From positions 12,961,129 to 13,025,128 of the forward strand of contig CM082576.2 of the NCBI GenBank assembly GCA_040954595.2: 64,000 bases of DNA. The letters are read 5' to 3'. The notes beneath the pieces are model-generated. The model saw nothing but the letters and a program-made list of their open reading frames with translations. It did no database searches and was not told the DNA's origin. Shown here piece by piece: positions 1-64,000 of this stretch. Position 1 is the first letter of the stretch. The number at the start of each line of letters is the position of its first letter. The translations under genes and the position numbers were made by a program. Origin of the DNA: Balanoglossus misakiensis. Lineage: Eukaryota > Animalia > Hemichordata.

Positions 1-108
1 GTTCGACCACACTCAACTTCCATCCCGTTTGTAGGATATGAGAGTAAATATCTCGCCAAAATGAATAAACGGTAGAAACCGATTATTCATTTTGGCGAGT
101 TTTGCCCC
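1..108. mobile_element. Partial copy of the ~350-bp palindromic TTAA-flanked MITE family
   Basis: Closely matches 12555-12660 and the reverse complement of 20117-20220, including the internal ctcgccaaaatgaataa...ttattcattttggcgag inverted repeat. Confidence 0.8.
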
Positions 109-380
109 TTTAATATTTTAGTGATTTTGGGTATGCATAAAAATAAATGAACTGTCTCTCTTGTTTTCTGTAACAGGGTGTAGCTAACAGAGTGAATTTT
201 AATGCTGTGAACCGATGTCGGTTTTAGAAATCTCCCTTGGTCTCTCAGATTGGACAGTAAAATATGGCGAGCAAAGACACGTGAAAGAATTTAGTGACAC
301 TTAAATGCAGGTGTACCCATGTATGTATAAATGCGGTGGGGAAGCTGTAATGGTAATGTCTGCTTTTTTGTACCCACTAG

Positions 381-3300
381 ATACGTTCCACATCAATCCA
401 CAAGTTAAAGTGGTCTTGGAGGAAGAAGATGATGACGATCCAGATGATGATGATGAAGGATGCAGCTGTGTGGTTGCCGTCATGCAGAAGGATCGGCGAC
501 GTCAGCGAAAGCTGGGCAAGGAGATGTTGACCATCGGCTTTGCAATTTATAAGGTAAGTGCATGACTGTAGCCAATTGAATGCAATCGTAAGTTTGCCAT
601 CACTTATTGGTAAGTGACTGTATAGGTCAATTGAATGGTAAGTTTGCCAATATTGTAGTCACACTTGAAGATGAATATTCATGTGAAGACCTTAATGCAA
701 AGAATTCAAAATAGGAAATCAGCCTTGTGTGTTTGTGTGCTTGTTTCGACACATTCAGTTCACTATTTGTCTTGGGTCAGATTAATGGCTCACAAGGAGC
801 CTGAACCCTTTAATCCTGTGTCGAGACAAGCATACATTGTCTGTGTAGTCTCAGTATGTGAGGATGGCCATTGTAATTTTGCCCCAATCACACTTTTCTG
901 ACCAAATCTCTCACTTCTCTGGTTCAGATTGAGGAGAATACACCAACACCATTGCCCAAGGATTACTTCCTGTACAATGCTTCCAAGGCACGATCCAACA
1001 CCTTCATCAACGCCCGTGAAATAACTGGCCGCTTCAAGCTGCCAAAGGGCCAATACGTCGTCGTGCCATCGACCTTTGACCCCAATGAGGAGGGAGACTT
1101 TTTAGTGAGGGTGTTCTCCGTGAAAGAAAGCAAGGCAGAGTAAGTATTGGGAAATTCATGACAAAAAAAAATTTTTTTCGGAGAGTTTTGGTGTAATCAG
1201 ATCCCAGATACTGATTCTTCTGAATGTACTGCAGGTAAATAGCTGGGCCAGTTGCAAATGTACGCACCATCCTATCGATAACTTCTGGTATGCCTCTCAT
1301 GTAAGATACATACCCCTTGACTAAATTTTTTGACTTTTTGTTTTCAGAGATGTTGATGAAAAGACCGGCGTAGTTGATGTAACTCCCGAGGTATGCCAGA
1401 TTTATTCAATCACTATTAAATTTCACCATTTAAACAGTGACATAGATGCAGAATTCATGTATATGCCATCTTAGCAATCTAGTGGAGGTCAGAGGTCAGG
1501 CTGCCATTATGTCTGGACCGTTTTGTGGAATGAGTCTTGAGTCCTGAATGTGATGGGATGTTGTGTAGATTTTGAACGGATGATTTGCTTTTGTGTACGT
1601 GTGATGATAGGTTGAACTCAAAATTGATGTTGAGTTGTTGGTATTTAAGTTGTTAATGTGTAGAGAACTGTTTGAAGATGTTTGAAGGTGTCTAACATAG
1701 CAACATAATATGTTTTCACCAAATGATTTTTTCCTCGTGAGTGTATTTCAACCAGTGGGACATACTTTTTTACTCGGCATTCGAGATTGCATCTTTTTTT
1801 TGGGGGGGGGGGGATGTGCAGTGCACAGCAAACAATTTTTGTCTCCACTATTTGACTGCAGGTGTAGCATTTTTAGGTGTATTTTTGCTGATTTGCTCAG
1901 TTCATCTGATTTCAGGAAATCAGGAATTGTTTGTAGAACCTTGTAGCACTGTGTTGCTAAGTTGACAATGGAGCTTGTGTTTTCTGTTTTAACAGCATTT
2001 AAAAAAATTCTCAATGTTTTACCTTTTTCTACTGAAAAAGCTCTTGTCCTACTTTTCTTTCGTTTTGAAACTATCAATTTAATAGTAATAGTGCAGAACT
2101 AATTAAAGTACCTAGTATTAACATAATAATAACATAAAACTTTAAATTGACTTATGTGAACCGTTTATCTATATCAAAGTATTCATGGTTTTTGCTGCTT
2201 CAATTCTGTTAATCTTGTAAAGTTGTTCAAGCTGTAAATAACATTGCCTAAAGTCCAATGCAGTAATACGAGTGCTTTTTATGTATAGTTGCTCTGCTTG
2301 CTTTGCTTTTGTTATCCTCTGTAAATGCTAACCTTGCATGTTCCTGTCTCCGCAGAAAGGTGCTAGTGGTAGTAGACATGCTCCTCCTGGGCACACCTCT
2401 CATGTATGTTTGTAAAATAACGTAACTTTCATAGAAATAATCGCTCTTACCTAAACCACGTTTTTTATACCACATTCATGTCATTATTTTTCAACCACCA
2501 TTCACTATTATCTCTCGTTCTTCCCCGTTGTCATGTCATCTTTTTTTCTTCATCGACTTCATCCATCTCTTCACACTTCACGGGCTCCATCTTTCACATT
2601 CTCATCACCTCCTGCATTGTGCTTTTAAAAAAACCCACCCAAGTTGCCAGCAGCGCCCTCAGGTGGTGGCGGTGAAGGTGATATGGATATCCCAGCTGTA
2701 CCAACTGGGGAGGTAAACTAGGCTCTTCAGAGAGGGGAAAAAAGGCTTGAAATGGATTTTGTATGCCACTGACTTAATTTAAAACCTGTAAATTTTAAAG
2801 AGGTGTTCAAGTAATCAGTAGCAGTCTTGGTTTTTTTTCTCCATAATTTTTTTTGTAATGATTCTTTGATTGCATATGGTTTGATTGTCTCACAATATAC
2901 ATTACATACTATTAAAATTGAATGGTACATGTATAAATGCTTTGAACAAGCAGTATGCAGCCATTGGCAGTGTTTAGATATACATGTAGTAAAAAAAAGC
3001 AATCAAAGGAAACATATACGTCTGATCCCTGACAGTACAAAGAACCATTGATTTGTGGGGAGGAAGGGGGTGGGAGGGGGAATGTGTATATATTACATAC
3101 TGCCACTGACTTCATGTTGCGTGACCACCAATACCAAATCATGTTTTTGGGCAATTGGTGCCTGGAGTGAAACGTTAAACAACACTCACAGGTTGTTGTG
3201 TGCGTGTGTGTGCACTGCATGGTGTGTGGCATTGTGTGCTGTATATGCATAGAACAAGTAGATTACCACTGGGGCAGATGACATAATTGAAGAAACATAC

Positions 3301-6300
3301 ATTAAAATCATTCATCTGCTGTCAATGAAACTAATATGGAAAAATAACGTCACAATTTCAATCACGAATAATTAAATGATCTATTTTGGAATATGGACAG
3401 TTTTCGGTAACAACACAGCATCACTGTCTGCCTGAACTTGTGTAGCAGAAATCATTTGCACATGGGACAGTCTTGTAACGTGTGAATATATTTGCATCAG
3501 TGCGTGCATGAAAGAGATGGGCTGTGTTCCAAGCAGACCCACTTGAATGACAGCGCAACTTACAGACACAGATGCTGGAAACAAAGTTTCATTTTCAAAA
3601 CACCAAAATAATTAATATCTTACACCAGTTTTCATACATGCAAACCTCTGCACATTATTACAATGTATATGACTGATTGAAACATTTCCCACTATGCACT
3701 CCACGGAATGATAGCAATCTCAATTCCATATCAACTTACAGTGGATTTTGATCGTGCTATTTCATGTTAATATTCCACGCGTTTTTGATATCTGTGTCAG
3801 AACATATGAGTTCAGCTCATGGTGTGTTTTGTGAAAATTAACACAAACAGACATTAACCTGTTGTTTCAGCTTCAATTTGATCCATTTCACTGTCACGAC
3901 AACAGGGGTATATTCTGTTAAAACTAAATTTTTGCAGATAAGTATTGTGGTTACAATAGTAATGGTTTCATTTGGTGACATATTTAAAGTCCAAGTGTTG
4001 TCTTATTCTTGAATATAAAAAACATTTAACTAGTATAGAATGCATAGTATAATTTCCTCTTGTCACTCTTTTGAAATGGCCATTTTTTGATCACTGTCTG
4101 ATGCCAGTTCGAATTCACATGTAAAATTATCTACACATATTTAGTAACATGCAGTTTCAAAACTATCATTTCATCATCGATTTTTAACACATTCGTGGAT
4201 AGTTAAGACTAGTATTGTGAAGTGTGTCTGAAGTGAAATGGATCATCTTGGAGTTTATACTTATCACATCGGGTTGAAACTCATCTTGTTGTTGTACTTT
4301 TCCTGATATAACTATACAGGCCGATCGTCCTTTGAGTGAGGCGGAAAAAAAACAGGAAGAGAAATTCAAGGAATTCTTCTACAGACTGACTGGTGCTGTA
4401 AGTATTCATGTGCACTGTACACTGTAGTTGGGGTGGATGGGGTGAGGGTGGGGGTGGGGGTGTCGCACAGAAAGCAGACGCTGCATGTGTCACGGACGTT
4501 AGACAGCACTGAGACACAAATGAACCTGACTGGGAAATATTTCAGACGCAGTTACCGTCTCTGTGTTTAAACCCTCTGTTACAAGTAATCCTGAGGGCGG
4601 AATTTGAAACTGGGAATGTCAGTGAATATAGATCTGAATTCTATTTTGTTTATCAGTGCACGGGACTGTTTATTGGGAAACAAAAGCTCAGCTGTGCATG
4701 ACATGTCCCCCCTTTTACACACGCGAGGAGGTTGAATGGAAATTTGGGCGGGAATGGCTGAAAGTGAACCCGGCTATTAAAGTCTCACTGTCAGACACCT
4801 GGGTAATCTCACCATCTGTGTCTGTGTCTTCTCACTCACCTTTGACCTTTGTTTTGCAGGATATGGAAGTAGATGCATGGGAACTGCGCGACATCCTGAA
4901 TGCCGCTCTGAAGTCAGGTGAGACAGACAAATGCGCACAATTATTGACAAAAGAAGTAGAAATTTTACCATTTCACTGAGAACAAATATAAAATAATCAA
5001 CTTCTAGTTTCCATAAAACTAGACATAGAATCTACCATCAACAAACCTCCTCCCATCAGAATTACTTCTCATCAAATTTATCATTTTCCCATTCTGTTCA
5101 TTTCTCGTGTGTTTTGTCGATCATCTGGCAGACTCAGACATTTCTACAAAAATCTTCTCTATCATCCATGCCTGAGTTAAAGCAGTACAAGCCAAAGAAT
5201 TTAGAAATGGAATGCTAACCCTCCTAATATTGCTTACCAAGTCTGTTTGATTGCTACCGGTCGATATTATTTTATATTGTTTACTGCCATTTACATATAT
5301 GCCATGATTTCATACCCTGTTTGTTTTCCTTTTTTGAAGTGATCATTAACATTTTATTTGTTTTTCTGTCTGTCTTCATGTCATGTTCAACTTCTCTAAC
5401 CATCCTTGCCCTTTGAATGCGACGCCCTGGAATAAAATAAATATATATAAACGCATATACGACCAGACCGTAAGTTACCTAGGATACGTGACTATCGAAC
5501 GTGAAAAAAAGAATGATCCAAGAGACAATCTTGCTGATCTCTCTTTCTCACCTGCATTGTACTCTACACCCAACTTTTTCAAGAGCACAACTTCATGTTC
5601 TCCTACCCCTCTCAACGAATAGTTTGTCCACTGTCAGCACTGATAAAGGGCCTGCACGGGTGCAGCACATTGTTTTGAAAGGGGTGTACAGGTGCTCTCC
5701 ATCTCTCTCTCTCGCTGTCATCCACATTCTTTGTCCTCCTGTAATCTGATTCATGGGCATTTTAACCATCTCTTAACTGCCACTCCATCTCACATGAACC
5801 GAAGACTTTGGTGAGCATGTATAACGTTAACATGTATTAAAATGATATGTCTATGTCAGCCCTGTGCTTAATTACTGGTGTTGTCTATATGGTGAATGTA
5901 TATAGTGATATGATAACATGTACATGTGTATCTGTAATGGTGTTCTCAGATCTCTGTATAATTTGTGCTGTATGTGCTGGGAACTGTATTCTAACTCTTA
6001 CATAGTGTATCCAGTTGGATGGCAGTACATGATTTGCTCAACCCTTTCACCCCCAGTTCCTTCTTAAGAGGTCCAAACCTACCATAGAAAACAATGGGTT
6101 TGGACTGAATCACGGTGGTGAAAGGGTTAAAGTGGGTTGGTAGCTGAGCCACAGAAATGAAGTTTGAATGTATTTTTGTCTGGGCAGTGTGGCCTCGTGG
6201 TTACTTCAAGCCTCTGTTAGAACCTCAAAACGTCACCTGAACAAACTGCATTCATGAAGTATGAATAACAAATGTACCAACTGAAAAGTCTCAGAATGAG

Positions 6301-8960
6301 ATGTGTTATATGACATTGTGTTATACTGCCATCCTGCTGGAATATATTGGTAGCCTGTTGGTTGTTGGACTCAAGTGTTTGCACATGTGGATATCATTTA
6401 GAATTTGTATCAATTAATTATGAATGCACTGCAACAAGTTCTGGGTACATTCTTTTACTGTGATCTCACTTCCAATATGTCAAAGACCTGTATGAGAATG
6501 AAGGCAAAAAAAACCTGTCATTTTACCTAGAATGTTTGAATTCAGGGTGAAACTGTGAATAGGGGCTACAAGCTTTTTGTGGATACATGAATCAGAAACT
6601 GGGGGACCATTGCAGTGCTGTAGCAATCTGGTGATATGTCTTCATTCTCATACATGTATTAGTGGTATATATCAGAGATTTATTTGTAAGTGTTTAAATG
6701 TTGTACGTGTAGTTGGTATTGTCATCGATATGCTGTATAGGCAGCCAACAGACCCTGCTTTCAAACCCATACGGGTAGCGGTAAAGCTATGCAGCAATAT
6801 ACATGTAGTGCACTCAGCTGTTATTTACTAGTTTTATTTGTTGTGTATCAATGTCAGTTTTGTATTGTTGTAGGATTATACATAACCAGTTATTTGTACT
6901 AACTTGTTTATCTGTTCTACTGTGTCAGTGCATTATTCAGTTGTTTTGTTGCTGTTAGTGAAAAATTAAAAACATACTGTGCTTAATATTAGATCCTAAA
7001 ATGTCTGTGTCAGTTATCCTGTATGTGTAGTGCTTTGTGCTGTTCAGCGTATAGTTGCAAGCAAAGAAATTAATCGTAAAAAATAAACTGCAGTTGTAAT
7101 TATTGTTGCGTACATAATTCATTTGTGTGGCAAAGTATATATAGAAGCTTTTATGGTTGTTTTTATTGTTTATAATTAGCTTATAGTTGACTAACTCATT
7201 GTGACAGCATAAACCAACCATCCTGTGAAATTTTGGAACAGCTCGGGTCATCACTGGGGCATGTCTGTCTGCACAAGGGTGGTAAGCAACTTACAGTAAC
7301 AGACAGCATCCAAGAAAGTGCACTTTCTGAATATTTTCTTCTACTTTCTGTCAACAGAACTCAAAGCTGATCAAGGCTTCACTGTGGAATCCTGCAAGAG
7401 TATGGTGTCCCTCTTTGACGTATCCTTGACTGCTCTTGTCTCCTCAGAAAGTTGACAGTGTTGCATGGGCGGTTTAACCCTTTCACCACCATGGTTCAGT
7501 CCAAACCCATTGTTTTCTATGGTAAAATTGGACCTCTGAAGAGGGAACTGGGGATGAAAGGGTTAAGTTGCACTCCCTTGAGATAGTGTAAAAACTCATT
7601 TGTCAGATTCCAAATGGTAATTGCGTAGCCCATATGAGTTGATGACTTTTTTTACCCACAATGCAATTTTAAAGTGATTTGAGTTTTTTGTCTGGAGTAA
7701 AAAAAAACTGTTTGAGGCAGTGAGCTTTGCATATTTTCTTGAAGCTGGTCTGTCAAGGAAATGTGTTTTTGTTTGCAAAGCCTGCAAGTAGCTGAATTGA
7801 AGATTGTGTGCTATATTTGAAACCTTGCTGTGTGGTAATACCTCTGGGTTGAAGTCGTTGACCTCGTGTCACCTCCTTGTCTGTCAAGTGGTTTACCCGT
7901 GGTCTAACATATCGCACGTTGATGGAAAAGTCTGTGTTAAAATTGGGTCATTTGTGCCGCCTGGGAATATTCCTTAACGCAATACCACAGGATGACATGT
8001 CTGGCAAGTTGGGCTTTGAGGAGTTTAAAGGCCTGTGGCTGGATATCAGGTCCTGGAAGGTAAGACAGCACGGGTGTGGAAGATATGTAGAGTATTTTGG
8101 TCGTGTCGAATTCTGAACACTGAATTATGATTAGGCCAAGACCTGTCCTCTTTTGCTCGGTCATTGTCTTATAAGATGAGAAAATAAAACTTGAGATTGT
8201 CTCCTGTAATTGTCTTTGTGTTGATTTTAACCCAACTTTTTGCTTTAATACAATTGATTGTAGCATTCTTTGTTGTCAGGGTGTAAAAAAAATTCTGCTG
8301 TGTGAGGCTATCTTTAAGAGTTGCAAAAATGATGTTGGTCTTATTTGGATGGCCAGAGTTCAGTGAAATCTGTGTGTGGTTGAGTGCAACAGTGTGTCTG
8401 ATTTTAATAGTCTCAAGTCTGTGACAGCTGATAAAGTGATCTTTAACATTGATCCCGGAGTGTCCGTTTTCAAATCTGAAATGGTTGTTTTAGTAGACAG
8501 AGATATCAGATACCACTGAATCATACAGTTGGAATTTTCTGGTGTCATTTGTTTCACCAGATCCTCAATAGACCAAATGATTCATAGGATAGGACTGACA
8601 TGTTTCAGAGATCAAATTCATGCCACCATCACAATTATTTGATGGGGATGTATTAATTTATATTATGTTTTATAAAACATGCAGAATGTGTTCAAGAAGT
8701 TCGACACGGACAGATCTGGCTCCTTCAACTTGTATGAACTGCGCGATGCCTTGCGTAGTGTTGGTAAGTGTCAATGTCTGTCTGTTGTCCATTATCTGTG
8801 GTGGCAGATATATCAAGAGAAGACCAGTTTAGTCTGAGTCTCGTACAAGGAATTCTTCAACTTCAGATGAAAGGATGTTAATTTGGTCAAATACATGTAG
8901 TATTCATTGGGACTGTCTATCTAAATTGATAAAAGGGATATTAGTTCTGCCTTTTGGGCT

Positions 8961-9013
<53 letters not shown>

Positions 9014-10119
9014 AGTACTACCTGTATTTCTGTAGCACTTTTGTTCTCTACGCGAATCTCATTATATTGTGCTTTTCCTGGCATCATGCAATTCACAATG
9101 TTGTGCTTGACAACAAGGCCTAAGAGTATATGCCAAAGAGTATGCACTGTGTATGTAATGACTAGTACTGTTGTTTATAAAGTCCGGACTTTGATTCAAT
9201 TTTAAACAGGCATTAACAGCTTTCGGACTGATTAATTCCCCCGAAATATAATGAATTTTTCAATTAACTTTTTTTCCTTGATAAATTTGCATCTGTCTCT
9301 GTCACTATCAACAGGTTTCAAGTTAAGTAACAAGGTCCTCAGTTCTCTGACGCTTCGCTACGCTGAGAGGGACGGCAAAATCGACTTTGATAACTTCATC
9401 CACTGTGCTATCAAGTTGAAGGGAATGTTCAGTGAGTACAGTCTATTATTTTGTATGTATGTATGTATGTATGTATGTATGTATGTATGTATGTATGTAT
9501 GTACCGGGGTATGTATGTATGTACACGTATGTATGGATGTATGGATGAACGTCCACATCAAAAACTTGAAAACCGCTGCGCGTATCACCTCGATATTTGG
9601 TGTGCAGATGCATTACGGGCTGTAGATGGGATTTTGTTCAAATGAAGTTGTCATTGCCAAAAAAAAAATATGGTTTGGTTTCGCATTTGTCATCAGAGAT
9701 GCTGACCACCACCCGTTTGTCACCCCCACTGCTCATTTTCCACAGTGCTCATTGCCATCTTTTGCTTTGAATTTCACAGAGGCGTTCAAGTCTCACGACC
9801 AAACTGGGAGTGGCATCGCCAGACACGGCATTGATGATGTGAGTACTTTTTTGTGATTGCTTTACACATTTCATAGCTGAAAAAATTGTCAGCAAATTTT
9901 CAAACAGGAATTATTAGGCCAAAGTTGCGCACTTTTTTTCATCCCCACTGTGATTTCATGTATGTGTTTTGTACAACTCATTAAAATATCTGACACTGTA
10001 CTTAGAATGACGGATCACCAATTATCTCACAAAAGGAGTTTAAAAAAGTGCACCTTTTTAATCAACTGTGATGTTTTTATTATTTCTTACAGTTTATTCA
10101 GACGACCATGTATTCCTAA
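381..10119 (+). CDS. Classical calpain large subunit, paralogue 1 (3' part: CBSW/C2-like domain and penta-EF-hand domain; 5' end upstream of window)
   Basis: Frame-consistent GT-AG exons 381-553, 928-1139, 1348-1390, 4320-4397, 4860-4917, 7358-7419, 7991-8059, 8685-8763, 9315-9431, 9780-9838, 10093-10119 (TAA). Motifs TFHINPQ, acidic loop, [35 protein letters not shown] and EF-hands [29 protein letters not shown]. Confidence 0.95.
2356..2403 (+). CDS. Candidate alternative cassette exon of calpain 1 ([16 protein letters not shown])
   Basis: ctaac branch point, tgcatg, pyrimidine tract and cag acceptor; 48 nt, phase 0-0, no stop codon, gtatgt donor. Matches the phase-0 host intron. Confidence 0.65.
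2644..2712 (+). CDS. Candidate alternative cassette exon of calpain 1 ([23 protein letters not shown])
   Basis: Starts at the first AG after a ~200-nt AG-free pyrimidine/YCAY-rich stretch; 69 nt, phase 0-0, open frame, gag|gtaaac donor; GC-richer than the flanks. Confidence 0.65.
5467..5469 (+). CDS. Candidate 3-nt microexon of calpain 1
   Basis: cag|ACC|gtaagt, with upstream tctaac branch point, pyrimidine tract, TGC motifs and a ~125-nt AG-free zone. Confidence 0.55.
5805..5810 (+). CDS. Candidate 6-nt microexon of calpain 1
   Basis: aag|ACTTTG|gtgagc, with upstream ttaac branch point followed by TGC, a ~110-nt AG-free zone, and gcatg just downstream. Confidence 0.55.
6042..6125. mobile_element. 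~85-bp piggyBac-like MITE
   Basis: ccctttcacc...ggtgaaaggg terminal inverted repeats flanked by tcaa/ttaa; close to the reverse complement of 7478-7562. Confidence 0.8.
7420..7990 (+). other. U12-type (minor spliceosome) GT-AG intron in calpain 1
   Basis: 5' splice site GTATCCTTG; branch site TTCCTTAAC 12 nt before the end of the intron; no long pyrimidine tract. Confidence 0.92.
7478..7562. mobile_element. 85-bp piggyBac-like MITE with TTAA target-site duplication
   Basis: TTAA-CCCTTTCA...TGAAAGGG-TTAA; the paralogous intron has a single ttaa at about 25939. Confidence 0.85.
8963..9011. repeat. Poly-T homopolymer
   Basis: Uninterrupted T run of about 49 nt in an intron. Confidence 0.95.
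9453..9522. repeat. (TATG)n microsatellite
   Basis: Directly visible tetranucleotide array with one interruption. Confidence 0.9.
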
Positions 10120-10789
10120 GAAGTGTGCCCAACTCCAACGCACAGATCTCTTTGAATTTCAATCTCAAGTTTTAAGGATGTATGCTTGATCCCCAGAACT
10201 CACCCGAAGAAAAAAAAGAATTAAAAGTAGTGACAATGCCAATTGCTGCATAGAATTTGTAAAAAAAATTAACGTAATTTAAAAATTATTACGAATAAGT
10301 GCAGCAGGCGTAGACTGAGTATCTGATGCAGTGGCATTCTTCTATATTTATTTCTCTAGTTAATTTTTTTTTTATATGATTCAACACCTCAAAGTCAAAT
10401 TATAACCAGTGTAGTGCCAAGGCAGGTCTTAGGTTATTCGGACTTTTTTTAAATCTTGCCCATTTCTTACTTTTTTTAATGCAACACAATTTTTCAAAGA
10501 ATCAAACTGAAATTCCAGGACTGGTACTTCTTTTGAAGTTTTCAGTAAGTTCTCTGGTCCTGGCTGCAATTTGCGTACTCTACACGTTTTTATGTTTCCA
10601 TTCCGAAGTAAGTTAACGTTCAGAAGGGCAAGGTTAGTAAAGCCACCGCTAGTCAGTAAGATTTTTTAAAACTTCACACGTTAATCAAACTATGGCGTTA
10701 CGGTTTATTTAAGATTTATGGCAAACGTTGAAAGTAGTATCATGGATTACGTCAAACCCTGTGAGTAAAACCGACACACATCAAATTAA

Positions 10790-10944
10790 AGGTACATGGT
10801 CACCTCCAATTTATATACATCTGAGTGTTCTAAAGAACATACATTGTATGGTGGCACTCTGTTTTTTCACTTGTGCCACCCACTGAAAATCCGTGATTGG
10901 CTAGATATCAGTTTGCCATGGTAACTGTAGGTGACCGTTTACCT
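10790..10944. mobile_element. TTAA-flanked (Kolobok-like) MITE in the calpain 1 3' region
   Basis: ttaa-AGGTACATGGTCACCT...AGGTGACCGTTTACCT-ttaa; imperfect 16-bp terminal inverted repeats with AG..CT ends. Confidence 0.7.
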
Positions 10945-11442
10945 TTAATACTCTAACGGTGCGCAAGTACCACATTTGAAAAAAAAATCATGTTCTCAAA
11001 CTCTCGACATGTACATTGAACAAAGAAAGTTAAGTTAAAGACACCAGTCTCAGGTATTTCTTCACGACTCAGCATTACTGTTTCCACCGATGTGCATTCA
11101 AAGAATGCAGAACCCACACCATGTTTTTTATTTGTGACCACAAGCCGAATGAACAATTCAGAATGGACGCATTTGACAAGAAACCAACTGCCCCACCACA
11201 AAAGCAACGAGTCTCCACCATAGTCGGTGTTGATGCATTCAGTCAAAGCATGTTCTATGTGGCAACAAACCCTTGATTAGGTTTTTACAAGGACTTCGCA
11301 TCATTCATACTACAATTCACATCTCACACAATGAGAAAAGTCCTTTTTGATTCAAAGGTGCTATGTTAGAAGATTGACAAGCGCTCAATCAGAATAGCTA
11401 CAAACAGGGACAATCCTGCCGTCTTTAAGTGGAAGTTTTAAC

Positions 11443-11448
11443 AATAAA
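11443..11448 (+). terminator. Candidate polyadenylation signal of calpain 1
   Basis: AATAAA inside a block (aataaataggacactg) that is conserved with the calpain 2 3' region at 29407-29412. Confidence 0.5.
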
Positions 11449-12454
11449 TAGGACACTGATACCTGACTGTTCAATTCAGATCTAGAATTATATGCACTTT
11501 TAAGCAAAATTAACCATATAAAATAAGTCAATAGGCGATAAGGGGGACATTGTTTTTCACTTTTGACATAACTGTGGTTAGTTTAATATCTTTCGATAGC
11601 TTTAATGTTGTTCACTGAAATATGGTCGATTACTGCTTGTCGCATTTGAACTCACACCCTGTATATGGACGCAATACGAATGCTTTTGATCAGGTAACAT
11701 TTGATCAATCCCCAAAAGTGTTCTGTAGTAGTATTCAGATGTTATGACCGTATTACGGAGTGGGACTCAATATCAGAAGAAACTAAAAACAAACCAATTG
11801 TCAAAAGTGAGTGATTTTCTTCCCTAAAAGTGCCACTGGTATGTTTTATCAACGTAGAAATAGTATACCTGTAGTATATTTGAAATGTAAAAGTATTATA
11901 GCAAAGTATAATATGATGAAAAATAAAAGAGAATTGCACTTATTATGTGAAAGAATTCTGAATACCCATTGAGATTAAAGACAATGTTCAAGTGCACAAT
12001 GCGTGTCTCGACTCAATTTTGTTGGCTGTCATGAACACAGGGCTAGACCAAATGGGAGAACTGTATATCCTAAATTTATGGTATCCTTCATTTCCGTTTT
12101 CTGGTGTCTAAAATTGCCACCACATTCATCTGCCTGATTGTTATCGATACTTACACTGAGAGAAAGGAAGAATATGTAAGGTGTAACTCCAAACATTATT
12201 GATTTATATTTGGGGTCTTTTGTAATAAAATGGGTCTTTCTCTCAAACACCCCAGGGGAAGCCAGTGGCATGTTTCAACTATTTGATTGCATTTTATCTA
12301 TAATAAGTTGTAAAAATGACGTTGGGAACAGAAAACCTGTTCTCAATAGACAAGTGTCATGTTTAGAGAGGTGTCCGTAAGGACAGATTTTTCAAGACAA
12401 AAGTCACAGTTTGAATAGAATATTACCTGACTATTAAAGACACCTCTCTATTAA

Positions 12455-12801
12455 AGGGACAAAGTCTCTCTCTCGCTGGCCTTTTTCCATTAATTATGTT
12501 TGATACAAGACGCCGTTTATGTTATTCTACATGTGGATATATGGTAAATCAACATTCAACCACACACAACTTCCATCCCACTTGTATGATATGAGAGTAA
12601 AAACTCGCCCAAAATGAATAAATGGTAAAGAACGATTATTCATTTTGGCGAGTTTTTTCACTCTCCAGTCTATAAGAGGGATGGAAGATGTGTGTGGTTG
12701 AACGTTCATTCACTATATATCCTCATGTAGAATAACAAACGTTGTCTCTTATCAAATATAATTAATGGAAAAAAGGGCAGCGAGAGAGAGACTTTGTCCC
12801 T
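12455..12801. mobile_element. Complete 347-bp palindromic MITE (Kolobok-like, TTAA target-site duplication) nested in an older repeat
   Basis: TTAA at 12451-12454 and 12802-12805; ~135-bp imperfect terminal inverted repeats agggacaaagtctctctctcgc.../...gcgagagagagactttgtccct; partial copies at 1-108, 20117-20327 and 35481-35587. Confidence 0.88.
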
Positions 12802-14504
12802 TTAAGGACAGATTTTCTGTTCCCATTGGTGTCCTTATTTAATAGACAGATTTCACTGTACACCATTTTCCGCTTTCCAGGGAGACATGACGTTATCAAA
12901 GTCCTGCCGAACCCAGGAGAATTTAATAATGAGGTCAGCTGGAGATGAGCAAGAATACGAGGAGTCACGTACGCACCAATGTATGATCACTGCCAATACA
13001 ATGATTCGGTCGATTGAACTCCAAATCGATGTGATACGGAAGGCAATTTCTCAGTTTATGGATACCTCTTTCTTTTACAAGAAAAAGGGGAAAAAAGAAA
13101 GTTATTTAGGTCAGGGCCATATCTAACTTTTCGAGTGAATAAAAGCATTGTCCTCAGAGGTATCACGGGGTGCGTGGACGGCAAAAGACACAACTGGTGA
13201 AGGTTACCCCAAATTTACACAATCTAGGCCTGCATGGTGGCAAAGGGAACGTCTCAGTCCAGGACAATGAATAGTGGAACTAACTGTTTGATCTTGGCAA
13301 GGGAAGCCATGATATTGTATACAAGAAATAAACAAAACGCCAAGCATGGAGAGAAAACAGAAGTACATTTGTAGTTCAGTTTTATTTTGTTTTGTTTTAC
13401 TTCAACCGGGAAAGTTAAAACAAAAAACTTAACGAGAAATGGCCGAAATATTTCCGAAATGTTTGCAAAACCGGCAGTATTTGCCGTTTTCAAAACATGA
13501 ACACAAATATTTATTCCCTGGCTACGTTTTCAGTGGACGATTCGACAAAGACATCGGAAAACTTCACTGAAATATATTTCCACGGCAGTCGAGCAAATTA
13601 TGGCAAGGGTGGTGATCTTAGAGAAAGTTCATCATACAAAGAGATTAATTTAAGTGAAAATTATTTCAAATGTCCGTTGATTTAAAATATTTTCGTTCAA
13701 AACGCACAACCTAGCCGCGAAATTCACGCGTCAATACGCATACCCGTACGCCACTTTCTGTCGTCAGATGTACGCGTAATTACGTGCAATTAAACCTATC
13801 CAGACAGTGTGCCTATTGCGGCCGAAGTCACTCGCTAAATCTGAGTAGTTTCGGGTTTTCACTTGCTAATTATTTCATTCGAGTCGTGGGGGGATACATG
13901 TACCAACTTAAACATTCCTGTCATAGTTGTGAACCCTTTGAAACAATGTCAATGATGAACATTTCGCATTGCTTTTGTTTTTGTCAGAAATTGTTTCCGC
14001 ATTGTTATATTTTAAAAGCATGCGGTAACGTGGTTAAAAAAAAGGAACTCATTTGCATGACTGTCACAGATGTTCATTGAATTCGAAACAACAAAACAAT
14101 ATACTTAACAAATGCCAATCGCGTTTTATCTGCATTGGATTTGAGTGATTCGTGTGAACATAAAACAAATTTATTTTTTTGGCAGGATGCCACATGGTGC
14201 GATCTGAAACTGATTAATTTAAATATGCAGTGAGGTTGTGTTCGTTATCTCGAGATGCCCATATTTGCATTTACCGTGTCAAGACAGTGCCACCAGTATC
14301 CATGAGCAAGGACCCTGGTAAAATGTTTACCCAACCTGAAGTAATCTGCACTGTTCCACACTTGGTATATAATCAGTAATCAGTATACATACTCCATACA
14401 GCGAGATGATTTCTTTACAAAAATATCATTCGTTGCATACCTGTCATACTTGTCAACAGAAAAACATTACTTGTTTAACATATTTTTTAACAAAGAAAGA
14501 AACC

Positions 14505-14560
14505 AACAGACAAACAAACAAACAAACAAACAAACAAACAAACAAACAAACAAACAAACA
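14505..14560. repeat. (AAAC)n microsatellite
   Basis: Directly visible array. Confidence 0.9.
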
Positions 14561-15397
14561 GGCAAACGAACACTGCTATTTTGTCAAATAAATACAAAAC
14601 ACCTAATCGCTCATTCTTTATTTAATTAAAAATTTTAACAAAGAAGGACAAAGCGGTCCCTGTGGTAAGGGTAGCTGAAGTACCGCAGCCCGAGGTCTAT
14701 AGGTTTTGTCTGCTATTGTGTGAACGGCTAGTTTTGCATGCACACACACTATTAGCTGCGGAAACACAACCAGCACAATACACACTTCTAGCACAATACA
14801 AGTTCGAGTTACCATCACGGCCATTGACCTTTTTACATCCACGGTCACTCCACAAAGGACAGTGCTGCAGGTATCGTAGGAGAGGCCTCCCAGTAGTATA
14901 GTCTATGTTTTAAGATGAGATGAGATGAGATGTCGATATGATATGGCTGTCGATAACAAGACGAGCCCAGGTGCTGGTTAGGATCAACTCTGGCCACCAC
15001 CTTCAAACTTGGGTGAAACTGGCACTGGATATTAGCTATAGCTTTCTTCGAAATACAATAATCATTTCTTTGGTCTTTAAAATTACATAATTTTGGTCGC
15101 AAACTACCCATCTGATCAGTCTCGTCATCACCACCAAGTCACGGACTCAGGCAGGGCAGAATCATCCGAAATTTTCAATAAAGGCTATTGACGATCTACA
15201 AATTAGCTGTGTATAGTCCACGTATGTGAATCATTTGAGAGGGGCTAAAGTGACTGTCGTATCTATTGTTTAAAACCGCTTTCAACATGTTCACAGTGTC
15301 TCTCCCCCCCCCCCACGTCCGAATGGCTAAAGGTATTTGACACGTTGGTATTTGACGAGCAAGGTGACGACAGCCTCGTTTTGGATGTACAATGTAC

Positions 15398-15536
15398 TAT
15401 AAATACAAGCCCGGCCGTAGCCCACATCGTAGTTCGTACGCCGATCAAGGCCGAGTGTTGTCGTTGACTGACTGCCCTGCGTGTCTCAACGTGGATCGGA
15501 GGACATCTCCAGGACCTTACAGACGGTGCGAGTGTA
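15398..15536 (+). promoter_or_regulatory. Candidate TATA promoter and non-coding first exon of calpain 2
   Basis: TATAAATA at 15398-15405, an Inr-like cgtagtt about 30 nt downstream, gtaagt donor at 15537, and an acceptor (cacacag, ending 15838) before the ATG at 15872. Confidence 0.5.
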
Positions 15537-15871
15537 GTAAGTGTATCTCTGTTGAACTTGATCACCTTTGCAGTTTGGTTTGGTTATATTAGTAAAATGT
15601 CATAAAAGTGATCGGATTCTACATGTACAAAACTGCATATGAAATGCAGTATTCGAAGTTCAAGCATGGGCGTGGTTTATGAACACACTTTTATTTTGGC
15701 GATGTTTGATACCGAAACACTTGTTAGCCTAGATCGAGCTCGAACATCAAGCACGCCACGCCCTCGTATGCGCTCATTGATCCTACATTAATTCACCTCA
15801 CCCCATCTCACGCAGATATTGCATTTTTACCCACACAGAAACGTTAAAAGAGTAAACTCAAGTCTGGAAAA

Positions 15872-18800
15872 ATGGCTTCAAAGCAGGGGAAATATTTCCG
15901 CAACCAAAACTATGACGAAATAAAAAGAGAGTGTTTATCAAAGAATGAACTTTGGGAGGATCCCGAGTTCCCCGCAGTTGACTCTTCGATGTTCTTTAGC
16001 AAAGCCCCTCCAAGGAAGTTTGAATGGAAAAGACCCGGGGTGAGTAATTTATTTACAGGACTTGATAGTTTAAAGGCGAAGTTGATCTCCATACGCTCTG
16101 CATGTGTTCATGAATATGCGCCTATAGGTTGACTGCGATAATGTTTTACTTACACAACTTCTATTATTATGCGACTTTGAGAAAGAACCTTGAAGTTGTA
16201 CTATTGAATGGTGACCTGAAAACCGTACGTCTATGCCTGAATGCTTTGCACTCTGTAGAATGAATTTTAGGAGGTGCCGTTAAACGATAGCCGGGCGTCT
16301 GTCGGCTAAAAACACCCAACTGTAATTTTTCTTTGAAGAAATGGTCCCTTGTTGAACGACTGTGTAGTACAATAACCACGCCATTCAGAAAGCAATCACT
16401 GTTCAAATTCTTTTCAGAGATTTGAACAAAAAGAAAAAAACGAAAAACAAGGTTGTTAACCCGTTGCAACACAGCCCTCGTGCATAACAATGCACAGTGG
16501 GGGCCAGAACATTTCTATGACAACTTCATTATGATACCGAATGCGGTGTGGTTGTCTTTTTTTTTTCAGAATTAGCTTTAAAATGGTTGAACATTGACTG
16601 TGTCAAGTAAAACTCTTTTTAGTGCCGAAAATTTATGTTTCAATGAAAATTATGCTAGGCAAATACTGTGTTCGGAAAGTTTTCATTCGACATTACGTCA
16701 TTGTAAGCAGCTTTTGTGCTTTTTACACTTTCTGTTTCTACGTCACTGCTTTGACATATGTCCAAGTTAATGTTTGGCTTCTTTGCAGCCAAATGTCGCT
16801 GAACTTACATTTATACTACAACCCTAGAAGCATTATCAATGACCCGATCGATTTTGGTACAATTCGCTCCATATAGCACTCGCCTAGCTCGTGCTATATG
16901 TCTCGAATTGTACCAAAATCTCGTGTATACCCGCATGCGGCGGGGGTTATTGCTGAAATATAATACGCTACGAAGGTTACGCTACGATAGGGAATACGAC
17001 AGGGTTGGGTAGTCTCGGTAACCCAGACTTCTCTGGGTGCTTCCGCTGTAGCGCACGACTCGCCCCCTTGCAACCTGTGCGAGTGAGCTAAGCTATACTG
17101 CTTATACATTTTTACACCAGGCATCTGTATACATACCATATCTAAATACTAAGCACCTTGCCGCTCGGGGATTTTTGGTCGATTTTTAAAAAATCTCTGT
17201 AAAGCTTCTATGGATGTGTATCTATCAAATGAGCTTTGTCTAAATCACGAAATTCTTACTCAGTAGTTCGTTAACACTGCCCTGAACAAAATCACAAGTG
17301 TAAATGGCAATTGGAGTTAAAATACATGTATGTGTGTTTCTAAACGTTATGCAACCATTCCCATAAATTTACTAAATTACTTGCGAGTGAAAGGGCTGAA
17401 CTCGTTACTATAGTGACGATATTTACATCACAATCCGAGCCACGTCGATCATGCGACGCGTACACGTCATGGTAGTATGTACCATGTTTTTAAATGACTG
17501 CATGTCCTGCTGGTCGTTAGGTAACATCAAAGGGATATATTCACGGGAAGTGGAAAAATATTTATATTATGGAAACTGAACAATATCTAAGCTTTCAGAA
17601 TAAAAATACATATACTTTAATGGGATTCTGAATTCAATAATTACCAGAAAAATGTTTATTTCAAAGAGTGAATTTCTCATTTGAATCCTAAGGCAAAAAA
17701 ATACGTGCTGTTCCGATTACCCGACCTACCCTAGTTTTTACCCACCTACCCTAAACTTTTTAAGTTAAAATACCTGACAATGTCAAATATACAAACTTTG
17801 TGAAACTTGCGCAAACTACGCAAGAATATATCATAAATTCCCGTACCTACCTAGACCCACCCTATTTGTGTAAAACATGCATATTTAATCAGAACAGCAC
17901 ATATTATTTTAGAGGCCTTAATACGAGAAAATGGCTGACCATGATTGAACATAATCAGTTGTTTTCACACGTCATAATCAATATACTTATCGCCCATAAT
18001 TATTTTTGTTTCCTTTTTCTTTCTTGCAGGAGATCGTATCGGACCCACATCTATTTGTTGCTGGTGCCACTCGATTTGATGTGGAGCAGGGAATGCTTGG
18101 TAAGTCACAGATCTATCAAATACATTTTTTCTATAGCAGCAAGTTCCAAGGTTTGTTCTCAAAATAATGAACTCATATGAGGGAGCATGAGGGATGCCCT
18201 CAGTGTCCATCAGGGCCCTTTATTGATCACGCATGCGCCTTATCATCACAGTTAGTTTTCATAGCGTTTCTGACTTGTTCAAGCTGGGAGCTTTGTCATA
18301 CCACCAAATTGCCCGGATCTTTAAGCCTCATAAGCTGTAATTTTTCGCTGTGTTTGCAGCACTTTTGTTTTGTTTATCTACTGCAATTTCCTTTTCAAAT
18401 TCCAGATACAGGATAAAATCCCGACATTTGTAGCTTTATATCAACACAACCTATAGTCGGTATTGTTAATTTGCATTCAAGTCCGGACTATAATTCATTT
18501 GTCAACAATAACAATGGCCATACACACACACGGGCTACCTTGATAAGTTGAGTACTGGGTATTTTAGTATGCTGCTTAGAGTAGAGCAAGACATTGCATT
18601 TGATACAAAGAACAAACAGCGCCCTCACGCAGCCATTATGAATTTGAATTCAGAGCGAGGCCAATGGGGGACAACCCCCCCCCCCCCCAAAAAAAAATAC
18701 GCGCAATGCAATTCTTGACATTTCCCGCCTTTACGTGATCAATGGTTTATGGTTCGTTTCAAACGGTTGTAAGGGACTGTTCAGGTTGGCCGCATAAAAA

Positions 18801-21800
18801 AGTGTGCCGCTAAATGATCATTCAGAGACTTTAAGGCACGGTATACGTAAATTAGAGGTGACTGTATAGTGTATACTTTTGAAGCAAACACGCCAAAAAA
18901 CATCAATTAATGTGACTTACACATTTTTTTAATTTCCTCTTCTAACTTCCCAGGTGATTGTTGGCTCTTGGCAGCCATCGCTTCCTTGTCGATGCAGGAG
19001 AAGTTGATGTACCGTGTCATTCAACCAGATCAGAGTTTCTCCAAAGACTATGCCGGCATCGTTTACTTTCAGTTCTGGAGGTTTGGCGAGTGGGTTACAG
19101 TCTGCGTTGATGACAGGTTGCCGACGTACAACGGAAAACTGGTCTTCGTCCATTCCAAGGAAAACAATGAATTCTGGAGTGCTCTACTGGAGAAAGCGTA
19201 TGCCAAGTAAGATTGCACACCCAGCCGTGTCTGACCACGTGGAAGCTGCACGTGCTGATAAAAGTTCTGCAGGACACTCGGAAAGGAAAAAAAACCAGAC
19301 TGCTGAAACCAACTTGTATTTTTGTAACATTCTTCTGGAATTGCTACCACATATTCAAATTAAGCGTGGTTGTTGGTGTTGCTTAGCTCTGGGCAACAGC
19401 AGCACCAGTAGGCAGTGGAAATTGACAAGGGGAAATCACACTCTTAGGCAGGGGGTCGAATCGAACTTTGCCGCAATTGTATACTGCTTCAAGGTTGGCA
19501 TGTTTCCTTAAAAATATTTCACAATATAGTTTCCTCATCACTTTATCGCATGAAGTTTTCCTTGAATCTCATGTAAAGGGCCTAATAATGTTTCTTTGTA
19601 TGGATCCATTGCAATTGGAATCCCATAACGATGCATGTCATAGGACACCTCATTTGAATAGTTATTTGATCTAGTTGGACTGAGAATTACTGAACTGTAA
19701 CAACGCACTCTGTTAGGTTATGGTTACAGGTGTGTACTATTGATGTTGACTTGCAGAATGCATGGTTCCTATGAAGCCCTCAAAGGTGGTCAAACCATAG
19801 AGGCCATGGAGGATTTCACGGGCGGCTGTGCCGAAACCTTCCAAACGAGCAAGGCACCAGAGAACTTCTTCAAAATCTGCCAGACCGGAATGGCCAGGTC
19901 TTCCCTGTTGGGCTGTTCCATCAATGCTAAACCCAACGAAATTGAAGCCAGATTGGACAATGGACTGATCAAGGGCCATGCCTACAGTATCACCGATCTC
20001 AAGCAGGTAGCACCGAGTCTCTCCTCATGCAGAAAAGGTTGGGGGAACGACACAGGTCAAGCAAGAATTCAGATAACCACTTTTTCAAGTTTGATGCATC
20101 TATGAAGCCCATGCGGAAAAAACTCGCCAAAATGAATAATCGGTGTTTACCATTTATTCATTTGGGCGAGATTTAAACTCTCATATCCTACAAACGGGTT
20201 GGAAGTTGTGTGGTCGAACATTAATTCACTATAATTACATCCACATGTAGAATAACATAAACGGTGTCTTTTATCAAACATAATTAATGGAAAAAGGACA
20301 GCAAGAGAGAGACTCTGTATCTTTAATATAACTGCGACTTTGTATATTTGATAAAGCTAAATTTACAGTCTCTGTACATATCTGCTCAACCGCAGGGACA
20401 TGCGCAGTTCATATCTGGTTAACTTTCTGGGGGGGGGGTGCTTGCTGATGCAGTGAATTTCAAAGTGTAAGAATCTTTAAATTTGGGATCGTTTATGACA
20501 CCAGTTTTCTTTTTCTCCGACCAGTTGACAGTGAACACCAGACGAGGTCGTGTGCCGGTGTCCTTGGTGCGTGTGCGTAACCCATGGGGAAATGCAAGGG
20601 AATGGACAGGGGCATGGGGTGACGGGTAAGTGCATATAATTATGGAGATTCACTTGTGGTTTAAGTAGAGTGCAGTTTGAGGATAATTTTGTTGGGAGAG
20701 TTTGTTAAAACAACAATCACACCCAGGCTGTGGGCATAAAATGTTAACACTTTTACCAAAATTACCCATACACAAAGTATATACTATGGTATTTGTTATA
20801 TGCAAAGTATCATTGTTTTTACCAGGATAGGTACTGAACAGTACGGTTTGAGTATGGAAAAATATACATAGATTACAGTAAGAATGTACATGAAAACTAT
20901 ATTAATTCAGAATCCAAGTGTACTTTAAGTGTCATGTATCATTTTATGGAACTTTATTTCCGTAATAAGTATAAACGTTTATTTGTATATGTGCATGCGG
21001 CAAATTATGCAAAACATTGTAAGTGCCTTTTATGTCCAGGAGAGGTGTGAGGGCGCACCTCCAAGTCAGTAAGTTTATACCGTACGCAACCTGTAAATAA
21101 ACAAAACTATATCGCACAAAATAATTCTCTTGAGCAAATTTCATTGATATTTTATCAACATGAGCATTACATGTACACCCCTAAATGTTTTACCTTTTTC
21201 GCTTAATTACAAGCTCTGATGAGTGGGGCTTCATTTCAGAGGAGGAAAAGACTGAACTTGGACTGGTGTTCGAAGACGATGGAGAGTTTTGGTGAGACAT
21301 TCTTAATACCAGTTGTAGCTCCCATTTTCCAGATGTAAATTTAACGTGCATGTGGTTTGTATTTGGGCTGGAAGAGTTTGTATTTAGCATGTATATACAC
21401 ATTTTCGTCACACATTTTTTGAGAACTACCAGAAAAGCATCCATATCTTAACCATGACCAAGAGTTTTATGACGTCATTCATTCAGAGAGGGTTGAAGCT
21501 TGAACCACCTGATATCCTGGTGGACATTTGGTAACCATTCTCCATATAGTATGAGAATGTGCACACCATGCATGTTTGTACTGCATGTGTACAATACTTC
21601 TTATAGAAAATAGAGCACAATATCATTGCTGCTATTTTTTTATATTTTCAGACTGAGAATCTTGTAAAAGTGACTGTTGTATAGCTTTATGTCCTGGCAT
21701 GTGTGACTGATGACATCCGTAATGTCCAAGTTTTTCTCGAAGTTAAAAGTTTTTTTATCCAAAATTTTGTCTTTGTATTTTCAGGATGCAATGGGAAGAC

Positions 21801-24800
21801 TTTTTGAGGGAATTTACCACTGTTGACATTGTGATGTTGACCCCAGATAGTGCAGGTGACAAAAACGGAAAGGAGTGGGAGACATCTTCCTCTCAGTTGA
21901 GATGGCGGAAAGGAGTATCAGCTGGTGGATGCCGCAATTTCCCTGGTAATTCCTTTTGATTCACAAGTCAAGGCATTCATTCAAATCACTCTTAGGCTAA
22001 CCCTTTCACGCCCACTTCCCTCTAAAGGGGTCAAACTTCACCATGATTTGAACGAAACCATGGTGGTGAAAGGATTAAGAATTCACGATTGGTAAATTCG
22101 AAAGTGTTGTCGGAAGTAAGGATTCTCCATTGTAAGTTTAATAAAAGGTCACTGCTTTGGATTTAGTTGATAATTGTAAAAAAAAAAACTCAGCATTTTT
22201 CACCAATTGTTTTTTTTATGGGTGAACACATCCCAACAAACTGTATTTCAAAATTAAGCATGGTGACCCCAATTTTATTCGACCAATGAATGCAATTTCA
22301 CTTGACTGAGCTATGTATATACATGTATATCCCATGAACCTGCTAACAACAGTATTAAACGCTGTGTAACGCTGCAAACTGATGTCAGCTTAGGCAATCT
22401 CCATCGGTCTAACTTAGCTCAGATATGCCGAAACATATGACAACGAAACATGGCTCGCAAAGAGGTACTTTTTGAAGTTTTAATACTGCTGCCTATAATG
22501 CATGTCTACCCCGCATATAATGCAACATGGAAGCTGCTGGAATATACATTGTAATGGTATTTTTCAAACTATGTCTGCTTTTGTTGTCCCCACTAGCTAC
22601 GTTCCACCTCAATCCACAAGTTAAACTTGTCTTGGAGGATCCAGATGATGATGATGATGACTTATGCACCGTTGTGATTGCCGTCATGCAAAAGGATCGA
22701 CGACGTCAGAAAGAGTTGGGCAAGGGGATGTTGACCATTGGCTTTGCAATTTATAAGGTAAGTGCATGACTGTAGCCAATTGAATGCAATCGTAAGTTTG
22801 CCATCCTTATAGGTAAGTGACTGTATAGGTCAATTGAATGGTAAGTTTGCCAATATTGTTGCCACACTTGAAGATGAATATTCATGTGAAGGCCTTAATG
22901 CAAAGAATTCAAAATAGGAAATCAGCCTTGTGTGTTTGTGTGCTTGTTTCGACACATTCAGTTCACTATTTGTCTTGGGTCAGATTGGCTCACAAGGAGC
23001 CTGAACCCTTTAATCCTGTGTCGAGACAAGCATACATTGTCTGTGTAGTCTCAGTATGTGAGGATGGCCATTGTAATTTTGCCCAAATCACACTTTTCTT
23101 GTTCAGGTTGAAGATGATTCAGACGAGAAACCACCGTTGTCGAAGGATTACTTCCTGTACCATGCTTCCACGGCACGATCCCACACCTTCATCAACGCCC
23201 GTGAAATAAATGGCCGCTTCAAGCTGCCACAGGGCGAGTACGTCGTCGTGCCATCGACCTTTGACCCAAATGAGGAAGGGGACTTTTTAGTGAGGATCTT
23301 CTCGGAGAAACGAAGCACGGCAGAGTGAGTATGGAGTATCCTTTTTTTTCGGAGAGTTTTGGTGTCTTGTTTATCAGTTAGTTTTTGTTTTGTGACTTAA
23401 TTGTTTTTATTGTTTCCCAGATCTGTAAGTGGGTTTGCCCGTTGATCTGTGTAATAAATAAATAAAGTCAGATCCCAGATACTGACTCATCTGTGGAAGT
23501 TTGACTACTGAAAGACCAAGAAAAGAAAAGACGCCACTTTGCAATAGTATAAACAGTGATGTATACTACAGTAGCATGTAAAAATTTCTATTGATATTCA
23601 TTGTCATTGAACCCAGTTCCAGTATATGGCATATGGTGACATTTTTGTCAAGATGCATAAGCACTGACTTACGTTTCCTTCTTTGTGTTCCCAGAGGTGT
23701 TGATGAAACGACCAGAGTAATTGATGTCTCTCCTGAGGTATGCTCAGTGTATTCAATCTATTGAATTCCAATATCTAATGATTATAAATCGAAGCATAAT
23801 TAATGTACATGTCGGCCATCTTGACACTCCTGAGGTCAGAGGTCAGATTGAACTTTTGTCTGAATAGTTGAAGCTGTTTTTCCAAACGTCGAACATAGCA
23901 GCGCAATATTTAGCTGTAGTCTTTAATAGCAACAATTTCGTGGATTAATGATGATTTAGATTATTAATGGTATTATTTGACGAGATATAGAAAGTTCTAG
24001 CATTGTCTTATTCTTCAATACATGAACATTTAACTTCTATGTTGCAGAATGCATTGAGATTTCCTCCGGTCACTCTTTTTAAAATGGTCATTTTTTCCAT
24101 CCCAGTCTGATGTCAGTTTGAATAAACACACAAAACAATTCGTACACAAATGTGGTTTATGTAGTTTCAAAACTATGGTTCGCTTTAACATATTCTTGAA
24201 GAGTTTAAGTTCGTGAAGTGGGTCTGAAGTGAAACGAAACATCTGGGACATTTAGTTTATACACAATGGGTTAAACATCTTTTGCTTTACTTTTTCCTGA
24301 TATAACTACAGGCTCGGGCTCCTACGAGTGCAGAAGAAAAACAACAAGAAGACAGATTCACGTTATTCTTCAACAAAGTGGCCGGAAATGTAAGTACATT
24401 ATGAACACTGTGGTGTGGGGGAATGTTTGTCACACTGAAGGCACTGACGTTGTATGTGTCGTGGAACTATAGACAGCACTGAGACACAAATGGAGCTGAC
24501 TGGGAAATATTTCAGACGCAGTTACCGTCTCTGTGTTTAAACCGTCTGTTACAAGTAATCCTAGGGACGGAATTTGAAACTGGGAATGCCGGTGAATATA
24601 CAGAATTCAAATCTGGATAAATAGCCACACACGCACGTGCATATACAGCCTGTTGTCACGCAGAACAGTAGGAAATTAATCTGGCATGCTGCAGTCGATC
24701 AAGAAATTACTAGTAGTGTTGAAACTGTCAGAACACAAACACTGAAAAAGGCACACTTTTACAGGTAATAGACCAATCTCCCTCATATTTCGCCATCACC

Positions 24801-27800
24801 GTTTCCCGATACATCCATTGGTGGTATATGGTACATGGTAGTTTCCACCACATCGCTCGTCTAACTTCCAAGCAACTTTTCCGTTCGATGCATTCAAATA
24901 GTGGACTGCCTTCGCTTCCTTCCATATTTCATCCGCACCGTATAAGTAGATTCTGGTTATGTCCCTCCTTTTCACCCAAGCTAGTGTCTTTTCCCGATCT
25001 CCGACACATCAATTTTGGTCGCTGCCATCTTGTGTGAGCACTGCCTTATGGGTTTGACTGTTCACTAAACGTCTGTAACCAGCGGCTACAGTTGGAACAT
25101 GCGTGTGAGACGAGCTACGCGCTTTCCAATGATCCCGCTTCCTGCTGACATGGCCATTTCCATGGATACAATATATATGCACAGAACTGTCTATTGGAAA
25201 AGGTCGGCAGCGCACTCACATCGCCCTTGAATCACCGAGGATGTTAAATCGAAATTTGGGTTTACATGGATTCAAGTGTCCCACTGTCAGTCCCCTGTGA
25301 AATCTAACCGTGTGTGTCTGTGTCTTCTCACTCACCTTTGACCTTTGTTTGCAGGATAATGAAGTGGACGCCTGGGAACTGCGCGACGTTCTGACTGCCG
25401 CTCTGAGATCAGGTGAGACGGACCAACGCACACAGTACAACCGTTGACGAAAAGAAGTTTAACCTCATTACAGAAGTTCCACATACAACATTTCAAAAAA
25501 TAACAAATTGACGTTAAGCTTCCTTTATGCCATAAACCAGTGACGAGAAATGGATCCCCCATCAACAATTAAACCTCCTCCCATCAGAATAACTTCTCAT
25601 GGGATTATCACTTTTCCCATACTTCCTGCCTTGTTCATTTCTCACGTGGTTTATCATCCTGTCTGCCACCCATGTCTGATTTAAAGAAAAAAATTACACG
25701 ACAGTGAATTTAGAAATGGAATGCTAGTCCAATTATTGACTGTCATAATTCAACAGACAGTATCAAGAATACGCGCTTTCTGATCACCATCTTCATTTTT
25801 TTCTGTCAACAGATCTCAAAGACGGTCAAGGGTTGAGTGTGGAAGCCTGCAAGAGTATGGTGGCCTTCTACGACGTATCCTTGACTGCTCAATTTACTTC
25901 TTGTCTCCACAGAACGTTGACAGTGTTACCTGGGCAGTTTAAAGTCGCACGCCCTATTTTGTGAGATGTTACTCTTTTGTAAGATTCCAAATGTAGGCAA
26001 TTGGTCTTGAAATGAGGTGTGCATTGCGCGACTCTGGTATTTGTGGAGAGGGTCGCCCATATAAGTTGTTGACTTTTTACCCACAATGTAACTGTTAAGT
26101 GATATGAGTCATTTACATGGAGTAATAGTACCATTTGAGATAGTGAGAATTGCTTATTTACACGAGGCAGGTCTGTCAAAGCAATGTGTTTTTGTTTGGA
26201 AAGCCTGCAAGAAGCTGAAGACTGTATGGATTGCCACTTTTGAAACCTCGCGCCGTGGTAATGACTCTAAGTTGTAGTTGTTGACACCACGCGACACGTC
26301 GCATTTTCTTGCCTGCCAAGTCCATTGTCACATACCCCAGGCTGAGGGAACAGCTCGCGTTGAAATGAGGTTATTGCTTGATTTTTTTCTCTCGGAATTT
26401 CTTAACACAATACCACAGGATGACATGACTGGCAAGCTGGGTGTTCAAGAGTTTATGGACCTGTTTCAAGATGTTAGGTCGTGGAAGGTAAGATATTTGG
26501 AAGATATGTCGAGTATTTTGGTCGCATCAAATTCTGAACACTGAATTTGGATTCAAGACTTGTCCCCTTTTGCTCAATCGTTGTCTTAAAAGATGACAAA
26601 TCAAACTTCAGATTGTCCCTTGTCATTGTGTCTTTGTGTTGATTTTTACCCAACTGTTTGCATTAATTTAATCTGTTGTAGCATTCTTTGTTGTTAGGGT
26701 GTAAGAAAAATCCTGCTGTGTGAGAGGCATTCTTTAAGAGTTGCAAAAATGATGTTGGTCTTATTTGGATGGCCAGAGTTCAGTGAAATCTGTGTGTGGT
26801 TGAGTGCAACAGTGTGTCTGATTTTAATAGTCTCAAGTTTGCGACAGCTGATAAAGTGATCATTAACATTTATCCTGGAATATCAGTTGTCAAATCTCAA
26901 ATGGTGATCAGATACCGTTGAATCATACTATTTGGATTTTTCTGACGCCATTTGTTTCACCAAACCCTTTGAGGTGGCTAGTATCACAACTCATTTTTTT
27001 GGTATGATTTAATGGACAGGGCTGAACTGTTCAAATCTAGTCCATTATCATAACTGATGAGTGCGTATATTTTCGTTTTTGTGTAAAATATGCAGGATGT
27101 GTTCAAGAATTATGATAAGGATGGCTCTGGATCTTTCGACGCGATTGAACTGCGCGATGCTTTGCGTAGTGTTGGTAAGTTTTTATGTCTGTCCGTAAAC
27201 GGACTAGACTTTCCGAACGATTTCTGTGATCACATCAGATTGGTGATTACATATTCCTTACTACCCATCACTTCAATTCAACAAAGTGTGATGGCAGATG
27301 TGACAGGAGGAGACCAGATTTTCTCACCCGGGGCAATTGTTCATCTTCAGATAAAAGGATTTTGTAATTTCTCAAATACTGGCTAATATTCAGTGTGACA
27401 GTCGATCAAATTTACATATGTTTTATATTTTTGTTGTCAAGGAAAACACTGCTAGGTGGTTGGAGAAAGTATCGTGATAGTCATATATAGATGAAGGAAA
27501 AATGTTTCCGCTGACAAATGTAGCTGTTGATGGTGACTGTGACAGCAGTTCCACCTAATGGACTTAAAAGACTGTTGTTTAGAAAGTCAGGACTTGAATT
27601 CACTTTTAAACAAAACCAGTGCTGACGTTAACATGTAATGCCCGGTTTGAGAGACTTAATGCAGGGTATGCACAACTAGACACTACGGTTTATAAATAAG
27701 ATGCAAATGGTTCAAGATCCACTATCCGTAACATTTTATTATTATTAAGTATATTTATTCTCTGTACAGACATCTTCTCAGCACCATCCATGGGACAATG

Positions 27801-28830
27801 ATCGGCTTTGTTAACGTTATTATTGAAAATTGTATGCATGTCAGAACTTGTATACATTTATCAATGATAACAATGGACTGTACACACACACACATGCATG
27901 CTTGTTGATGGGCTGAAAACTGGGGATTTTAGAGCAGGAAAAGAAACAAGAAAATGCAGTTGATATACACAGTCATAATAATAGATAGTGGCCGTTTTAC
28001 CAGTAGTTGAGGTTGGCAGACTTATTCCCCCCGAAAAAGTCTCCTATAATGAACAATTTTCAAATACAGTGGTTAGTATTTTGTAGATAATTTTTCGCCT
28101 ATGTTTCTCGCAATCAACAGGTTACAGCTTGAGTAGCAAGGCACTCATCTCTCTGGTACTTCGCTTCGCTGAAAAGGATGGCAAAATAGACCTGGATAAC
28201 TTCATCCACTGCGCTATCAAGCTGAAGGGAATGTTCAGTGAGTAGGCTGCCATCTTGTTTGGTTTCGCATTTGCCACCAGAGATGCTGACTGTCATGTCT
28301 GTACTAACCAGCTCGTGAATATGTATGATCAGTTGCCTTGGTGATGCATTGCATGCTTGGTAAGGTGGTTATTAAAAGATGGCTGACTAGTGGATTATTT
28401 AAATTTGTATGTGTGGTTCAATCCGATATAAACCGCCGACATCCTTGATGGTAGATGTTACACTGACCACCATCTGTTTGTCTACCACATGTGCTTAGCC
28501 TTTACTGATGGTGCCATTTTTGTGCTTTGAATTTAATTTTACAGAGGCGTTTCAAGCTCATGACGAAACTGGGAGTCAGATCACCCAATTTGGAATTGAT
28601 GACGTGAGTACCTTTTAGAGTGTGGAACTTACATGAACCAACTGTTGCACCAACTAATGTACATTTGTAGTTAAAGTCGAATAGTTTTATTCATCTCATC
28701 TGTCTGTGATTCATGTAAATGTAGTATTGTATTACTCATAAAATATTCGCCAGTGTACTATGTGCAAATTTTAAGCAACTTTGTGTCTTTTTATTTCTTA
28801 CAGTTTATTGAGACGACCATGTATTCCTAA
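15872..28830 (+). CDS. Classical calpain large subunit, paralogue 2 (complete: CysPc, CBSW and penta-EF-hand domains)
   Basis: 18 coding exons: 15872-16039, 18030-18099, 18954-19206, 19757-20006, 20525-20625, 21214-21291, 21785-21945, 22597-22757, 23107-23324, 23695-23737, 24312-24389, 25355-25412, 25813-25874, 26419-26487, 27096-27174, 28121-28237, 28545-28603, 28804-28830. Catalytic triad intact: QGMLGDCWLLA (Cys), GHAYS (His), RNPWG (Asn). Confidence 0.96.
16850..16920. repeat. Imperfect 71-bp hairpin, probably a repeat-element fragment
   Basis: Outer arms gattttggtacaattcg/cgaattgtaccaaaatc and inner arms catatagcac/gtgctatatg. Confidence 0.75.
17692..17917. mobile_element. MITE with GG..CC ends and TTAA-like flanks
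   Basis: ctaa-ggcaaaaaaatacgtgctgttccgatta ... taatcagaacagcacatattattttagaggcc-ttaa; internal cctaccc repeats. Confidence 0.65.
20117..20327. mobile_element. Partial copy of the 347-bp MITE family
   Basis: Similar to 12455-12801; ends in ...ctttaa. Confidence 0.8.
22001..22074. mobile_element. Degenerate copy of the 85-bp piggyBac-like MITE
   Basis: ctaa-ccctttcac...ggtggtgaaagga-ttaa. Confidence 0.65.
25875..26418 (+). other. U12-type intron in calpain 2
   Basis: GTATCCTTG donor and TTTCTTAAC branch site close to the AG; same position as the U12 intron in calpain 1. Confidence 0.9.
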
Positions 28831-30623
28831 GGAGGGTACCACGACTTCAACGCACAGACCTCTTTGAATTTCAATCTCAGGCTTTAAGGATATGTATGCG
28901 TGGTCCCGAGAAGTAAACAATTAATGTAGTGACAACGCCTATCATAAGATTTTTTAAAAATTGAAAGTTTTCTAACAATTATTATGAATAATTACAACTT
29001 GGATGATCAGCAGTATAGGTTTAAGAGGTGATGGTATAATCATACATGAATTTTTTTTGAGGGGGGGGGGGCGTTTTGCCACCAGCAGTAGTATTTTCTG
29101 GTAGTTGTTTGAAGGTATAGTTTGTTCCTTGCCAAAGATTCAAGAAATTGTTTTCAAAAGTATCTGCTACAGGTGCATCTTTTTTGTTTATTTCTGTAAA
29201 ATGATCATGGTTGAAGGTGGCGTTTTCACAAAAAAGCGAGGCAGTGTTGTTTTTTACAAGGACTTGGCAACATCTGTGTACAATTCTCATGTCAGAGAAC
29301 GGGAAAGGTTCTTTTTTATTCAAAAGGTGGTATAATACATTCAACGATTGGCAGTCAGAGTGTTCTATCAGAAGAAACTCGACAATCCTGTACTGGGAGT
29401 TTTAAGAATAAATAGGACACTGTTACTTGATTGTTCAATCTAGATCGAAAATTATATGCAGTATCGGAGAGGTTATTTTATGCACTTGTAAGCAAATCAA
29501 CCTTTAAGCAATTTAGCCAATAAACAAAAGGGGAAAAACGGTACCCACTTGTGACACTATACTGTGATGAGTTCAATATCTTTTGATGCCTTATGTATGC
29601 TGTTCACTGAAACATCTTCGATTACTGCTGGTCACATTTCAACTCACACACCCTGTATATATGGACACAAGTATGACTGCTTTGATCAACTTTTAGTTCA
29701 CGAATTATCGGGATCGTTCAGTAGCCAATGAATGAGAGAAATTGTTTGTGGTTTGTTTAGTACAAGTCGCAAGTTATCCAAATATAAGTGGACTGACTTC
29801 TTCGAGATAGCTTTCATTATTTTTTTTCAGTGTCGATTGCTTTCTGCTGTGTCAGTGTACAAATAGCGACAGCCTGGGGGAGTGTAAGACCCAACCAGAT
29901 AGTCTAGAGTAAATTAGCGAAAAGAACACGCATGTTCAGATGGAACTAAGAAAAGTTTTGTTCGGTCATTTTGAAAGAGCGGTGCGAGCTTTCTGGTGGA
30001 AATTCGTGCATTAACGCGTCTTGTTAACACGACGGAGTAACAGGAGAGGGAAATGCACGGTATTTTGTAGGCACGGTTGGAAAATTTGTCAGCTTTGGGG
30101 CATGGACCCATACAGAAAGCCAAGCCTCTGCTTTACTTCTTGGAGGAGAAGGACCGAGTGGACGAATGGTTTCTTCACAACGTTTTGTCCTTGTGTGTTG
30201 TGTGGACGCATGTTCATTTTGGTGAGAAGTTCAGGACATACGAAACACATATCAGTGTGCAGATGGTATAACTTCTTTTTTCCCTCCGTATTGCACCAGC
30301 CTCCATTCGACATCGCATAAGAAAAAAAACATTAAAATTGTGCTACTGGTATTGCTGTAAGTTTTATTAGACCTAATTTAAACACAGGAATCAAGCTATG
30401 TGTTACTTTTACTAATGACTACAATGCGGGGAAACTGGGAAATGCCACATCGCGATGGCAAAATAAATGCAAAGAAAAAAGACTATTCAAAGAAATATTC
30501 ACGACGATACATATTCGTGAAACAAGAATAGTCAAAATGAAGCGGAAACACAAAGCATTTTCGTCTAATTCGTGATTTTTGTCAACAATCCATATTCTCG
30601 AAAGGCAAGGTGTACGACATTTC

Positions 30624-33600
30624 TCACTTGCCAGCCTTGTCGGTTTTTCTCATCTCCCTAATCTTTGCAACTTGCTTGGGGGATTTCATGTAGTGACGTT
30701 CCTTTGGCAGGTTCTCCTTCTTTTTAAACAGAACTCCAGTTGTGTCCTTCTTGCTGGTTCTCTTGGCTTGTTGTTCGACGCGGTAGTTGACGTCGTCATA
30801 ACGCCGGAACTTGCCGCTCTTCTTAAACGATTCCTTGCTGGGGACACTATCCTTCTTGTAATAATAGCCGGTAGTCATATAAGGATCTGTAATATGATAA
30901 ATAGTATGGGTATAGCTGGAGAAACGATGGGCGGTATAATCTCTACAACGTTGTTTCGCGAGTCACTGGACTCGCTCATCAGGAGACTCGCTCATTTATT
31001 AGTCTCCATCTGGTGTCCTGATGAGCGAATCCAATGACTCATGAAACAACGTTGTAGAGATTATACCGAATCCGTGGCAAAACGCGACCAACAAAGAAAT
31101 GGAAAAACAAGAAAACTGCTATCATATATTGGTGTTCCGGTTTGTGTTTGTCGAAGAAGTGAAAAACACATGCAAGTTCCTTTTTTTCATGTTTGTGCTT
31201 TTCTCTCCTGTATACCTATGACCGAAACCCGGAGCCCTCCTTTCTACAGAGTGGTCTAAGTATGACCATTCATTTTACAATAAAACGGTAAATTGAGTTG
31301 CAGAGATATTTCAGCTTCTTTCTATTTCCGTTCTACTTTTTTGACTACTTTCGCACTGTAAATTCTAATACCAACAGCTGTCACACTCGACAGCGAAAAC
31401 ACTGCAAAGTATTAATCAGTAAATAAAAATAAGCCAAAGAGATTTCTGAAACACAATGTCATCCATACTCACAGGGAGTGCCTGGGTCACCACAATATTC
31501 CTCATCGGAGCCATCATAACAGTTCTGATAGCCATCACATATCATGTAAGATTCCACATCTTCGCAGTACATTTCACCGCTATAATCGTCATAAACAGGG
31601 CATGTGTAGAATGAAGGACCTGTGCGAATAAAACAAAGCAATGGGTTGTATGCGTGGCTGAAATCGCCTAATTTTAATTTGGTCTGACTTCAAACACAGT
31701 CAGGATAAAACAGATACATATTGTGAGAAAGGGAACTTTGTAAAAATAGAATTCTCGTATTCGAACTATCGCTAGCTACCCACATGTTAAAAGTGTCTTT
31801 AACAGCAGATTTGTTCATGAAAAAAGTGCACAGTTCTTGGTCTGAACTTATCTGGTGTTTCGAACAAAATAAATATGTATGATGGTGAAAAGAAAATATG
31901 TGGATCTGTTCCATTTCAAACAAGAGGTCTATGACATTCTTTATATACTGACAGTTTCATAAATGAAATGTGCGATTGTGTAGTTCAATAGTTTTCAGCT
32001 ATATAGAACAAACGAAGTCACACGAAAGCACCGCGAATCTCATTTTGCACAGTATTGCCAGCTCTACATTATGTCAAATAACTCCGAAGTAAATGGGATT
32101 TTAACACAGTCACAGGAACATTCTAGATTTTGTTTTCATTTATGACATGTCTGGTAGAGACGAATGCATATAACATCAGTATTTTGACTCACCACACATG
32201 TACTCCATCTCGTCTTCGCCATAAACACAGTCTGGGTAGCCATCACACTCCCACTCACACGGGATCTCGCCCCATGTCTCGTATTGGTAACCCATTTCAT
32301 CATATTCATTCATATAACATCCAAAGGTGCACGTGTAGCCACCTGAAGGCATCCACAGTGATATAGACAGTGTGATAGCAACCATTCATGTAATGTTTCC
32401 CCCACAAAAGTACTATTACATTTATTTCCCGTGCTGTTTTGCGTGAATATGAAATGTGAGATCATGCGATGAGCGTGCATTAACGGAAATACACTGCAGG
32501 AAGCCAAACTGTATTTAAAAAGCGCCCCAACCGTCATCGGTTATTACAAAATACGGACATAACGAACTATCGATAATATCTCGGTCGCCAGCTTATCGTA
32601 CCGACGAGGTTCTATACTGTATAATAGTAGTTGTTGACAAGGTTCGACAAACAGCAATGGCATCTCACCCAGCCGAACTGTGTTTGTTATTACAAAAGAA
32701 AGATTGCCGGAATCACCAATGAACAATCAAATTGTATTCTATGCGACTAGCACCGATTCATGCAGCTAGGAGATCAGCAAGCAATGTTACCACTGCCCAA
32801 CTGTGGTATGAAATGCGTTTTTTTATATTAAATGATTCTACAATCTGGGGACAATTCTACTTACATCCATCTTCGTCTTCACCACCGGGGCAGTCCGGCC
32901 AACCATCACAGAAAAAGTCGCAGGGAACACTGTCCATGTTGTAAGGGTCACACGGGCAATCATTATCTTGAAATAACAACCGTACAACACAATTATGAAA
33001 GATGACATTTTTCTGTTTTCGTGGCATTTACACTTTTTTGACACAACAACTATAAGATTAAATCATCCCGTGTTAAGGTAAGTGTCATTGAAGTACAGGA
33101 GGAGTGAATCACTGAAATATTTCCACTTAAACCGGGAATTGTCATAAAATATTATCATTCTTACTTATACCACAGTTGTATTCATCACTGCCATCAACAC
33201 AGTCCATGAAGCCATCACACACTTGGTACCAGTAAATTGGCGAGGTTTGAGTATAGTCCATGTCATAGTAAGTGACGCAGTCATAGGCGTAATCACCTGA
33301 TGAATAAAGAAGATATTTTCAACGGTGTTTTACCTTCCCTGATAAAATATTGACAATTTACCTTGAGTTTGTCTAATACACTCTGCATACATACTTTGAC
33401 GTCACGGCAACTATAACAGTCCCACCACCGCCATTATCCTCACCGAACATTATCATTCACAACGAAAGTTACTCACCATCATCATGGCAGCCATCATGAT
33501 GCACTGAACAATCTGAAAAATGAATAACAATTTTATATGAAATCGAGCATGTCTTTCTACTTCTACGACACTTATTGTGTCTTTTTGCTGCTTTATTTGC

Positions 33601-34874
33601 TGCCTGTTAATTAGGTAGCAGTATGTGCGCACGGGTGCAGTTCCCCAACATGCAAAGGATACGCCGTCCATTAAAAAGAATACGTCACGAAATGCTTTTT
33701 TTAATACACGTATCTAACTTGATAATGCCACATTGCACGGAAGTATTGGTTGAAATTGATGAGACAAAAATATACTTGCAATTAAATATTGCTTCAGCAT
33801 CCTCTCTGGCTTTACAAGCGGCAGCGTCTTCATCGTCGAAGTATGAATAACAGTCAGTGTAATTGTCACACACGAATTCTGCCGGCATACAGTAGCCATC
33901 GCAGCGGTATCCCAGGGGGAAATTAAAAGACTGGTCCACGCATACTGGTGAACAAATCAAAGAGACAATCAGACAGAAAGATAGTATCATGAAGTTACTT
34001 TCAAAGTTGCATTTGATAAGAATTCGAAACTCTGAAAGAAGACAATGGTGAATTTTGTCATTTGGGAGAGTAAGTTTCTTATAGTCAGGAGTAAAACAAG
34101 GAATAGTGATTTCCCGCTCGTTGCGAGATCTCGGGAGACTTATTTATCGTAGCAACGGCTTGGTAGCCAAGTAATACAATCATGCAGCTTTATATGAAAC
34201 TAGAATATCTGCCTGGTTTATAATAAAATGTTTCACTTTCTGCATTGTGTCGATTGTTCTGTGACATAGTGTTGTTTCTCATATGTCACGAGAATGTCCC
34301 ACACATACATTGCCCAGCTATGCGAAACATCGCAGGGTTTCGTGAAGTTCGGAAAATGTTCTATTGCACATGTCAATTGAGCGTGTATTAAAACATACTC
34401 GGTGATATCGGATATCGCCAGTGTTAATAATGTCTGCAGAAAACACCTGTCAAGCACAATTCACTTACGTTCGGCACCAAAATGATTTCCCAGTTCGATG
34501 ATTATCTGGGACAGGATGTCATCTCCTAAATAATAATTGGGATCTGACGGGTCACCACCATTGTAATAGTCTGGGATTTGTTTCTTTTCCTCAGCTTTGT
34601 ACGGGATATTGAAGCGTCTTCGCTGCCAGAGTAAATGTAAAACACTAATGCATATATGTACTGCCGATGAACTTCTTGTTACCGGTAAAATAAAGTGGTA
34701 TTTTTCACAGGTGATAAATAAATGAGATAAAAAAACATCCAATGACGGTGTATACGAACGACATCAAAACCTATGAACGGCTTTTACATGCAGACTTACC
34801 TTGTTAGGGTTGCTGGCGCCGACAGCGATGACGATGAGGCACGTGCACGCAACGAAAATCGTGAAAGCATGCAT
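30624..34874 (-). CDS. Secreted LDLa-repeat protein with basic C-terminal tail, copy A (5 LDLa-like modules)
   Basis: Exons 34874-34800 (signal peptide MHAFTIFVACTCLIVIAVGA), 34622-34469, 33944-33780 (GC donor), 33512-33477, 33296-33165 (or 33171), 32966-32865, 32342-32193, 31619-31473, 30886-30624. Phase-1 exons carry CDGxxDCxxGxDE motifs; no transmembrane segment. Confidence 0.8.
30938..30988 (-). ncRNA. Type I hammerhead ribozyme (minimal, Penelope/retrozyme type)
   Basis: Minus strand reads AGUCUC-CUGAUGA-GCGAGUC-cagu-GACUCGC-GAAA-CAACGUUG-UA^GAGAUU: complete conserved core, 6-bp stem I, 7-bp stem II and palindromic stem III (ACAACGUUGU). Confidence 0.85.
31012..31068 (+). ncRNA. Degenerate inverted second hammerhead copy
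   Basis: ctgatga-gcgaatc-caat-gactcat-gaaac-aacgttgta-gagattatacc: core retained, stems I and II mismatched; inverted relative to 30932-30984. Confidence 0.65.
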
Positions 34875-35041
34875 GACTCTTGATGACCCGAAGGTACTGA
34901 TATCAGAAGTCTGTTTCACAAGTGTGGCAAATGTTGTCAATTTCCGCGATATATATTGGTGAGGGTACAATGTGGCCTTTTGATTCTGGAAAGTGGTCTC
35001 AAATATTTGTTGACTGTTCAAACACCAACAGACTTACAGTA

Positions 35042-35227
35042 TTTCCGCTATAGTAAAATGAACAAATCATTCAACTAACACACGAATATTTATTTTTCTC
35101 AAAAAATCACGCGCTTAGGTCAAAACATATGTAAACAGTAAACAGGACAAGTTAGAGCTTGATTTTTTGAGAAAAATAAATATTCGTGTGTTAGTTGAAT
35201 GATTTGTTCATTTTACTATAGCGGAAA
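35042..35227. repeat. Perfect 68-bp inverted repeat with 50-nt spacer upstream of LDLa gene A
   Basis: Arm 35042-35109 is the exact reverse complement of 35160-35227. Confidence 0.92.
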
Positions 35228-35480
35228 CCAATACAATACCACTATGCAATCCAAAACCAATTCAGTGCGGAAGTTAACTAATTTAGTGGACACGAGAAAG
35301 TTGAATAAAATTGCGACATGTAGAGAACGGGATTGTTAATATGACGCCAATCTCTTATATTGCATGATCATAGCTGTATATACATCTAAATACCCACAGC
35401 AGAGGCCGATTTGTGACAGGACCTGTAACAACTTGGCCCGATTTCTGTGCCATGTATGAAACTAAATTAATTATATGCAC

Positions 35481-35587
35481 GAACGTTGATTCACTATATA
35501 TCCACATGTAGAATAACATAAACAGTGTCTTGTATCAAACATAATTAATGGGAAAAGGGCAGCGAGAGAGAGACTTTGTCCCTTTAA
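35481..35587. mobile_element. Terminal fragment of the 347-bp MITE family
   Basis: Matches 12700-12805 and ends gtccctttaa. Confidence 0.8.
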
Positions 35588-38304
35588 TCAACTATACCTC
35601 TTGGTATGGCTGATATTTCACCGATACGCAGATTTAAACCTGCCATTTCATTGTAGAAAAAAAATCTACTGAGATATTGCCACTTAGTCCAATAAGCTAT
35701 GTAATAAACTATAAGCGCCAGTATACGTACCCGGTGTAGGACTTTTTCTTTTTTTCTCAATTTCAAAACGAAGTTCCAGTACATTATCAGTTGCTTTAAT
35801 AACAATACAACTTTTGACGTGAAAGCGGCAAAGATATCATAAGTAAATCTTGTGAAATCTTTCTTCTAATGAAATATTACACATGTCATTCCTCCGACCA
35901 ATATGCTTACAGGTCAGAACGTACGTAACTAAGCACTGTGGCACGAGTTAAGTTGTAAATGTCAAAGCATGTTGACGAAGCTGACATACAAACATGCAAT
36001 TATTGTGACGTTTACAAAGATTTTGGTACATGTTAAAACCTATCCCTTTGGAACTCTATTTGAAAGTACATTAAAATTTATAGCAATGTAGTTTTACATG
36101 CTTTTTTATTTCACGGATAATTATGACAAAGCTTCTCAGAGTGTACCTCCGGGACACAGCACTTAACGTTTCAATCGAATTCACATTTACAAAGGTTTAT
36201 AATAATATTGTTTTGTACTTTGGATCACAGCAAAACGAGTTGAGTGTGGACATGTTTCTACTTGCTGATTAATCGCCTCAAATGAACTGTGTGGCTATTG
36301 AATATCCATGGTGATATCCTAAACATTCGAGCAACAAATGACAAAATTTGATTTGCTTAGTCTTTTGATTTGTTAGCTCGTCACTTATCGCTGAAATATA
36401 TGAGACAAAAACTCCATGCTGGCAGCAACGGACACGTTTTATACAATCAGTCATGCACAACTTACATTATTGACAGAAGGAAGGAAGGAAGGAAGGAAGG
36501 AAGGAAAAAACATCGTTTTGGCGAACTTTTATTGTTACGGAAAAAAAACTGGCTCAATAGTGGTCCAAAAGAGCATAAATATACGGCTGCTGTCCTGGAA
36601 GCCACTTGACTCGAGCTCGAATACACACCGCCAACAACCCATCTCAGCCAGCGAAATCACTGTGACGCTTAAAATCACGGCCACATGCTTTTCCTAAGCG
36701 TTGTTCAAGTATGTATTTTGTGCCTGCCATTACAGATTAATATCACCGCCTTTGGTGATTCAACTGGTACAATGTGCGTTGCTCTATAAACATGATATGA
36801 ACGGCTACCCGTCGTCTTCCCAATCAGTTATAGTATCATTCTGTTCGAGTAGTTTCTTTCTATTCTTTCCCCCAACCAACAGTCAACTGACAGGATGAAA
36901 AGTAAATGTACAAGCAATGAAAAGTAAAGTGCCTTGCTCAAGGATACCGCAATGTGTAAACTGAGAAATCGCCATTCTCCAACAATGAATCTGCAATGTA
37001 CATGTACAGTCCTCCACTATTGAGTTTTAATACAATCATCTCTGAACCACAATGTCTCCTGAAGTTAGATTCGTTCTTTGCCAAATGGGGGCGCTGCTAA
37101 CCTCTGACAAGTATCCCCGCCATTTTGTTTCCAGCCATGTCCAAATTATAGCGCATTTATAATGAAATAGCCATGCCATTGCACATGTTCAGTGTCCATT
37201 GCACACTTGCAGTGATGTGCTAAGACTGGACAAAATTGGCAAAATTTACGCAAGCAAGACTAGTAAGAACACTGATGTGAACACTGATGGTTGGGGCATA
37301 AAGCATCCCTTCAAAATAAATGATTCTCACCAAGTGATGAGATTATGCTGCTTGAACTATATTCGCTGATTCACACTAACGATTCTCTCGGCTCTAACGT
37401 CGAGGGCGTGCAGTTAAACAACGACATTCTGGCGACAGAAAAAAGGAGAGATACAATTTTATACCGGACACTTCTCACTTTAATTGAGATACTCGCTCTC
37501 AATCACAAACAATACTTTATAGTTTTGGCTGATGTATACATGTACAACGCCCACTTGTGGGGGGAAATTTGAGGTATGTATTTGACAGACTTCATCTGAA
37601 CGGCTTTCGCCAGACTGTCGTTTGTCGTCCGGAAGAGCAAATGCAGTCTGGGTAACCGAGACTAGTTCGGGGACGAAATCTGAACGAACTAACGAAGTGT
37701 ACAGAGTCTTGGGACCCTGTAGTCTCTGTTGGTGAAAGATGTACAGGTGCGCTTTAGGAAGCCTAACATCTTTTAGGAATTACAAACAATGGAATTGAGC
37801 AAAATTTAAACATTATCTCAAATGTGTGTACCATGCAGGTAGAAACATCGTTGTCCGTACTATGCGCGGGTGTCTTGCTTGCATGAATTTTGCCAATATT
37901 ACTTGCACCATTCTGAAAATCAAAGCTGGTGGAAAGATATTTCTGAAGATGGTATGAATGTTTCCTCCGATATTGCACCATCCTCCACTCGACATCGCAT
38001 AAGAAAAAACACACATTGAAATTGTGGTCATGGTATTGCTGTAAGTTTATTAGACCTAATTTAAACACAGAAATCACGCTATGGGTTACTTTTATGGACT
38101 GACTACAATGCAGGGAAGTTGGGAAATGCCACACCCGGTTCGCAAAATAAATGCAAAGAAAATAAACTGTTCAAAGAAATATTCACGACGATAAATTCGT
38201 GAAACTTCATAACAAGAATAGTCAAATTAAAGCGGAAACACAAAGCATTTTCGTCTAATTTGTCAACAATCCACATTCTCGAAAGGCAAGGTGTACAACG
38301 TGTC

Positions 38305-40518
38305 TCACTTGCCAGCCTTGTTTGTTTTTCTCATCTCTCTTATCTTTGCAACTTGCTTGGGGGATTTCATGTAGTGACGTTCCTTTGGCAGGTTCTCCTT
38401 CTTTTTAAACAGAACTCCAGTTGTGTCCTTCTTGCTGGTTCTCTTGGCCTGTTGCTCGATGCGGTAGTTGACGTCGTCATAACGCCGAAACTTGCCGCTC
38501 TTCTTAAACGATACCTTGCTGGACACAGTGTCCCTCTTGTTATAACGGTTGGTAGTCTTTTCGGGATCTGTACGGCCGGTAGTCTTTTCGGGATCTGTAC
38601 GGCCGGTAGTCTTTTCGGGATCTGTACTGCCGGTAGTCACATCGGGATCTGTACGGCCGGTATCGGAATCTGTAAAACAACGTACATCATATATATATAT
38701 ATACATTTTCTGTACGAGTTAGGTCATAAAAATGCGCTTGACCAGACAAAGTATTCCATACTCACAGAAAGAGCGAGGTTCTTCACAAAATTCTTCATCG
38801 GAGCCATCCAAACAGTTCGGAAAGCCATCACACATCGTGTCAAAGGGCAATTCTTCGTAGTGCATTTCACCGGTAAAATCGTCATAAGCCACTAGGCACT
38901 TGTAGAATTGGGAACCTGAGCGAATAAAACAAAGCAATGGGTTGTATGAATGGCTAGGATCGCCTAATTTTAAGTTGGTCTTCAAACACAATCAGGATAA
39001 GACTTGATACATATTGTGAGAAAAGGAACTGAGTATAGAATTCTCGTATTCGAACTATCGCTAGCAACCCACATTGTTAAAAGTGAATTTGATTGAAGGA
39101 CGGCTTTATTCGGGGGTAAAAGTGCTCCAGTCCCACCACCACCATCACCCTGACCGAACGTATTCGAACACAACGAAAGTCGCTCACCATCAAGGCTGCC
39201 ATCTTGAGGCAATGCACCATCTGAAAAAAAAATGAATAACAATTTTATAAGCAATCGAGCATTTCTATCTACTTTCACGACACATATTGTGTCTTTTAGC
39301 TGATACATGGATGCTGCCTGTTAATTAGGTAGCAGAATGTGCGCAAGGGTGCAAATATAGCAGTTCCCCAACATGAAAAGGATACGCCGTCCATTACAAA
39401 GAGTACGGAACGTCACGAAATGCCTTGCATAATACCTGTATCTAATAAGACAGTCAATTTTCTGATGAATATTTTGACAAGCTCTGCGTGTGAAATATTG
39501 CCACATTTCACGGATGCGTAGGTGCAATTGATCAGAGACAAAATGATACTCGCCATTAGATATTGCTTCCATTTCCGCCCTGGCTCCACAAGCTACATCG
39601 TCTTCATCGTTGAAGTAGCGACCACAGTCAGTGACAGCGTTACATACGTGTTCTACCGGCACGCACAAGCCGCCGCACACGTATCCCAGGGGCGGATTAA
39701 AAGACTCGACGACGCAAACTGGTGAACAAATCAAAGAGACAAGCAAACAAATCAGACAGAAAGATGGTATCATGAAGTTACATGTACTTTCAAAGTTGAA
39801 TTTGATAAGATTTTGAAACTCTGAAAGGAGACAACGAAGACTTTTGTCATTGTGGAGGGTCTGGTGGAGTCCTAGTCTCGGTTACCCAGAGCCCTCTGCT
39901 TCTTCCGTTAGGCACTCCAGGAAGAAGCAGAGGGCTCTGGGTAACCGAGACTAGTGGAGTCCGGAAAATGTTCTACTGCACATGTCAAGTGAGCGTGTAC
40001 TAAAACATACTCGGTGATATCGGATATCGCACGTGTTGGTAATGTCTTCAGAAAACACCTGTCAAGCACAATTCACTTACGTTCAGCACCAAAATGCATT
40101 CCCAGGTCGATGATTATTTGAGAGAGGATGTCATCTCCTAAATAATAACCGGGATCTGACTGCTCACCACCACCGACTTTGAGTTTTTTCTTTGCCTCGG
40201 CTTTGGACGGGATATCGAAGCGTCTTCGCTGCAGCTGCCAGAGTAAAATGTAAAACATTATTGCATATGTACTGCCGATTATCTTGTTGTTGTCGGCAAA
40301 ATAAAATTTGTATTTTTCCTGGTGGTGGTATGTAAATGAGATAAAATAGTCCCTGGTGAAAGTGTGTTAAAATAGCAAGATACGAAACAATTGCAACTTC
40401 CATGGTTTGAAAACCCCAAAATTACAAGGAAATCGTTTAATACCTTGTTCGGGTTGTTGGCGCCGACAGTGATGGCGATGAGGCACGTACAAGCAACGAA
40501 AATCGTGAAAGCATGCAT
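38305..40518 (-). CDS. Secreted LDLa-repeat protein with basic tail, copy B (2 LDLa-like modules plus Thr/Gly-rich repeats)
   Basis: Exons 40518-40444, 40228-40081, 39718-39554 (GC donor), 39220-39188, 38915-38766, 38669-38305; frame consistent; paralogous to copy A. Confidence 0.8.
38551..38671 (-). repeat. 27-bp coding tandem repeat (TTGRTDPEK)
   Basis: About 4 units of ggtagtcttttcgggatctgtacggcc in the last exon of copy B. Confidence 0.92.
39873..39953. mobile_element. 81-bp fold-back MITE with 9-bp target-site duplication
   Basis: Arms tagtctcggttacccagagccctctgcttcttcc and its reverse complement; gtggagtcc duplicated at 39864-39872 and 39954-39962; related termini near 17010 and 37645-37664. 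Confidence 0.88.
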
Positions 40519-42873
40519 GACTCTTGATGACCCGAAGGTACTGATATCAGAAGTCTGTTTCACAAGTGTGGCAAATGTTGTCAATTTCCGCGATATATAT
40601 TGGTGAGGGTACAATGTGGCCTTTTGATTCTGGAAAGTGGCCACAAATATTTCTGAATGTTGACTGTTCAAACACCGACAGACTTACAGTATTTCCACGA
40701 TAGTAAAATGAACAAATCATTCAACTATTTAAACATACGAATATTTATTTTTCTCAAAAAATCACGCGCTCGGGTCAAAATGTAAACAGGACAAGTTAGA
40801 GCTTGATTTCAAGTTCAAATTGAAAGAAAATTCGACATACAAATGTGACCTTCCATTTCAAAGTAGTAAAATTTCCACTGAGATATCGTCACTAATAAGC
40901 TAGATGATAAACTGGTCTTATTAGAAGCCAGTAATACGTACCAGGTATAGGACTTGCAAATGTGTCTATTCTTTTTTTTCTTCCCAATTTCAAAACGACG
41001 TCCTAGTACATTATCAATTTCTCTAATAAATATCTTACAGTAAAGCTCATGAAAATTTTCTACTAATGAAATTGTACAAAATTTCAATTCATTCCTCCGA
41101 GCAATATGCGCAGGTCAGAACGCACGTAAAATAAATCTTTCACGTCACGCGTTGTATTTACTTTTTTTAGTCGAGAGAGCAATTGATGATGTACTAGAAC
41201 TTCGCTTTGAAATTGAAAAAAAAAGAATAATCACGTTTGAAATTCCAATGAATTGAGTTGCAAATGTCAAAGCAAATTGACGAGACTGGCATGTGGTGTT
41301 TACAAAGATTTTGGTACATGTTCAAACTTATCACTTTCGAAACTCTATTTCAACGTGCATTAAATAGCAATGCAGCTTTACATGTGTGGTTTTTTTTTTC
41401 ATTTCAAGGATACAATTTACAATGATTCTGAGGCAGAGCCTTCGGGACAAAGCACAAGCATTTTGCGACTTTCCATTTCCATCGAATTCACACTTGCAAG
41501 GTTTATTGTTTTGTATTTTGGAATCAGTGGGCTGGTAAATAGGAAATGAGTTGCGGACATGTTTCTACAAGTACCACCGTCAAAATGACCTATACATTCA
41601 CAGCAGGACCAGAAACACTGTCAAAGTCTGCCTGTCGACAATGTCAAGTGTATTTATCCAGACGGAGCACTCTTAATTGAATCCGGGCATGTTTAAGTCC
41701 TGGAAGGGCAAAATTCCGGCGGGGAAAACCCCTCCCGGCCACCCCATCAATGCGCACAGCCTATGACATAAATTCAGGTTGTGTGACACGGAATATAAAA
41801 CAGGATGCATGGGTAATTGCAAGAATGGTTGCGCTTTATGTGATGCTCTTGAACTTGTACGTCAACGACACAAGGTGTGAAAAGGGGGCGCGAAAGCAAA
41901 TTCCGCATAATTTTAGAGGTGTAGTGGAGACGCCGGGTAAACATTCAACATGTCCCAATCTACCCGACTCCCTAATAAGGAAATTAAATTGCCCGGCCTT
42001 ATAAATTTACCAACATTAGAGTGTTTGGATTAAAACACACAGTTGGAAGTTTCACGTAAGCGTGCCTGAGGAAGTCAAAGGCACGGAAGCCATTACAAAC
42101 ACAGGGGAATACAAGCGGGCTTTGGTAACAACAGTTACAATTTGTGAAACGTCCTTTCTTGAATTATCTTGTTGTCTGCGCAATTAAAATTTGTTGTATC
42201 AAACGTAGTGACTAAAACGGCGACCGTTGATGAAATTACATGTAACATCGCACAGAGAAGTGGATCATTCAGGTCTATATCATAAATTGTCACTGAACTG
42301 GGGGGGGGGAACTATTTCTCCCGTCTAGGAAACACTCAACACTAATCGTAGCAATGGTTGTATTGTGCAAAAACATGCCACGTTCATTTTTTCTCCCCGT
42401 TCGTTTCCGGATTTCCTCTGAAGCCCAGCGACTTATCACATTTAACCTGTGACTCGACTATCATCTGCAAATATTTTCTGACGTGCGAGACATGTATAGT
42501 GGACGTGTCCCAAATAAGAGATATTTCTGTAAATATTATTCTGGTCAGTTCCATCAATAGTTCTCAGATTTCATGTTTTCGTCCAGACAGGGGACAATGG
42601 CCGCGATATTGATCTGGCTTGTCGTTCACCTTTACGAAATGTGGAAATGTTTGTTAATCGCTATTTTTAAAGCAGGCTATGCAAAGTATTGACACAAATC
42701 GCCTGTTTCTGAACACTTTCACTTTTTATCTGATTTTGCTTTGACGTGAACGTTGATCCTTGCAAACAAACAGCGACTTTGTTTATCAGCTGTTTAGAAG
42801 ACAGATGCTTAACCTTGCTTCTTTGTTGAAATGTTTCGTACACGTGCTCGTGGCGTGTTTCCTCTTCAAATCC

Positions 42874-42965
42874 GGGATACCCCGAAAACGCATATCAAAT
42901 TTCAGGATATCCTGTTGTCGTCTGACTGCTTTTTCGCGCGAATTCGGGTTCATGGCTGTATATAA
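42874..42965 (+). promoter_or_regulatory. Candidate promoter of the DUF6973-type gene (kappaB-like site and TATA box)
   Basis: GGGATACCCC at 42874-42883 fits GGGRNNYYCC on both strands; TATATAA at 42959-42965, about 95 nt before the ATG. Confidence 0.45.
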
Positions 42966-43057
42966 GGCAAAGCATGGGCTTCTCGCTTGCAGAAACGGCC
43001 GAGCCTATACCGTTCAGTCTTTATACTCGAGACACACAGTGTAATACAGATTTCAAG

Positions 43058-44980
43058 ATGTTTCTTCGACTGCTTGTAGTCTGCTACCTTGCAAGTGTGA
43101 TCTGCGGCATGACCATCCCGCCAACACCAAAAGACGCCGAGGAAACAACACCGAAAGAGAAGAAGGAAGAATTTGAAAAAGAGTTCATCAGGCTGCTTGT
43201 GAAGTACGAGGAAATACTGCCAGAGATACAGGGAGAATTCTTCACGAAAGAGGTAAAGTTAAAAATTCGCAATACACATCTTATTAAGGTATAGATAACT
43301 ACCCTGATGCAGTGCGTAGTTATCACATCCCGTTGTCTTACATGTAGAAATTTTGAGAAAACGGTCGTGTTACAATATTGGCATTTTTTTACAAAGGGAT
43401 CCAAATAAGCAGTATTATTAAATGATATAAAGAAAACAATTTGTCACCGTGCAAGGAGGTCTGCGTGCCCCGACGTTACGCAGCTAGCCTCCTGTGGTGG
43501 AGGCAGTGTAACGCCGGGAGCACGCAGACCTGCACGCAGGGCTAGGCTTTAGTGGTGTTTTGCTCCAGGAATAACAACCCCTGGGAATATCTCCGATTCC
43601 TCTGCATACATTTGCACTGACAATTAGAGATTTCTTATACTTTAAGCACTTTTGGTGCAACTTTTTCTCTGTGTGATTGGTATAGGACCAGTGAATGGCG
43701 ATGCAAAATAATCAAACCTTTGTCACAGTTACCACGCACAGTGAAAAATTAATGAGGTGATATAGGGGATTGCCCTGAAAAGTTGTCGAAGTCATAAGAT
43801 CTACCACTTTTTTGCATTATTTTCGTGATTTTACTTTCCAACTTTGATTGACCCATCTAAATAAGCTTACTGATAGGTACGCATGGACATCTTATCCACG
43901 CCCGATTGTGGCTGTATGTTGCAATTTTAACAAGTGATATATTAAATGAGTGCCGCACCCGTTTAATCAACATCCATACAAAAAGTACACAACTATCGTG
44001 GTATACATCGCCAAGAGATGACAATCTGATGCAAATACGAGAAATATGGTTTAATGGGGATTTTATCGTGGAAAAACATGTGCAATTTGGCAACTCATGG
44101 GGCTTTAAGTTTTGGGATTCCTGTCGGAATTTGGTATACTTTTGCCAAATTTCCATCTCTGCAATGAGCGGTTGTGTAAAACATGATCCTCCCCGGATTC
44201 CTTCATCCAACAAAACCCCCAACTGTAAGATCTTCGAAATTTTACTTGCAGGGTGCTAACATCATCGACTATGATAGCTACAGTGACTCGTACTCATTCG
44301 ACGGAGACGTAACTTCCGAGGAAAAACCTGAGGCAGAGAGCGAAGAAAGCGACTCCAAATCGGGCTCCAGATCTGCAGAACAAACGGCAAATTCCCGACG
44401 TAGGCGATGCGTGTCGTGCGGTAGGTACACATTTACTAACACAAAACATGATAACAGTGGCGTTTTCTGTCGAGGAAGTTGCGAAATGTGATCAAATTTT
44501 AATTATTATCAGTTTGTGTGTGATTCAAACCATTGACAAACTTCCATGGATGTTATTTACATGTTTGTTTAAACTTGGATATGACGAGCACAATTAAATT
44601 ATTTCTTTTCAACGTTAATAGTTAAAAGAGTTCCTATAATAATAATATGCATGTAATCAGAAATGCATCGATTTATGTGTTACTCCCTTTTTGTTTCGAT
44701 TTCAGGTTGCAGTAAACTCCCGGCGGGTCTATCTGAGGATGCAGCTTACAGTTGGCTTGATTTTAGCAATAATGGTATTCTTGAGGTCTGGCTGGCTTTA
44801 TTCAATCCGTGGAAAGCTATGAAGATAAAAGAATTTGCTGACGATAGCAAGGCAGATGCAGCGAGGCTCTACCCAAGCAGTAAGTTATCCAGATCAGACG
44901 ACACATTCGGATGAAACTTCTGCGCAATCTCAGAACTCATCCGGTATAGACTGACGCCTTGCAGAAGCGTTAGGCTAAAC

Positions 44981-45061
<81 letters not shown>

Positions 45062-45082
45062 CTTTCTCTCTCTCTCTCTCTC

Positions 45083-45127
<45 letters not shown>

Positions 45128-45175
45128 TTCTCTCTCTCTCTCTCTCTCTCTCCCCTTTCTCTCTCTCTCTCTCCC

Positions 45176-45250
<75 letters not shown>

Positions 45251-45735
45251 CCTTCCTCTGTTTCAAAGTAGGTCTTTTGTTTCAGAGTGAATACAAACGC
45301 AGAAAGTTAATAGGCATTGCTGACAGTGGTAAATGATATACATTTTACTTGTGGTTAACAAGGGTTTAACAGTTCTCACTATGACGTAAAGCGTAACATA
45401 CTTGCAATTTTCTTGTAGGTTTACACAATGGCGAGGGTGACGCCTTTCGACACGCGCTGTGGATGTATCGTGTGACGAAAAAGTATGGATCCTCCGTCGC
45501 CAAGGACTTCGGCGATGCCCACGAGAGGTCAAGTGTCAACGCCCTCAACGAAAGACTCATGGACCTGTATAATAATGAGGTCGGCCGCTGCCTGGGCTCA
45601 AATCCAGCCAATCATGGCCGAGATGACATCGACGTCATCAGAGATGCCTTGAACAGTGGGAAGCTGCAGATACGTCTGGATAGTAGTTACCATGGCAATC
45701 CAGCTAGTAGTGGATCTTACTATGGCAGAAAGTGA
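43058..45735 (+). CDS. Secreted prepro-protein (284 aa) with DUF6973/Min-Wnt-like (lipocone/SAA-related) mature domain
   Basis: Exons 43058-43252, 44252-44420, 44706-44879 and 45419-45735 join in frame (855 nt). Signal peptide MFLRLLVVCYLASVICG, acidic pro-region, RRRR site, then NGEGDAFRHALW...AKDFGDAHE...MDLYNNEVGR. Family assignment is from motif recall. Confidence 0.88.
43450..43544. repeat. Imperfect hairpin / fold-back MITE remnant in intron 1 of the DUF6973-type gene
   Basis: Arms aggtctgcgtgccccgacgttac and gtaacgccgggagcacgcagacct; ends ...gcagggcta. Confidence 0.6.
44984..45247. repeat. Long (CT)n microsatellite
   Basis: About 260-nt CT array with ccccttt interruptions. Confidence 0.95.
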
Positions 45736-47556
45736 AAAAAAGAATCGAACATTACAATTTATTATTACAATCAGCCGAATTGATTTTTGGCCTGCTATAA
45801 TAGAAAATCTAGCGACGTCATAGAGAACGATAGTCTCAAGAACTGAGAATTAGCAGTATTTTAGCAAAATAAAAATTCCCAACTCATCAATATCGTTGAG
45901 CTCATGTCTTCTTTTTGGCATTGTCTAGCATGGAACTTCTCCTTAGTCGACAAATGACACTATTTTGACTTTTGATTTTGACATGATGAATAACCTGTCA
46001 TCTTTACGGGGTTGAATAAAAATGTCTTGATGGAAAAATGTTACGTATACGGTGTATCGGTACATGGAACGACTATTCTTTTTGTGTTGTGATTGGTCAG
46101 ACAGAGGTCGACGTCACGACTCGGTTTTGGACATCCGGGAACAGAGCAGCCACGAATCAGCGAATGTAGAGATCAAGTCAACCCAACATCTTGTTTTAAT
46201 CAGATTGGTTACGACACGTACTTGTTTTAGTTCAAATTTCACATAGCAACCCGGTCGTCCTTAATATGAGGTTTTGCTTACTTTCAGAAACTGAAAAAAA
46301 ACTGTCGATTTCCAGTCAGTTCACTGGCGGAGTGACTGTACACCTTACAGGCACACGAAAATATTAATAATTTTTATTTCATTTGTTGTCTTCCCACGAA
46401 GGTCAGCAAAGTAGTTATTAAGAACACTTCAAAAGAAATGACCTTTTGGTGCTAACGAAACTGAACACCCAAACTGGTCACGCGAACAATGTTGCAAGTA
46501 GGTATTAGTGGAGAGAGACTGTACACCTACGCGCATGATGTGAAAACAGCAATTTCGTGGTAGAAAAGATACTAGGTGTCAAACAAGTTATTAAACTTGC
46601 CGTAGCCCTCAGAATCGTACAATTGTTAATCGACACGTACTTGTCCTTGCTCTATATTTCTCCTATTTGTATTTAAAAAAACACAATTACTTCCCTTTTG
46701 TGAGCTATCTTACTCGCCTTTTATGAAAAACACCACCTTTCTCTTTCTCTGCCTCTCTCTATGTCTCTCTCTCTCCCTCCTCTCTGCCTCTCCCCCTCCC
46801 TCTCTCTGCCTATCTCTCTCCCCCTCTCTATATACCCCCTCCCCCTCCCTTTCTCTCCCTCTCCCTCCCTTTTGGAATTGGAACTACTTTGTGATTATAA
46901 GATATGAGACTGCATTGACATTTTTTGCAAATTACTTGTTTTTCAGTAAAATATTAAATTTAAGAATTAAAAAAAAATAATCTAGCAGAATAGTGAGATG
47001 ATACCACTCGTCCTCCAAAAGCTGTCAAGTAGGAAAGGTGTGGTGTTTAATGACTTTTGCAGCATCTTCTGCCCGTGACAGAGAACCCATTTCCGCTAAA
47101 ATCAACACATTTGACGTGTTCTTATCCTTGAAGTCTTAGATAGCGTTTGCTGCCAGACGCCGCGGCATCGGTCCATGCAGGCATTGAAAACTGCACGCAA
47201 TCAAAGTACCGTTCGTGCGTGACATCTGTTGGCCAAAGTGTTTTAACAACTCTTACTGTAGCAAGCATGTTGACCCACTTCTTTTTTGCTTCAGAGAGTA
47301 TCTATACTTGTTCATCTATTTGAAACCGCAGGGGGCGAGTAAACCCCAGCAGTAACACTTTGTGGAGATTCTAAAAGCAGTAAGACTATCGATTGATTGA
47401 TCTATCTTTCTGTCCAATTGATAGATCGAATGTTTGATAGCTAGATAGCTCGATGCCGATCACCTGTAGATCCACCATCTATCGAATATCGATCGATCGA
47501 TCGATCGAAATGGATTGAGGGATCAGTCGATGTATTTATCGATAAATCGATCACCC

Positions 47557-47639
<83 letters not shown>

Positions 47640-47750
47640 GGTCGGTCGGTGTGTCGGTCTGTCTGTCTATCGATACATAGATCTATCTATCAAAATATTG
47701 ATCGATCAATGGATGGATGGATGGATGGATGGATGGATGGATGGATGGAT
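47557..47750. repeat. (ATCT)n and (ATGG)n microsatellites
   Basis: Directly visible arrays at about 47557-47638 and 47709-47750. Confidence 0.92.
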
Positions 47751-47968
47751 GACAAATGTACGTTTACTACGTTTATCGGTTGATTTTTACATCGGGTTGA
47801 TACGTGATCGGTTACATGAGCTTTATACTACGTTTGTAACAGGGTCTACCCCAGGCTAAAATTATATTCATGTAGAATGAGCCTCGAAAATCAAAGTCTC
47901 AAACGTTCTCTCACATTTCGCTCAAGTCAACTTTAGATTATTCTTACTTTAAAAAATGAGATTAGCAC

Positions 47969-48130
47969 TATATAAAAGGTGATATTTGCAGTTGTTCTGT
48001 TCTGTCACCATCTCCGACTTCCCTGTGAGATAATGGAACTGTCTGTGCTAATAAATCACTCTGGCCCATAATGGTTAAGCTTCACTTGCGCAGAACTTCA
48101 TTGGTGATTGCGGTGTACGAGTCAGATCTG
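47969..48130 (+). promoter_or_regulatory. Candidate TATA box and non-coding first exon of the GPCR gene
   Basis: TATATAAAA at 47969, ctg|gtgagt donor at 48131, and an acceptor (tattcag) about 15 nt before the ATG at 48477. Confidence 0.45.
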
Positions 48131-48476
48131 GTGAGTAAACTGTCTGTAACTTTTCGCCTACAGCGTAGCTGATGAACAGAAATCAGATACCATCAGTATA
48201 TTTTTTTTATGCTTCCATTTGTTTTCATTTTTATCGCGGAAATCCTTTCTGTTTAGTCTTTTGATCACCCTGCCATTTCTCAGATATCAATAAAAATACT
48301 ATTTTATATCTATTTACTCATGTAAATTTATAAAGCGCATATAGTTTAGGGATGTTTTTAATATGTATAAACTTACAAAATATAACCTCAAGACAATGTA
48401 CAGAGAATACAGTTTGTAAATGTAAATGTTATAATGTTGTCATTTTCTGGATTTTATTCAGAATGCTTAATATATA

Positions 48477-51400
48477 ATGAAGTGGACATATTCTAAGCTT
48501 TTCGTCCAACTCATCGTGTGGAGGTGGTTTAGCACCACCGTCATCAGCGGTGCGTCTGACTTCGACGATGTCTGCATCGATGGCGAGACTTCGCGCAGAC
48601 TGGACTCTTGCTTCAGCCTCACGTCGGGTGAACCGGTGTGTGACCGCGTGTCGGTCGTCGGCGACCCGGGCACCCAGCTGAGCTGCAACTGTGACGCCAA
48701 GTGCCTGCGCTACGGCGATTGCTGTTTCGACTACCTGGAGGCGTGCGGCAACCATTCTGCCGCGGAAGAATACGTGGCTCTTGCCGCGGAGGAGAAGACA
48801 GACGCGTACGCGTGTGTCAAAATTTCTGATGTATCCGAGGAGAGGTTGTGGATGGTCAACAAGTGTCCAAAAGGCTGGCCAAACAGTACCATCAGCGCCA
48901 AATGTGAAACAGAGGTTCCGTTAGGTACGATATTGAAGTTATTGATAAAAAACTATGCAACGACTGCTGAAAATAGCCAGGGACTTAATAAATTCTTCAC
49001 TTCAGTATGACAATTTGAAATTCATTACTAAGCAGCTTGACTGCGAGAATGTATATTGCACGGGTTGCGGGAAAATGTTGTCGCAAGATAGGACGGGGGA
49101 TATAACTTCAAATATAGGATTCAGTTCACTTCTAGGGCCATGCACGTCACCGCACATTCACATTTCAGTTAATTTTCAGTGAAAGGCACGTATATTCAGT
49201 GTAATCTTAAGGTACTATGCTTTTCGGCGATATGTGACAGTTCTCCAAACCTGTCAATCCTTTGGCTATATTAGGCCTAAAGGTGTTCTAAAAATCCAAG
49301 TTTTCTCCGTAAAGTTTACAGAGAAACTAGCGGCATAGACCTAACGAAGAAATTGGCGTACATTTTGCATATCAAATTGGAGACAATTTGACAGAATTTT
49401 GTTCCGTCATTCCAAATTTTGCATGATGACCCCATTTTTTTATTCTCAAATTTAAGAGAAAATAATCTAAAAGTTACTTTGAGCAACACTTAAGAGAAAT
49501 CTAAGACTAATTTTCGAGGCGCACGCTACCATAAAGTTGCATGATCCGGACCGTTATTACACCCTGAATATCGGAGAGTATTGAAGTCTTTTCAAAGTGT
49601 GCAGTAAATATTGTACAAAACGATCTCAAATCCAAGAAAATAATGCATTTTTATCGAACAATCTTCGGGCAAACGTCGTGTTTCCTTCGAGTTTCTTCAA
49701 TAAATTTCGGTTTCCGGGGAGACTATGACGTCACAAGTAGACTACTTAAGCTACGGAAGCATTGAGCATTGTTGAGTGCGTAACTAATGCATGTGGTATA
49801 GGTTTAATATCAGAGTAAAAAAAATAAAAGATGGTGAAATGTTGCGTATGAGAAAGAATACAAAATGTTTTCAACGGGATTCGAACTCAGCGCCAAATCA
49901 CGTGGTAAGGTCGAAATCTAACATTTTGACAAGGAAGAAATAATGGCGCGACTTAACTTATATTTTGTGTTTGGTTTATTCGTTGTAGGTTTATCGCTGG
50001 AGAGTTTGCCTGTGACTGTGCCATTGAAAGGGGAAGTGTACCGTAACATTTACTGCGCGGTGTGCAATGGAGTCAACGATAGCGATGTCGTCATGTGGCA
50101 GGCCAGTGTTAATGTCACTGTATCAGCCGCATTCAATACAATACACGGAATCTTCGCCAACAGTACAGATCCACTGCCCGAGATCATGAACGTTTCCCGG
50201 GTGTATTTGGAGTCCAATGGTTCGCAGCGCGCGATGGTGGCTATTAGCGTGAAGGACAGAACTGGGGTGAGATTGCGAAGGTGTGTAGGTTATATCGAGA
50301 CGTGCGACGCCGATGTCGCATTGAACATATCTGAAGATCACCCAAATGACACCCGTCTTTGCCAGTCGCGTTTCTCTATCATCTCGAAACGTCTAGACTG
50401 GTATGGCGAGTATGCATACTTTAAAAACGTTCATTGTTTCCGATGCAGTGTAGCCGATCCTCCAGAATCTTCACATTACTTATTTTGTGGCTACATACCC
50501 GAGAGACAATTCGAGAGACATGTTTATGGAATGAAACTGCTTTTTGACATAACAACAAACGGTAAAGTCATCTTGGAACCTGTCCAATCATTCGAATATC
50601 GAACATTATCGCTCGATTTCGAATGCTCTCGACAGGAGGTGTTTGACCCAAGTACACTGGAGTGTATACGTGTAGATTGGACATATGAAAATGGCAGAGT
50701 CGCTCCGTCACCTGTTCAGATGCAAAACATCAGTGACCAGTCAAACATGACAATGTCAAATTTAACCATAGACAGTACTACTGTCTATGATTTAACCAAC
50801 CACACTTTGTACAACTCAGACATAGTATTGACGGAACTACACAAACAATGTGAGCACCCAGCAGAAATATTAATACTAAATGAATCAAATTTCGAAATTG
50901 ACCAAAATACTCTAATTGCCCGAGTTGGCGGTATTTCATTCAAGACTACAATTTTCGAGACGTTTGCTAACAACACCGTCGCTTTCGCTTGCGTGCAAAT
51001 TTACTCGAATTCCTCTATTGTTGGTATGTATGGTGCATGGCTTACTGTTGGTTGTACTTCGTTATCGGTCATTTGTCTGATGATATATTTGATACTACGC
51101 GGCAGGCGTAAACTTCTTCAGACATATCCTGGAAAACTCTTGCTGAATCTGCTAATCGCCGTACTGTGTGCTCAGATTATGTTAGTGTCGAGTATGGGTT
51201 TGAATGAACTACCAAAGTTGTGTTTCTCGGTGGCCGTGGTTTTGCACTATTTCTGGTTAGCCTATTTCTTCTCAATGGCGGTTATCAGCTTCGATGTCTG
51301 CCGGGCATTTCGGTCTGTTCACAATGCTCTTCATGTGAGTCACGGCAGGGGACGGTTCGCCTGTTACTGTCTTTTCGCTTGGTTGCTACCAGCTGTGGTA

Positions 51401-51835
51401 GTGTCCACTGCCGCCATTTTGGATTCACATTTTGTGGTAGGCTTTGAAATCGGCTATGGCAGAGATGGCGTCTGCTGGATCACCGATGCCTTCGCCCTGC
51501 TGTTGCTGTTCGTTGTGCCCGTTGCCGTTGTACTCGCCTTCAATGCAGTTTGCTTCGCGCTAACTCTGAGATACATTACGATTTCCTCGACAAGCCGTGG
51601 TTCTGGCAATGTTTGGCGAGAACATCTTGCCACCGCTATCAAAATGTTTCTAATTATGGGGTTGACTTGGTGTCTTGCATTGGCTGAGGTTTTCATTGAG
51701 AACGGCATTCTGAGCATTTTTGTCAGCAGTGTAAATTCTCTCCAAGGATTTTTTTTTGTCTTAGTCGTGACCGCGAAGGAGGCTACCTCCAAAAATGGAA
51801 AAATCCCCAAAATGTCTACAAATAGTCCTAATTGA
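48477..51835 (+). CDS. Somatomedin-B-domain family-B (adhesion/Methuselah-like) GPCR, 764 aa
   Basis: Exons 48477-48924 and 49989-51835 (phase 1). Signal-like N-terminus, SMB motif CNCDAKCLRYGDCCFDYLEAC, Cys motifs YRNIYCAVCN and FKNVHCFRC, and seven hydrophobic helices with family-B signatures (LHYFWLAYF, AWLLPAVVV, CWI, GLTW, NSLQGFF). Confidence 0.9.
49208..49534. mobile_element. Degenerate TTAA-type non-autonomous DNA element in the GPCR intron
   Basis: ttaaggtactatgc... and ...cgaggcgcacgctaccataa termini; related terminal fragment at about 47872-47945. Confidence 0.5.
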
Positions 51836-53479
51836 ATTGAACCACCGCATATTTCCCTGGACTGTAGAGCCACGGTTTAATACCAGAAGAGATACTTTGG
51901 TATGGTCTTCTTAAATCCAATTTATTCCAGATTATATTTTTTGCGCTCACTTGTTACGAATCCCCCCCCCCTCCTCACCGTTTACCATTTGTATACAATA
52001 GGCCTACAAGTTCCGTGGACGTAGTAATAATATTCGCACGAAAATAAAAGTGAGTCTGAACACATGTAGTCAGGCTGAACTTGGTCCATATTAACCTTCT
52101 AAATTTTAAAGAATGCGCCATTTCGGTAAATCCAAACTAAACCAACTTGTACGTTTGAATAGTCTAGAATCCAGAATCGTGTGCAAAGCGGGAAAAAACA
52201 CGGGTCTGGATTCTGGACTAACGTCTGCATGAAAAACGTGGATCTACAGTGGGTTCTCTCGTTTTTGTATGTGGAAATATAACATACTCGTCGATTCGAT
52301 TTCTGCATTGTTGTCCGTGCACCCAACCGCGCCGGGCAGTGTGGGCGAGCAGTGAGACATACAAGATTTCTCGTGAATATTTCTCTCTGTGGACCGGAGG
52401 AATTACCTGGAAACCTCCGTCAGAAAGAAACAGTTCATTGATTTCCGAAGTTCTTATGCGAAAGATGGGTATCTCCGGGCGAGACATTATTTTTTTACTT
52501 GATAGAGCATTGTGAAAATGATGATTTTGTATTTTAAGAAGCGATGTTTTGGAATGTGTGTGTTGTACTATTTGTTGTGTTATTTTATGGGACCACAGTG
52601 GAAATAAGTTTTTTAACTTTTCTCTGATTTCCTACCACTTGATGTAGGTTGTTTCTATAGTATGTATTTTCAAATGTGTTGTCAATTTTTATGTGCTAAA
52701 TAATTCAAATCAACTATAAAAAATCAGGGTCGCCCTATATGTATAGCATAGTGGTAACGGAATTGTATGTAAATCACCTACTACTTCATAATGATAGTCG
52801 GCGTGTTGCACCTTTTATGAAAAATTTTCTTACATCACTGGAAAATTAGTGATTATTCTGGTACATGTATTAGCTGTGTGTGGCAGGGGGGTGATTGTTT
52901 TTAGTAATAAAGTGATACAATTTCTAACCCTGGCAAAGACGTCTGCAGAGTTATTCGATGATTCTATATAGTACTGTCAGACAATTCTATGTCTGAAGGG
53001 ATACAGGGAACAATCGACAGGTTTCTTTCTTCCTGTTTCCACAGAAGAAGGGAAATCTTTATACTTCGTGTCGAAGGCGTTCTCTTACTCCTTGGCTTTC
53101 GTCAAAGTGTCAGCACAAAATTTTAATAATCCCAAGACAACGAAAGTGTTTAAAGAAATCCAGCCCAATGACAGAAAATAACTACAAAAGAATGGGTTTG
53201 TGATGCTTCAAAGTTTATTCACTACAACAGAAAGATGCAATACATATAAGCAAATTTGTCTCTATTGAGACCATAATATAGACACTTATTCTAAATAGAC
53301 AATAATAAATAATTATGTAATATTTTGAGAAACCTACATATACAGATTTGATCATCTGTTTAAGGCATTTTGCTGTCTCTATCTACTTCAATGCATTTTT
53401 GTCCCCGGTTTTGGAACTTTTTCATATATCCGTTTCATGCTGCGAAATATCTCCAGTGTGAATATGTTGGTTTCAAAGC

Positions 53480-56400
53480 CTACTGGCCCTGGAAAGAGTT
53501 GACCTCTGGGGTGTTCTGCTTGAACCTGCCAGTCTTGACTCCTTCTGCCCACGCAGTTTTACATTCATCGATATCTTCATCTTCGCCACCGTCACAGTCG
53601 CCGTGACCATCGCACATCAGACGAAGTGAAATACAGCGGCCGTTATGACACTGGTATTCCCTGACTTCGCATCCACATCCCATCTCATCTTCTCCATCAG
53701 GGCAGTCTCTGGTGTCGTCGCATTGTTTAGATTCGGGAATACAGGATTGATCTTCACACATAAATTCCCACTCTTCGCAGAAACAGGTGTGCACGGATTC
53801 ATCCTCCCCATTATAGCAATCGTTGTACCCGTCGCACAGAACACTCATGTCTACGCATCCGCCACTCGGACAGCGGAACTGATCTTCCCGACAAGAACAA
53901 TTGTGTTCATCTTCTCCTTCTGCGCAGTCGTAGACAGCATTACATCGCCATTCAGCATATATACACATACCGTCATTGCATTCAAAACCGTCGCAAACTA
54001 CGTCTGCGCTATTCGCCTGGCAGTTGTCTTCCGCTTCATCTGCCCCGTCGTCGCAATCGGAGACGCCATCGCACAGCCACGCAAATGTTATACAGGCACC
54101 GTCAGAGCATTGGAAATCACAACAGTCCATCTCATCTGAGCCATCCAAGCAGTCGGCGATTCCGTCACACTTTGAAAACTCATCAAAACACTGGTTACCA
54201 TCTTTGCAGGGGAGCTGCAGATAACCACAAGAATGGCCATGGGGAGGCTCACAGTTACTTTCATCATCCTTATCAATACAGTCAGCAACTGCATCACACA
54301 ATTTACTGATTGCAATGCACTTGCCATCTTGACATGTGTACTCTGAGTTAGCGTCACATCCGTATTCTTTGTCGTCGTCACTTCCTCCTCCTTTTACTCC
54401 GTCTTCTTCTTTGTCGTCGCCTCCTCCTCCTTTTACTCCGTCTTCTTCTTTGCCGTCGCCTCCTCCTCCTTTTACTCCGTCTTCTTCTTTGTCGTCGCCT
54501 CCTCCTCCTTTTACTCCGTCCTCTTCTTTGCCGTTACCTCCTCCTCCTTTTACTCCGTCTTCTTCTTTGCCATCGCCTCCTCCTCCTTTTACTCCGTCTT
54601 CTTCTTTGCCGTCGCCTCCTCCTCCTTTTACTCCGTCTTCTTCTTTGTCGTCGCCTCCTCCTCCTTCTCCTTCCTCGTCTTCTTCTTCTTCTTCTTGAAG
54701 ACAGAGTTGTTCATCGATCCCATCATCACAGTCTCTTACACCATTACAGACAAGATGTTCAGGAACACAACTGCCATCGCCACAGGTAATGTACTGCGGT
54801 CTACACGTTACAACTGGACAGTTTTGTTCGTCATCTCCACTGACACAGTCAACAGCCCCATCGCAGACCTTGACACCACCTATGCAGGCGCCATCTGAAC
54901 AGGTATACTGTTCTGAGGTGCACGGGCAGCCATTTTCATCTTCTCCGCCGGAACAGTCGGGTCGTGAATCGCACACGGCATTGATAGAAATACATTCGCC
55001 AGATGTGCAGGTGAATTCACTTTCATCACACTCAAACGGCGGACAATTCATCTCGTCATCCTCGCCACTGCAGTCGGCTACGCCATTGCAGAGCAGGTTG
55101 GAAGTGATACACGTGCCATCGGAACAAAGGAAATCACACGGACAATTGGGGTCTTTGTTTTCACCCTGGACACAGTGCACCAGTTTATCACTCGCATGCT
55201 CAGCAACGATACACGGGATAGGGCCGGGGGTTGTGCTTTGGCACTCAGATTCGTCTTCTTGTCCAGGGCAGTCGAAGTTGCCATCGCACACCTTATCATA
55301 GCTGATGCAACCACCACTGGGACAGGCATACTCATCATCACCACATCCACAGTCAGTGCTGCCGCAGTCGTGCTCATCTTCTCCCGATTCGCAGTCAGAA
55401 ACGCCGTCACAGACAAACGACTTCGATATGCAATCGCCGTTTGCGCAGCTGTAGCTGTCGTCTGGCGAACAAAGAGCACAGTTGCACTCATCACTACCGT
55501 CAAAGCAGTCCGGGTGACCATCACACACGTAACAGGGCGCAATACAGCTGCCGTCCGGACAGTAGTAGTCGTTTTCACCACAAAAGCCACGGCAGCCCGT
55601 CTCGTCCTCCGCCCCCTCGCAATCCACCCGTCCGTCACAGATACTGTGCGTTGGGATGCAACCTCCTGAGGCGCATGCGTACTGATAACTCCCACAACCC
55701 TGAAGATGTTGCTGGTCGTGCACATGCACATGTGCTTCCGAACAGAACAGTTCGTCTTCACCATAGTCACAGTCTTCCCATCCATCACACACGAGCTGGT
55801 AAGGAATGGGAGTCCAATCCATACAATAGAAGTCAACAGCACTGCTCCACTCATCTGAAATTTATAAATTTTGCAATGAAATTGACCAATTAATAATTGG
55901 TACGGTTAGTCTGAGAAATCGATTAAAATGTCACAATACAGTCGAATATTCATTTTTGATACCAACAATGAATGTTTTGGGACATTTTACAAAACATTCA
56001 TTTTTACATAAAAGCGAAACGCTGCTTTCCAAGTCGTAGTGGCCAATACTTATCACTGTACCTTTGACTGTAAAAAAAAACACTTCAACTTACCTTCACC
56101 TTGTCTTTTGAGGTCCACGCTCCGATCAAACCCCCTCTGTTTATTCTGTAAACCCTGTGAAACGAGATACATATTCATCACACATTGTATACCTGGAAGC
56201 TTGACTTTTGAAAGCTGAAGGTAAATGAAAGTTTGTTTTGGCAGATAGTCCGGTTGGATATTAATATATCGACGGTAGAATGTGGTATTTTGTACAAAAC
56301 GAGAATGTTTCCCCTACAGTCTGAGCCTGATGTCGCAAAATGCGAACCACAAGCCATCGTCGGGAGGGGGCTAACAGAAAACAAAACCACGCAGTCTCCA

Positions 56401-56696
56401 CACCTCTCCAGGTCAAACTGAAGTGTAAGGACAAGGAACGCAAAGTAGTGCACACTTACAAAGACTTTGGATAAAATTCTACCAATCCCTGCGATTCTCT
56501 CCAATCTTCTGTCAGCATGGGGTGCATGATGGACCGCTTCTGATACATCGCCACGGCGAATGTCACCATTGGGGTGACGTCTCATCGGTAGTTTGACTGC
56601 TTGCGAAGACCGCAGACGCTCGGTTGATTTCAGAGACCACGGTTCTACTACACAACAGCACAGCGCCAACCACAGAGAGAAAGCGAACTTCTTCAT
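53480..56696 (-). CDS. Secreted protein with 16 LDLa modules and a central Gly/acidic tandem repeat (890 aa)
   Basis: Exons 56696-56460 (signal peptide MKKFAFSLWLALCCCVVEP), 56154-56094 and 55854-53480; 9 + 7 LDLa motifs (CIxxxxxCDGxxDCxxGxDE); TATA-like tatataa at about 56748-56754; no transmembrane segment. Confidence 0.9.
54369..54696 (-). repeat. 39-bp coding minisatellite (GGGGDGKEEDGVK) preceded by poly-Glu
   Basis: About 7.5 near-identical units between LDLa modules 9 and 10. Confidence 0.95.
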
Positions 56697-58739
56697 ATTT
56701 ACCACACTTTGGGGGAAATTGAATCCTAGCAAAGCAACTTCTGCGATTTATATAGACCTACAAAATGGCCCCGCATAACTTTTAACGCTTCGCTTTGGGT
56801 GAGCAAATTTAATTCTGGATAATATTTAGTCTCTTGAATGAAAAATTTCCGTTACCTGATGAAAAGTCATCGCAGTGACGTTATTTCCTGATTACAGGGA
56901 TTATATGCCAGAAGGATTTCCGGATTTTAGTCGCGTCTCAACATGTTTTAAATATGTGGAAGCCGTTTAAAAGTCTTAATGATGCAGTTTTTATCGAGCT
57001 AAATCTCAATTTGATAAATGTAGTTTGTATTTAAAATGATCTGTTGTGGCGAGAAATTGTTTAAATGGTCTGATCTGAAATGACACCACAGGCAATGCGT
57101 AGAAATCACGTTATGGACCGGATGTACATTGCCTGCTTCAATTGGCGTTTTCCTTTATCAATTCAAACAGGCGCACGGCTGATACAACGCGCTGTTAAGT
57201 ATGGGGATAAGCTTTACCTATAATATAATGCAGAATAGCCTTTTCGGGCAAAATATTTATTGCAGTTTAGTTACAATATTTCAGGCCCACTCGGGCATGT
57301 GTAAAGTGTGACGTACAAGCTGCCCAGGGCATTCCTACAGATCGAGTCGCCATATTGACCATTTTTCGAAATCCACGAGAACCTGCGTGGCTGGGCGTTT
57401 TATGAGAGTTCATTGTCGCCTAACACAGGACAAATGACTCTATGCCAATCGTGTAAGACGGCACAAGTTACATTTTTTGTTAAACTCTGCACCAATTCTT
57501 CCTGCAAAGCTTGACTTGTATTACTTGGCTAGCAACCAGTTGCTACGGTAATTAATGAGGTATCGCGGGATATCTCTCGCGGGATTTTTTCTATTTTTTT
57601 TAATAAGGTTCAGAATGTGAATACAAAAACGAGCGTGTACCGCAAATTTTACACGATGATAACCTATAGAACAGATTGGAGAATTCAGCATGACGAAGAT
57701 TGACATTTCATTTCATAAGCTTACATGTATATCATACCGTATTGCCAAAATGTTTGTGTCATACAGGTACCATATTGGTGGGCATTGTTTCAGTAGAAAA
57801 CATTTTGCTTAATATTCAATCATGCCTGGGATCAGATTTCTCACATATAAAATTGGCCATATTCATCACACACAAGCCACATTCCTCATATTCAATCTTT
57901 ATAACAAGATTCTAGTGGTAATGCACTCAAACATGGACACTCTGGAGTTATGTCAGTGCTACTAGTTTATTACTTTTTCCGCTCAGAAATGTCTGAATTT
58001 TTTTACTAAAGCAGTTAGTCTGTAACGGTAACACCGTAATGGTGTCACCACTAGCGAAACAAAAAGTAGTCAAAACTCGTCCATTCTTGGCTTTCTTCCA
58101 TTTCAGAGATGAGCAGTGGCACTTTTTAATACTTCATCACTGTAACTTCGTGCTGGGCAGGCACACTGCCACGTCATCAGCCGACATTTGACCTCTCCCA
58201 GACACAATTGGACACAACTTTTAACCTGTGTGAATTTGACACTGGAGTTTTTTATGCAATCGGTCCCTCAAATGTGGTTGCATATGAAATTGCTCCCTCT
58301 ATAGGCAAGTGTAGAAATTCTAGGGAATCACATGTCAATCTACCACACCTATTAACCCATTATGCCTCACTAAACAGTACAGTAGTGCAACTTTCACCGA
58401 AAAGTTAGTCATCAAAGTTGCAATTTAAAAAAACTCTCAACAACCCAGGACTAGATCATAACCACTGTAAAATGTAAAGGTTTCTATGTTTGGTTTTAAA
58501 TAAAAACAACAATAAATTGTACTGTTCTGTTCTGTCCTGTCCTGTGTTATCAAGCAATGTAATTATTACACATAACAAATTTCAGGACATTATGAAGAAT
58601 ATCACAATTGGTGTTTTTTTTTGTCGGATCGACCGTATCCATTGCGACATTTAAAATAGCAATTCAGGAAAGTTTGAGATACTTCTGGAAAAATAAAAGA
58701 TTTCATAATTCAATCAGATGTCATCCTGACACTTAAGTT

Positions 58740-58990
58740 CACAACATTTCACACTCTTGAATACCCTGCACTGGTTACCAGTTACTTGTCGTGTGCAATA
58801 CAAATTCTCAACAATTTGTCTCGACTTGGTGTTGGGCACTGGACCACAAGACCACTCCGCTCTTTCACAAATGTACACAATCTTTCTAGACATCTACGTT
58901 CTTCATCGGATTCATGTCACCTTCGAAAACCACGAACAGCCACTAAATCCTTTGGCGAAGAATTTTTTTTCTCATTCAGGTCCAAGAACT
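58740..58990 (+). mobile_element. Decayed 3' fragment of an L2/CR1-clade LINE
   Basis: Translations LNTLHWLPVTCRVQYK and, after a frameshift, RHLRSS...FG; characteristic of the ORF2 C-terminus of L2/CR1 LINEs. Confidence 0.7.
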
Positions 58991-59761
58991 ATTGCCGTGC
59001 TCTTTTACAGAGAAGTCCTGACTGCCTTGTTCCACACCCACAGTTCCACTTGTAGCTAATGGACATCATAATTCTCCTTTATCACTACTATTAAAATTAT
59101 CAGTAAAAAATGTTAACACAGGGACTGCCAGGCAGCCTTACTTGGGAGTACTTAATTGCCACGCACATGGATTCCTAGTACACTTCTTATTGCATGTTTG
59201 AAACAATGGTTCACACCCGTGTCATGTACATGGAGACACTTGCATTGTTCATGTGTTTCGAAAGGCAGGCTGTTCTAAAAACCCACACATGTACCAATGT
59301 GCCTAAACTATGGCAGTAACCTAATGGTGCATCTTTCAAATTAGTCCAAACGATCAAGTACCTAAGATACCCTAGTAAACAACACATTAGAAAACAATGG
59401 TTGGGTGTTTTGGCAGTTTTTTTTTTGTTCTCCCTAGAACACAGCAGTCATTATCCCTTTCTGTTCTCGAGAAATGAAACGCGACACGACCAGCATCGAC
59501 ATCACTGGGTGCCTTGTGCCACTGGAAACAAGCGTACACATATATAGGTAGACCTCTGTTGCTATGACACCACACCAACAGTGGCTAATAGGTTCACCAC
59601 ATGTATACCGGAAACAGAAAAGAAATCCTTAATCTTCTATTAAATACGGAGTTCATTTGGAAGGAAGAGATACTGGGCAGGTGATGAATGTTTGGTCAGG
59701 AACCACTGTCTTTGACAGCCATTGTGGGACGATCGCTTGGTCGTTGCTCGGGGCGCGGTTT

Positions 59762-62700
59762 CTATTCTGTTTGCAGGGTTAACCTGAGGTGAAGGTACAG
59801 TGGCTTTGAGGTCAGGAGACTCAGTTTCTTTCTTTTGAAGTCTGTCGGCTTTTTGTAGCTGTCACAGAAAAAAAAGAACAGGAAATAAGTCTCACACACA
59901 AAATGTTTCGAAAGAAACCAGGTTACATTGGAAAGACTGGATTGCCCAAACTAATACTTACAGCTCTATTACACATGGACCAGGTTTGATTTCGTCTAAT
60001 TCCATAAATGCAAAACACTTTGTGCTGGTGAATTTCTTCTTGGGCTTGTAGTGCTTGAATTCAAAGAAGATTGCTGTTCCTGTTCAAATTTGAAGAGAGA
60101 GACGAAATATTGGTGCATGTCCAAAAAAGTTGGATATCTTACACAAATGTTGCTAACTTGATGATATTTTGATTTGGAAAGCTGGATATATGCGACATGC
60201 GACATTTATGTTGTCAGTGCTTATGCTGCAGTAAATAGCGCCCTCAATAGGTGGCATTAGCATCTCTGTAGTGTGATGAGATCATGGCAAGAATTACATT
60301 TGGTACCTCACTTGCACATTCTAGCTAAAAGGACATATTTTAGGGTAGTTTCTCACCTTTTGGTAATTTTTCTATGGGTTTTTGAACTTCAACATCTACG
60401 TCATAATAGACGTATAGGTCTTCTTTTTTTATTGAGACTGGCGTTTCTTGCATTTGAGCGACATCAACACCGCTAACATCTGCCAAAGACAATAATAACT
60501 TAGATTTACATGCACTTTTCTCTCACGCCTAATGCTTTAGTTTCTCTATGGTGAAAATTTCTCAACAGGTCTACCAAAAAATCAAGCATGGTGACATATA
60601 AATGTCCTTTTTCGGCACCTTTTGTGAAAATTTCAAGGAAATGACAATATTGTAACACTGTTTTCTCAACATTCTACACGTTAGGCTATGGAATGTGATA
60701 ACCATGCACTGCATCTGGGTAGTCATCTACCTTAATGTAACTTGCAATTTGTCATCTTTTTAGCATGAACACCAGTGAACGTGTCTTACCTTTTACGGAT
60801 ATCGTTATAAACGGATCCACGTGTGACGTGGCATTTTTAAAACCAATTTTTTCAATGTTTATTGTCAGCAGTGTCATCCCAGGTTCGTGGGGAATTCTTG
60901 GTAGGAGATTGCCAGCTGTGTCATGTAAGATAGGAAAATCAATTGATTATACAAGGTAGCAAAATCAGAAGATTTAGCACCAAATTTGTATAAATTTCCC
61001 TGGCTGTTCGTGGACCTACCAATTTTCACAGTTGGCACATTTTCGCAGACAGCTGGTGGTTTCTGTTAACTGTCAGCTATTTTCTACACCCCTGCATATA
61101 CATGTATAACTTGTATCATTTTTGCCTAAGATCAATTCCCTTCCACCTTCATATGTACACAATTCCACTTATACTTACATCTGTATGATGATGTCATTGG
61201 TGTGAAGGTTTGGCCCACAACGCTGGTTGTGGTTGTGTCGCCACCACTACCTTTGCTTCCGCCCGTTGCCCCTAGCGCACCATCCACCTCTTCCTCCTCC
61301 TCATCTTCCACATCAAGGTCATTTATTTTTCCGCTGTCAACCATCGGAGGCGGCCTGGAAATTGACATTTGAAAAAAAATATAAGAATAGCCAAGTACAT
61401 GTATATGAATGGTAGTTTCATGGAGAATACCAAAATGTTTGAAGAAGAATTCGCTTTGCCCGCACAAGAGGAAACAAAAACGCAATTACTATGACATTAT
61501 TTTGATGTATTCATTCTTCTATCAGAATTTTTATAAATTCTGAAGATATTGAGTCTGTGATGAAATCTTGAAAATGAACATCTTTTGGAACAATTGTCTA
61601 TGGCCTGTGAAGGTGCTGTCAATATCCAATTCAGAGTATTAAATTTCAAAACTTTCAGAAAACCAGATTGCCCAAGTACTCATGTGTCCACCTGAATAAA
61701 ATCACAAATAAACTACAACAAAAATTCCAAAGCTTTTGCCAGTACAAGTACTGATAAAATAGTTAAATACCAGTAAAGAAGTGGTCAGTGAACTCATGAA
61801 ATATCTTACTTTAGTGGTGTTGACGGGACTGATACTGGAAATTCTGACTGACTTCTACTCAGCAGACCTGGTAAAACTGAGAGAAAAAAAGAATAGACAG
61901 AGATTATACCATGGCTACTGTTCGAGTAGATGATACCATGTTTTATATGTGAAGATTTTGACAGGAAAGACATTCCTTATCCAGAAGTTTGCTTCTCATA
62001 ATTGCAGCCACAAGGCACAGAACAGACTTCGCGGGACTCATTTTCTAATGTCCCAGTGTGAGTACAATGTAGATTTGACGCGTCGGGCGATAGGCAGCGC
62101 TAATGTCCTCGTGCAATTCATACTTTGCGGTGTTTACGCAATAACCTCATATTATCGTGTACTGTAATGCACTGGTGTATCTATACTCCCCAAATGTCGT
62201 TTTCATTTGGGAAACACACACAATATTTAATTAACTTATCTTTTACTTAGCTGACATTTTTTGTCAGAACTAACATTACCAGGAAATATCAACACTTGAC
62301 ATTTAAATAAAATAAAGTCATTTTTATAACCTCTCATGAAGTATTTGACAGCACTGGATATTATTAGAAAGGTACTTTTGTTGTCACAGTGGGTGTGGTG
62401 CTCTGTAGTTGACACTAATCAAACGTTTCAGATCAATGGAGCCAGACCAGTGCAGTGTGTGTAAAGTGATACACCACAATAACATCTAACCTCAACCAGA
62501 ATGTACAAACTGCCTCACTCAGATGGGGATTTTGTTTGTGTTTGTTTTGTTAAATTTTAAATAACAAACCCAATTAAGTTAAGTGGAAACCATAAAGTTT
62601 GTGACATTTATAATGCAGATGTAATTCCATGGCTATTTTTTTATCATTCTATTATGAGTAATTATAGAGAAAATGGCATTCCTATTTCTACATGTATCTA

Positions 62701-62798
62701 CACTTTACAAATCAACAAATTATGGCAAGAATTTTGTTTTTACCTGATTCGACCTTCTTCAAATCTTTCAATGTGAAACCATCCGCAGAGTGGGGAGA
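59762..62798 (-). CDS. AIDA: Axin interactor, dorsalization-associated protein (3' part, C2-Aida domain; 5' exons not identified, probably beyond the window)
   Basis: Exons 62798-62744, 61876-61810, 61354-61179, 60915-60790, 60479-60357, 60079-59962, 59858-59762 (TAG). Peptides LLPRIPHEPGMTLLTINIEKIG, AIFFEFKHYKPKKKFTSTKCFAFMELDEIKPG and YKKPTDFKRKKL match vertebrate AIDA as I recall it. Confidence 0.93.
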
Positions 62799-64000
62799 CT
62801 GAAAGAGAATGAGAGTAAATATCATCAGTATTCCTAATCACCGAAAATGTGGAAAAAATGTCAGTTCTTTTACAATTTTGTTATAAAATTATTTAGCACT
62901 CTCAGAAATACGTTTTGATTCTGGGTACATCACATGATAGAATGACAGGAAACATTAATCATTTTTTGTTTGTTTGTTTGTTTCGATAAAACATGACAGA
63001 AACTTCCCCCTGCAGGAAAAGTCTCAGATGTTCCCAAAGAATATCCGGCCCTCTTGACAGAAAAACACCCTTCAGCTGCTACTGTCGAAATAATCACCCA
63101 GATCACTCAGCGTACTTGGTGAACTGGTTCATAGTTGTATACAGTTCTCCACCATATGTGCCTTCTCTACGTTTAACCCTTTCACCACTATGGTTTGCTT
63201 AAAAAAGCCTCCAGAGATGATTATTTTTGTACATGTCTTGTATTGAAAGCAGTGGGTGTACAATCTTGTACATGTATGTCTTGTATTCAGATTTGCAACT
63301 GATTTCCTTGAAAAATATCAAACTTGACAAGGCTATGTTTTCACAGCTAACTGGCGAGTTTGGAATATATTTTTGACTATCTTTCAATCAGGAGGCAAAG
63401 AATGTTACACTTTATCTTTGTACAACTTTATCAACTGTGACTAAGTTACTCGTTAGCTGTATTAATGACAGCATTATTCCAGAATGCAAAATATATAATG
63501 CATTACATTTCTCAACCAAAGGGGAAATCAGATACAAAATTCTCTCTTTTCTGAATTCTCTCTTTTTTCAAGACTTGAGCAGTTGGGTATTACTGCGTAC
63601 TGTATTGAATGAGAATGCCACTTTTGAAATGAAATGAGATCTAACACAGTGCCACACACATTAAGTTACTGTCAAGAAATCTACACTGTAGCTATCTAAT
63701 TAGGCAGGGAATCACTGTCAACACAGATAACAAAAAAGGTTAAATATTTATACACTGAGTACTGATAAGGTGTGACTGACAAGGTACCAGTAAATTTGTT
63801 AAACCACAGAGACTGACTGATATTGGAAGTGGGCAATTTGTAAAATGATGATCAGATGGGATTATGATGCACAAACATTTTCTGTTCAAGGGAAACTCTG
63901 GCTATAAAAATCAATTTGACAGTCACGCCTTCCTAGAAACTGGTTTGCGAGCAAGAAATTTACAGACGCTCTGCAAGACATCTGACGTAACATAATGAAG

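Follow-up and report, generated by a model that had tools for sequence, protein, structure and literature searches.

The Min-Wnt family was defined by Burroughs, Nicastro and Aravind (2025) within the SAW clade of the lipocone superfamily, and the same paper reports transfer of active secreted Min-Wnts to fungi, rotifers and Saccoglossus, where they expanded in a lineage-specific manner and are predicted to act against bacteria (PMC12419801). The sole experimentally studied member found is BteO, a T6SS effector of Bacteroides fragilis GA3 (structure PDB 9uu0), which is toxic from the periplasm only and produces elongation, blebbing, lysis and altered muropeptides (PMC12541434). Each of the substitutions R143A, H144A, H167A, E168A, D187A and D191A abolishes its toxicity, the OmpA binding seen in pull-down and co-IP likewise depends on these six residues, and overexpression of OmpA6/8/9 suppresses the toxic effect (PMC12541434). 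BteO was labelled non-enzymatic by its authors because no glycosidase or amidase activity was detected and OmpA-C was bound through the six residues, these two activities being the only ones excluded in the available sections of that paper (PMC12541434). Its main text contains no occurrence of 'lipid II', 'undecaprenyl' or 'Wnt', and a literature search found none that connects BteO to Wnt, lipocones or DUF6973. Among other lipocones, TelC is an enzyme that cleaves lipid II, and in VanZ and YfiM the set H, E, D-x3-D forms the active site of Ca2+-dependent lipid-linked oligosaccharide pyrophosphatases (bioRxiv 10.64898/2026.09.16.752124). The Nematostella protein Dae4 is lethal to Gram-positive bacteria (PMC8713801).

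The gene analyzed here lies at positions 43058-45735 of a 64-kb window (the whole stretch of Balanoglossus misakiensis DNA that was analyzed). The gene is real, the preliminary description interpreted it correctly, and it belongs to a kind of family known since 2025. The transfer into animals, including a hemichordate, which that description had mentioned, corresponds to the published transfer of Min-Wnts to Saccoglossus (PMC12419801).

Gene model and genomic surroundings

Four exons encoding 284 amino acids had been proposed for this locus. Splicing of the window sequence at GT..AG introns (999, 285 and 539 nt) gave 855 nt, that is, 284 aa plus a TGA stop:

43058..43252, + strand: exon 1, aa 1-65; signal peptide, then the first part of the propeptide (splicing, homologue alignment)
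44252..44420, + strand: exon 2, aa 66-121; acidic propeptide, RRRR site and first residues of the mature domain
44706..44879, + strand: exon 3, aa 122-179; helices at the N-terminal end of the lipocone domain
45419..45735, + strand: exon 4, aa 180-284; DUF6973/Min-Wnt core helices H2-H5, C-terminal tail and stop TGA
42959..42964, + strand: putative TATA-like box, some 100 nt ahead of the ATG (motif scan, general consensus)
45868..45873, + strand: putative polyadenylation signal AATAAA (motif scan)

Residues 1-284 of the spliced product aligned with residues 1-295 of the Ptychodera flava RefSeq protein XP_070560500 (63% identity, E 3e-117), and since this alignment crosses all three junctions, the splicing is beyond chance and the junctions are supported; we infer the splice sites from homology. 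Saccoglossus LOC100370001 was 53% identical to the product. The three motifs attributed earlier to the last exon, NGEGDAFRHALW, AKDFGDAHE and MDLYNNEVGR, are all encoded by exon 4, and intron 3, which follows exon 3, splits the bacterial-type domain. A helix-like motif of exon 1 (F..EF..LL..YE.ILPEI) was also present in the orthologues. A single copy of the gene was detected within the 64-kb window by tblastn with nine homologues.

Several repeats accompany the gene. Short MITE-like inverted repeats with 25-nt arms were observed at 43447-43541 (intron 1) and 41000-41200, intron 3 houses a long (CT)n microsatellite (44984-45247), and a (CTAT)n tract lies downstream at about 47558-47640. Sequences resembling kappaB sites occurred at chance level over the window (4 matches vs. 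4.2 expected); two of the three distinct sites, 42874-42883 and 41723-41732, fall within 1.4 kb upstream of the gene, a clustering noticed post hoc, and one of these lies about 85 nt before the TATA-like box.

Among the 168 of 177 window ORFs that were scanned (the nine excluded ones overlap the Min-Wnt gene), those around the gene corresponded to exons of calpain, EF-hand, LDLa, somatomedin B and 7tm_2 proteins, and GC content ranged from about 0.36 to 0.50 over the whole window, with no island. The neighbours include a tandem pair of calpain genes on the + strand (305-9622 and 15848-27383) with Peptidase_C2, Calpain_III and EF-hand exons. At 48471-51832 (+) a somatomedin B exon precedes a 637-aa frame containing a secretin-family 7TM domain, and the two probably belong to an adhesion-type GPCR; 53483-55861 (-) holds an unusually intronless single open frame of 793 aa with 16 LDL-receptor class A repeats; weaker LDLa matches were located on the - strand at 31462-31689 and 38722-38991.

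The domain is chiefly bacterial (82-90% Bacteria in the top Atlas clusters), which would suit an origin of the gene by bacterial contamination or as a chance frame. The probability of such an origin is nevertheless practically nil and it was discarded, considering the three spliceosomal introns, one of them inside the domain, the full-length P. flava orthologue, the animal neighbours and the location of homologues on contigs of 19-47 Mb. Introns, neighbours and orthologue thus mark the locus as genuine animal DNA, in agreement with what had been argued in the preliminary description.

Protein layout, family and active site

The layout of the spliced product is that of a prepro protein, and on this basis it is predicted to be secreted and processed. 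The following features were recognized:

43058..43108, + strand: predicted signal peptide, aa 1-17 (first 15 residues with a hydropathy of 2.31; presumed cleavage point)
44396..44407, + strand: RRRR, aa 114-117, predicted furin-type convertase site (R-x-x-R comparison, general consensus)
45589..45591, + strand: C237, predicted disulfide partner of the C118-C123 region (residue comparison)
45724..45732, + strand: C-terminal Gly-Arg-Lys, possible amidation signal (comparison across hemichordates, general rule)

Cleavage of the signal peptide was placed by the (-3,-1) rule, and RRRR was read as a convertase site from the furin consensus. The propeptide (aa 18-117) has a net charge of -11 and a pI of 4.5 and ends in RRRR; an R-x-x-R immediately ahead of the domain was found in 6 of the 8 secreted-type hemichordate proteins. 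The mature domain (aa 118-284) is near neutral (net -1, pI 6.6) and its region contains four Cys. C237, which occurred in all nine secreted-type hemichordate rows and was outside the five commonest residues at this position among 236 non-animal rows, is predicted to form a disulfide with an N-terminal Cys of the C118-C123 region. A C-terminal Gly followed by basic residues is the general signal for amidation, and Gly plus basic residues form the C-terminus of 4 of the 8 secreted-type hemichordate proteins.

The window protein belongs to Min-Wnt (DUF6973), in the SAW clade of the lipocone superfamily. As had been proposed from its motifs, exon 4 alone matched the Pfam DUF6973 profile (PF22322) with E 6.5e-21 and 74.6 bits, against a curated cutoff of 27. 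The comparison with Wnt suggested in the same place gave a different outcome, exon 4 falling below the cutoff of the Pfam Wnt profile (E 0.023, 14.7 bits against 20.3). Exons 1-3 had no match in the Pfam profile scan, and exon 4 had none in PHROG. Moreover, NNEVGR fits the sNxxGR motif of the SAW clade, and Min-Wnt.tsv, the table of Burroughs 2025, lists the Saccoglossus homologue APU50778; P0002, from the same cluster as APU50778, shares 53% identity with the spliced protein (E 2e-88). The features of metazoan Wnts are lacking: the Pfam Wnt score is below cutoff, the mature region has four Cys, and there is no H2-H3 insert. The source of the GenBank name 'hemiSP-like' was found neither in the main text and two supplements of PMC4729200 nor in a literature search.

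An AF2 model was obtained for the mature domain of the P. flava orthologue (pLDDT 90.8), which is about 76% identical to the window protein in the domain and to which all fold results refer. It comprises helices at 39-59, 68-85, 87-100, 105-123 and 132-141, arranged as a four-helix cone plus a fifth helix. Among 48,161 chains searched, the best match was BteO (Z 12.9, rmsd 3.8, 130 aligned), followed by WNT8A (Z 9.3, rmsd 3.4, 119 aligned) and a next row at Z 5.7; PSS1 was at background level (Z 4.6, 63 aligned). Such Z values alone are inconclusive for helical proteins, and the sequence profile independently recovered BteO (E 7.9e-9) and Wnt-5a (E 0.002). The model fits the lipocone fold; Foldseek, which had been suggested as a check, returned no PDB match at E <= 0.001, its best being 9uu0 at E 0.085. 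SAA was absent among the 50 VIA rows listed in the fold comparison of the P. flava model, and its cluster had an Atlas feature score of 0.89, taken as a lead only. The two best fold matches and the presence of APU50778 in the Min-Wnt table bear out the lipocone grouping claimed at the outset.

Alignment with the PDB sequence of BteO, counted by hand with eight residues from the paper fitting one offset, placed BteO R143/H144/H167/E168/D187/D191 at R190, H191, H214, E215, E224 and D228 of the window protein, five of them identical and one changed from Asp to Glu:

45448..45453, + strand: R190-H191, equivalent to BteO R143/H144; lipocone H2 His (PDB alignment, mapping)
45520..45525, + strand: H214-E215, equivalent to BteO H167/E168; lipocone H3 Glu (PDB alignment, mapping)
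45550..45564, + strand: E224-x3-D228, equivalent to BteO D187/D191; spacing as in VanZ D143/D147 and YfiM D87/D91 (alignment, mapping)

The His, Glu and Asp residues that had been said to be all present are indeed intact, and they make up the set of active-form lipocones: H191 (H2), E215 (H3), D228 (H4) and a further acidic residue, E224. H191, E215 and D228 occurred in 236 of 236 non-animal rows, which were picked by a profile that contains these motifs. All six site positions were intact in 133 of the 236 non-animal and 8 of the 15 animal rows; the site was degraded in the other seven animal rows, a Tae4 fusion among them, which indicates that Min-Wnts are kept in animals without catalysis as well. 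DAL68673.1, another row of Min-Wnt.tsv, matched BteO over the displayed region.

Relatives in animals and bacteria

Homologues were recovered, among the matches listed, from P. flava, S. kowalevskii, Glandiceps talaboti and the chiton Liolophura sinensis; beyond hemichordates and this one chiton, no other animal was identified in the best 150 of 6,868 profile matches, most of them nameless, 20 of which were looked up. In a 50-row mixture-model tree the 13 hemichordate proteins formed one clade (99/92) among 36 non-animal rows, 19 of them from named bacterial genome loci, which is consistent with the nesting among bacteria proposed earlier; no sister lineage or bacterial donor was resolved in the trees. 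The careful trees comprised 50 of the 251 rows, omitting P0159 (a near-copy of P0002) and most unnamed rows; the rotifer and fungal Min-Wnts, none of which was recognized among the matches, are likewise outside the trees. The mixture tree had a midpoint root only, with a bootstrap short of full convergence. Among the 25 best genome loci, 22 were alphaproteobacterial, and the hemichordate gene likely came from an alphaproteobacterial toxin gene. Five signal-less, site-degraded hemichordate paralogues from three genera (P0039, P0042, P0090, P0097 and P0099) formed a subclade (100/98).

The chiton protein XP_064598310 (P0252), with a signal peptide, Cys-rich and Pro/Thr-rich regions, an intact DUF6973 site and no C237, bears on the age of the transfer. 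In the IQ-TREE runs it branched next to the hemichordate clade, as its sister (94/90 in the mixture tree, 89/90 with LG+G4, SH-aLRT 88 and 97 in quick trees), a grouping that suggests that the transfer may predate hemichordates. A single older transfer into a bilaterian ancestor (or from animal to animal) followed by wide loss, instead of a transfer into the enteropneust stem, is accordingly a possibility to be taken seriously, although not the favoured one: AU tests did not reject a position of the chiton among non-animal rows (p 0.35 and 0.15), so that one old transfer and two separate transfers are both compatible with the data, and FastTree paired the chiton with an unnamed JGI protein. 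In addition, both careful trees give it a long, unstarred branch, its domain architecture differs, C237 is missing, and no further animal was identified in the profile matches covered above. A literature search found no paper on Liolophura and transfer.

Two animal paralogues are fused to other domains. The P. flava model XP_070570416 (P0254, RefSeq) is predicted to be secreted and combines a site-degraded DUF6973 domain with a Tae4 amidase domain (E 8e-20), in which the Cys and His motifs look intact; two bacterial toxin domains are thus found in one animal gene model. The Glandiceps paralogue XP_077987702 keeps its site intact and is joined to a lipase domain of pancreatic type (E 3e-72) in a RefSeq model that may be merged.

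In the bacterial relatives, the toxin-like ORF was located at 21 of 22 loci examined (of 80), and in 16 of these 21 a membrane-anchored co-directional gene lay directly downstream. These downstream ORFs (L001 4402-4914, L002 4534-5052, L005 3957-4490 and 13 other loci), which accompany alphaproteobacterial DUF6973 genes, are 116-177 aa long, start with a predicted membrane helix, have a Cys and a Tyr in common and match no Pfam family; their products are candidate immunity proteins. PG_binding_1 (peptidoglycan-binding) domains were present in 4 of 14 scanned relatives, RHS in one, and phage-family matches in 4 of 10 upstream ORFs tested. At locus L010 a gene for a phage internal virion protein is followed by an 823-aa frame (1928-4399) that ends in a DUF6973 domain; its product may be a toxin delivered by virions.

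Possible functions and comparison with known systems

The reading we prefer, at a probability of about 0.45, is a furin-activated secreted pyrophosphatase that would act on lipid II-type carriers and kill bacteria. The protein would be secreted via its signal peptide and cut free of the acidic propeptide by furin; the mature enzyme, presumably metal-dependent, would then cleave the pyrophosphate of lipid II-type cell-wall carriers, leading to bacterial death. The propeptide would take the place of the bacterial immunity protein and shield dolichol-pyrophosphate sugars of the host in the ER. The reading is favoured by the intact six-residue site mapped onto BteO, by fold and family, by the catalysis of VanZ/YfiM pyrophosphatases and TelC, by the periplasmic toxicity of BteO, and by the Tae4 fusion, the membrane-anchored downstream genes and the peptidoglycan-binding domains of relatives. 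Against it stand the degraded site of 7 of the 15 animal rows and a mature domain that is neutral, unlike cationic antimicrobials, and has no evident way past the outer membrane; a literature search for animal Min-Wnts yielded neither activity nor expression data. BteO itself is distant (24% identity) and was published as non-enzymatic, with OmpA bound through the same six residues (PMC12541434). That evidence (pull-down, co-IP, suppression by OmpA6/8/9 and the loss of binding in six mutants) would suit an antibacterial protein whose pocket binds an OmpA-C-like envelope protein or sequesters an uncut lipid carrier, as would the persistence of site-degraded animal paralogues, one of them fused to an amidase as if it were a targeting module. 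We consider such a non-enzymatic action unlikely, since the main text of the BteO paper is silent on lipid II, undecaprenyl and Wnt, its enzymatic exclusions extend to glycosidases and amidases alone, and H191, E215 and D228 in every non-animal row, even if gathered with a motif-bearing profile, suit catalysis better than one protein partner.

An active enzyme could also serve digestion or host lipid metabolism instead of immunity, by degrading bacteria eaten as food in the gut or by altering head groups of the host's phospholipids or polyprenols. Acorn worms eat microbe-rich material (PMC4729200), the Glandiceps paralogue carries a lipase domain, and the five signal-less paralogues form an old clade; this is rather unlikely, however, as the nearest bacterial relatives resemble toxin-immunity pairs, a Tae4 fusion exists and the lipase fusion is perhaps a merged gene model. 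The prepro layout, convertase site, possible C-terminal amidation and Wnt-like fold would moreover be expected of a secreted signal with hormone-like processing, co-opted in parallel with the origin of Wnt. Yet the active-site set lost by metazoan Wnts is fully retained here, and the H2-H3 insert that carries the lipidated serine of Wnt is absent, making such a role quite improbable.

The preferred enzymatic reading can be extended into a broader proposal, which is speculative and on balance doubtful. Min-Wnt toxins including BteO would be metal-dependent lipid II/undecaprenyl pyrophosphatases, from which acorn worms (perhaps also chitons, through one old transfer) would have made a furin-activated innate-immune enzyme, its propeptide replacing the immunity protein and guarding dolichol glycans in the ER; inactive copies would later have been fused, as targeting modules, to cell-wall and lipid enzymes. 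If true, the gene would represent the Wnt ancestor in a living animal and in catalytically intact form, the descent of Wnt from a bacterial lipid-attacking toxin itself resting on prediction. The enzymatic reading, if right, might introduce a new class among the antibacterial enzymes of animals.

TelC, VanZ/Llp1, YfiM and PTDSS1/2 share the pocket pattern H, E, D/E-x3-D with the window protein; they represent other lipocone clades, with VanZ, YfiM and PTDSS being membrane proteins, and activity has been shown for them, whereas that of Min-Wnts is predicted. Metazoan Wnt has a helical core in common with it (WNT8A Z 9.3; Wnt-5a E 0.002), as SAA may have too, but both are far more distant than bacterial Min-Wnts, and the window protein has no Wnt hairpins or lipidation loop and keeps its site intact. 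Dae genes (e.g. nvDae4, PMC8713801) are likewise interbacterial toxins turned into secreted animal genes, and the P. flava paralogue contains Tae4; the Tae4 amidase domain is, however, unrelated to the domain of the window gene, and the likeness is one of analogy only.

With BteO, the window protein shares the fold (Z 12.9), the family (E 7.9e-9) and the six positions essential for toxicity. BteO differs in its N-terminal TM helix, T6SS injection and immunity protein BtiO (PMC12541434), while the window protein has a signal peptide and propeptide, no immunity gene and 24% identity. The window gene, an intact animal Min-Wnt, thereby ties the family to a member with mutagenesis and a structure.

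The window protein agrees with the Min-Wnt family as described (PMC12419801) in its core of five helices, in the H2 His, H3 Glu and H4 Asp, and in the NxxGR motif. Transfer and a predicted role in antibacterial immunity are already in print there for Saccoglossus (PMC12419801). Only Saccoglossus, rotifers and fungi are named in the available text, with no match for Ptychodera, and the readable supplements gave none for Saccoglossus, Ptychodera, Glandiceps, Adineta or Rotaria (PMC12419801). The present analysis adds members from Ptychodera, Glandiceps and a chiton, and the Tae4 and lipase fusions. Together with the link to BteO and the prepro architecture, this broader occurrence among enteropneusts and in a chiton opens the enzyme hypothesis for Min-Wnts to direct tests.
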